Assembly: GCA_031394795.1 (NCBI GenBank)
Contig: JANNUB010000347.1
Location: 1-41,756, forward strand
Length of the DNA: 41,756 nucleotides
Origin: Ignavibacteriota bacterium
Lineage (GTDB): Bacteria > Bacteroidota > Ignavibacteria > UBA10030 > UBA6906
Direction of reading: 5' to 3'
Under the pieces are notes generated by a model. That model was not told where the DNA came from, ran no database searches, and saw nothing but the letters and a program-made list of their open reading frames with translations. A program made the position numbers and the translations under genes. This document shows, one piece after another, positions 1-41,756 of the stretch (within the stretch, counting starts at the first letter, position 1; each line of letters starts with the position of its first letter).

Positions 1-573
1 CCCGTTCACGGCGGCTCGCTGCGGCTAGTTGTGGGAAGGGAAGAGAAGGTCTCCCCTTCCGTTCGCTCGCTCGTCAGTGAGGAGTTGAGCAAGAAGGTAG
101 ACACGTTCGAGTTTTTCAGAGATTTCGCAACAAAAGTTCAAAGACTGAAATCGGACCTGCACAGTTTGATTTCCGGGCTGAAGCAACAGGGAAAACGGAT
201 TGCCGGATATGGAGCGGCAGCGAAGGCAGCGACTTTGCTCAGCTATGTCGGACTTGACTGCCGTCACCTCAACTTTGTAGTGGACTTGAATACATTCAAG
301 CACGGAAGATACATGGGCGGCAATCATCTGCTCATCAGTCATCCGGACAGGCTCATTAGCGAGATGCCTGATTATGTTTTGATTCTTGCGTGGAATTTTT
401 CGGGGGAGATAATGAACCAGCAAGGTGAGTATGCTCGGCGAGGAGGGAAGTTCATTATTCCACTACCTGAACCAAGGATCATTGAAAACGGATATTCGGT
501 AACTAACGCGGATCACCTCCCCCCTCCCGACCAAGGCGGTGAGATATCCCAATTCATTTACACTTACAGTTAA
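1..573 (+). CDS. C-methyltransferase, C-terminal part (5' end lies upstream of the window); canonical NDP-hexose C-methyltransferase-like (TylCIII-type) C-terminal domain
   Basis: Frame 1 is open from base 1 ([12 protein letters not shown]...), so the GTG at 31 in the ORF track is not the true start. Motifs [35 protein letters not shown] and GGKFIIPLP match my memory of the C-terminal domain of sugar C-methyltransferases (Pfam Methyltransf_14 type). Confidence 0.75.
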
Positions 574-585
574 TGAGGTAAAACC

Positions 586-1956
586 ATGACACGACGTCTC
601 ACCATCTTTTTGCTTGCAAGCATGCTGACGTGGACATTCCTGCTCGGCAGTGTTGCTTCGGCACAGATCTTACCCGACGGTTTCGATTCAACCAATATCA
701 GATCGATCTGGAAATTCCTTGATCCTCGGGGCGGCTGTTCCGTTGTCAAGGATTCTGTGTCTCCGACTTCCGAGCGGCTAAAATTTATTGTTCCAGCAGG
801 ACTTTCGCGCGATCCGTATCCGTACTCGGGCTTCCCGCCAAATAGAACGGCGAGACTCGTTCAAAAAGTTGGACCTCTCGGGAATTTTGCAGTGCTGGTG
901 AAGTTCGATTCAGTAATGAACAGCATGTACCAGATCAAAGGAATTGAAGCAATCGAGGACGATAGTTCGTTCATCCGGTGTGAAGTCTACTGCGATTCAA
1001 CAGATACTGCAGGTCATCCAGGGCGTACCTTGCGATTGAACGCATACCTGGCCTCCGTTGTTAATGGCAGTGTCAACCAATCTGTGTTGCCACTCTCTTT
1101 GCGCCCCGACACAACGCGCACGATCTGGCTGCGACTTGATCGCATTAACGACAATTGGACACAACGATATTCTACAAACGGAATCAGTTGGACGATAGCG
1201 AACGCCATAATCCAGGCTATCCCCATTGACTCGATCGGTATACACGTGGCGGTTACTGATCCCGCGAACACTGCTAGTGGGACCAATGCTCCGGCGTTCA
1301 CGGCGTACATTGATTCCTTTGGCGTCGGAAATCCGAACGATCTGCCGGTCCAGCTTTCCAGTTTCTCAGCGGTTTTGCAGAGCAACAGGCTTGTCCGGCT
1401 TGACTGGTCAACAGCAACGGAAACGAACAACTATGGATTTGATGTTCAAAAGTCCCTTGGGAATACGGAGAACTTCCAAACGATCCCCGGTAGCTTTGTC
1501 CCCGGCAACGGAACCACTATCGAACCTCACCAGTATTTTTACGTTGATAACTCGACATCGCAAGGTGACTGGTACTATCGTCTGAAACAGATGGATCTCG
1601 ACGGTTCATTCAATTTTACCGAACCCATTCAGGTCAGCATACTCTCGGGCGTCGAAGACAAATCTTTGCCGACTGCTTTTGCACTGGAGCAGAACTATCC
1701 AAATCCGTTTAACCCGACAACAGAGATCAGATATCAGATATCAGAGGTCAGAGGTCAGAGGTCAGAGGCAAGCCGCGTTGCGTTGAAGGTGTATGATATG
1801 TTGGGTCGAGAAGTCGCGACACTGGTGAACGAAGTGAAGCAACCGGGAACATACTCGATACAATTTGATGCATCGCAACTGACGAGCGGTGTTTACATCT
1901 ACAAGCTCAGCTCGGCTGGACAGTCGTTCACGCGGAAGATGACTGTGATGAAATAA
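586..1956 (+). CDS. secreted jelly-roll (ConA/LamG-like flavour) protein with ~100-aa pre-CTD module and T9SS type-A C-terminal sorting domain
   Basis: ATG with GAGGT about 8 nt upstream. Signal-like N-terminus MTRRLTIFLLASMLTWTFLLGSVASA. Beta-rich body (DPRGG, FIRCEVY, WLRLDR). Pre-CTD module LPVQLSSF..ETNNYGFDVQKS..YYRLKQMDLDG. CTD EQNYPNPFNPTT .. SGVYIYKL .. TRKMTVMK. Colinear paralog of 2020-3342. Confidence 0.85.
   Translation: MTRRLTIFLLASMLTWTFLLGSVASAQILPDGFDSTNIRSIWKFLDPRGGCSVVKDSVSPTSERLKFIVPAGLSRDPYPYSGFPPNRTARLVQKVGPLGNFAVLVKFDSVMNSMYQIKGIEAIEDDSSFIRCEVYCDSTDTAGHPGRTLRLNAYLASVVNGSVNQSVLPLSLRPDTTRTIWLRLDRINDNWTQRYSTNGISWTIANAIIQAIPIDSIGIHVAVTDPANTASGTNAPAFTAYIDSFGVGNPNDLPVQLSSFSAVLQSNRLVRLDWSTATETNNYGFDVQKSLGNTENFQTIPGSFVPGNGTTIEPHQYFYVDNSTSQGDWYYRLKQMDLDGSFNFTEPIQVSILSGVEDKSLPTAFALEQNYPNPFNPTTEIRYQISEVRGQRSEASRVALKVYDMLGREVATLVNEVKQPGTYSIQFDASQLTSGVYIYKLSSAGQSFTRKMTVMK
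1721..1769. repeat. heptanucleotide tandem repeat (CAGARRT) x7 inside the CTD of ORF 586-1956
   Basis: Read directly: cagagat cagatat cagatat cagaggt cagaggt cagaggt cagaggc. It encodes ..EIRYQISEVRGQRSEA.. immediately after NPFNPTT. Confidence 0.95.
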
Positions 1957-2019
1957 GGAACCGCGGGGGGCGGTGAGGAAATCCATAATCGTTCACACTT
2001 GCTACTGTAGGAGGAAACC

Positions 2020-3342
2020 ATGCAACAACAAAAATCTCTGTTCGTCTTCACGCTCGCGTGCGCAGCGCTGCTCGCGAGTTCCGGTTCGGCACAGGGCATA
2101 CGACAAGATGAGTTTAACGGGTTAGGGCTTGACAATTCCGTTTGGCGCTTTGCCGATCCGCGTGGCGGTTGCACACAAGACGTATCCGGATCGGAGGCGC
2201 GCATTATCATTCCCTCGGGATTATCCCGCGACCCTGTGCTCACCAGCCAAGGGGGCAACAGGGCGCCGCGCATTGTTCAACAGGTTGCCAATCCAGTAAG
2301 TGGAGACGTCGGCGACTTTAAGGTCTATGCAAAATTTAATGGGATCGAAAACAGACAGTACCACATTCAAGGTATCATGGCGATGCAAAATGATACAACC
2401 TTTATCCGTTGCGAGATCTATAGCGCCGGTACACAATTGTACTGGCTTTTGTACGCTATTCAAAATAACACATACGTAAGCCAACACACAAGTCCGATCC
2501 CTGGTTCGGCTCTCGGAAACACGCCGCTCTACGTAAGGCTCGATCGAACGGGCAACGTATTTACTCAGTACTATGCCATTGGTACATCCACAACCTGGAT
2601 AAAGACAGACACCACCAGCTTTACGATGAGAGTTGATTCCATGGGTGTGTACGGGGCTACGTCTGACTCCGTTCAGCCGCCTCGTGTTCCCGAAATTCAT
2701 GCTCCTGCGTTTACTGGACTCATAGACTATTTCAGAACCGTAGACCCGCTTCCCATCCAGCTTGCGAGCTTCACTGCCACGCTGCAAAGCAACAATCTCG
2801 TGCGGCTCAATTGGACGACGATGACAGAAACAAACAACTATGGCTTTGAAGTTCAGAAGTCGCTCGGCGGTACGCAGGATTTCCAAACACTCCAGGGCGG
2901 TTTCATTCCCGGACATGGAACAACGGTCGAGCCGCGTCACTATAGTTATGTTGATGGTTCGACCTCGCCGGGCAATTGGTACTACCGTTTGAAGCAAATT
3001 GACCTCGATGGAACGATTAGCTACATTGAGCCTGTTCAAGTAACGGTGTTGACGGGTGTTGATGAGAAATCGCTGCCAGCAGCGTTCGCGCTCGAGCAGA
3101 ATTATCCGAATCCGTTTAACCCGGCGACCGTCATAACGTTTGCAGTGCCCGCAGCAGGTCAGGTGCGGCTGGAGGTCTTCAATGTCATCGGGCAGAAGGT
3201 TGCAACGGTGTTTGATGGAGTGAAAGAAGCGGGAGAGCACAAGCATGAGTTCGCTGCCGCTGATCTTACGAGCGGAGTGTATATCTACAAACTCACAGCC
3301 GGTGGACAGTCGTTCACGCGGAAGATGACAGTAATGAAATAG
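2020..3342 (+). CDS. secreted jelly-roll protein, tandem paralog of 586-1956, with pre-CTD module and T9SS CTD
   Basis: ATG preceded by AGGAGG (gtaggaggaaaccATG). Signal-like MQQQKSLFVFTLACAALLASSGSAQG. Shared blocks with the upstream gene (DPRGGC, IPSGLSRDP, FIRCEIY, RLDR). Pre-CTD module PIQLASFTA..ETNNYGFEVQKS..YYRLKQIDLDG. CTD EQNYPNPFNPAT .. SGVYIYKL .. TRKMTVMK. Confidence 0.85.
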   Translation: MQQQKSLFVFTLACAALLASSGSAQGIRQDEFNGLGLDNSVWRFADPRGGCTQDVSGSEARIIIPSGLSRDPVLTSQGGNRAPRIVQQVANPVSGDVGDFKVYAKFNGIENRQYHIQGIMAMQNDTTFIRCEIYSAGTQLYWLLYAIQNNTYVSQHTSPIPGSALGNTPLYVRLDRTGNVFTQYYAIGTSTTWIKTDTTSFTMRVDSMGVYGATSDSVQPPRVPEIHAPAFTGLIDYFRTVDPLPIQLASFTATLQSNNLVRLNWTTMTETNNYGFEVQKSLGGTQDFQTLQGGFIPGHGTTVEPRHYSYVDGSTSPGNWYYRLKQIDLDGTISYIEPVQVTVLTGVDEKSLPAAFALEQNYPNPFNPATVITFAVPAAGQVRLEVFNVIGQKVATVFDGVKEAGEHKHEFAAADLTSGVYIYKLTAGGQSFTRKMTVMK

Positions 3343-3365
3343 AGATCATTCTTCGCTGACATGGA

Positions 3366-3398
3366 AAGCCTCGTCCACTGACGGGGCTTTTGTTTCTT
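3366..3398 (+). terminator. rho-independent terminator after 2020-3342
   Basis: AGCCTCGTC cact GACGGGGCT (9-bp stem, one G.U pair) followed by TTTTGTTTCTT. Confidence 0.7.
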
Positions 3399-3504
3399 GC
3401 GCCGAGCCGCAAGAACCGGATCCCATGGTGAGAGTCATGAAGACTCGGAGAAAGCGTCCTGATCTCTAAGCAATCGCGATGTTCATTGAAACGGGAGTCC
3501 AGCA

Positions 3505-5127
3505 ATGATAAAACATTTTTCAGTAATCATCACGCTGACGTGCCTCTTAGAAGTCATGATAGCAGCGCCGACTATTACGGTGTGGTATGGCAACAATCAA
3601 TCATTCGGGCAGCGAGGAAATCCACAAACGGCTGTCAACATCTTGGGCAACGTCTCTGATCCGAGCGGCATTCAAAGTCTCTCGTACGCTCTCAACGGCG
3701 GATCATCCATCAATCTTTCGCGCGGTCCAGATACGCGCAGGCTTCTTCGTTCCGGCGATTTCAATATCGACATATTCACATCGAATCTTAACAATGGTTC
3801 AAATACGATTGTTATCACTGCAATAAACAGCTCTAACGAAACATCAACGGCGAACGTGGTTGTTCAATATACGCCAGGTAACACATGGGCTCTTCCGTAC
3901 TCCGTTGATTGGAGTTCCGCTGGCAGCATCCAGAGCGTCGCTCAAGTCGTCGACGGAGACTGGACACTGAACAATGGGAAGGTCCGGCCGAGGTATTTGG
4001 GATACGATCGGTTGGTCGCGATTGGCGACAAGACGTGGACGGACTATGAAGTTACAGTGCCCATTACTCTCTATAGCCTTGACACGAGTGGTTTCAATGG
4101 CGTGAGTCAAACACCTGGTGTTGGACTGTTGTTCAGATGGACAGGACATACCGACGATCCGGTCTCAGGTCAGCAACCGAAAACCGGCTTCCTCCCCTTG
4201 GGTGCGATTGGATGGTATAGCTGGGATTATGGCAACACCGGCGGTGTGAGATTGAAGCTTGTGGGCAACAACCTCAATACCATGCAGGAAGACAACAGCG
4301 GCTTTAGGCTCATGTGGGGCGTAACGTATATCTTCAAGATGCGTGTTGAAACTATTCCGGGCCTAGGCGCCGCGTACAAATTCAAGGTGTGGCAGGCCGG
4401 ACAATCCGAGCCATCGGCATGGACTCTGCAAGGACAACAATCTTTGAGTGACCCACAAAACGGTTGCGTCTGCCTACTCTCCCATCATGTCGACGCGGAA
4501 TTCGGCAATGTCACCATCACTCCGATTACCGCGACGCCGGTTCAGCTTTCCAGTTTCACTGCGCAAGTGATGAGCAACAATCTCGTCCGTCTTGACTGGA
4601 CAACTGCTTCCGAAACGAATAACTACGGTTTTGAAGTGCAGAAGTCATTCAACACGACGAACAACTTCTCGACAATCCCTCGCAGCTTCGTTGCCGGAAA
4701 TGGAACCACAACCGAGCCGCAATACTACAGTTGGATCGATTCGGCGGCAACAGCCGGGAATTGGTACTATCGCCTGAAGCAAATGGACCTCGATGGCACA
4801 ACAGTGTACACGGAGCCCGCGCGCGTGAGTGTTCTGACGGGCGTTCGCGGCGGGGAGGTCCCCGGAGACTTTGCGCTTCAACAGAACTATCCGAACCCAT
4901 TCAACCCCACGACGAAGATGTCATTTGTCATTGGTCATTCGTCATTAGCAAGTCTGAAGGTGTTTGATGTGTTGGGAAGAGAAGTCGAGACACTGGTGAA
5001 TGAAGTGAAAGCGCCCGGCATGCATGACGTGACGTTCAATGCGGAGAGACTTCCGAGCGGCGTATATGTTTACAGGCTCACTGCAGGTGGGAAATCAGCC
5101 AGTCGCAGAATGCTCCTGATGAAATGA
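3505..5127 (+). CDS. secreted Ig-like + ConA-like jelly-roll protein with pre-CTD module and T9SS CTD
   Basis: Signal-like MIKHFSVIITLTCLLEVMIAAP. The N-terminal ~340 aa are colinear with 5201-6892 (PTITVWYG.NQSFGQ.GNPQTA.NILGNVSDP.GIQSLSY, VVDG.WTL, WTDYEVTVPIT, LLFRWTGHTD, YIFKMRVETIPG, LLSHHVDAEFGNVTITP). Pre-CTD module PVQLSSFTA..ETNNYGFEVQKS..YYRLKQMDLDG follows, then CTD QQNYPNPFNPTT .. SGVYVYRL .. SRRMLLMK. Confidence 0.85.
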   Translation: MIKHFSVIITLTCLLEVMIAAPTITVWYGNNQSFGQRGNPQTAVNILGNVSDPSGIQSLSYALNGGSSINLSRGPDTRRLLRSGDFNIDIFTSNLNNGSNTIVITAINSSNETSTANVVVQYTPGNTWALPYSVDWSSAGSIQSVAQVVDGDWTLNNGKVRPRYLGYDRLVAIGDKTWTDYEVTVPITLYSLDTSGFNGVSQTPGVGLLFRWTGHTDDPVSGQQPKTGFLPLGAIGWYSWDYGNTGGVRLKLVGNNLNTMQEDNSGFRLMWGVTYIFKMRVETIPGLGAAYKFKVWQAGQSEPSAWTLQGQQSLSDPQNGCVCLLSHHVDAEFGNVTITPITATPVQLSSFTAQVMSNNLVRLDWTTASETNNYGFEVQKSFNTTNNFSTIPRSFVAGNGTTTEPQYYSWIDSAATAGNWYYRLKQMDLDGTTVYTEPARVSVLTGVRGGEVPGDFALQQNYPNPFNPTTKMSFVIGHSSLASLKVFDVLGREVETLVNEVKAPGMHDVTFNAERLPSGVYVYRLTAGGKSASRRMLLMK

Positions 5128-5164
5128 ATCTCCTCTCCAAAGGAGAAGGAGAGATTCTTTTTGT
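5127..5164 (+). terminator. rho-independent terminator after 3505-5127
   Basis: aaTCTCCTCTCC aaa GGAGAaGGAGAgatt (bulged stem) followed by CTTTTTGTG. Starts at the stop codon. Confidence 0.6.
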
Positions 5165-5200
5165 GCTATGTTGCAGAAGCAGGAATGTGAAGAGGAATCT

Positions 5201-6892
5201 ATGACGTTGCGAACAACCTTCTCCCGGACCGTACTGTTCGCTGTAATCGCACTCGTAGCGCATAGCGTTAACGCCGCGCCGACCATCACCGTCTGGTATG
5301 GCGCCAACCAATCCTTTGGTCAACTCGGCAATCCGCAAACCGCCATCAATATTTTGGGCAACGTGTCGGACCCAAACGGCATCCAGAGCCTCTCGTACAC
5401 ACTGAATGGCGGCTCACCCGTCAATCTTTCGCGCGGTCCGGATAGTCGGAGATTACTTCGTCAGGGCGATTTCAATATCGATATCTACACCACGGCGTTG
5501 AACAACGGAACGAATACCATTGTCATCACGGCAAGGAATAATCTCAACGAGACTTCAACGGAAACCGTAACTGTGCAATACACCGCGGGACAAGTGTGGC
5601 CGCACAACTATTCAATCAACTGGAATTCCGCAACATCAATTAACAGTGTAGCGCAAGTTGTGGATGGACACTGGACTCTGCAGAGCGGGATCGTCAAGCC
5701 GACGTATCTTGGATATGACCGTATCGTTGCAATCGGCAGTACCACGTGGACGGATTATGAAGTCACGGTCCCCATTACCATGCGCGGGATTGACCCGGGG
5801 GGCTTCGGATTCCCAGGTGGAAGTCCCGGCGTTGGACTGCTGTTCCGGTGGACCGGACATACCGATAACCCCATTTCGGGAGCGCAACCCAAAACCGGCT
5901 ATCTTCCCTTCGGAGCGATTGCGTGGTACGCATGGGAAAACAATAATCCTTCGGGCACTCCGCGTCTGAAGCTTGTCGGCAACAACCTCAACACCATGCA
6001 GGAAGACTTCAGCGGATTGACGCTGTCGTATAACGTGACGTACATTTTCAAAATGCGCGTCGAGACGATTCCCGGACAGGGCGGTGTGTACAAATTCAAG
6101 GTGTGGCAGCAGGGACAACCCGAGCCTTCCACCTGGCGCTTGCAAGGGCAAAGCGCGCTCACCGATCCTCAAAGCGGATCGCCCTGTCTCCTGTCGCATC
6201 ATGTCGATGCGGAGTTCGGTAACGTCACGATCACTCCGCTCGCGTACGTCAACATGGGCCTCAAAGCATTTCTTGAAGGACCGTACAACTCCTCGACTGC
6301 AACCATGCGCACCGACTTGCAGCCTGTGCTGCCGGCTGTGCAGCCATACACAACGTCGCCCTGGAGTTACGTCGGAGTGGAAACCATCGCCACGATTCCT
6401 TCGGGTGCTGTGGACTGGGTGCTGCTCGAGCTTCGCACCGGCACCGCATCTTCAACGCGGGTGGCGACGCGTGCCGCGCTCATCAAAAGCAACGGGGTTA
6501 TCGTCGAGCTTGATGGGAGCAGCCCCGTCACGTTCGGCGGGATCTCGGCAGGAAATTACTACGTCGTCATTCGTCATCGCAATCATCTTCCGATCATGAG
6601 CGCATCGCCGCTGAGCCTCACGACGAGCGCATCGCTGTATGATTTCACCATGTCGCAGTCGCAAGCGTACGGAGTATCGCCAATGAAGGAGATTGTTTCA
6701 GGAGTCTTCGGTATGATTGCTGGTGATGCAAACTCGACGAACATTATTACGGCTTCCGACGCGAACGGGGTTTTCGTTGATCTCAATGCAACGAACTACA
6801 ACGCCAACGATGCCAACATGAACCGACTCGTGACGGATGCGGATGCGAACGTTGTATTCCAGAACATCAACCGGTCGGGTCAACTGCCGTAG
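5201..6892 (+). CDS. CTD-less paralog of 3505-5127: same Ig-like + jelly-roll N-terminus, different C-terminal module (FLEGPY..DWVLLELR..HRNHLPIMS domain plus dockerin-like D-x-N loops)
   Basis: The ORF is open from 5168. ATG 5201 (MTLRTTFSRTVLFAVIALVAHSVNA) gives a plausible signal peptide and has GAGGA upstream. After ..AEFGNVTITP the sequence lacks the pre-CTD module and CTD. Instead it carries KAFLEGPYNS..VDWVLLELR..GNYYVVIRHRNHLPIMS, a domain I recall from the C-termini of large uncharacterised Bacteroidota surface proteins. Two loops follow, GDANSTNIITASDANGVF and NDANMNRLVTDADANVVF. Confidence 0.8.
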   Translation: MTLRTTFSRTVLFAVIALVAHSVNAAPTITVWYGANQSFGQLGNPQTAINILGNVSDPNGIQSLSYTLNGGSPVNLSRGPDSRRLLRQGDFNIDIYTTALNNGTNTIVITARNNLNETSTETVTVQYTAGQVWPHNYSINWNSATSINSVAQVVDGHWTLQSGIVKPTYLGYDRIVAIGSTTWTDYEVTVPITMRGIDPGGFGFPGGSPGVGLLFRWTGHTDNPISGAQPKTGYLPFGAIAWYAWENNNPSGTPRLKLVGNNLNTMQEDFSGLTLSYNVTYIFKMRVETIPGQGGVYKFKVWQQGQPEPSTWRLQGQSALTDPQSGSPCLLSHHVDAEFGNVTITPLAYVNMGLKAFLEGPYNSSTATMRTDLQPVLPAVQPYTTSPWSYVGVETIATIPSGAVDWVLLELRTGTASSTRVATRAALIKSNGVIVELDGSSPVTFGGISAGNYYVVIRHRNHLPIMSASPLSLTTSASLYDFTMSQSQAYGVSPMKEIVSGVFGMIAGDANSTNIITASDANGVFVDLNATNYNANDANMNRLVTDADANVVFQNINRSGQLP

Positions 6893-6918
6893 GTTTTCAC
6901 TATCGCAATTGGATTATC

Positions 6919-9813
6919 GTGGTAGCTTCATTTGCAGTATTCGGCTTTCTGGCGTTGCAGACACCATTCTGGACGTTTCTTTCGAGCAGCACTGGCGCCC
7001 TGCCCGTGCCAAGCGGCGGCAATCAACAAACAGCCAGCCTTATTCTCGACATTGACAAGAACGGCGTAGATGACTTTGTTCTCGCCGATAGGTCGGGAAC
7101 AACGTCGCTTGTTTGGTTTCGACGCACAAGCGCCGGGTGGACGCAGTATATCATTGACAACACGCATCTCAACATCGAGGCAGGCGGAGCATACCACGAT
7201 ATTGACAACGACGGCGATCTCGATATCGTCATGGGAGGCGACTATCAGAGCAATCAAATCTGGTGGTGGGAAAATCCTTTCCCAACCTACGGAGTTTCCA
7301 CGCCGTGGACGCGGAGACTGATCAAAGACGGTGGCTCGAATACTCATCACGATCAAATGTTCGGCGATTTCGACGGCAACGGCAAAGCGGAACTCGTCTT
7401 CTGGAATCAAGGGTCTAACACGTTGAACAAAGCGGACATTCCCGCGAATCCGCTTGTGACATCGCCCTGGACACTCACGCCAATCTTCACCGGCAACGCA
7501 ATGGAAGGATTGGCGGCAATTGACATGGACAATGACGGCAAGCTCGATATCGTCGGCGGCGGGCGATGGTTCAAACATGTTTCCGGAACGACCTACTCTG
7601 TCGAAGTCATTGACGACGCTCAGCGTTTCACGCGTGCGGCGGCGGGACAATTGAAGATCGGGGGCAGACCCGAAGTGGTGTTCGCGCCCGGCGACGCGGA
7701 CGGACGGATGAAAGTGTACGAGTGGAACGGCAGCGCGTGGAACGGAACGGACTTGCTCGGTCTCGACGTCATTCACGGCCATTCGATGCAAATCGAAGAT
7801 ATCAATCGCGATGGATGGCTCGATATCTTCAACGCGGAGATGCGGCTTGGCGGCGGCAACACCACCTCCAAGATCCGCATCTTGTACGGCAATGGGAACG
7901 GCGGCTTCACGCTCAGCAACGTAGCGACTGGAAGCAATGATCACGAATCGCGTCTCGGCGATCTGGACGGCGACGGCGACTTTGATATTCTGAGCAAGCC
8001 GTACGACTGGAACTCTCCGCGCATCGATGTGTATCTCCAGAATGGTTCGGACGTGCTTCCTCCCTATTCGCTCAATGTTTGGCGCCGCCACGTCATTGAT
8101 CCCAATAAACCGTGGCGCGCCGTGTTCATCTCCGCTGCGGATATGGATAATGATGGAAGAAAAGATGTGATCACCGGGGGATGGTGGTACAAAAATCCCG
8201 GTGATACGACAGCGAATTGGGCGCGCAACACGATCGGGCTGCCGATGAAGAACATGGCATGCGTTTATGATTTCGATAACGACGGGGCGATGGATGTGCT
8301 CGGAACGAAAGGCGAAGGAGCCGAGACGAACGCGGAATTTGTTTGGGCGAAGAACAATGGAAGCGGATCATTCACGATTCTCACAAACGTCCCAAACGGG
8401 GAAGGGGACTTTTTGCAGGGTGTTGCAGCTGCACGGTTTCAACCCGGCAATACGCTCGAGGTCGCGCTCTCATGGCACGAAGCCAGCCGCGGCATACAAA
8501 TGCTGACCGTCCCCGCAAACCCGGCGACCACTGCGTGGACATGGAGAAGAATCTCGACCGTATCGCAAGACGAACAGCTCAGCGCGTTCGACGCGGAACG
8601 CAACGGCACGGTTGACCTGATGATGGGAACGAAATGGCTGCGCAACGACGGAACCGCGTGGACCGACTACACCCTCAACACAACCTCCGGCGATCCCGAC
8701 CGCAACAGGATAGCGGACATCAATCGCGATGGAAGGCTCGACGTCGTCGTCGGCTTCGAAGCGATTAGCGTCGCGGGAAAACTCGCGTGGTATGAGCAGC
8801 CCTCCTTGCCGACGGGAACGTGGGCGGAGCACGTTATTTCAACAACGGCCATCAGTCCAATGAGTCTTGATCTCGCCGACATGGATCACGACGGCGACAT
8901 TGACGTCGTCGTTGGCGAGCACAATACGAACGATCCAGCGAACGCGCGGCTGCTGCTCTTCAAGAATACCGACGGCGCGGGCGGCTCGTGGAGTGAGAGC
9001 ATCATCCACACCGGCGATGAGCATCACGATGGCGCGCAGACTGTTGATCTGGACAACGACGGCGACCTCGACATCATCTCTATTGGATGGAACAACGCGG
9101 CTGTGGTCTGGTATGAAAACAAAACCACGAATCCTGTCCTGCTGCCGATTCAATTGGCAATCTTCACAGCCCATGCGCTGAACCGGCAGATGGTGCTCGT
9201 GGAGTGGGCGACGGTTTCCGAAACAAGCAACTACGGATTTTTCGTGCAAAGAAAAACCTCAGCCGAGGGGCAGTTCACCGATCTTCCGAACAGTTTTGTT
9301 GCCGGGCATGGAACGACGACGGAACCGCATTATTATTCCTTCGTTGATTCGAATGCGTCCGGAATTCTCCTCTTCTATCGCTTGAGACAAGTGGATCTTG
9401 ACGGGACAGAGCATTTTACGGATCCCGTTCAGGTGAGCCGGACAACAGACGTTGATGACGAAAATGCACCCCGCGAGTTCTCATTGTCACAGAATTATCC
9501 CAACCCGTTCAACCCAACAACGAATTTGTCATTTGTCATTGGTCATTCGTCATTCGTGTCGTTGAAAGTGTTCGATGTGCTGGGGCGGAAGGTGGCAACG
9601 CTGGTCAATGAAGTGAAAGAGCCGGGAGAGTACGCTGTGCAATTTGACGCCAGTTCCGCCTTGCCGGGCGCCTCTGGCGTATATTTCTACCGGCTCGTCG
9701 CCCACCAAACAGACGGCGGGCAGGCCCACCAAACAGACGGTCGAAGACTCGACTCGTCGAGCGGGCAAGCCGGAAATTTTTCCTCAACAAGAAAGATGCT
9801 GATCATCCGGTAG
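6919..9813 (+). CDS. FG-GAP/VCBS-repeat beta-propeller protein with pre-CTD module and T9SS CTD
   Basis: GTG start. Ten Ca-loop-like repeats: DIDNDGDLDIV, DFDGNGKAELV, DMDNDGKLDIV, DINRDGWLDIF, DLDGDGDFDIL, DMDNDGRKDVI, DFDNDGAMDVL, DINRDGRLDVV, DMDHDGDIDVV, DLDNDGDLDII. Pre-CTD module LPIQLAIFTA..ETSNYGFFVQRK..FYRLRQVDLDG. CTD SQNYPNPFNPTT .. SGVYFYRL .. TRKMLIIR. Confidence 0.85.
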   Translation: MVASFAVFGFLALQTPFWTFLSSSTGALPVPSGGNQQTASLILDIDKNGVDDFVLADRSGTTSLVWFRRTSAGWTQYIIDNTHLNIEAGGAYHDIDNDGDLDIVMGGDYQSNQIWWWENPFPTYGVSTPWTRRLIKDGGSNTHHDQMFGDFDGNGKAELVFWNQGSNTLNKADIPANPLVTSPWTLTPIFTGNAMEGLAAIDMDNDGKLDIVGGGRWFKHVSGTTYSVEVIDDAQRFTRAAAGQLKIGGRPEVVFAPGDADGRMKVYEWNGSAWNGTDLLGLDVIHGHSMQIEDINRDGWLDIFNAEMRLGGGNTTSKIRILYGNGNGGFTLSNVATGSNDHESRLGDLDGDGDFDILSKPYDWNSPRIDVYLQNGSDVLPPYSLNVWRRHVIDPNKPWRAVFISAADMDNDGRKDVITGGWWYKNPGDTTANWARNTIGLPMKNMACVYDFDNDGAMDVLGTKGEGAETNAEFVWAKNNGSGSFTILTNVPNGEGDFLQGVAAARFQPGNTLEVALSWHEASRGIQMLTVPANPATTAWTWRRISTVSQDEQLSAFDAERNGTVDLMMGTKWLRNDGTAWTDYTLNTTSGDPDRNRIADINRDGRLDVVVGFEAISVAGKLAWYEQPSLPTGTWAEHVISTTAISPMSLDLADMDHDGDIDVVVGEHNTNDPANARLLLFKNTDGAGGSWSESIIHTGDEHHDGAQTVDLDNDGDLDIISIGWNNAAVVWYENKTTNPVLLPIQLAIFTAHALNRQMVLVEWATVSETSNYGFFVQRKTSAEGQFTDLPNSFVAGHGTTTEPHYYSFVDSNASGILLFYRLRQVDLDGTEHFTDPVQVSRTTDVDDENAPREFSLSQNYPNPFNPTTNLSFVIGHSSFVSLKVFDVLGRKVATLVNEVKEPGEYAVQFDASSALPGASGVYFYRLVAHQTDGGQAHQTDGRRLDSSSGQAGNFSSTRKMLIIR
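9700..9740. repeat. 24-bp-period direct duplication (gcccaccaaacagacgg x2) within a 69-nt insertion in the CTD of 6919-9813
   Basis: The 17-mer gcccaccaaacagacgg occurs at 9700-9716 and again at 9724-9740, encoding AHQTDGGQ / AHQTDGRR. Confidence 0.9.
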
Positions 9814-9814
9814 C

Positions 9815-11005
9815 ATGACACCGTACACGAACACAAACGCATCCTGCCCGGCGTGCGGCAGCCGCGGGATGTTCATCTTCTACTACGCAGCCAACGTTCC
9901 CGTCCACAGCGTGCTCTTGATGCAGACGCGCGAAGAGGCTCTCGGATATCCGAAGGGACGTATCGAGCTTGGGTTTTGCAACGCGTGTGGTTTCATCAGC
10001 AACACTACATTCGACGCGCAGCTCCATGAGTACTCGTCGCGGTACGAAGCAACGCAAGGCTACTCCGACACCTTCAACAAATTCCACACAGCGCTCGCGC
10101 AGCGGTTGATCGAACGACACGTCCTGCAGGGTAAAACGATCATCGAAATCGGCGGCGACAAAGGGGACTTCCTGACGATGCTCTGCGAGATGGGAAACAA
10201 CCGCGGCATCGGCGTTGACCCCGCGTACGTCCCGGAGCGCAATCCCTCCAACGAGCGCGTGCAGTTCATCAAGGATGTGTATTCCGAGAAATACACCGAC
10301 CTGCAAGGCGATTTCATCGTTTGTAAAATGACGCTCGAACATATTCATCCCGTGGCGGAGTTCGTTGGCATGGTGCGCCGCTCGATCGGCGCAAAGATGG
10401 ACGCGACAATTTTCTTTCAGATTCCGAATGTAACATATGTGCTCCGTGACCTCGCCTTCTGGGACATTTACTACGAGCACTGTTCCTATTTCACCAAAGG
10501 CTCGCTCGCGCGGCTGTTCCGGCGCTGCGGCTTCGATGTCCTGTGCCTTTCAACTGAGTACGACGATCAGTATCTTACCATTGAAGCAAAGCCGTCGCGT
10601 GGAATGGGCAACGGCACGCACGCCGGGGAAGACGATCTCGACGAAGTCCGCTTACTTGTGCATCGCTTCTTGGAAGAATACCCAAAACACCTGCGCCGCT
10701 GGGCCAAAACGATGGAGAACATTCAACAGGAACAGAAGAAAGCCATCATCTGGGGCGCTGGCTCCAAAGGCGTCGCGTTCTTTACGGCGCTCGGCATCTC
10801 AGCCGACGTCATGCCGTACGCCGTTGATATTAACCCACACAAACGTGGAACGTTCATGGCCGGCAGTGGACAAGAGATTGTGATGCCGGATTTCCTGAAG
10901 GAGTATCGCCCCGACGTCGTGATCGTCATGAACCCCATCTACCGGCAGGAGATTCACAACGAGCTGACCGCCCGCGGCATCGCCGCCGAGCTGATCACGA
11001 TGTAG
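9815..11005 (+). CDS. class I SAM-dependent methyltransferase, Zn-ribbon + Rossmann + C-methyltransferase-type C-terminal domain (divergent paralog A)
   Basis: ATG lies 1 nt after the upstream stop. CPACGS ... CNACGF (CxxC..CxxC). SAM motif IIEIGGDKGDFL. LEHIHP. Second nucleotide-fold domain IIWGAGSKGVAFF .. DINPHKRG .. DVVIVMNPIYRQEI. Same architecture as sugar C-methyltransferases but clearly divergent from the canonical tail at 1-573. Confidence 0.8.
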   Translation: MTPYTNTNASCPACGSRGMFIFYYAANVPVHSVLLMQTREEALGYPKGRIELGFCNACGFISNTTFDAQLHEYSSRYEATQGYSDTFNKFHTALAQRLIERHVLQGKTIIEIGGDKGDFLTMLCEMGNNRGIGVDPAYVPERNPSNERVQFIKDVYSEKYTDLQGDFIVCKMTLEHIHPVAEFVGMVRRSIGAKMDATIFFQIPNVTYVLRDLAFWDIYYEHCSYFTKGSLARLFRRCGFDVLCLSTEYDDQYLTIEAKPSRGMGNGTHAGEDDLDEVRLLVHRFLEEYPKHLRRWAKTMENIQQEQKKAIIWGAGSKGVAFFTALGISADVMPYAVDINPHKRGTFMAGSGQEIVMPDFLKEYRPDVVIVMNPIYRQEIHNELTARGIAAELITM

Positions 11006-11009
11006 ATCA

Positions 11010-12677
11010 ATGACCGATTCCCAGTTGAGCAACGATCCCCGCGCGACCACACCTCGTGAAGCGTACATGCAGCACATCGCGAACGCGTTCGTTGCTCTCA
11101 ACTTTCTTCTCATCCTTGGCGTCACGCTTTTCCCGTTCAACTTCACTCCCACAGGCGTCCAAGAGCGATTGAGCGCGATGCTCTCAGGGCGTCTCAGGCT
11201 GCGCGGCATGCTCGACGACATCATCACGAACATCATCCTCTTTATCCCGCTTGGCTACGCGCTCGCGGCATTGGCGCGCCACAGCAGACACAGTTTCCTC
11301 AGCGCCTTGGTCGTTGGCACAATCACAGGGGGAGCATTCTCACTCTTTGTGGAGCTCTTGCAGTTGTATCTCCCGTTCCGGTACTCCTCGTTTGTCGATG
11401 TCACAACAAACTCGCTTGGCACCGCGAGCGGGATAATATTCCATGAGCTTATCGGCGGTACGATCACGCGCCATTTTCGCGCCGCCGTATCCGGAAGGGA
11501 CAGTCGTAAGAGCGCTGCCTGGTTGGCATCCGCGTATGTACTCCAGCTCGGCTTCATTATCACCGTTTCAGGACCGCTGATTTTTTCGCTGCGATTCTAC
11601 GACTGGGATGTGGGCGCGCCACTCGCGCTCGGCAACGACCCTACCGGAACCCATCCCTGGCAGGGAACCATTCAGCGCTTTGCCCTCGCCAATGCGGGCA
11701 TCAGCGAATCCGACGCGCTCGCGAGCTTCCGGTCCGATTCGCTTGTGCATACAAATCCTGCGACGGTCATTGCGGATTATGTTTTTGACGGAGGCTCGCC
11801 CTATCGCGACCGCAGCGGACGTTTGCCCCCTCTTGAGTCTGTCGGGCGCTTCTCTGCCGGAGTTCGTGGCGGAGTTCGTGGCGGAGTTCGTGGCGCGACC
11901 ATCACAGACAGTCACTGGCTGCAAACGGGCGGAGATGCTCACGCGATCGCCTCGGCGTTGAACGCACGGGATCATTTCACTTTCTTCCTCACACTCAGCG
12001 CATCCTCGAACGAACAGACCGGGTTCATCGCGTGCTACGGTCAGAGTGCCGGAGAAGTGAACCTGACACTCTCGCAGCAAGGCAGCGATCTCGGCATCGG
12101 CTTCCGAGCGATGACCACGGGACTTGCAGCAGACATGCCATCATTCGTGGTAAGCGATGTGTTCACCGATAGCCGTGTCCATACGCTCATCATTTCGTTT
12201 TCCAACTTCGAGCTGAACGTGTACGTTGACTCGCCATCGCGCTTGCACAACCTCACGCTCGGCCCCGGACTCGGGATGTTCAACCGTTTTCTTCCGTCCC
12301 ATCACACACTCGATATCACCTCGCGGTTTGCGCATCTCAACGAATGGTTGTTTCTGAGCTTCGCGTTCATTCCGCTTGGCTGTCTGCTTGGTTTCGCGCT
12401 GCAAGGCTTGCGCCACAGCGGGTGGGCTGCGCGATTCGTTGCCGTCGCGGGAGTTGTCATCCCGCCGGTTGTGCTCGAGCGTCTCTCCATGGAGATCGCC
12501 CGGCGGGAGATGAACGCGAACACCATCGTTATCGGCGTCTGTCTCATGGCGGCGTCCTGCGCGGCTGTTTTGTTCGTAAGCGCATGGCGGCTCAAAGCGG
12601 CGTCGGGCAAGAACAGAAATTCGGTTGACGAGAGAGAACCACTTTTCAATAGTCGGGAATTTCACGGCAACGTTTGA
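11010..12677 (+). CDS. VanZ-family membrane protein fused to a LamG/ConA-like jelly-roll domain and C-terminal TM segments
   Basis: Starts 4 nt after the upstream stop. N-terminal TM helices carry the VanZ hallmark ELLQLYLPFRYSSFVDVTTNSLGTASG (E..Q...P.R..S..D...N..G). The central ~300 aa are beta-rich (HFTFFLTLSAS..GFIACYG..VNLTLSQQGSDLGIGF..HTLIISFSNFELNVYVD), typical of LamG-like jelly rolls. The C-terminal hydrophobic segments are FLSFAFIPLGCLLGFAL, VAVAGVVIPPVVL and IVIGVCLMAASCAAVLFV. Confidence 0.75.
   Translation: MTDSQLSNDPRATTPREAYMQHIANAFVALNFLLILGVTLFPFNFTPTGVQERLSAMLSGRLRLRGMLDDIITNIILFIPLGYALAALARHSRHSFLSALVVGTITGGAFSLFVELLQLYLPFRYSSFVDVTTNSLGTASGIIFHELIGGTITRHFRAAVSGRDSRKSAAWLASAYVLQLGFIITVSGPLIFSLRFYDWDVGAPLALGNDPTGTHPWQGTIQRFALANAGISESDALASFRSDSLVHTNPATVIADYVFDGGSPYRDRSGRLPPLESVGRFSAGVRGGVRGGVRGATITDSHWLQTGGDAHAIASALNARDHFTFFLTLSASSNEQTGFIACYGQSAGEVNLTLSQQGSDLGIGFRAMTTGLAADMPSFVVSDVFTDSRVHTLIISFSNFELNVYVDSPSRLHNLTLGPGLGMFNRFLPSHHTLDITSRFAHLNEWLFLSFAFIPLGCLLGFALQGLRHSGWAARFVAVAGVVIPPVVLERLSMEIARREMNANTIVIGVCLMAASCAAVLFVSAWRLKAASGKNRNSVDEREPLFNSREFHGNV
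11859..11894. repeat. 12-bp tandem repeat (ggagttcgtggc) x3, in frame (GVRG x3) in the VanZ/LamG gene
   Basis: Read directly at 11859-11870, 11871-11882 and 11883-11894. Encodes SAGVRGGVRGGVRGA. Confidence 0.95.
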
Positions 12678-12681
12678 TCGC

Positions 12682-13833
12682 ATGGCATCGCTGGAGAGAT
12701 ATTGCCCCGTATGTTCGTCCGCGGGAATTGAATTCTTCTTTGAGATGAACGGCCTACCGGTCTTCTGCAACGTGCTGCACACGTCGCGGGAAGATGCGCT
12801 CAACGCGCCGCGCGGCGACATGAAGCTCGGCTTCTGCCGCGCGTGCGGACACATCTACAACTACGCGTTCGATCCCGCTCTGATGAACTACACCCAGTCG
12901 TACGAAAACTCCCTCCACTTCTCGCCGGTCTTTCAGCGATACGCGGAAGAACTCGCTGCCAATCTGATTCAGCGATACAATCTCCGCAACAAAAGCATCG
13001 TCGAGATCGGATGCGGCAAAGGGGACTTTCTCAAACTGCTCTGCGATGAGGGGGAAAACGAAGGAACCGGATTCGATGCGAGCTACCAGCCCGAGTTGTT
13101 GCAGCGGCGCGAACGCCTCCGAGTTATTCAGGACTCTTACTCCGCAAAGTATGCGCATCTCGCGACCGACTTTGTGGTGTGCCGACACGTTCTCGAGCAC
13201 ATCGCATCGCCACGGGAATTTGTCGAAAACATTCGCGGCGCGCTCGGCAGCCAGCCGGCGCTCTACTTTGAAGTGCCGAACGCTCTCTGGACTCTGCGGG
13301 ATTTGGGCGTGTGGGATTTGATCTACGAGCATTGTTCATACTTCACGCCCCACTCGCTCGTCCGTCTTTTCACCGAAGCGGGATTCGGCGTTCTCAATAT
13401 CGCCGAGCGTTACAATGGACAATTTCTCGGCATCGAGCTTACGCCCGGCGTTTCTGCCGTAACGCAAGGCGCCAGTGTTGAAGGCGATTCGCTCGCCAAA
13501 CTTGTTCTCGCGTTTGCAGAAAACTATCGCTCAAGAGTCGAATCATGGCAAAAGCGATTCGCGCAGATCGGGTGGGAGGGTAAGCGCATCGTCGTTTGGG
13601 GAGGCGGCTCGAAGGGTGTAACATTCTTGAACGTGATGCGAGCCGGCATCGAGTTTATGATAGACATCAATCCGCGTAAACAGGGAATGTACGTTGCCGG
13701 CACCGGACAGCAGATCGTTTCTCCGGAATTTCTCCGAACATACGCCCCTGATCTCGTCATTGTCATGAACCCCATCTACATGGATGAAATCCGGACGATG
13801 CTGCCCACGCACTCCGAGATTGCCGTCGCGTAA
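12682..13833 (+). CDS. class I SAM-dependent methyltransferase, Zn-ribbon C-methyltransferase-type (divergent paralog B)
   Basis: The ORF is open from 12625, but ATG 12682 (MASLERYCPVCSS) lies 4 nt after the upstream stop at 12677. CPVCSS ... CRACGH. IVEIGCGKGDFL. LEHIASP. VVWGGGSKGVTFL .. DINPRKQG .. DLVIVMNPIYMDEI. Colinear with 9815-11005. Confidence 0.8.
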   Translation: MASLERYCPVCSSAGIEFFFEMNGLPVFCNVLHTSREDALNAPRGDMKLGFCRACGHIYNYAFDPALMNYTQSYENSLHFSPVFQRYAEELAANLIQRYNLRNKSIVEIGCGKGDFLKLLCDEGENEGTGFDASYQPELLQRRERLRVIQDSYSAKYAHLATDFVVCRHVLEHIASPREFVENIRGALGSQPALYFEVPNALWTLRDLGVWDLIYEHCSYFTPHSLVRLFTEAGFGVLNIAERYNGQFLGIELTPGVSAVTQGASVEGDSLAKLVLAFAENYRSRVESWQKRFAQIGWEGKRIVVWGGGSKGVTFLNVMRAGIEFMIDINPRKQGMYVAGTGQQIVSPEFLRTYAPDLVIVMNPIYMDEIRTMLPTHSEIAVA

Positions 13834-13846
13834 CGCCCCAGATTGC

Positions 13847-14989
13847 TCACTTCATCGCTTCTTCCAAATCCGCAATGATATCATCCACATCTTCGATGCC
13901 GACGGAGATTCTCACCAAGCCGTCGGTAACCCCGATGCGTGCTCGCTGATCCGGAGGAATCGCTGCGTGTGTCATCGTCGCGGGATGCGTGATGATGGTT
14001 TCAACGCCTCCTAAACTTTCCGCCAACGCGCAGAGTTTGACTCGCTTCAGAAAGTTTTTTGCAGCACCCAAACTCCCAAGCTCTAACGAGATCATTCCGC
14101 CGAAACCGCGCATCTGTTTCTTCGCAAGCTTGTATTGCGGATGTTCGGAAAGTCCGGGGTAATACACTCTCTTCACCTTCCGCTGCTTCCTCAGCCACCG
14201 CGCGACGCGCATCGCATTTGCGCAGTGCTGTTCCATCCGAACCGCAAGAGTCTTTGTGCCGCGCAGGCAAAGCCACGCATCGAACGGACTGAGAATTCCG
14301 CCGACCGCTTTTTGAAGGAACCTCAGTTTCTCAGCGACCGCGTCGCTGTTCGTAACAATGAATCCGCCAAGCATGTCGCTGTGTCCGTTCAAGTACTTCG
14401 TCAAACTGTGCACGACAATGTCGAAACCGTAATGGATCGGCTGCTGCAAATACGGCGTCGCGAACGTGTTGTCAACGACGGAAATCAGTTTATGCTTCTT
14501 CGCGATCTTCGCCGCGCCGCGCAAATCCGTAATTTCCATCGTCGGGTTCGTCGGCGTTTCGATGAAAAGCATTTTCGTGTTCGTCTTCAGCGCTCGCTCG
14601 ATGTTCATCAAGTCCGTCGTGTCAACGAAATCGAATTGCAAGCCGTATTCTTCCCACACCATCTTCGCGATGCGATACGTCCCGCCGTACACATTCCACG
14701 ACATCACAACATGGTCGCCGGGTTTGAGCAAATGCATGATTGCATCCACCGCCGCCGTGCCCGAACCGAATGCCATGCCGTGCTTCCCATTCTCCAGCGC
14801 GGCGATGTTTAGCTCAAGTGCCGTACGCGTCGGATTTGAAACGCGGGAGTATTCGTAGCCTTTGTTCTTGCCGAGTTCCTCTTGCACATACGTTGAAGTA
14901 AGAAACACAGGCGTCATAATCGCGCCCGTCGTTGGTTCAGCAGGTTGACCTGCGTGAATTGCTTTGGTGGAAAAACCGTGATGTTTCAT
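13847..14989 (-). CDS. PLP-dependent trans-sulfuration enzyme (cystathionine gamma-lyase / gamma-synthase family)
   Basis: Full-length match to the Cys/Met-metabolism PLP family: AIHAG, SNPTR, FETPTNP-like IETPTNPTM, DNTFATPYLQ, and the lysine motif HSLTKYLNGHSDMLGG. Proximity to cystathionine beta-synthase favours gamma-lyase (reverse trans-sulfuration), but that sub-call is inference. Confidence 0.85.
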   Translation of the reverse strand: MKHHGFSTKAIHAGQPAEPTTGAIMTPVFLTSTYVQEELGKNKGYEYSRVSNPTRTALELNIAALENGKHGMAFGSGTAAVDAIMHLLKPGDHVVMSWNVYGGTYRIAKMVWEEYGLQFDFVDTTDLMNIERALKTNTKMLFIETPTNPTMEITDLRGAAKIAKKHKLISVVDNTFATPYLQQPIHYGFDIVVHSLTKYLNGHSDMLGGFIVTNSDAVAEKLRFLQKAVGGILSPFDAWLCLRGTKTLAVRMEQHCANAMRVARWLRKQRKVKRVYYPGLSEHPQYKLAKKQMRGFGGMISLELGSLGAAKNFLKRVKLCALAESLGGVETIITHPATMTHAAIPPDQRARIGVTDGLVRISVGIEDVDDIIADLEEAMK

Positions 14990-15074
14990 TCATTCTCTCA
15001 TTGATTGCGGATTGCGAATTGGTGATTGTCCGAAGGAACCCTTCGGAGCGGATTATCGGCGATTGGATTTCGCG

Positions 15075-15402
15075 GTTTTCCCCTGATGCAGTGAAGATTG
15101 CCGTGAGTTCGTTCGCCTCTTTCAATAAAGCCGAGAGTCGTTCTTTTCTCATCTATCCTGATTCATCGAGCAGAGAATCAGGATTACTTAAAAATAAAAA
15201 TGCGACTGGAGATGAGGCATATACCTCTCGTGAAGACGCTTGGCGACTTCTTCCAGACGCTAAGAAAATATGAACAACAAATCGTTGGCAATCAAGGATG
15301 GTTCTCTTTTGGATTGGTGCCCTCATGCCGTTGCCTATGGAGTTCAATCTTCATCTCGACGAACTGGCTTTCCTTTGGCGTTGGTTGAAGGAATTCTTCC
15401 AC
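15075..15402 (-). pseudogene. decayed four-helix-bundle protein gene (23S rRNA intervening-sequence protein family, PF05635-like), frameshifted
   Basis: Minus-strand translation shows family-like pieces split over three frames: ..FLQPTPKESQF..HEGTNPKEN (frame 1, then a stop); ..QRFVVHIFLASGRS..EVYAS (frame 2; compare the F..FL.IA.GS..E pattern); KERLSALLKEANELTAIFTAS (frame 3, typical C-terminal helix). No intact ORF. Recognition from memory only. Confidence 0.35.
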
Positions 15403-15502
15403 GGTACCGACCCTCCAACCCTTTGCTTCAAGTCTTTTTCTTTTCACTCTGTCCAAATAAAATCAATCGTCAATGATGAAATGATTCAATGATCCAATAT
15501 CT

Positions 15503-16894
15503 TCACTTGCCCATAAACTCAATCACATCATACCGCGAAAGAATTCCGACAATCTTCTGCTGGTCTTCAATCAGAACGGCGGCGTTCTTCTTTGCCGTCA
15601 TCATCTTTATGACGTCGTCAATCTGCGAATCAATATTGATAACAGGGAATGAAGGCTCCATCACCGAACTGACGGGCGAATCAACCAGCGTCGGGCGTTC
15701 CATCGCCTTCGCCATCAAATCAGAATCGTGAACCGAGCCGACAGGTTTGCCGCGGTCGAGAACAGGAATCTGTGAAATATCTTTCTGCCGCATCAACTCA
15801 AGAGTCTTGCGCACCGAGGTGAGCGGGTCAATCTCGATAAGCTCCCGCAATTCTTTTCCCTTTGATTCCAAAACATATCGCGCCGTAATCTTTTCGGGAC
15901 GAAGGAAGCCGTACTCTTTCATCCAATCGTCGTTGTAAATCTTGCTGATGTAGCGCTCGCCCGAATCGGGGAGAAGCACAACGATGACGTCATCGTCGTT
16001 GAAGTTGTGCGCGTACTTCATCAAGCCAGCGACAGCAGTTCCACACGAGCCGCCGACCATCATTCCTTCCTCACGCGTCATTCGCCGCGCCATCAGGAAC
16101 GACTCGCGGTCGTCGGCTTCAACGACTTCGTCAATGTATTGGAAGTCGAGCGTGCCAGGAATATAATCTTGTCCGATGCCTTCAACCTTGTATGTTTTGA
16201 GGAGCGGCGTAATCTTCTTCGTGTAGAAATATTCTTTCAGCGCCGAGCCTTTCGGGTCAACGCCGATTACTTTGATATTCGGATTTTGTTCTTTCAGAAA
16301 TTTTCCCGTCCCCGTAATCGTTCCGCCCGTGCCGATGCCGCAGACGAAGTAATCAATCTGTCCGCCCGTCTGTTCCCAAATTTCCGGTCCCGTTGTTTTG
16401 TAATGCGCTTCGGGGTTGCGAGGATTGTAATACTGATTTGCGAGAACCGAGTTCGGCGTTTCGCGCACGACTTTCTTCGCAACTTCCGTGTAGCTCTCCG
16501 GCGCGTCGTGCGGCACCGCCGTTGGCGTAACGATGACTTCCGATCCATACGCGCGCAGCAATCGAATTTTTTCGATACTCATCTTGTCCGGCAGCGTGAA
16601 CACCGACTTGTATCCGCGCACCGCCGCAACAAGCGCAAGTCCCATTCCCGTGTTGCCCGATGTTGACTCGACAATTGTTCCGCCGGGTTTCAATCGCCCG
16701 TCCTGTTCCGCTTCATCAATGATAGAAACGCCGATGCGGTCCTTCACCGAGCCGCCCGGATTGAAGAACTCGACCTTCGCGAGAATCAATCCCTTCGCGC
16801 CCTTCGTCACCTTGTTGAGTTTGACAAGTGGCGTTTTGCCGATGGTCTGCAAGATGTTGTCGTAGTAGCAGACTTTGGATAAGTCTTTTGCCAT
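15503..16894 (-). CDS. cystathionine beta-synthase (CysK-like PLP domain + tandem CBS domains)
   Basis: PLP fold with KVEFFNPGGSVKDRIG, SGNTGMGLA and GIGTGGTITG. The C-terminal ~130 aa have CBS-pair character (..ISQIPVLDRGKPVGSV.. / ..AAVLIEDQQKIVGILSRYDVIEF). AAGGA lies upstream of the ATG. Confidence 0.9.
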   Translation of the reverse strand: MAKDLSKVCYYDNILQTIGKTPLVKLNKVTKGAKGLILAKVEFFNPGGSVKDRIGVSIIDEAEQDGRLKPGGTIVESTSGNTGMGLALVAAVRGYKSVFTLPDKMSIEKIRLLRAYGSEVIVTPTAVPHDAPESYTEVAKKVVRETPNSVLANQYYNPRNPEAHYKTTGPEIWEQTGGQIDYFVCGIGTGGTITGTGKFLKEQNPNIKVIGVDPKGSALKEYFYTKKITPLLKTYKVEGIGQDYIPGTLDFQYIDEVVEADDRESFLMARRMTREEGMMVGGSCGTAVAGLMKYAHNFNDDDVIVVLLPDSGERYISKIYNDDWMKEYGFLRPEKITARYVLESKGKELRELIEIDPLTSVRKTLELMRQKDISQIPVLDRGKPVGSVHDSDLMAKAMERPTLVDSPVSSVMEPSFPVINIDSQIDDVIKMMTAKKNAAVLIEDQQKIVGILSRYDVIEFMGK

Positions 16895-16920
16895 GGTGAT
16901 CCTTCAGCGATATATGCGGG

Positions 16921-17877
16921 CTACTGCGGCATTGCCGCGAGTGTGGTCTTTAGTTTCTCTGCAGATTTGTGGAAGCCTTCTTCCTCGTCCGGGCTCAATG
17001 GTAAAGTGAGAACCTCTTCGATGCCGTTCGCACCAACAACGCACGGGAGACTTAAACAAACATCTCGTTCCCCATATTGTCCGGTCATCAGTGTCGACAC
17101 CGAAAGGACTGTTCGATGATTGCCGAGAATTGCTTCGACGATCGAAACGAGACCGAGTCCGATTGCGTAGTATGTGGAGCCTTTGCGTTGAATGATCTCG
17201 TACGCCGCGTCGCGTACGCCCCTAAACAAGGTATCCATCGTCGCTTGGTTGTACACTTTTTTGCTGAGCGGAGCAAATTCCTGTAGTCTCACGCCGCCGA
17301 TGTTGGCGAGACTCCAAACTGGAAGTTCCGAATCACCATGCTCACCAATGATGTACGCGTGAACGCTTCGCGCGTCAACATCATAATACTGTCCAAGCAG
17401 ATGACGAAAGCGCGACGTATCAAGAATTGTTCCCGAGCCGATGACCTTATCCGGAGAGAGGTTCGACTCCGTCAGAGATATATATGTAAGAATGTCAACA
17501 GGATTTGTTGCGATGAGAATGATGCCGCTGGGATTGTTCTGCACAACATGGGGCACAATCGTTCGGAAGATGGCGGCGTTGCGCGCCAGAAGATCGAGGC
17601 GCGACTCACCGGGCTTCTGCGACGCACCGGCGCATATCACCACAACATTACAATGGGCGAGATCGGAGTAATCTCCCACCGAGATCTTCATCGGGCTGCC
17701 GAAGGAGAGTCCGTGGTTCAGATCCATGGCTTCGCCTTCGGCTTTCCTTGTGTCGATGTCAACGAGAACAAGCTCGGACGCCACTTCGCGGATCATCAAT
17801 GCATAGGCGAATGAAGCGCCAACATCGCCGGTGCCCACAAGTCCGACTTTTCTCTTGCCATGAAGTATAGTTGTCAA
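16921..17877 (-). CDS. ldh: L-lactate dehydrogenase
   Basis: GTGDVGASFAYAL, VLVDI, GASQKPGESRLDLL (Gln at the substrate-specificity position, i.e. LDH rather than MDH) and IGEHGDSELPVWS. TTG start 1 nt after the larB stop. Confidence 0.9.
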   Translation of the reverse strand: MTTILHGKRKVGLVGTGDVGASFAYALMIREVASELVLVDIDTRKAEGEAMDLNHGLSFGSPMKISVGDYSDLAHCNVVVICAGASQKPGESRLDLLARNAAIFRTIVPHVVQNNPSGIILIATNPVDILTYISLTESNLSPDKVIGSGTILDTSRFRHLLGQYYDVDARSVHAYIIGEHGDSELPVWSLANIGGVRLQEFAPLSKKVYNQATMDTLFRGVRDAAYEIIQRKGSTYYAIGLGLVSIVEAILGNHRTVLSVSTLMTGQYGERDVCLSLPCVVGANGIEEVLTLPLSPDEEEGFHKSAEKLKTTLAAMPQ

Positions 17878-17878
17878 T

Positions 17879-18634
17879 CTACTCCCGATTTCTGTTTATG
17901 GTGCTTGCAGCGAATCCCGCGCCGAATCCATTATCAATATTCACAACCACAACTCCTGCCGCGCAAGAATTCAACATCGTGAGTAGAGGCGCGACGCCGC
18001 TAAAATTCGCGCCGTACCCAACCGATGTGGGCACGGCGATGACGGGAACGTCCACCAATCCGCCGACAACACTCGGCAGCGCGCCATCCATGCCGGCGAC
18101 AACAATAATAACAGACGCGGAACGAAGTTTCTTGCTTTGCGTCAAGATGCGGTGAATGCCCGCGACGCCGACATCAGTCAGGCGGTCAACGTCGTTGCCC
18201 ATCAGCGTTGCGGTTTCATACGCTTCTTCCGCGACCGGCAAGTCCGAAGTTCCAGCGGTGACGATGAGAATTGTTCCGCGTCCATTTTTCTTTGCTGAAT
18301 TTTCATTTGCGGAAATCGTTCGCGCGAGTTCATTGTAGCGGGCGTTCCGAACAACGTTCTTCACGGCCGCAAATTGTTTTTTGCTCGCGCGAGTCGCGAG
18401 CAAAACGCTTCCGCGTTGAGCAATTCGCTTCGCAATCTCCGCAACCTGTTTCTCATTTTTGCCATCACAAAAAATCACTTCGGGAAACCCCTGCCGCATT
18501 TCGCGGTGATGGTCGAGCGTCGCGAAGCCGAGCGATTCCGTCATCGAAGATGATATCGCATGAACGACTTGCTCCTCCGAAACTTTCCCTCGCTTGAATT
18601 GCTGAAGAAGTTTTTTGATTTCGGGTTTGAGCAT
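17879..18634 (-). CDS. larB: nickel-pincer cofactor biosynthesis protein LarB (PurE-like carboxylase/hydrolase)
   Basis: N-terminal LDHHREMRQGFPEVIF. PurE-like core ILIVTAGTSDLPVAEEA .. VIIVVAGMDGALPSVVGGLVDVPVIAVPTSVGYG .. LLTMLNSCAAGVVVVNIDNGFGA. Confidence 0.8.
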   Translation of the reverse strand: MLKPEIKKLLQQFKRGKVSEEQVVHAISSSMTESLGFATLDHHREMRQGFPEVIFCDGKNEKQVAEIAKRIAQRGSVLLATRASKKQFAAVKNVVRNARYNELARTISANENSAKKNGRGTILIVTAGTSDLPVAEEAYETATLMGNDVDRLTDVGVAGIHRILTQSKKLRSASVIIVVAGMDGALPSVVGGLVDVPVIAVPTSVGYGANFSGVAPLLTMLNSCAAGVVVVNIDNGFGAGFAASTINRNRE

Positions 18635-18675
18635 GTACTGTAATTTCGGAAAGAGTGAACGGGGGGAACTCTTGA

Positions 18676-18858
18676 CTACTGCGCGGCTTGCTTTGTCCAG
18701 TCTTCGATGACAATGCCTTCGAGTCTTCCTAAGTGCTGGACATTGTTTGTTACCATAACCATTCCGTTAGCGATAGAAGTCGAACCGATAAGTATGTCTT
18801 CATGCTGACCCTTCAAGTAAAAAGAGCAGATGTTCGCGTCGAGGAGATACGTTTTCAA
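18676..18858 (-). pseudogene. internally deleted PIN-domain (VapC-like) toxin remnant, 60 codons
   Basis: The N-terminus MKTYLLDANICSFYLKG (first PIN strand with Asp) joins directly to a typical PIN C-terminus EDILIGSTSIANGMVMVTNNVQHLGRLEGIVIEDW. About 70 residues of a normal ~130-aa VapC, including the central acidic residue, are missing. The TTG start overlaps the upstream stop (TTGA). Confidence 0.55.
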
Positions 18859-19088
18859 AACTCAACAACTCGGTCTGTGTCCACTCTTGAATCGCGGATA
18901 CGCTGAATCATTTCTTCGGCAGTTTCGTCTCCTTGCCACGCGCCAAACAACGAATCAAGCTTGCCTGCGGGTGCAGGCGGTGAGGCAAGCGAATCGGACA
19001 GTCTCTTGATGATCTCCCGTTTTATTTCTGGACTCAGGTTTTTCATCAAACTCAAATAGGTATCTGCAAACGATCGTGTCGCCTCCAC
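18855..19088 (-). CDS. putative type II antitoxin partnered with the PIN remnant
   Basis: 77 aa, overlapping the PIN remnant start. C-terminal pattern SLFGAWQGDETAEEMIQRIRDSR is common in small antitoxin-like proteins upstream of PIN genes in FCB genomes (memory-based). Confidence 0.5.
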   Translation of the reverse strand: MEATRSFADTYLSLMKNLSPEIKREIIKRLSDSLASPPAPAGKLDSLFGAWQGDETAEEMIQRIRDSRVDTDRVVEF

Positions 19089-19149
19089 GTTTCACCTTTT
19101 ACATATAGTCAATAATTTTCTTGGGTCAATATACCCGTTTCAACGAAGC

Positions 19150-19166
19150 GAATCAACCGTTGATTC
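19150..19166. promoter_or_regulatory. 17-bp perfect palindrome GAATCAAC-c-GTTGATTC in the divergent antitoxin/plsY intergenic region (candidate operator)
   Basis: Read directly. It lies 62-78 nt upstream of the antitoxin start codon (19088). Confidence 0.3.
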
Positions 19167-19225
19167 TCCAACTCATTTTCATTATTCTGTTCAACGCACA
19201 CAACACAAACAGCAAACATTGGAAC

Positions 19226-19843
19226 GTGCTTGCATACATCATCGCTGGGGGAATCGGTTATCTCATCGGCTCGTTTCCGACGGCGTACTTCTTGGTGAAA
19301 TGGAAATCGAACGTGGACATCCGCAACGCAGGAAGCGGCAACGTCGGAACGCTGAACAGCTACGAGGTGACGCAGTCGAGAGTTGTCGGCATAATTGTGT
19401 TGCTTGTTGATTTGTTCAAAGGTGTACTCGCCATCCTGGTTGTGAAGGCTGTGTTGGGCAGCGAGTTCATAGCGCTCGCGTGCGCGGGGATTGGCGCGGT
19501 GCTTGGACACAACTACCCTCTCTGGCTCGGGTTCAAAGGAGGAAGAGGACTCGCAACTGCCGCGGGTGTCATGCTTGTTCTCGGTTGGGCATGTGTCCCG
19601 TTCTGGTGTGCGGCCTGGGTTATCGGCAGGAAAATTTCCAACGATGTAAATGTGGGAAATGCGGTCGCATCCCTCGGGGTATTGCTCTTCGTGTGGCTGA
19701 GTTCTTCGGATGTACTCTCGAAGATGATCTCCGGAGATGCACCGATGATGCAATTCAAAATCTTTGCAACCGTTTTGATGGTTGTCATCCTGGGAAGATT
19801 GGTGGAGCCTGTGCGGGAGTATCTCGGGAAACGTATAGTGTAA
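19226..19843 (+). CDS. plsY: glycerol-3-phosphate acyltransferase PlsY
   Basis: GSFPTAYFLVKW, RNAGSGNVGTLN, DLFKG, GHNYPLWLGFKGGRGLATAAG. The ORF is open from 19121, but the first 35 codons do not resemble PlsY. GTG 19226 (VLAYIIAGGIGYLIGSFP) gives the usual length. The start is uncertain. Confidence 0.85.
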   Translation: MLAYIIAGGIGYLIGSFPTAYFLVKWKSNVDIRNAGSGNVGTLNSYEVTQSRVVGIIVLLVDLFKGVLAILVVKAVLGSEFIALACAGIGAVLGHNYPLWLGFKGGRGLATAAGVMLVLGWACVPFWCAAWVIGRKISNDVNVGNAVASLGVLLFVWLSSSDVLSKMISGDAPMMQFKIFATVLMVVILGRLVEPVREYLGKRIV

Positions 19844-21046
19844 ATGAATAAGAGGATCATGTTCAGTCTTGCGGTCATTCCCCTGCTTGTCGGGGGTGTC
19901 ATCGGGTACCGTGTTGGGCATTCATCGGGCAGCGAACGTGCGGCAACAACGGAAAAAGTTCTACCGCTGTTCACCGCGGCTTCACCAACAGAGAGTGAAC
20001 CGCAAAACCGCGATTCGGTCAATAACGCCGTGTCGTCTTCGCGACGGAGTGCAATTACGAGGACCGTTGCGCAATGCAGCCCCGCCGTCGTCGGCATCAA
20101 CGTGCTCGAAGTGCGGCAATACCGCTACCGAAGTCCCTGGGGCGACGACCCGTTCTTCCGCCAGTTCTTTCCCGACCAGACCTATACCCAGCAACTCCAG
20201 GAGCTTGGCACGGGGTTCCTCGTGTCACCCGACGGCTACATCGTTACGAACGACCATGTCGCGGGCAATGCGAAAGAAATTTCAGTCACGATGACGAATG
20301 GCGAGAAGTACAAGGCGGAACTCATCGGCACGGACAAGACCACCGATATCGCGCTTCTCAAAATAGAAGGAAGTGGCCTACCATTTCTGAAACTCGGAAA
20401 CTCGGATGACGTCGTCATCGGTGAGTGGGTGATAGCGTTCGGAAATCCGTTCGGGTTGTTCGATCAAAACAACAAGCCGACTGTTACGGTTGGCGTTGTC
20501 AGCACGACGAATATCAACTTGAAGGCGCAAGAGGGGCGTACGTATCGCGGCATGATTCAAACAGACGCCGCGATCAATTCCGGCAATAGCGGCGGTCCGC
20601 TCGTGAACAGTGTCGGCGAAGTTATCGGCGTCAACTCCGTCATCTACACCCCGAACCAAGGAAACATCGGACTTGGGTTTGCAATTCCCGTCAATCGTGT
20701 GCAAACGATTATTGCGGAGCTGAAACGCAGCGGCAAGATCGAGCGCGAGTTCTACACCGGTCTTGAAATCCAGAATGTGGACGCGCGTGTTGCCCGGTAT
20801 TTCCAGCTTGAAAAAGCTGAAGGCGTCATCATCAGCAACGTTGAGCGTCGAAGCCCCGGCGAACGTGCCGGGTTCAAGCCGGGAGACATCATACGCGAAG
20901 TCAATGGAGAAAAGATCGCCGATGAGATCTCCATGATGTCCGTCATCGAGGACGCAAAAATCGGTGACGTGCTGAAGGTGAAAGTGCTGCGTGATCGGAG
21001 AGTTGTTGAGATGAGCCTCAAATTGGAAAAACGTCCATCGTCGTGA
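19844..21046 (+). CDS. HtrA/DegP-family serine protease (trypsin-like domain + one PDZ)
   Basis: The ATG immediately follows the plsY stop. TM/signal MFSLAVIPLLVGGVIGY. Catalytic-triad context TNDHV, DIALLKI, GNSGGPLVN. PDZ-like C-terminus (GVIISNVERRSPGERAGFKPGDIIREVNGEKI). Confidence 0.9.
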   Translation: MNKRIMFSLAVIPLLVGGVIGYRVGHSSGSERAATTEKVLPLFTAASPTESEPQNRDSVNNAVSSSRRSAITRTVAQCSPAVVGINVLEVRQYRYRSPWGDDPFFRQFFPDQTYTQQLQELGTGFLVSPDGYIVTNDHVAGNAKEISVTMTNGEKYKAELIGTDKTTDIALLKIEGSGLPFLKLGNSDDVVIGEWVIAFGNPFGLFDQNNKPTVTVGVVSTTNINLKAQEGRTYRGMIQTDAAINSGNSGGPLVNSVGEVIGVNSVIYTPNQGNIGLGFAIPVNRVQTIIAELKRSGKIEREFYTGLEIQNVDARVARYFQLEKAEGVIISNVERRSPGERAGFKPGDIIREVNGEKIADEISMMSVIEDAKIGDVLKVKVLRDRRVVEMSLKLEKRPSS

Positions 21047-21080
21047 TGGTTTTTTTGAACATCGTTTGTACGGTGCCAAC

Positions 21081-21623
21081 ATGAAAAGAACCCTATTGTT
21101 GTTATTCGCTGGGACTCTTGCACAAAGTGTGCTTGCGCAGAGTGTGCTGGGGCAAACATTCCTCTCGGTCCAGTACGAAGTTGCTGAGCCGACGGAGAAT
21201 TTTCGCCAGGCTGCCAATACAGGATTTGGTGTCAAAGCAGTGTACATGAATTTTGTGTCGCCGCGTTTTGCCATGACCGGCTCGATAGGCTACACGTCGT
21301 GGGGATCCCGTGCCCCTTTCAACAACTATAAATACGTGGCAATTCCCGTGCACCTTGGGACCGATTTTCTGCTCTCGAGAGGAGTCATTGCACCGTACAT
21401 CGGTATGTCGCTCGGGATGGATTATGTGCGGACGCGGGGGGCAAACTCGACGGCGAACAGTGACAAGAGCGAGCTGAAGTTCGGATTCAAATCGCACATT
21501 GGCGTCGGCATTTTTGTTGGCGGCCTCATCGGCGTTCTTCTCGCGGGTTCGTACAACATCACTTATACGAATCCTGCGTCAAAATTTTTCTCGCTCGATG
21601 CGGGGTTGGCCGTCGCGTTGTGA
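21081..21623 (+). CDS. small outer-membrane beta-barrel protein (OmpW/OMP_b-brl-like)
   Basis: Signal MKRTLLLLFAGTLAQSVLAQSVLGQ, then alternating-hydrophobicity strands with aromatic girdles (GFGVKAVYMNF, GSIGYTSW, KFGFKSHIGVGIF, AGSYNITY). Function not assignable. Confidence 0.65.
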   Translation: MKRTLLLLFAGTLAQSVLAQSVLGQTFLSVQYEVAEPTENFRQAANTGFGVKAVYMNFVSPRFAMTGSIGYTSWGSRAPFNNYKYVAIPVHLGTDFLLSRGVIAPYIGMSLGMDYVRTRGANSTANSDKSELKFGFKSHIGVGIFVGGLIGVLLAGSYNITYTNPASKFFSLDAGLAVAL

Positions 21624-21649
21624 ACTGCCGGCATTTTTTGTAAGTTAAT

Positions 21650-21681
21650 AAGCGGAGGAAGTTTTCTCCGCTTTATTATAT
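21650..21681 (+). terminator. probable rho-independent terminator after the OMP gene
   Basis: AAGCGGAG gaagtttt CTCCGCTT followed by TATTATAT (weak U tract). Confidence 0.5.
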
Positions 21682-21727
21682 CTCCTCTCCGAGGGAGTCC
21701 TTCGGACTCGTTCATTCCGTATAGACA

Positions 21728-23026
21728 ATGATTGCGCGTTACACCCGTCCGGCAATGGGCAAAATCTGGGACGACGATAACAAGTTCGGCATTTGGCTTG
21801 AGATCGAATTGCTCGCGTGCGAAGCACAGGCGGAGCTTGGCGTCATTCCAAAAGACGCGGTGCGGCTCATGCGGGAACGGGCGTCATTCAACGTTGCGCG
21901 CATTGACGAGATTGAGCGGGAGGTGAAGCACGACGTGATCGCATTCCTGACGAACGTTGGCGAGCATATCGGACCCGAAGCCCGTTTCATGCATGTAGGC
22001 ATGACCTCGTCGGATGTTCTCGACACGTGCCTCGCCGTGCAGATGAAACAGAGCGGTGAGATGCTGCTCGACGATTTGACCAAACTGAACGACGTTCTTG
22101 CCAGGCGTGCGAAGGAATTCAAATACACCATCATGGTCGGCAGGACGCACGGGATTCATGCAGAGCCGACGACATTCGGGCTGAAACTCGCGCTCTGGTA
22201 CGATGAGACGCGACGCAACATCGCTCGGCTTCAGTCGGCGATCGAGAGGATTTCTGTCGGGCAAATTTCCGGCGCGGTCGGGACGTTCGAGCATTTGAGT
22301 CCGAAGGTTGAAGAATATGTTTGTCGGAAGTTAGGATTGAAGCCCGCGCCCGTGTCAACACAAATTCTTCAACGCGATCGTCATGCCGAGTTCATGAGTG
22401 TCCTTGCGCTGGTGGGAAGTTCGCTGGAAAAATTTTCGACGGAGATTCGTCATCTCCAAAAAACGGAAGTGCTTGAGGCGGAAGAATATTTTTCGAAAGG
22501 TCAGAAAGGTTCTTCCGCGATGCCGCACAAGCGCAACCCGATTACGTGCGAACGCATTGCAGGATTGTCGAGAGTGCTGCGAGGAAATGCAATTGCGGCG
22601 ATGGAAAATGTCGCGCTCTGGCATGAGCGGGACATTACCCATTCGTCCGTTGAACGCGTCGTGATTCCTGATAGCTGTATTCTTCTCGACTACACGCTCA
22701 ATCTTATGACTGATGTCTTGGACAAGTTGCTCGTCTATCCTGAAAACATGATGAAGAACTTAGAGCGTACGCACGGATTAGTTTTCTCGCAATCGGTGTT
22801 GCTTGCGTTGACGAAGAAAGAAATGAAGCGCGAAGACGCGTACAGCGTTGTTCAATCCTGTGCATTGGAAACGTGGCAAACAGGAAAGAACTTCAAGGAC
22901 CTCTTGCTTGCGAATGCCGAAATCGTTCGCGTGCTTGGGAAAGAAGCGATTGAAGCGTTGTTTGATTTGAAGAAGAGTATTCGGAATGTGGATTACATTT
23001 TTGAGAAAGTAGGACTAGCAGGATGA
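21728..23026 (+). CDS. purB: adenylosuccinate lyase
   Basis: MIARYTRPAMGKIWDDDNKF, the fumarate-lyase signature region GSSAMPHKRNP, 432 aa. Colinear with PurB as I remember it. Confidence 0.92.
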   Translation: MIARYTRPAMGKIWDDDNKFGIWLEIELLACEAQAELGVIPKDAVRLMRERASFNVARIDEIEREVKHDVIAFLTNVGEHIGPEARFMHVGMTSSDVLDTCLAVQMKQSGEMLLDDLTKLNDVLARRAKEFKYTIMVGRTHGIHAEPTTFGLKLALWYDETRRNIARLQSAIERISVGQISGAVGTFEHLSPKVEEYVCRKLGLKPAPVSTQILQRDRHAEFMSVLALVGSSLEKFSTEIRHLQKTEVLEAEEYFSKGQKGSSAMPHKRNPITCERIAGLSRVLRGNAIAAMENVALWHERDITHSSVERVVIPDSCILLDYTLNLMTDVLDKLLVYPENMMKNLERTHGLVFSQSVLLALTKKEMKREDAYSVVQSCALETWQTGKNFKDLLLANAEIVRVLGKEAIEALFDLKKSIRNVDYIFEKVGLAG

Positions 23027-24225
23027 AAGAGCAAAGTCCATTCAGTCCTGGTTTGCCCGTTCCTATAGAGTACTTCGTCGGGAGGATGGATGAGATCATG
23101 CGCATTGAACGGGCGCTCGCTCAGGCTGCGACGGGCGTAAACAAGAACTTATTTATTACAGGCGAACGTGGAATTGGGAAAAGTTCACTCGCAATTTTCA
23201 CGACGTTCAAAGCTGAACGTGATTTTCAGTTCTTGACTGCTCATTGTCTTTTGGGATCAACAAAGACAGTTCAAGATGTCTGCGCCACAATTTTCAAACA
23301 ACTCTTGCAAGCAGCCTCAAGCGGGGGAAGGCTTGAGAAAATCAGAGGTGTGTTTGGTAAATACATCTCCTCGATAGACGTATTTGGCGTTACGGTCGAG
23401 TTGGCGAAGGATTCGCAAACACAAGAAGTGCTTGTTTCAAATTTTTTGCCGCTGCTTCGTCAGGTACACGATAATCTTCGCGACGATCGAAAAGGGCTGT
23501 GTCTGGTATTGGATGACTTGAATGGAATCACAGGACAGCCAGAGCTCGCGCTTTTTCTAAAGAGCTTGGTTGATGGCATAGCCGCCGATTATCATGAGAA
23601 GTTACCGCTTCTTCTGGTTTTAGTAGGAACGCCGGAGCGAATGGACGACATGCGTTCGCATCAACCGTCTATCAGTCGAATCTTTGAAGTGGTTGAGCTT
23701 TCATTGATGTCGGATGACGAGTCATCTCGGTTCTTTGAAAGAGCATTTTCAAGTGTTGGGCACGTGATTGAACCGTTGGCGTCGGAAATTATGGTCAAAT
23801 ATTGTGGCGGATTTCCTGTTTTGCTGCATGAAGTTGGTGACGCCGTGTTTTGGGAAGACCGCGACGCGAATGTCACGTCGGGAGATGCGTTGTTTGGTGT
23901 TGGCGTCGCCGCCGAAAATATCGGACGAAAATATCTTGACCGACAAGTCTATCAAGCGATCAAAAGTAAACTTTATCGTTCTCTTCTGAGAAAGATCATC
24001 GCGCACCGACCCGTCATGAGTTCGGAGGCGCACACAACGATTACGAGAGAAATGCTCGGCAAAGCGAGCGACGCAGAAAAAAAGAATTTTGAAAACTTCA
24101 TACAGAAAATGAAAAAACTTGGCGTGCTGAAGGACTCGGAGGAACGCGGCAAGTATGTTTTTACAAATGAACTCTACGCGCTTTACATGGCGCTCGAAGC
24201 AAAAAGAGAATCGAAATATTTATGA
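23023..24225 (+). CDS. P-loop NTPase (AAA_16 / archaeal-ATPase / ORC-Cdc6-like) with C-terminal winged-helix-like domain
   Basis: FVGRMDEIMRIERAL .. LFITGERGIGKSSLA (Walker A); LCLVLDDLNGI (Walker B); LLLVLVGTPE; C-terminus FIQKMKKLGVLKDSEERGKYVFTNELYALYM resembles a wHTH. The start ATG overlaps the purB stop (ATGA). Markedly lower G+C than its neighbours on spot counts. Confidence 0.7.
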   Translation: MKEQSPFSPGLPVPIEYFVGRMDEIMRIERALAQAATGVNKNLFITGERGIGKSSLAIFTTFKAERDFQFLTAHCLLGSTKTVQDVCATIFKQLLQAASSGGRLEKIRGVFGKYISSIDVFGVTVELAKDSQTQEVLVSNFLPLLRQVHDNLRDDRKGLCLVLDDLNGITGQPELALFLKSLVDGIAADYHEKLPLLLVLVGTPERMDDMRSHQPSISRIFEVVELSLMSDDESSRFFERAFSSVGHVIEPLASEIMVKYCGGFPVLLHEVGDAVFWEDRDANVTSGDALFGVGVAAENIGRKYLDRQVYQAIKSKLYRSLLRKIIAHRPVMSSEAHTTITREMLGKASDAEKKNFENFIQKMKKLGVLKDSEERGKYVFTNELYALYMALEAKRESKYL

Positions 24226-24277
24226 GAACGACGAAGTGAATTCTTCCGAAAAATGAAAAACCACAACAGGAAATTGC

Positions 24278-24520
24278 ATGGCAAAGACAATAACTGCACG
24301 AGTGAACGATCGCGTTGCCAAACGTCTTGCGAGAGAGTCGAAAGAGAGAGAGAAGACTCAATCGCAGTTGGTTGAATGGGCGCTTGAGCAATTCTTGTTC
24401 GACCCAGACGAAGGCCTTGAACTGCGACCAGAAGTTGTGAAGCGTCTCAGAAAACCAATCAATGAGTGCAAGTTCATTAGTCATGAAGAATTTTGGTCGA
24501 AGGCTTTAGCAAAGAAATAG
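24278..24520 (+). CDS. ribbon-helix-helix (CopG/antitoxin-like) protein
   Basis: MAKTITARVNDRVAKRLARESKEREKTQSQLVEWALEQFL fits the strand-helix-helix RHH pattern. 80 aa, with AGGAA upstream. Confidence 0.6.
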   Translation: MAKTITARVNDRVAKRLARESKEREKTQSQLVEWALEQFLFDPDEGLELRPEVVKRLRKPINECKFISHEEFWSKALAKK

Positions 24521-24573
24521 AATTTGCAGTCTGAACTTACCAAAGAACGATAACACAAGGAAGAAAAAATTCC

Positions 24574-26061
24574 ATGGCAAAGAAATTCAAAAACTTCATC
24601 AACGGAAAATGGCTCGAAGCGAAATCGGGAAAGACATTCGAGAACCGCAATCCTGCGAATTGGGATGAAGTGCTCGGCACGTTTCCGAAATCGGGAAAGG
24701 AAGATGTCGACGCGGCAGTGAACGCAGCGCGCAAGGCGTTCGATTCGTGGCGGCTCATGCCCGCGCCCAAACGCGGCGACATTCTTCGCAAGGTCGGCGA
24801 CTTGATGGTTGAGCGTAAGGAAGAGCTTGCGCGACAAATGACGCAAGAGATGGGAAAAGTGTTGGCGGAAACTCGCGGCGATGTGCAGGAAGGAATTGAT
24901 ACTGCATACTACGCGGCGACGGAAGGACGCCGGCTTTTCGGTCACACCGTTCCGTCGGAGCTTCCCAACAAATTCAACATGGCGTTGCGCGTTCCGATTG
25001 GTGTGGCCGGCATTGTCACGCCGTGGAATTTCCCCATGGCAATCCCGACATGGAAGATTTTCCCTGCGCTGCTTTGCGGCAACACCATTGTCTTCAAGCC
25101 CGCGTCCGATACGCCCGCGACTGCGACGGCGCTTGTCCAAATTCTTATTGACGCAGGAGTTCCCGATGGCGTTGTCAATATCGTTCACGGCGGTGGAGGC
25201 GAAGTCGGCAACGCAATCGTCAGTCATCCCGACGTGGATTTGATTAGTTTCACCGGCTCGACCGGAGTCGGGAAGAAAATTTCCGCGATCGCAAGCGACA
25301 CGTTGAAGCGAGTTTCGCTTGAACTTGGCGGCAAGAATGCGCAGCTCGTCATGCCCGACGCCGATATGGATCTTGCACTCGACGGTGTTCTTTGGGGAGC
25401 GTTCGGAACGACGGGTCAACGTTGCACGGCAACCAGTCGTTTGATTCTTCACGAGAAGATTCACGACGAATTCGTGAAGGCGCTCGTGAACCGCGTCGAA
25501 AAATTGAAGCTCGGTGATGGATTGAAGAAAGGGGTCGAAGTCGGTCCGTGCGTGAATGAAGGTCAGCGCAAAACCGTTCAGTCGTATGTGGAGATTGGAT
25601 TGGAACAAGGCGCGAAGCTTGTTGCCGGCGGAGAGATTCCGACAGGCGCAGACATGAAGAAAGGCTGGTTCTACAAGCCAACGGTATTCTCACACGTGAA
25701 GCCCGAGCATCGCATAGCAAAAGAAGAAATCTTCGGTCCCGTCCTTTCCGTTATCAAAACAACATCGCTGGATGATGGAGTGAAAATTCTGAACGACACA
25801 ATTTACGGTTTGTCATCCTCCGTGTACACGAAGAATATCAACGGCGCGTTCCGCGCCATCCGCGATATCAAAGCGGGAATCACCTACATCAACGCCCCGA
25901 CGATCGGAGCCGAAGCGCATATGCCGTTTGGCGGCGTGAAGCAAACGGGCAACGGACACCGCGAAGGGGGCTGGACGGTGTACGAGTTCTTCAGCGAATG
26001 GAAAACCGTGTACGTGGATTATAGCGGCGGGTTACAGCGCGCACAAATAGATAACTACTAA
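24574..26061 (+). CDS. NAD(P)-dependent aldehyde dehydrogenase; by context possibly alpha-aminoadipic semialdehyde (piperideine-6-carboxylate) dehydrogenase
   Basis: ALDH hallmarks: FPMAIPTWK, FKPASDTP, FTGSTGVGKKI, LELGGKN, catalytic-Cys context GQRCTA, EEIFGPV. The substrate call is inference from the adjacent lat gene. Confidence 0.85.
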   Translation: MAKKFKNFINGKWLEAKSGKTFENRNPANWDEVLGTFPKSGKEDVDAAVNAARKAFDSWRLMPAPKRGDILRKVGDLMVERKEELARQMTQEMGKVLAETRGDVQEGIDTAYYAATEGRRLFGHTVPSELPNKFNMALRVPIGVAGIVTPWNFPMAIPTWKIFPALLCGNTIVFKPASDTPATATALVQILIDAGVPDGVVNIVHGGGGEVGNAIVSHPDVDLISFTGSTGVGKKISAIASDTLKRVSLELGGKNAQLVMPDADMDLALDGVLWGAFGTTGQRCTATSRLILHEKIHDEFVKALVNRVEKLKLGDGLKKGVEVGPCVNEGQRKTVQSYVEIGLEQGAKLVAGGEIPTGADMKKGWFYKPTVFSHVKPEHRIAKEEIFGPVLSVIKTTSLDDGVKILNDTIYGLSSSVYTKNINGAFRAIRDIKAGITYINAPTIGAEAHMPFGGVKQTGNGHREGGWTVYEFFSEWKTVYVDYSGGLQRAQIDNY

Positions 26062-26195
26062 GTCGTACATTGTATCCATGCGCTGCAACGAAGCCATATT
26101 GATTTGTCTCTACGAACACAATGAGTTCTTCTGATCGTTTCATGATGTGAGTTTTATCGTGTTAATAACATCAATGAACAAAAAGGAGAATTCTT

Positions 26196-27533
26196 ATGTC
26201 AACTACAGTGGCGCAACGCGCAGTTGTTCTGCCGGAACAGGTATTGCAGTCCCTTGGCAAGCACATGCTTGTGGACGGGTTCGATATTGTCATCGACAAT
26301 CACAAGAGCCAGGGTTCGTACATTGTTGATGCGAAAACAGGAAAGAAGTATCTCGATTTCTTTACCTTCGTCGCATCAAATCCTATCGGGATGAATCATC
26401 CCAAGCTGACCGACCCGCTGTTTCTTGCACGGCTTGCCAGCGTCGCAGTGAACAAGCCATCGCTTTCCGACATCTATACTCAAGAGCAGGCGGAATTTGT
26501 CGCGACGTTTTCGCGCGTCGCAATGCCGTCGTACTTGCCCCATGCCTTTTTTGTCGAAGGCGGAGCGCTCGGCGTTGAGAACACTCTCAAGGCTGCATTC
26601 GATTGGAAGATCAGGAAAAATATTGCAAAGGGCTATCGCGAAGAAAAAGGGACGCAAGTGATCCACTTCCGTCAAGCGTTTCACGGCCGGACGGGTTACA
26701 CGCTATCGTTGACAAACACCGACCCGGTGAAGACGGCGCTCTATCCGAAATTCAAGTGGCCTCGTATTCACAACCCCGCAATGCGATTCCCCCAGAACGA
26801 GGAAAACCTTGCGCAGGTCAAGATGGAGGAAGCGCTGGCGATCAAACAGATCACGCAGGCGTTCTTAGACAACCGCGACGATATTGCGGCGATTATCATC
26901 GAAGCCGTGCAAGGGGAAGGCGGAGACAACCAGTTCAGAAAAGAATTCTTCGTCGCGCTCCGTCAACTCGCGGATGAGAATGACGCAATGCTGATCATTG
27001 ATGAAGTGCAGACGGGCATCGGCCTCACGGGAAAAATGTGGGGACACCAACACTACATCGAGCCCGACATGATCGCTTTCGGGAAGAAGACTCAGGTGTG
27101 CGGCTTTCTCTGTGGACGGCGAATCGAAGAAGTTGAGCAGAATGTTTTTGCCGTTCCGAGCCGCATCAACTCAACGTGGGGTGGAAACATCGTGGATATG
27201 GTGCGGTCGCAGCGATACCTCGAAGTTATTGAAGAGGAAAACCTCGTGGAGAATGCCCGGGCGATGGGAGAGTACTTAGTCGAGAACTTGGAGCATCTTT
27301 CCGGGGAGTTTCCACATCTTGTCTCGAATGCGCGAGGGCTTGGATTGTTCGCAGCGTTTGATCTTCCCAATGCCGAAATTCGGACGAACGTGAAAAATGC
27401 CTGCTTGGAAAAAGGTCTTATCATTCTTCCGAGCGGTGAAAAGTCCATTCGGTTCAGGCCGCCGCTGAACATTTCGAGGGAGGAAGTTGACCTCGCATTG
27501 ACAATTATTCGCTCCTCGCTCAAGGGAACGTGA
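26196..27533 (+). CDS. lat: L-lysine 6-transaminase (class III aminotransferase)
   Basis: The N-terminus LGKHMLVDGFDIVIDNHKSQGSYIVDAKTGKKYLDFFTFVASNPIGMNHP is characteristic of LAT. FHGRTGYTLSLTN and IIDEVQTGIGLTGKMW are also present. AAGGAG lies upstream. Confidence 0.8.
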   Translation: MSTTVAQRAVVLPEQVLQSLGKHMLVDGFDIVIDNHKSQGSYIVDAKTGKKYLDFFTFVASNPIGMNHPKLTDPLFLARLASVAVNKPSLSDIYTQEQAEFVATFSRVAMPSYLPHAFFVEGGALGVENTLKAAFDWKIRKNIAKGYREEKGTQVIHFRQAFHGRTGYTLSLTNTDPVKTALYPKFKWPRIHNPAMRFPQNEENLAQVKMEEALAIKQITQAFLDNRDDIAAIIIEAVQGEGGDNQFRKEFFVALRQLADENDAMLIIDEVQTGIGLTGKMWGHQHYIEPDMIAFGKKTQVCGFLCGRRIEEVEQNVFAVPSRINSTWGGNIVDMVRSQRYLEVIEEENLVENARAMGEYLVENLEHLSGEFPHLVSNARGLGLFAAFDLPNAEIRTNVKNACLEKGLIILPSGEKSIRFRPPLNISREEVDLALTIIRSSLKGT

Positions 27534-27545
27534 AGCACAAATGTA

Positions 27546-27578
27546 AAAGCCCTTGTGCGAAATACGCGCAAGGGCTTT
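27546..27578. terminator. hairpin between convergent genes (possible bidirectional terminator)
   Basis: AAAGCCCTTGTGCG aaata CGCGCAAGGGCTTT, a 14-bp stem with one G.U pair. The flanking U tracts are short. Confidence 0.55.
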
Positions 27579-27597
27579 ACAGTTGGTTCACCTTGGA

Positions 27598-28071
27598 TTA
27601 GCGATCTTCGTCCGCCAGAAGAGAGCTGCCTACGATGCTCAGCGTCGAGACCTCCGCCGCGTCGCCATAGAGTGAAAACTCGATGCGCAGCTTTGCAGAG
27701 CGGGCTGCAAGCTCGTATTCCACCGGAATGATCACAACGCCTTCTTCGGACACGCCTGATTGTTCCGACTTCTCAGCAATGTCTGCCCGATATTTCCCAG
27801 CGACACTTTGCACGGACAGTTCCGCGCTTTGGAAGAATGAATAGTCCGTCTTATTTCTTGCTGCCTGGTAGAAAATAGTTCCGCTGACCAGGAATTCTTC
27901 GCCGGTCAAAGGGTCACCGACGACGGTGTTTACCTCGATAACCGATGACAGAACAGAAGAGGTGGACATCTTGTTCGATTCCAGAGCCGGCGAGTTGACG
28001 GAAGATTGATCGGTGCAACCGATCAAGAGGCTGCCTGCAATAGCCGCTGTTGCGATGATGTGTAGTTTCAT
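27598..28071 (-). CDS. lipoprotein of unknown function
   Basis: The ORF is open from 28134, but ATG 28071 gives MKLHIIATAAIAGSLLIGC with a lipobox (LIGC). No recognisable domain. Confidence 0.6.
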   Translation of the reverse strand: MKLHIIATAAIAGSLLIGCTDQSSVNSPALESNKMSTSSVLSSVIEVNTVVGDPLTGEEFLVSGTIFYQAARNKTDYSFFQSAELSVQSVAGKYRADIAEKSEQSGVSEEGVVIIPVEYELAARSAKLRIEFSLYGDAAEVSTLSIVGSSLLADEDR

Positions 28072-28319
28072 CTTGTTCCCTTTATTTTGATTTGACATAT
28101 GACCCTTTAGCCAGATTAGTTCAGTTCTGTTCAATGACCTAGCGAAAGATATGCCAAATGAAAAGTGGCGGCAGAGCTATAGAATCGAGGGCTTTTGCAA
28201 TGGAGAATCGCATCGGGGGTGGAGCAACATCGGCGCGCACCCGTCGTGCGCGAAGTCAATTGTAGAATTCGGCTATTCGAGTCGAGGAAGGATTGACGAA
28301 CGATAGCGTCTGCCGCGGT

Positions 28320-30152
28320 TCAGCGAAGGAGAAGCATTTTCTTTATTGCAGTAAACCCGCCCGCATTCAGCCGATAGAAGTAGATACCGCTTGCCATCTT
28401 CTCCGCATTCCATTCAACCGTGTAACTCCCCGTCCCTTTCTGCTCGTTGACAAGCACTGCGACTTCTCCTCCCAACAGATCAAACACCTTCAGACTTACT
28501 AATGACGAATGACCAATGACAAATGACATCTTCGTCGTTGGGTTAAACGGATTCGGAAAGTTCTGATGAAGAACAAAATCATCCGGATGATTTGCTGCAA
28601 GCGGAACCGAAGTCGGAGTGCGGCGTGTCAATTGGAAACCATCAATGCCGACGAAATCTCCGTTGGGGTTCCCCAAGCCGCTCCTGTAGAGGAGATAACG
28701 GAACGCAACGCGAACAGTAGAGTTCGAAGGCAAGTTTAGCCCGTACGCTTTTCGCGTCCAGCCTGTCTTGGGAACTGCGAAGTACTCCAACACTATCGAG
28801 AAGCTCGATGTGTCCGCGCCGGAAGTCGAGATGAGAATCATCAGCGAATCGGGATAGTTGACTGCAGGAGGTCGGCTCGAATGTGATCGAACCCAGAACA
28901 CGACGGAATCCAACCGATTCGCTTGTCCGACCCCGGCAATGGGCGGTGTGATAAGATAATCGTCGAGGTACGCTCCGTTCGCGCGCTGGAAGTTGTTTGC
29001 CGCGAAGCCTGTTCCTTCGAGCGGCAGAAATGCCGACGTATCGGCTCCACGGAACCATGGCGCGAGTGATCCGCCATCCCGATTGATGACAGTCCAACCC
29101 GCCGGCGGGAACGGACCATCGAATGATTCGTAGAAGACCGTCGCGGTATCGAGCACAAGCAGCGTCGCGTGCATTGTGTCGTTGTCCGGGTTTCTATCGG
29201 AGGAAAGGCTCGTCCATGCAGTGAACGTGTGCAATCCGGCGGTAGGATTCTGCCATGAGAGCGTCACCGTATCGAGTCCGAACCGGGCAAGGAGAGGCCT
29301 GCCCGCGGACGATGGCTGCCGTTGTCCGTTTATGAGCCATGGTACCTGGTACGACGGCTCATTGAATGTTCCGTAATTTCTGACAACTGTTTTGAGAGTA
29401 AATGGAGGGCGCAGAAGAACTCCCGAAGAGCGCGGTTCTTCTTTATCGCCTTTGCCGCCGGATCGCGGCGACGTACGAACAGGCGCCTCTTGGGCAACAG
29501 TCGGCGGGCTTGGGGTGAGAGGTGAGAAGAGCTTCACCATGCCGAGATCGTGGAACGATGAATCGGCAACCCTGAACTCGTCAATATAGATGTTATTGCC
29601 GTATCCACTGACGCTTCGCAGACTGAGAAATATCCGGTTTCCTCCAAAGGGAAAAAGAGTGACGCGCTCCCTCTTCCAGCCGTTTGTAACGCTCGACCTT
29701 CTCAATGCCAGCAGCACGGTCCATGGGCCGGCAATACTGTCGCCGGTTGTCGCTTCGACATACACCGAATCGTATCTCGCAATGTACTCGTCATCGTGAT
29801 ACATCGAGAAGGTCAGGAACGCGTCTGCAGATGATGGCAGGAACAACCCCGGAGAAGTCAATCGCGATTGTTCACCTGACGATGCATCGAACGAATTGAA
29901 CTTTGCCTGGCCCGTTCCTGCGAACGGGTTCACGGTTGGATTCGAGCCTTGACCGACGAAGTTCCAGTTGGCAAGCGTTCCCGAAATTCGCCGGACGTTC
30001 CAGCCGGCGGGGAGTGAGAGGGAATTGAATCCTTCATGGAGATAGACTGCGTCGTTCGTCTCACTCGACACTGCTTCGTTCGTCCCCGCAATGAGGGAAG
30101 CAGAGTGAAGGAGAAAGAATGTAATGACTGAGATCGTTCGCGACATGACCAT
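28320..30152 (-). CDS. T9SS cargo protein with two choice-of-anchor-J/MAM-like modules and type-A CTD
   Basis: The start is ATG 30152 or 30146 (MVMSRTISVITFFLLHSASLIAG). The 30 codons further upstream in the ORF track are translation of a palindromic element. Repeated motif LHEGFNSLSLPAGWNV / FYESFDGPFPPAGWTVINRDGG. CTD HQNFPNPFNPTT .. SGIYFYRL .. IKKMLLLR. Confidence 0.8.
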   Translation of the reverse strand: MVMSRTISVITFFLLHSASLIAGTNEAVSSETNDAVYLHEGFNSLSLPAGWNVRRISGTLANWNFVGQGSNPTVNPFAGTGQAKFNSFDASSGEQSRLTSPGLFLPSSADAFLTFSMYHDDEYIARYDSVYVEATTGDSIAGPWTVLLALRRSSVTNGWKRERVTLFPFGGNRIFLSLRSVSGYGNNIYIDEFRVADSSFHDLGMVKLFSPLTPSPPTVAQEAPVRTSPRSGGKGDKEEPRSSGVLLRPPFTLKTVVRNYGTFNEPSYQVPWLINGQRQPSSAGRPLLARFGLDTVTLSWQNPTAGLHTFTAWTSLSSDRNPDNDTMHATLLVLDTATVFYESFDGPFPPAGWTVINRDGGSLAPWFRGADTSAFLPLEGTGFAANNFQRANGAYLDDYLITPPIAGVGQANRLDSVVFWVRSHSSRPPAVNYPDSLMILISTSGADTSSFSIVLEYFAVPKTGWTRKAYGLNLPSNSTVRVAFRYLLYRSGLGNPNGDFVGIDGFQLTRRTPTSVPLAANHPDDFVLHQNFPNPFNPTTKMSFVIGHSSLVSLKVFDLLGGEVAVLVNEQKGTGSYTVEWNAEKMASGIYFYRLNAGGFTAIKKMLLLR

Positions 30153-30211
30153 CGTCCCCGAATGAGAGTTAAGAGTGGAAGCCACGTGCAATATATCAAA
30201 AAAAAACAAAC

Positions 30212-30260
30212 AGATGACCGTCACCCCCCCCGCGCATGCCATCGCAGGTGACGGTCATCT
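30212..30260. repeat. 49-nt palindromic element, copy A (14-bp arms AGATGACCGTCACC / GGTGACGGTCATCT, 21-nt loop)
   Basis: Read directly. Perfect 14-bp inverted arms around ccccccgcgcatgccatcgca. Confidence 0.9.
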
Positions 30261-30261
30261 C

Positions 30262-30303
30262 GAAAACAAAAAGGCTCTGCCCGAAAGAATCGAGCAGAGC
30301 CTT
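30262..30303 (-). terminator. rho-independent terminator of 30358-34176
   Basis: On the minus strand: AAGGCTCTGC tcgattctttcgg GCAGAGCCTT followed by TTTTTGTTTTC. Confidence 0.7.
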
Positions 30304-30307
30304 TGAA

Positions 30308-30355
30308 AGATGACCGTCACCTTCCCGCGCGTTGCATCGCAGGTGACGGTCATCT
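30308..30355. repeat. 48-nt palindromic element, copy B (identical 14-bp arms, 20-nt loop)
   Basis: AGATGACCGTCACC ttcccgcgcgttgcatcgca GGTGACGGTCATCT. It ends 2 nt from the stop codon of 30358-34176. Confidence 0.9.
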
Positions 30356-30357
30356 GC

Positions 30358-33300
30358 TTACTTCAGCAACAGCGCTTTCTTCAAGCTGTTGAACGACGAA
30401 CCGCCATTGACAGACAACGCCTCGATGCGGTAGAAGTACACGCCGCTCGCGACTTGCGCGCCCGCGTCGTTGCGACCGTTCCATCGTGCATCGTAGAAGC
30501 CTGCACTCTGCACTTCATTCGTCAACTCCGCGACCCGCTGTCCGAGCACGTTGTAGATGCTCAGGTTCACATGAGCCGCTTCAGGCAGCGCGTAGCGAAT
30601 CGTTGTTGACGGGTTGAAGGGGTTCGGATAGTTCTGGTCGAGGGCGAATACCAACGGAATACCTGCCGTCGGATCCGGTACGCTCACCAGCACGACGTTA
30701 ATCGTGTTCCCTAACCGCTGCACCCATGCGCGCTGCGCTGCTCGTGCGGCGGCAACGGCATTGGCGAGAGAGGTTCCGCCGAACATCGCAAAGCCACCAC
30801 GCTTTGTCGCTCCTGCTGCAACGGAATATGGTCCAACACCAAAGACTTGTGCCTGGTCCACATTTGCTCCTGCATCGCCATTGGGATTCGTGGCGCGGTT
30901 GCTGATCATGTAGCGCCACTTGTCGCCGTTGGTCATACGCGGCGGATAGACTTCCGTCGAAGAAATTGCGATGCGTCTTCCGCGGAATCGGTTCTCGTGC
31001 AGCGGCACGATGCCCATCCAGCTATTGGGCGAGGCGCCTTGATGCAATTCCAGCATATCAAACGCGAAGGGATTGCCGCTATTGACGCCGGGAATCGTGT
31101 TCGTCGAATCGACGACGACACTGCCGCGATCCTGTGCGTTCGCGGGGTTCACATCCCAGTCGAAAAATCCGCCGGCGTGGAGCGTTGTCCATGGGGTTGC
31201 CGAGGTATTGGTGATGTCAATCTCAAAAATCAGGAAGTTGTTGAGTCCGGTAGTGTCCCAACTGATGGTTCGCTGATTGATGCGGGCACCGAATGGCGTT
31301 TCCGCCAACGAGTCTGTAAAGGATGTCGTCATAGTTGTTCTAACGCCAGTCGTTGCGGAGTCTATAGCAGACAGGAATTTGAAGTCAGCGTCGAACGCTT
31401 CGGGGTTTGCATTATTGCGCGCTCCGTCGGAGACTCGAACTGAGTCAAGTCCAACCAGCATCGCACCCTCGAACAAGCGTTGTGTTCCAAGCGGGTTGAA
31501 CTGGAAGCCGCTGCCAGGTCCTGTCCCGACGAACGCGTTCAGTGAGCCAATGGTACCTTCGTTCGTGACAGATGCTCGGAATGCAGACGTCACGTGGTCC
31601 TTAAACTGTTCAGTTGCCGCTGGCGTAGTGAATGGACTGAACTCATCCGCGCCGATATCCGGCGTTGTCGCGTTGCGCGTTTGGCCATCATAGTCCGTTG
31701 CAATGCCGGCAATCGGTGTTGCGCCGCCGTTGATGGGCGTTGCTATTGTTGAGTCAATGTGCAGGTCAGGCGATCTGAAATTCGGCGCAACGCTGATGCT
31801 GTTCGCATCTCCGCCGCTGCCTGTCTGCCAATTAGCGAGCGTCGTGTAGTTCGTTGTCGTAATCGCGCCGACATGCGTGCCCGCTTGTGTTGCCGCGAAC
31901 AGGTCGTTATAGTTCGATGAGAAGATTCCTGCTGTTGCGTTGGCGGAATAAAATGCAAGCGACCGTCCCGCGCCTGTTGTTGTCTTGGTAACATTGGAGA
32001 TGTTGTTCCGCCACACCAGGCCCGCAATGCTCGTCGAGGTAGAGGTAATAGCCAAGCCGGCGTTTATGATGCCAGTGGGGTCGGCACCGGTCAATGAAAC
32101 CGAGTTGTATGCGATGGTGTCTCGGATACCCACGCCGGCACTGATGCCAACAAGAGTTCCTGTCGTGGCCGTGGAAGTATAGTCGAGACCGTACACCATG
32201 TTGTTGTATATTCTGGTACGTGTCGTATCACCCGTTGCGCCGCCGGAGTTGATTCCATACACGACAGCGGCAGTTGTACCCCTCGTGCCCAAGTCATAAA
32301 CGATATTATTCCAAATTCGGGTTCCCAGATGCTTGGTTTGTGCTGTAAGGGCGATAACACTTCCCGCTACGGATCGCCTGATGGTCCGGATCGTGTTGCC
32401 CGAGACTATGGTTCCGACTCCATATTGCACGACGATGCCGGCTTGTTGTACCGAATCGCCTGGCGCGCCGATCCGATTGTTCATGATCCTGTTTCCATTT
32501 CCCATCACTGTTGCCGTGCCTGCACCGACCATGAAGATACCATTGAAGCCCCTTCCAAAGAACATGTTCTCGACCAAGTTGCTGTCAGGCGCCGCGAGTG
32601 AGGCTGGAACCGCCGTCATGACTAGAGACGTGGAGCCTGGCGAGCTTCTCATGGTGAAGTTCCTGAGGATATTATTATCGGCGTTGCCCTCAAGTATCAT
32701 CACACCACCGGTGGTGGGGGAGGTATTCTCCATTGTTAAGCTGGTTCCACCTGTACCAATACCATCAATAGTGATCCAGCTTGCATTCAGCAGGCGAATG
32801 AGATGCACACCCACGCCTGTGATTTTGACATTCCTCCCAGCTGCGGGTCGGAACGTAATCCTATTCGTCGCGCTTGCCCCGACAATCGGGCCGTTCAACG
32901 TGTAAGCCGGAATAACCGACGCCACTTCGGCAACATCGCGATAGCGAGATGGAAGCGCAATTGGTTCTCCGGAGGGACCGAACGTCTGTTCGGCTTCAAT
33001 CACGCCTATCATCAGGCTGCCCTGTGCAGCGTACGACGTGTCTATGAAATTGAATACTACCGGACCTGCTATTCCATCAAGCGTCAACTTGTTGCCCACA
33101 GAGTCAATCGAGGGGAAGTTGCCGCCTGTACCCACCGTGTACGTGCCGCCAGCGAGCGGATTCTGAACAAGATAACTAAACACGGTCGGCGGAGCCGTAG
33201 AGCCTGGTGGATTTATTCCAGAGCCTCCTGCAGGAAGAGTGGCAATGTTGTTTTGCGGTGACGCATCTTGAGCGCCGAAATAGTATTGCACAATTGATCC

Positions 33301-34176
33301 GATTGGACGCCCGGGGATAGTGAAATAATTGGTGCTACCAGACACTGAGTCTCGTGTAACATCTGAGTACGTAGATGCAGTGCTTACTCTGTGCCAGAGA
33401 CGCGGAGCGCCGGCTCCTGTAGCAAGACCCGATGCATCGCTTATCCCGGCCGCTGCAACCCTATTTCCTGTTGATGGTGTATTGGTGAGAGCGGTATGAG
33501 TTATGTTGGGACGGACAACATCATCTGCTCCAATGGAAATTGTCCACCGGACCAGTTTGCCCGTGTCGAGACCTGCATAATCTGCCACAAAGAGAACCCA
33601 GTTTCCGGCTGGTTGGCTTCCTAAATATCGCGTGAGCGCACTGTCCGGACGCCAATAACCTGTAAAGGGCGCGTTCGTGCTGACCACAGAACCGATTGCG
33701 CGTGAAGCAGTATCGACCAACGAGGTTCCGATAAAATTGTCGCCGCTGCCGCCGCGCAGGTTGATTAGTACACAGCTATCGCCGGCGGGTGATCGCAGCA
33801 CCAAACGCAGGTCGCCGACGAACGTATGAGTCAACGTATCGATGCGAACAGTTATCAGCCCAACTGTGCTTGCCGGAATTGCAATGGTATCGCGAATGCC
33901 AACCGGATTGTTATCAGGAATACTCTTGTTGGGTCGGTTTGTATATTCTACGAGATTAGGATTATCGAACGGCTGATACATCTGCTTCCACGCCTGCTGT
34001 TGTGCAAGTCGTTGCGCCACGATTTCTTCAAACCTCATGCTCTTCGCTCGAGCCGCGTCGCGCGCCTCGATCTCTCTCTTCGATTCTCCGCCTGCCAGTG
34101 CAGTGTGCATCAGCAGACTGATTGTCACCGCAAGTGTGAAGACCAAGGTCTTCAACATTGTACTGTGTTGTTGCAT
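30358..34176 (-). CDS. large T9SS cargo protein: N-terminal proprotein-convertase P-domain-like module, right-handed beta-helix repeats, type-A CTD
   Basis: AAGGAGG lies 4 nt upstream of the ATG. Signal MLKTLVFTLAVTISLLMHTALAG. P-domain-like stretch IPDNNPVGIRDTIAIP..VRIDTLTHTFVGDLRLVLRSPAGDSCVLIN..GNWVLFVADYAGLDTGKLVRWTISI. Periodic Asn-ladder repeats (NNILRNF, NNRIGAP, GNTIRTI, NNIVYDL, NNMVYGL, NNISNV). CTD DQNYPNPFNPST .. SGVYFYRI .. LKKALLLK. Confidence 0.85.
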   Translation of the reverse strand: MQQHSTMLKTLVFTLAVTISLLMHTALAGGESKREIEARDAARAKSMRFEEIVAQRLAQQQAWKQMYQPFDNPNLVEYTNRPNKSIPDNNPVGIRDTIAIPASTVGLITVRIDTLTHTFVGDLRLVLRSPAGDSCVLINLRGGSGDNFIGTSLVDTASRAIGSVVSTNAPFTGYWRPDSALTRYLGSQPAGNWVLFVADYAGLDTGKLVRWTISIGADDVVRPNITHTALTNTPSTGNRVAAAGISDASGLATGAGAPRLWHRVSTASTYSDVTRDSVSGSTNYFTIPGRPIGSIVQYYFGAQDASPQNNIATLPAGGSGINPPGSTAPPTVFSYLVQNPLAGGTYTVGTGGNFPSIDSVGNKLTLDGIAGPVVFNFIDTSYAAQGSLMIGVIEAEQTFGPSGEPIALPSRYRDVAEVASVIPAYTLNGPIVGASATNRITFRPAAGRNVKITGVGVHLIRLLNASWITIDGIGTGGTSLTMENTSPTTGGVMILEGNADNNILRNFTMRSSPGSTSLVMTAVPASLAAPDSNLVENMFFGRGFNGIFMVGAGTATVMGNGNRIMNNRIGAPGDSVQQAGIVVQYGVGTIVSGNTIRTIRRSVAGSVIALTAQTKHLGTRIWNNIVYDLGTRGTTAAVVYGINSGGATGDTTRTRIYNNMVYGLDYTSTATTGTLVGISAGVGIRDTIAYNSVSLTGADPTGIINAGLAITSTSTSIAGLVWRNNISNVTKTTTGAGRSLAFYSANATAGIFSSNYNDLFAATQAGTHVGAITTTNYTTLANWQTGSGGDANSISVAPNFRSPDLHIDSTIATPINGGATPIAGIATDYDGQTRNATTPDIGADEFSPFTTPAATEQFKDHVTSAFRASVTNEGTIGSLNAFVGTGPGSGFQFNPLGTQRLFEGAMLVGLDSVRVSDGARNNANPEAFDADFKFLSAIDSATTGVRTTMTTSFTDSLAETPFGARINQRTISWDTTGLNNFLIFEIDITNTSATPWTTLHAGGFFDWDVNPANAQDRGSVVVDSTNTIPGVNSGNPFAFDMLELHQGASPNSWMGIVPLHENRFRGRRIAISSTEVYPPRMTNGDKWRYMISNRATNPNGDAGANVDQAQVFGVGPYSVAAGATKRGGFAMFGGTSLANAVAAARAAQRAWVQRLGNTINVVLVSVPDPTAGIPLVFALDQNYPNPFNPSTTIRYALPEAAHVNLSIYNVLGQRVAELTNEVQSAGFYDARWNGRNDAGAQVASGVYFYRIEALSVNGGSSFNSLKKALLLK

Positions 34177-34403
34177 AGCCCCTCCTTGTTTATTGGTGAA
34201 AGTGGATTAGTTGATGGGTGTTGTTGGAGACAAAATTTCGACGTCGCTGATCATTTCGATCCAACCGTAAATCGTTCTCTTGTAAAAAATTCGGAAGTAT
34301 AGCTTGGAGTGTAGGATGCCAGATTGGGGAAGCTGGCGAACAACGACCTCCTAAAAAGTAGCAAACCTAATGAAGAGAGTCAAGTAACTTCTTGAATCAA
34401 TCG

Positions 34404-34444
34404 AAATAAAAAACGCCCCCTGACGTTGCCGTCAAGAGGCGTTC
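34404..34444 (-). terminator. rho-independent terminator of the giant gene
   Basis: On the minus strand: AACGCC tct TGACG gcaa CGTCA ggg GGCGTT followed by TTTTTATTT. Confidence 0.75.
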
Positions 34445-34454
34445 TCAATATCTG

Positions 34455-34503
34455 AGCGAAGCGAAGAATCTCTGGACGTCAAGATTCTTCGTCGCTCCGC
34501 TCC
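34455..34503. repeat. imperfect ~18-bp-arm hairpin directly after the giant-gene stop
   Basis: gagcgaagcgaagaatct ctggacgtcaa gattcttcgtcgctccgctc. The arms are complementary apart from small bulges. Confidence 0.6.
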
Positions 34504-34515
34504 TCAGAATTGGGG

Positions 34516-37500
34516 CTACTTAAGCAGAATCAGCTTCTTCAAGCTGTTAAACGTCTCGCCCGAAACGCCGGTTGCCTCAAAGCGATAGAAGTACATTCCG
34601 CTGGCGACCTGCGCTCCTGCACCGTTTCTTCCGTTCCACACGACGCTGTGGAATGCTGCGGGCATATCGCCTTGCGCCAGTGTCACGATTTCCTGACCGA
34701 GTACGTTGAAGACCTTCAATCTCACCATCGCCTGTTCAGGCAACGAAAACTTGATTGTCGTTGTCGGATTGAACGGGTTCGGGAAGTTTTGATCCAAAGC
34801 GTACACCACCGGGACGCCGCCAGTATTGTCCGCAACATCGGTCAGAGTGCGATTGTATCGTACAATCGTGCCAGTATCGCCGACAGCCCATCCGCGGTCA
34901 ACCGATGCGGCTCTGACCATGTGCAGATGCTGCAATACTCTTGTACCAGTGTACGCATTTCTACCCGTGCTTGACCAAGTCGTGCCTTGGTTAGTTGAAT
35001 AGAGCACATTGTTGAGGCTGGTGGCAAAGAACTCCAGCCCCGCAAGATTGTTCACACCCGCAAGACCTGTGACAGCCGTTCCGGCTGCTGCCGTTGCAGC
35101 CCATGCCGCGCCGCCGTTTGTCGAACGTCGCGTCGCGCCATTGGTGAAGTCGCCAGTCATTCCGAGAGTGGCGCTATTGAACCAGAGTCCGGAACTGTTC
35201 ACCAATCCGGTTGTGGCGCCGGAGGACCACGTTGCGCCAAGGTCCGTTGAATAGTACACCTTCGTGCTGCTGGTTCCGAACCACATGTTGCTGCCTTGAA
35301 CCTGGAACGAGTTATTCCAGCCGGCTTCAGATCCGACCTGCGGGAGCGCGGGAGGTATTGGAGTCCACGTCGCACCACCATCTGCCGTTCTGAGAATCGT
35401 CCATGTACCCCCCGGGTTCGGCACCGGATCGCCGAGCGCGTAGCCGACGGTTGCGCTTGTCATCTGGATGCCGTCAATGAAGCCGCCGGCCTGTGTATAG
35501 GCTTGCGTCCACGTTGTGCCGCCGTTTATCGTACGATAAATTGACGTCGAGGGGCCTGGGAATGTCATGACCCACGCGTTGTTTGCATCGCGTGCTTCGA
35601 TTGCATAGATAGGAGCCGTACCGAGAGCGCCGCCGCCAACCGATATCCAGTTCGTACCTCCGTTGGTTGTGCGGAGAACTACCCCGTTCGCGCCTGCTGC
35701 CCAGCCGACGTTTGCGTCAACCGTCTTCACGGAGTAAAGAGGTGCAGTTGTACCGCTGGTTTGTGCAACCCAGCCTGTATCCGACGGCGCGGCGCTCGTG
35801 ATCGTGAACGGCGCGTTGCTCGTATCGAAGATCGCAAGATTGCTCTTCTGCGAGATACGTACGAGGCATTGTGTCGAATTCGGCACCGCCGCTGGGATTG
35901 TCCAATTGAACGTTCCGAATGGGGAATCTACTCCTTCGATCGGTCTGACTGCCGCCTTCGGATGGATAAACGGCAACGGTCGCGCCGGAACACCCGGTGT
36001 AATTAAGTTCCACGACGAACCGCGATTCGTCGTGTACTCGATCTTGACCGTGTCAACGCCCTGATGAGTCCAGGCAATCTGATAGGCGTTACCCTGACGC
36101 CACGTCTCGCCGCCGTTCGGGCTGGTAACGGCGATGGAATTGACGCCGCCGGTCCAGCTGAGCTGCAGTCCCACTCGTCCGATGTCCGGGGAGTTGCCGG
36201 CAATAATGAGTCGTCCGCGATGCGTTCCATTGGGAAGTCCAGCAGATGGGTGAATACGGAGCTGAACATTCTGGCTGTCGGCAGGCGCGATGATGCCCGA
36301 GGTTCTGTCGGTGGAAGCCCACGGCAGAAGATCCTTCGTGATATACACAGCGAGGTTCGGCTTTACATAGCGTCGGTTGAACGACGTTTGCAATGCAATT
36401 GTTCCCGTCGAGTTTTCAATACCGACAGTTGCCGTGCTTTCCGCCGTTGCTTTGCGCAAGTATTGGTAGAGGATATCGCCCGACGGACGCAGAATCATCT
36501 GGAACGTCAGCGTATCAAACTCCGCCGGCACACCCAACGTATAGTGCGGAACGTTGTTCCATTGAATGATGTACCGCCCGTTCGCCGCATCATCGCGATA
36601 GTACACCGTGCCGCTTGTGCGGAGATCAAAGTCATCCCAGTAAGGATAGAGAGCATTGTTCGGAGCGAGAGTGGAGGGAATTGCGCCGTTCGTAAATGCA
36701 CTGGATGTCGTTCCGAAGTTTGCGAAACCGTTCGTCACGAGATTGATGGACGTATAGTTGGTCCCATAGAGCGGGAATGCCCAGGGAAGCGTTGTGGTAA
36801 AATACCCGTCGTCCGCCGATCCTGTCCATGTTGTTACCGCAGTTCCGGTTGTCGAAATATCCACCCAGTTGAATGCGGGACCACCCGGTTCATCCGAATC
36901 AATCCATGAGTAGCCGAATGCATCCGGTCCACCGCGTCCATCGGGCGAAGCGGGTTGTCCCGGCGTGGGGTCGAGTTCACCTTTTCCGACGTTTGCATTT
37001 TGCTGCTGTGTGGTGCTGCGGATGATGGATTCAGTTGACGTCGGCGAAGCCAGTGCTTCATCAATAACGTAACGTAGTGTGTCAGTACCGGTATTGCGCA
37101 CACGGAACGTTGTACGCAATGTGTCCGGTGTTGACCGAGCAAAGAAGAACGTGTCTGGCGCAACAACAATGTTCGCTTGTCCTTGCGCTACGCCGCGCAT
37201 GCGAACAGTCGGCGGTATTGGATCGTTCGAGACGAATGACAGCGTTCCGAGTTTCACACCTGCAGGCGCTGCAGATGCAAAGCGCAAACGCAAACGGAAC
37301 GTGTCGAGCGAGGCAATCGTTCGGCTCGTTGTTGAAGGTGAGAACGCCGGATTGCTGCTCGTGATGTTGGTGATCGTAAGAGACGTACCGCCGATGTTTC
37401 TGAGCAGCACTGTTTTCGATGAGTCAGTAACGCCGAGCGCTACCACACCGAAATCAACCGAATCAGGAACGACAACCAGATCAGGAGTAACGCCCGGAAC

Positions 37501-40500
37501 GACAAACATACGAGCCGGAATTTTCAGCGTGTCGCCCACGGGTGCGTTGATCTCGACAACACCGCGGTAGTTGCCCGGATTGTTGTAGATGCTCGGATCA
37601 GTTGCATCAAACCGCGCGGTCATCTGCACCGAGTCGCCGATCGCAATCGTGCCTGCCGGAGGAACGATGGTGAGCCACGGGGCAACCTGCGGTCCGCTGC
37701 TGCCTTTGATCGAGAACGGATCAATAAGGTGATCCCCAACTCCAAGGGCTCCGATAAGCGTTGTAGCGCCGGTTGCGAGGTTCACGGTGCGCAATTGTCC
37801 ACCCGCCGGTACAAGCGTAGCATTGTATGCCGCCATATACAAGGTTCCGGTCTGTCGTTCAAATGCCATATCCTGTGCCAGGTTCGCATTGAAGCCGATA
37901 GGTCCGATCAACGTGCCAACACCGGTTGCCTTGTTGATGCTGAAGAAGTTGTCGTTCACAATGTCATAGCCATACATCTGGCCGGTACCGCCTTGGATAG
38001 CCATGCCAATGATTGCCGGCATGTTTGTAATCGTTGCAACCCGTGTTGTTGTTCCGCTAGACGGGTTTATCGTGTACAATGAAGAGACGGTGATGTTCGT
38101 GGAAACTGCATACAGCGTCCCGCTCTCCGGATCGAACTTCATCGATGTCCACGTATGGCCGGCATCTATAGTTACGGCTCCGACGACCGTGTACGAGCCG
38201 TTCGTGATGTTGACCTCGATCAGTTGTTGGGTGGCGCCTTTAATTGCAAGGAACCTGAGGCCATCAAGTGTGAAATCACCGGCGAAGATGGCGTCTGCCG
38301 AAACAACTGGGCCGAGCGGAGTAAGAGTTCCGGGCGTCGCAAGGTCGAAACTCGTCCAGTTCAAACTGCGGTAGTCATTGCCATACGCATTCTGCACTAA
38401 CGGTCGCGAAAGTTCATCGGGCAGCTTTGCTGGATGTCCTGCCTGGTCGCCTATGAGTTTGGCTTTGCTGCTACCCGATGGAGCAAATCCAACGGAAGGA
38501 GGTATAGGATCGTTCGGATAATTGATGGGAACTACCTGTGAAACATTCATTGGAACAATAATTGGTTCGCCCGGCTTGTCTCCGGGTGCTGTCCGCGGGA
38601 ACAGAATTGCCCGCGCCTGATAATTCGCACTCAGCGTTCCCGTGTTGCGTACGAAGAAGCGAATCGAGTCGCGAGTATTTGCAGTCATCGCCGGGCGGAC
38701 AAGCGAGTCAACTCGCGCCAAAAGAATCGGCGCACCCACTGCCGTGCCGGTGAGCGTTACGTCTCTGCGCGGCGTGCCTTGCGAGTTGCTGAGGAAGATC
38801 ACGCGCCCGGTGTCCGTCCCTGCCGGAACGACCGGTGTGTACGTTACGATGATATTGACGTTGGCTCCTGGCGCGAGCGTTGCACTCGACTGGTTGAGCG
38901 TGTAGCGGGCGTTGCTCGCGGTGATGGAAGCGACGTTCAGCGTAGTAGCCCCTGCGTTGCGCGCGTTGATTGTATCTCGACGAACATTGCCGATGACAGT
39001 CGGCGGGAAGGTGATCGAAGTCTTGTTCACCACGAGCAGCGCCGAATCGGCGGCGATCACGCGCAAACTTGCCGGGACGGTGAACGGCCTGCTGACATCA
39101 GGATGGGCTGCATCAACGCTGATGTTCGCGTTGTAATTCGTCCCCGGCGTCAATCCCGTCGCGTCGAACGATACCTGGACATTTTGCAATCCGTTCGGCG
39201 GAATTGCTCCTACGCCCGGGCTTTCACTCAACCATGGAGCATCAGGCAGGAAAAATTTTACGGCAAGTGAATCATGCATGTATGCTGCACTGCTTACCAC
39301 CTGCAATGCGACCGTACCGCCGGCATTCTCGATGCCGATCGTTGCGGAGTTCAATGTGCCGACCATCCTGCGGTACTGGAAGAGCATTTCGCCATTGGGC
39401 TTGAAAATCACCTGGTACGTGTAGCGTCCCGGTTCAGTCGTGCCAAAATGAGGCACCGAGTCGTACTGCACAATGAACCGCGCGTTCGCAGCGTCGAAAT
39501 GGTAGTATGCCCCGGCGCCGTTCGTTGCGGAAAAGATCTGGTCGTCCCAGAACGGATAGATTGCGTTGTTGGGCGGGCCCGCGCTTGGAATTGCGCCGTT
39601 TGTGAATTCAGTAGATGTGGTTGTGAAACTCACCCATCCGTTCGTGCAGAACCGAACCTGGTTGTAGCTATTGCCGTAAAACGGGAACGAGAATCCGATT
39701 GGGAATGGCCCCACATTCGTATCGTCGCCGAGACCGGTAATCGCTGTACCGACGCTGCGAATGTCGGTCCAGTTGAAGACCGGCCCGCCGGGTTCATCCG
39801 AATCAATCCAAGAATAACCAAATGCATCAGGTCCGCCGCGTCCGTTCGGTGATGCCGGTTGTCCCGGCGTCGGGTCGAGTTGACCTTTGCCAACCTTGGC
39901 ATGTACTTGTTGTTCCATACTCCTCTTCACAGACGGCAGGCTTGGATCCGGAATACGCCGAACGCGCGCTAACGCGTTATCATCCGTAATGCGGAATTGG
40001 ACGGTGTCCGGCGTTGTGTTTGTCATGACCAATGTTTTTGTGCGCGAGCCACCCACCGCAACCGTGTCGCGCACAGCTGCGGGGTTGAATGTGAGTACAG
40101 CCTGCGTCAACGCGTCGACGTTCGTTGTCGTGCCCGCGCTGATGACGACGCTTGGGAAGTTTCGAGTCAGGTTCGGCGCGGGCGCGTCTACACGAACACT
40201 GTAGGTTCCTGTCGGCAATGGCGCTGTAAGAATACCGGTTGTGCCGTTTGTTGAATCCGAGATAACCGTTGTCCCGCCGAATTTTACTTCGACATACGAA
40301 CGAAGGTTCGTCGTTGCTGTGTGTGAAAAGACGCTCAACGTTCCACCCGGGGCTGGACGCATCGGGAAGTTGAGGAGGTCCAATGTATCGCCGCGCGTAA
40401 TTGTTACAGTTCGAGTGGTGTCAATGTATCCGAACTTCCGTCCACGGATCGTAACGCTGCGCGTTGTTGCCGGAGTATCAACGCGGGCGCCAACTTTGAA

Positions 40501-41756
40501 TCGGCCTGCCGCGTCGCTGATTGCTCCCGCAAACGGAGTCGCGTTGGTAATATCCAAATCCACTCCGCTGATGATGGGGTTACCGGCTGCCGTACTGACG
40601 GTGATGCCCTTTGCCCAACCGTACCCGTCTGTTGTGGGAATACTCTTGTAGTACACATTTGGATCCTTCCGTGGTGCGCCGCCTGCCAAGTCATCGCGGT
40701 TGTCCGACCACACCACATGAAACGCGGTGGTTGTCGCAGAGGCTTGGTTGTAATCACCCATATACACGGTGTTAACAACCGCGTCGCGGCCAAATTCCGG
40801 AAGCGAGGCGACTTCACTGAGCGCAAAACTCGGAGTAAAATTCACCGTGACGCCGGAGATGTTCGCAAGGCGGCCATAGTATTTGAAAAGGTTGTTCGCG
40901 GTCGGGTCTTCCTGACGGCTGTAGTAGAAGATTCCAATTTGTGCGCCGTTTGGAGAAACGGCTATGGTCGGCTGCCACTGGTCAGTGGTTGTTACGTCGT
41001 CATTGACCTTGATCGGTGCGGACCACGTAGTGCCTCCGTCTGTGGACTGTACAATGAACACGTCAGCTTTATCGGCTCCGGGTCCATCGTTGTCGTACGT
41101 GACGTAGAGATTGCCGCTGACCGGGTTGATCGCGACATGCGGAAATTCGTTGCTGCGGAATGCGGATGCTGTCGTCAAGCCTTGGCGTATGCCGGTTAAT
41201 GCGAGGTTGCCGTTTGTACCTCCAACCAAACCGGAGGCCACAACTACCGCTGCCGCGAAAGTCACTCCAAAGTCTGTGGACTTTCGCATTCGCAACGTTG
41301 CGCCGTTATACCAGAACGCATACACCGAGTGATCAGGCCCGACTGCAACAAACGCTCCCTGATTTCCTGAAACGATTTGTGTGCCGCCGCTGGGACCAAA
41401 CGTCGCGCCGTTGTCTGTAGAGCGGTACATGTAGATGCCGTTAGGGGTACCGAAGTCGCGGGTAAGAAGGTAGACATTGCCGTTGCCGGGTCCAGCAAAG
41501 TTATCAACGGCGTGCCATTGCTTGTCCTGAGAGGTGCCGCCGCCGGGCGTTGCATTGACGGGAGCCAACCATGTAAGACCGTTGTCATCGGAACGCCACA
41601 TCTGGATATTGCCCGGGGCAGAGAAGGCAAGCGTCGAAAGATAAATCCTTCCAGTTGTCTCGTCTCGTGCAAGGACCGGGTCACCGGCGTCGCCGGCTGT
41701 ACTTGTTGGCAACGTACCCCCGTCGGTAAACGTGACGCCGCCGTCAGTGGAGCGGG
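34516..41756 (-). CDS. giant multi-domain T9SS cargo protein (at least 2412 codons, N-terminus outside the window): BNR/Asp-box sialidase-like propeller, two copies of a ~250-aa module, Ig-like spacers, second BNR-like (Ycf48-like) propeller, type-A CTD
   Basis: The frame stays open from the TTG at 41712 to the window edge (..RSTDGGVTFTDGGT..). Asp-boxes STDGGVTF, SDDNGLTW, STDNGATF, STDFGVTF, STDGGTTW. C-terminal repeats TTNGGTNW, TINGGTTW, TADGGATW, STDLGATW, STNGGAAW, STNQGTTW. CTD DQNFPNPFNPTT .. SGMYFYRF .. LKKLILLK. Confidence 0.9.
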   Translation of the reverse strand, partial: RSTDGGVTFTDGGTLPTSTAGDAGDPVLARDETTGRIYLSTLAFSAPGNIQMWRSDDNGLTWLAPVNATPGGGTSQDKQWHAVDNFAGPGNGNVYLLTRDFGTPNGIYMYRSTDNGATFGPSGGTQIVSGNQGAFVAVGPDHSVYAFWYNGATLRMRKSTDFGVTFAAAVVVASGLVGGTNGNLALTGIRQGLTTASAFRSNEFPHVAINPVSGNLYVTYDNDGPGADKADVFIVQSTDGGTTWSAPIKVNDDVTTTDQWQPTIAVSPNGAQIGIFYYSRQEDPTANNLFKYYGRLANISGVTVNFTPSFALSEVASLPEFGRDAVVNTVYMGDYNQASATTTAFHVVWSDNRDDLAGGAPRKDPNVYYKSIPTTDGYGWAKGITVSTAAGNPIISGVDLDITNATPFAGAISDAAGRFKVGARVDTPATTRSVTIRGRKFGYIDTTRTVTITRGDTLDLLNFPMRPAPGGTLSVFSHTATTNLRSYVEVKFGGTTVISDSTNGTTGILTAPLPTGTYSVRVDAPAPNLTRNFPSVVISAGTTTNVDALTQAVLTFNPAAVRDTVAVGGSRTKTLVMTNTTPDTVQFRITDDNALARVRRIPDPSLPSVKRSMEQQVHAKVGKGQLDPTPGQPASPNGRGGPDAFGYSWIDSDEPGGPVFNWTDIRSVGTAITGLGDDTNVGPFPIGFSFPFYGNSYNQVRFCTNGWVSFTTTSTEFTNGAIPSAGPPNNAIYPFWDDQIFSATNGAGAYYHFDAANARFIVQYDSVPHFGTTEPGRYTYQVIFKPNGEMLFQYRRMVGTLNSATIGIENAGGTVALQVVSSAAYMHDSLAVKFFLPDAPWLSESPGVGAIPPNGLQNVQVSFDATGLTPGTNYNANISVDAAHPDVSRPFTVPASLRVIAADSALLVVNKTSITFPPTVIGNVRRDTINARNAGATTLNVASITASNARYTLNQSSATLAPGANVNIIVTYTPVVPAGTDTGRVIFLSNSQGTPRRDVTLTGTAVGAPILLARVDSLVRPAMTANTRDSIRFFVRNTGTLSANYQARAILFPRTAPGDKPGEPIIVPMNVSQVVPINYPNDPIPPSVGFAPSGSSKAKLIGDQAGHPAKLPDELSRPLVQNAYGNDYRSLNWTSFDLATPGTLTPLGPVVSADAIFAGDFTLDGLRFLAIKGATQQLIEVNITNGSYTVVGAVTIDAGHTWTSMKFDPESGTLYAVSTNITVSSLYTINPSSGTTTRVATITNMPAIIGMAIQGGTGQMYGYDIVNDNFFSINKATGVGTLIGPIGFNANLAQDMAFERQTGTLYMAAYNATLVPAGGQLRTVNLATGATTLIGALGVGDHLIDPFSIKGSSGPQVAPWLTIVPPAGTIAIGDSVQMTARFDATDPSIYNNPGNYRGVVEINAPVGDTLKIPARMFVVPGVTPDLVVVPDSVDFGVVALGVTDSSKTVLLRNIGGTSLTITNITSSNPAFSPSTTSRTIASLDTFRLRLRFASAAPAGVKLGTLSFVSNDPIPPTVRMRGVAQGQANIVVAPDTFFFARSTPDTLRTTFRVRNTGTDTLRYVIDEALASPTSTESIIRSTTQQQNANVGKGELDPTPGQPASPDGRGGPDAFGYSWIDSDEPGGPAFNWVDISTTGTAVTTWTGSADDGYFTTTLPWAFPLYGTNYTSINLVTNGFANFGTTSSAFTNGAIPSTLAPNNALYPYWDDFDLRTSGTVYYRDDAANGRYIIQWNNVPHYTLGVPAEFDTLTFQMILRPSGDILYQYLRKATAESTATVGIENSTGTIALQTSFNRRYVKPNLAVYITKDLLPWASTDRTSGIIAPADSQNVQLRIHPSAGLPNGTHRGRLIIAGNSPDIGRVGLQLSWTGGVNSIAVTSPNGGETWRQGNAYQIAWTHQGVDTVKIEYTTNRGSSWNLITPGVPARPLPFIHPKAAVRPIEGVDSPFGTFNWTIPAAVPNSTQCLVRISQKSNLAIFDTSNAPFTITSAAPSDTGWVAQTSGTTAPLYSVKTVDANVGWAAGANGVVLRTTNGGTNWISVGGGALGTAPIYAIEARDANNAWVMTFPGPSTSIYRTINGGTTWTQAYTQAGGFIDGIQMTSATVGYALGDPVPNPGGTWTILRTADGGATWTPIPPALPQVGSEAGWNNSFQVQGSNMWFGTSSTKVYYSTDLGATWSSGATTGLVNSSGLWFNSATLGMTGDFTNGATRRSTNGGAAWAATAAAGTAVTGLAGVNNLAGLEFFATSLNNVLYSTNQGTTWSSTGRNAYTGTRVLQHLHMVRAASVDRGWAVGDTGTIVRYNRTLTDVADNTGGVPVVYALDQNFPNPFNPTTTIKFSLPEQAMVRLKVFNVLGQEIVTLAQGDMPAAFHSVVWNGRNGAGAQVASGMYFYRFEATGVSGETFNSLKKLILLK
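36235..36993 (-). repeat. internal duplicated module, copy 2 (NVGKGELDPTPGQPASPDGRGGPDAFGYSWIDSDEPGGPAFNWVDI ... HPSAGL)
   Basis: Offset from copy 1 is 2904 nt (968 codons), measured between the shared string catccgaatc at 36891 and 39795. Confidence 0.85.
39151..39897 (-). repeat. internal duplicated module, copy 1 (KVGKGQLDPTPGQPASPNGRGGPDAFGYSWIDSDEPGGPVFNWTDI ... SFDATGL)
   Basis: Colinear with 36235-36993 at the protein level. The most conserved ~100 nt (39795-39895 vs 36891-36990) are about 80% identical by eye. Confidence 0.85.

Follow-up and report, generated by a model that had tools for sequence, protein, structure and literature searches.

The NDP-hexose 3-C-methyltransferases TylCIII, TcaB9 and KijD1 (PDB 4rv9, 3ndi and 5t64) are built from three parts, namely a four-Cys zinc ribbon, a class I SAM domain and a C-terminal Methyltransf_14 domain. 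Genes of the VanZ-1 lipocone family, which includes the 161-residue VanZ-A of Tn1546, have been found associated with those for exopolysaccharides and NDP-sugars. The same work predicts that their products target lipid-linked head groups after flipping, and it notes the architecture "Lipocone + TM + lectin domain" (Burroughs et al. 2025, PMC12419801). The VanZ-family proteins Llp1 (yeast) and YfiM (E. coli) have been published as Ca2+-dependent lipid-linked-oligosaccharide (LLO) pyrophosphatases (bioRxiv 10.64898/2026.09.16.752124), so the statement in an earlier note on this DNA that VanZ has no established biochemical mechanism is out of date. In CDP-hexose O-antigen-type cassettes, the gene for a TIGR02623-type glucose-1-phosphate cytidylyltransferase comes first, and genes for an SDR and for enzymes that modify the sugar come after it on the same strand. 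Here, we analyzed a 41.7-kb stretch of DNA (the window) in which two methyltransferase genes, MT1 and MT2, bracket a gene for a VanZ-LamG membrane protein. We consider it slightly more probable than otherwise that this trio, rather than being a self-contained machine, is the last part of a long locus of co-directional genes for a CDP-hexose-derived, multiply methylated surface glycan.

Organization of the window

The trio lies on the (+) strand, with MT1 at 9815–11005, VanZ-LamG at 11010–12677 and MT2 at 12682–13833. The spacings at the cargo/MT1, MT1/VanZ-LamG and VanZ-LamG/MT2 junctions are 1, 4 and 4 nt. Specifically, the TAG stop of an FG-GAP cargo gene (9811–9813) is followed by the MT1 ATG at 9815, the MT1 stop (11003–11005) by the ATG of the middle gene at 11010, and the stop of the latter (12675–12677) by the MT2 ATG at 12682, which we used in place of the upstream in-frame TTG listed at 12625. 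The tight spacing and the motifs quoted in the earlier note were both confirmed from the ORFs and their translations. MT2 ends the co-directional array, and the next gene is convergent on the opposite strand.

The window begins with the 3′ part of a gene for a canonical TylCIII/TcaB9-type sugar C-methyltransferase (C-MT; 1–573, [+] strand), which is cut by the window start and whose product matched Methyltransf_14 at 162 bits over profile positions 18–160 of 160 (Pfam). Its full-length orthologues, with Methyltransf_13 and Methyltransf_14, occupy the same place in related loci (L003/L089 and L010–L013). Next on the (+) strand are the genes for the T9SS cargo protein c1 (586–1956; Por_Secre_tail, with orthologues in the trio loci), its paralogue c2 (2020–3342; T9SS cargo with a weak match to the ConA-like DUF1349), the T9SS cargo protein c3 (3505–5127; Por_Secre_tail), the secreted protein c4 (5168–6892; no Pfam match) and the FG-GAP repeat T9SS cargo protein c5 (6919–9813; FG-GAP_3 at 166 bits and a TIGR04183 sorting domain), orthologues of which are present in L029 and L090. 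Both c3 (at its N terminus) and c4 contain a conserved domain of ~330 residues for which no Pfam or PDB assignment was found. This domain is 44–69% identical across proteins from FCB bacteria, a cyanobacterium (L016) and Roseiflexus (L005), and these proteins adjoin MT1- or MT2-type genes in all three phyla.

The MT1 and MT2 methyltransferases

MT1 and MT2 have the same three parts as TylCIII, TcaB9 and KijD1. Their zinc ribbons read C11xxC14...C55xxC58 and C8xxC11...C52xxC55, respectively, and are followed by the SAM motifs EIGGDKGDF and EIGCGKGDF, the shared LEHI, the second-domain motifs WGAGSKGVAFF and WGGGSKGVTFL, DINPHKRG and DINPRKQG, and the shared VIVMNPIY..EI. In Pfam searches, Methyltransf_23 matched MT1 at 66.9 bits and MT2 at 90.0 bits, and Methyltransf_14 matched at 60.6 and 48.4 bits (cut-off 23.5), over profile positions 44–146 of 160 only. 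PF08421 found no match in either protein at E ≤ 0.01; precomputed annotation types the N-terminal domain of their homologues as PF22674 (C2185-like_N) in its place.

The two proteins are 44% identical to each other over 374 residues and ~20% identical to canonical sugar C-methyltransferases, which bears out the earlier description of them as colinear paralogues. They fall in a clade separate from the canonical C-MTs (bootstrap 100/100); judged by sequence, this is a sister clade to the known sugar C-methyltransferases with no characterized member, and MT1 and MT2 lie outside any clade of known function. MT1-type and MT2-type sequences are two old orthologous groups, with no NCBIfam equivalog and only generic names in the sources.

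Both proteins aligned over their full length to 4rv9 (E = 1e-15 to 6e-20), 5t64 and 3ndi. The equivalents of TcaB9 Y76, H181, E224 and H225 do not vary among 14 MT1-type and 13 MT2-type sequences, counts that include MT1 and MT2 themselves, and, as for TylCIII, TcaB9 and KijD1, the genes sit with those for a nucleotidyltransferase and an SDR. In contrast, the C terminus is shorter and lacks the ...GGKFIIPLP tail, and a canonical C-MT is accompanied by these two paralogous groups. Moreover, the N177 equivalent is replaced in both groups and that of Y222 is Ile in MT2-type sequences; given these replacements and the ~20% identity, the substrate and the methylated position may differ from those of the characterized enzymes, and the reaction may even be O- rather than C-methylation. 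Neither protein has a signal peptide, and we infer that both are soluble cytoplasmic enzymes using cytoplasmic SAM.

The VanZ-LamG membrane protein

The middle protein has 555 residues and eight TM helices in all. Its VanZ domain (residues 33–145; 50.7 bits against a Pfam cut-off of 30.1) lies in a four-helix lipocone core (residues 15–160), which is followed by TM5 (165–192; core and TM5 at 11052–11585, [+] strand). The hallmark E115..Q118...P122.R124..S127..D130...N134..G137 is intact. Among 30 homologues, N74, E115, Q118, R124 and D130 are invariant and N134 is kept in at least 90%. The core is common to VanZ-A, with N74 equivalent to N57 (H2), E115/Q118 to E92/Q95 (ExxQ, H3) and D130/N134 to D107/N111 (DxxxN, H4), but where VanZ-A has D104, the leading residue of its D104xxD107 pair, the middle protein has Ser (S127). 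Unlike VanZ-A, the middle protein lies outside a glycopeptide-resistance operon and has, in addition to TM5, a predicted periplasmic LamG-like domain (residues 195–437; 11592–12320, [+] strand) and three C-terminal TM helices (residues 439–537; 12324–12620, [+] strand), which matches the VanZ-1 family fusion pattern of lipocone, TM and lectin domain. The polytopic architecture described earlier therefore stands, with a LamG-like domain of ~240 rather than ~300 residues.

The Laminin_G_3 match to this domain was below threshold (Pfam, E 0.0077). The domain is supported by profile matches to PF13385 proteins and by the beta-strands of an AF2 model (pLDDT 87.7), which gave local Foldseek matches to LNS/LG domains, including those of neurexin, agrin and NEL (probability 0.92–0.99). 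Mean K+R density per residue in the 30 homologues was 0.18–0.42 in the cytoplasmic loops versus 0.08–0.10 in the LamG domain and the alternate loops. These positive-inside statistics and the AF2 model predict a periplasmic location for both the LamG domain and the motif residues of VanZ. With LamG periplasmic and the methyltransferases cytoplasmic, the LamG domain could not hand a substrate to MT1 and MT2; the proposal of a complex in which it binds their substrate, for which membrane topology had been named as a check, is thus not supported. The cytoplasmic parts of the middle protein are short loops and a ~30-residue tail, with no cytoplasmic signalling domain.

Llp1 and YfiM belong to the same superfamily, likewise have acidic motif residues at the membrane interface, and act on a substrate class, polyprenyl-PP-glycans, that is plausible for the middle protein. 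However, they are without a lectin domain, and their residue set is KxxH...E...DxxxD, whereas the middle protein has Asn at the His position and at the last Asp. The published pyrophosphatase residues (H87, E128, D143 and D147) fit the VanZ-2 motif and map onto VanZ-A at no offset. Hydrolase activity of VanZ-1-type proteins would be an extrapolation by analogy, given Asn for His and DxxxN for DxxxD.

Gene neighbourhoods and competing explanations

The gene order of the trio is shared with 10 other Ignavibacteria/Chlorobi-like assemblies (L001, L003/L089, L009, L010, L011, L012, L013, L029 and L090), where it is conserved in both order and orthology, so the trio is a conserved unit, as had been proposed. 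Every trio locus keeps 1–4-nt junctions or overlaps. Such junctions could also mean physical association, and we counted them against our preferred explanation.

In these relatives, the order is GT2, glucose-1-phosphate cytidylyltransferase, SDR epimerase/dehydratase, canonical C-MT, T9SS cargo, MT1, VanZ-LamG and MT2, and in L089 a single strand carries all of these with two cargo genes. The earlier observation that dehydratase and glycosyltransferase genes are missing is true within the window but is an edge artefact: the first base of the window already falls within the canonical C-MT gene, and in the syntenic locus the sugar genes lie directly upstream. As in O-antigen-type CDP-hexose cassettes, the cytidylyltransferase is a TIGR02623 equivalog (353–363 bits in three loci, cut-off 300). 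Unlike in those cassettes, the SDR fails as an equivalog of the TIGR02622-type CDP-glucose 4,6-dehydratase, three methyltransferases replace the 3,6-dideoxy enzymes, and genes for T9SS cargo are interspersed. The loci examined showed neither a 4-ketoreductase nor a flippase or polymerase.

MT1-type and MT2-type genes usually form an adjacent tandem that travels with CDP-hexose genes. The tandem occurs without a VanZ gene beside glycosyltransferase or sugar-activation genes (L007, L008, L092 and L093) and in a compact five-gene cassette of cytidylyltransferase, SDR, C-MT, MT1-type and MT2-type genes (L094); in L005, two genes separate the pair. A VanZ gene between MT1 and MT2 was found only in this lineage. 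In NDP-sugar/glycosyltransferase clusters of cyanobacteria (L014, L015, L016 and L022), VanZ-LamG has a gene of the MT1 or MT2 type as its neighbour, which extends this adjacency to two phyla and parallels the association of the VanZ-1 family with exopolysaccharide and NDP-sugar genes. The pairing is not described in PMC12419801, which files methylase neighbours as miscellaneous. VanZ-LamG genes also occur without methyltransferases (L017–L020), many family members being solitary among unrelated neighbours (e.g., L017 and L018). Together with the VanZ-less tandems, these lone genes speak against the notion of bracketing as a design principle.

If the trio does form the end of such a surface-glycan locus, MT1 and MT2 would, with the canonical C-MT, methylate a CDP-activated, probably 4-keto-6-deoxy, hexose, and the methylated sugar would enter a polyprenyl-diphosphate-linked glycan that is flipped across the membrane. 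There, the VanZ-1-type lipocone enzyme, with its motif residues and LamG lectin domain predicted to be periplasmic, may recognize the flipped glycan and, by analogy, cleave or transfer it at the diphosphate head group, serving lipid-carrier release, quality control or a terminal transfer step. The VanZ gene would have been inserted in this lineage into a pre-existing MT1-MT2 tandem, and the short junctions would reflect co-expression of the steps of one pathway.

Alternatively, in a corrected form of the earlier proposal, the gene layout may mirror a membrane-tethered complex in which VanZ-LamG offers its cytoplasmic loops or tail as a platform to MT1 and MT2, which methylate an already lipid-linked sugar on the inner face, with VanZ-LamG processing the product outside. 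The junctions kept in all trio loci, the adjacency in two phyla and the positively charged loops and C-terminal tail, which could be docking sites, are in keeping with this arrangement. We nevertheless regard it as unlikely, considering the LamG domain predicted to lie across the membrane from the methyltransferases, the soluble NDP-sugar enzyme architecture that MT1 and MT2 retain, the methyltransferase pairs that lack a VanZ-LamG neighbour (L005 and the five VanZ-less tandems) and the VanZ-LamG genes that lack methyltransferases.

Still less probable, in our estimate, is a non-sugar substrate for MT1 and MT2, for example the head group of a lipid, a secondary metabolite or the secreted proteins encoded nearby, with only an indirect link to the sugar genes. 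The distance of MT1 and MT2 from the canonical C-MTs, their separate clade, the lack of an NCBIfam equivalog, the replaced N177 and Y222 equivalents and the secreted-protein domain that recurs beside the pair in three phyla all fit such a substrate. However, the compact cassette groups the pair with genes for a glucose-1-phosphate cytidylyltransferase, an SDR and a canonical C-MT, glycosyltransferase neighbours recur, and the zinc ribbon and the Y76, H181 and E224-H225 equivalents are all kept; the secreted proteins, moreover, are exported, whereas the methyltransferases are cytoplasmic. We give equally little weight to VanZ-LamG as a sensor or regulator of the class that Burroughs et al. term "lipid-associated signalling", in which LamG would sense extracellular glycan and the lipocone would modulate lipid-carrier availability. 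The architecture is indeed treated under predicted signalling systems (PMC12419801), and the solitary family members agree with such a role, but the protein offers only short loops and a tail on the cytoplasmic side, the near-complete conservation of its motif residues argues for catalysis, and in two phyla VanZ-LamG forms part of biosynthetic operons.

Gene order and conservation of the trio

The two paralogous methyltransferase genes, MT1 (9815–11005, 396 aa) and MT2 (12682–13833, 383 aa from the ATG at 12682), flank a gene for a polytopic protein with a VanZ and a LamG-like domain (11010–12677, 555 aa). The ORF listing and junction reads place all three on the (+) strand, with 1 nt between the FG-GAP cargo gene and MT1, 4 nt between MT1 and the middle gene, and 4 nt between the middle gene and MT2. 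The trio is the end of a co-directional array, because the next gene, which encodes a Cys/Met PLP enzyme (13847–14989), converges on it from the opposite strand. This array begins outside the window and, within it, runs from the tail of a canonical, TylCIII/TcaB9-type C-methyltransferase gene (C-MT; 1–573) through five secreted-protein genes to the trio, with intergenic gaps of 1 to 162 nt. A T9SS sorting domain was found in four of these five secreted-protein genes; c4, the fourth in order, had no Pfam hit. All motifs cited in an earlier note were recovered from the trio translations. PADLOC returned no defence-system match for the trio and cargo proteins, a promoter/terminator scan yielded no signal above chance, and the Rfam and tRNA scans were both empty. 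A defence system or mobile element was rejected, given the absence of such hits and the stable synteny with housekeeping neighbours.

The proposal that the trio forms a conserved module was borne out: orthologous genes in the same order occur in ten further loci from other genomes (L001, L003/L089, L009, L010, L011, L012, L013, L029 and L090), and partial copies are present in L002, L004 and L024. All of these loci come from metagenome-assembled genomes labelled Ignavibacteria, Chlorobi or Bacteroidota, and the trio as such is not conserved outside this lineage. The earlier note had considered sugar genes to be lacking, but part of the region beyond the window start is visible in L089, where a GT2 gene, a nucleotidyltransferase gene, an SDR gene, the canonical C-MT gene, two cargo genes, MT1, the VanZ gene, MT2 and an MFS gene lie on one strand. 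The nucleotidyltransferase scores above the glucose-1-phosphate cytidylyltransferase equivalog cut-off in L089 (FCB), L094 and L014 (cyanobacterial). Contig JAHCIC010000012.1 of GCA_026129445.1 is an example on which the locus is complete, with the cytidylyltransferase, SDR, canonical C-MT, MT1 and MT2 genes.

Beyond the trio lineage, genes of the two orthologous groups (MT1-type and MT2-type) mostly form an adjacent tandem without a VanZ gene; the bracketing of the VanZ gene by two methyltransferases, which had been read as a fixed layout, is thus lineage-specific. The tandem is followed by GT4, nucleotidyltransferase, GHMP kinase and GT2 genes in Anaerolineae L007 and is set among T9SS cargo genes in L008, L092 and L093, while the two genes are two genes apart in Roseiflexus L005. 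Among Cyanobacteria, the VanZ-LamG gene adjoins the MT1-type gene in L014 and L022 and the MT2-type gene in L015 and L016, with all four pairs lying within NDP-sugar and glycosyltransferase clusters. The VanZ-LamG gene is solitary in L017–L020. At 4505–10179 of L094 (GCA_900174565.1), a compact five-gene cassette comprises cytidylyltransferase, SDR, canonical C-MT, MT1-type and MT2-type genes, with no ketoreductase or glycosyltransferase called in the 9 kb fetched per side, and this cassette is the cleanest system for determining the sugar made by the three methyltransferases. These neighbourhoods therefore identify the methyltransferase pair and the CDP-hexose genes as the conserved core, and the VanZ-LamG gene is a recurrent yet optional partner of the pair. 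In L014 (Leptolyngbyales), a PhyH-like dioxygenase gene and an FAD-dependent oxidoreductase gene (3425–4348 and 5649–6914) are interleaved with the C-MT, MT1-type and VanZ-LamG genes, a hint that the sugar may undergo additional oxidative modification.

Relationship of MT1 and MT2 to sugar C-methyltransferases

MT1 and MT2 share 44% identity across 374 residues. Both carry an N-terminal four-cysteine zinc ribbon (CxxC...CxxC) that aligns with that of the canonical enzymes; in the Pfam scan, PF08421 had no match to either protein at E ≤ 0.01. Their class I SAM domain (PF13489, Methyltransf_23; 66.9 and 90.0 bits) is followed C-terminally by PF08484 (Methyltransf_14; 60.6 and 48.4 bits, with a cut-off of 23.5), a partial match that covers profile positions 44–146 of 160 only. 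Both proteins align over their full length to the sugar 3-C-methyltransferase structures 4rv9, 5t64 and 3ndi, with E-values against 4rv9 of 1e-15 and 6e-20.

For the comparison of residues, MT1-type (n = 14) and MT2-type (n = 13) sequences, counting those of the window, were aligned with 8 canonical C-MTs encoded in the loci and with a fragment of TcaB9. We take the catalytic constellation of TcaB9 to be Tyr76, His181 and Glu224-His225, together with Asn177 and Tyr222 (mutant studies, PDB 4e2w–4e33). The equivalents of Tyr76, His181, Glu224 and His225 are invariant (14/14 MT1-type and 13/13 MT2-type), the Asn177 position is Met or His in the two groups, and Tyr222 is kept in MT1-type proteins and is always Ile in MT2-type proteins. 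In a neighbour-joining tree, the two groups fall outside the clade of characterised sugar C-methyltransferases and cluster together, apart from the canonical C-MTs (mean identity, 20–21%), in 100 of 100 bootstraps; values for each paralogue group separately are modest (71 and 38), and only the joint split is strong. Since Chloroflexota, Cyanobacteria and FCB sequences are all present within each group, the MT1/MT2 duplication is old. MT2 homologues numbered 6,687 among 8,000 scored candidates (the best 120 at 52–65% identity), none of them named beyond a generic level. MT1 and MT2 represent two co-travelling paralogous groups with thousands of homologues, which make up a large, uncharacterised clade that is sister to the sugar C-methyltransferases; among its products there may be new sugars that are branched or carry several methyl groups.

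The VanZ-LamG protein

The four-helix core of the middle protein matches PF04892 (VanZ) at residues 33–145 (50.7 bits; cut-off, 30.1). A word-index homologue search returned zero hits with the protein as the query and three LamG proteins only with a 30-sequence profile; because this index misses the family, an exhaustive HMMER search was needed, which recovered 4,024 cluster representatives of the same full-length architecture at E ≤ 1e-3 and 260 at E ≤ 1e-30, with identities of 24–40% among the 150 homologues listed. Across 30 aligned members, N74, E115, Q118, R124 and D130 are invariant, and N134 is present in at least 90%. The family profile also matches VanZ-A of Tn1546 (plasmid NZ_KR047792.1) at E = 4e-16, whose N57, E92xxQ95 and D107xxxN111 correspond to N74, E115xxQ118 and D130xxxN134 of the middle protein. 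These residues follow the pattern that Burroughs et al. (PMC12419801) give for VanZ-1, i.e., Asn in H2, ExxQ in H3 and a DxDDxxxN-type motif in H4, although the H4 motif of the middle protein is partial, with Ser-Ser at the upstream Asp positions. In contrast, the KxxH in H2 and DxxxD in H4 that serve Llp1/YfiM-type (VanZ-2-like) proteins in catalysis and Ca2+ binding are absent, the middle protein having Asn74 and Asn134 instead.

The view that VanZ has no established biochemical mechanism is outdated. A 2026 preprint (bioRxiv 10.64898/2026.09.16.752124) reports that YfiM is a Ca2+-dependent lipid-linked-oligosaccharide pyrophosphatase, cites its authors' 2025 work on yeast Llp1, a VanZ-family dolichol-linked oligosaccharide pyrophosphatase, and proposes Lipid II hydrolysis by VanZ. 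However, the residues that it names for "VanZ" (H87, E128, R137, D143 and D147) fit the VanZ-2 motif (KxxH, DxxxD), and no offset fits them to the 161-residue Tn1546 VanZ-A (L091), so that hydrolase activity of VanZ-1-type proteins is an extrapolation. Judging from these residues, the "VanZ" that has been characterised and the VanZ-A of the resistance operon may belong to separate lipocone families. Burroughs et al. (PMC12419801) place VanZ in the lipocone superfamily with a predicted action on flipped lipid-linked head groups, tie VanZ-1 to genes for exopolysaccharides and NDP-sugars and name "Lipocone + TM + lectin domain" as one of the architectures; methylase neighbours appear there under miscellaneous only, and the specific pairing with MT1/MT2-type genes is therefore not described in that work. 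A literature search for VanZ joined to LamG found nothing relevant.

Laminin_G_3 (PF13385) was sub-threshold in the middle protein (16.8 bits vs a cut-off of 27.6; E = 0.0077; residues 199–232 only), and the family profile matches PF13385-containing proteins at E = 8e-28. The AF2 model (pLDDT, 87.7; pTM, 0.83) contains eight TM helices and a beta-sandwich at residues 195–437, with strands across 205–435. Local Foldseek matches of this model included NEL, neurexin LNS, agrin LG and SHBG (probability, 0.77–0.99), those of high probability being LG/LNS domains only, and a PDB sequence search gave a weak NEL/NELL2 match. Whole-chain Foldseek against the PDB had no significant full-length match, its top RND-pump rows (TM, 0.1) being noise. 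Topology was assigned by the positive-inside rule: among 30 homologues, K+R density ranged from 0.18 to 0.42 in the N-terminus, loops 2-3, 4-5 and 6-7 and the C-tail, and from 0.08 to 0.10 in loops 1-2 and 3-4, the LamG domain and loop 7-8. From this alternation, the LamG domain and the motif-bearing ends of H2–H4 are predicted to be periplasmic.

Proposed glycan pathway and secreted proteins

The trio locus is best read as a surface-glycan cluster in which methyltransferases of an uncharacterised clade are combined with a VanZ-1 enzyme fused to a lectin domain; it extends known themes and does not overturn current understanding. Our best reading, which we favour by a little, is a compartmentalised surface-glycan pathway in which cytoplasmic methylation precedes a periplasmic VanZ-1/LamG step. 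Conservation, gene contexts, retained residues and predicted topology are results of the analysis; which substrates are used, what chemistry takes place and which way the VanZ reaction runs are inferences. A CDP-hexose would be made in the cytoplasm and then methylated by the canonical C-MT, MT1 and MT2, glycosyltransferases would assemble a polyprenyl-PP-linked glycan, and, after flipping, the lectin domain of the VanZ-1/LamG enzyme would bind this glycan and the enzyme would cleave or transfer it at the diphosphate. The earlier note had instead envisaged one membrane complex in which the LamG domain feeds substrate to the two methyltransferases; its observations of the trio and the motifs stand and its interpretation is supported in part, but such a complex is topologically implausible, with the LamG domain predicted on the periplasmic side and MT1 and MT2 having no export signal. 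[quoted passage not shown]

The trio locus provides a testable setting for VanZ-1, whose role beyond glycopeptide resistance is still just predicted, as a lectin-fused member is genetically linked to a defined CDP-hexose pathway. In a bolder and rather unlikely version, the canonical C-MT, MT1 and MT2 would together produce an undescribed triply methylated CDP-hexose, the VanZ-1/LamG protein would be an enzyme dedicated to releasing or transferring it in the periplasm, and the glycan would be carried on or handled by secreted proteins with a domain of ~330 residues. If true, a VanZ-1 protein would for the first time have a concrete role, either in the terminal transfer of a glycan or in its proof-reading, and FCB bacteria, Cyanobacteria and Chloroflexota would share an unnamed surface-glycan system across phyla.

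The ~330-residue domain occurs in the third and fourth secreted-protein genes, c3 and c4 (3505–4554 and 5219–6268), and in L005 (Roseiflexus, 5559–6656), L016 (the cyanobacterium Hyella, 11045–12013) and L008 (FCB, 3216–4271). Its identity is 44–69% across three phyla, in proteins encoded beside MT1/MT2-type genes, and its strongly conserved motifs include VAQVVDGHW, GYDR..IGD..W.DYEV, RW.GH.D and HHVDA.FGNV. A PDB profile search and Pfam scan gave a weak Ig-like N-terminal match and nothing else, and structure prediction from the two window paralogues alone was unusable (pLDDT, 41). This highly conserved secreted domain without a Pfam or PDB assignment, which follows the methyltransferase-pair pathway in three phyla, is the most interesting by-product.

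The trio is separated from the canonical C-MT by T9SS cargo genes (586–9813, (+) strand), which have orthologues in L003/L089, L010–L013, L029, L090 and L001 and are part of the conserved locus, not random insertions. The first two, c1 and c2, are paralogous, with a weak DUF1349 (ConA-like) match. On the (−) strand, the product of 34516–41712 is 2,398 residues long and combines ASH/HYDIN-type Ig domains and BNR/sortilin repeats with a C-terminal FlgD_ig region; downstream of its trio, L089 has a giant gene resembling this one, and synteny therefore reaches past the glycan locus. Elsewhere in the window, an AAA_16-type ATPase gene (23023–24225) is followed by a small ORF of ~80 residues (24280–24520; MAKTITARVNDRVAKRLARESKEREKTQSQLVEWALEQF...) that, judged by eye, has a ribbon-helix-helix look, and this stretch displays lower GC (0.47–0.48) and a strong AT skew.
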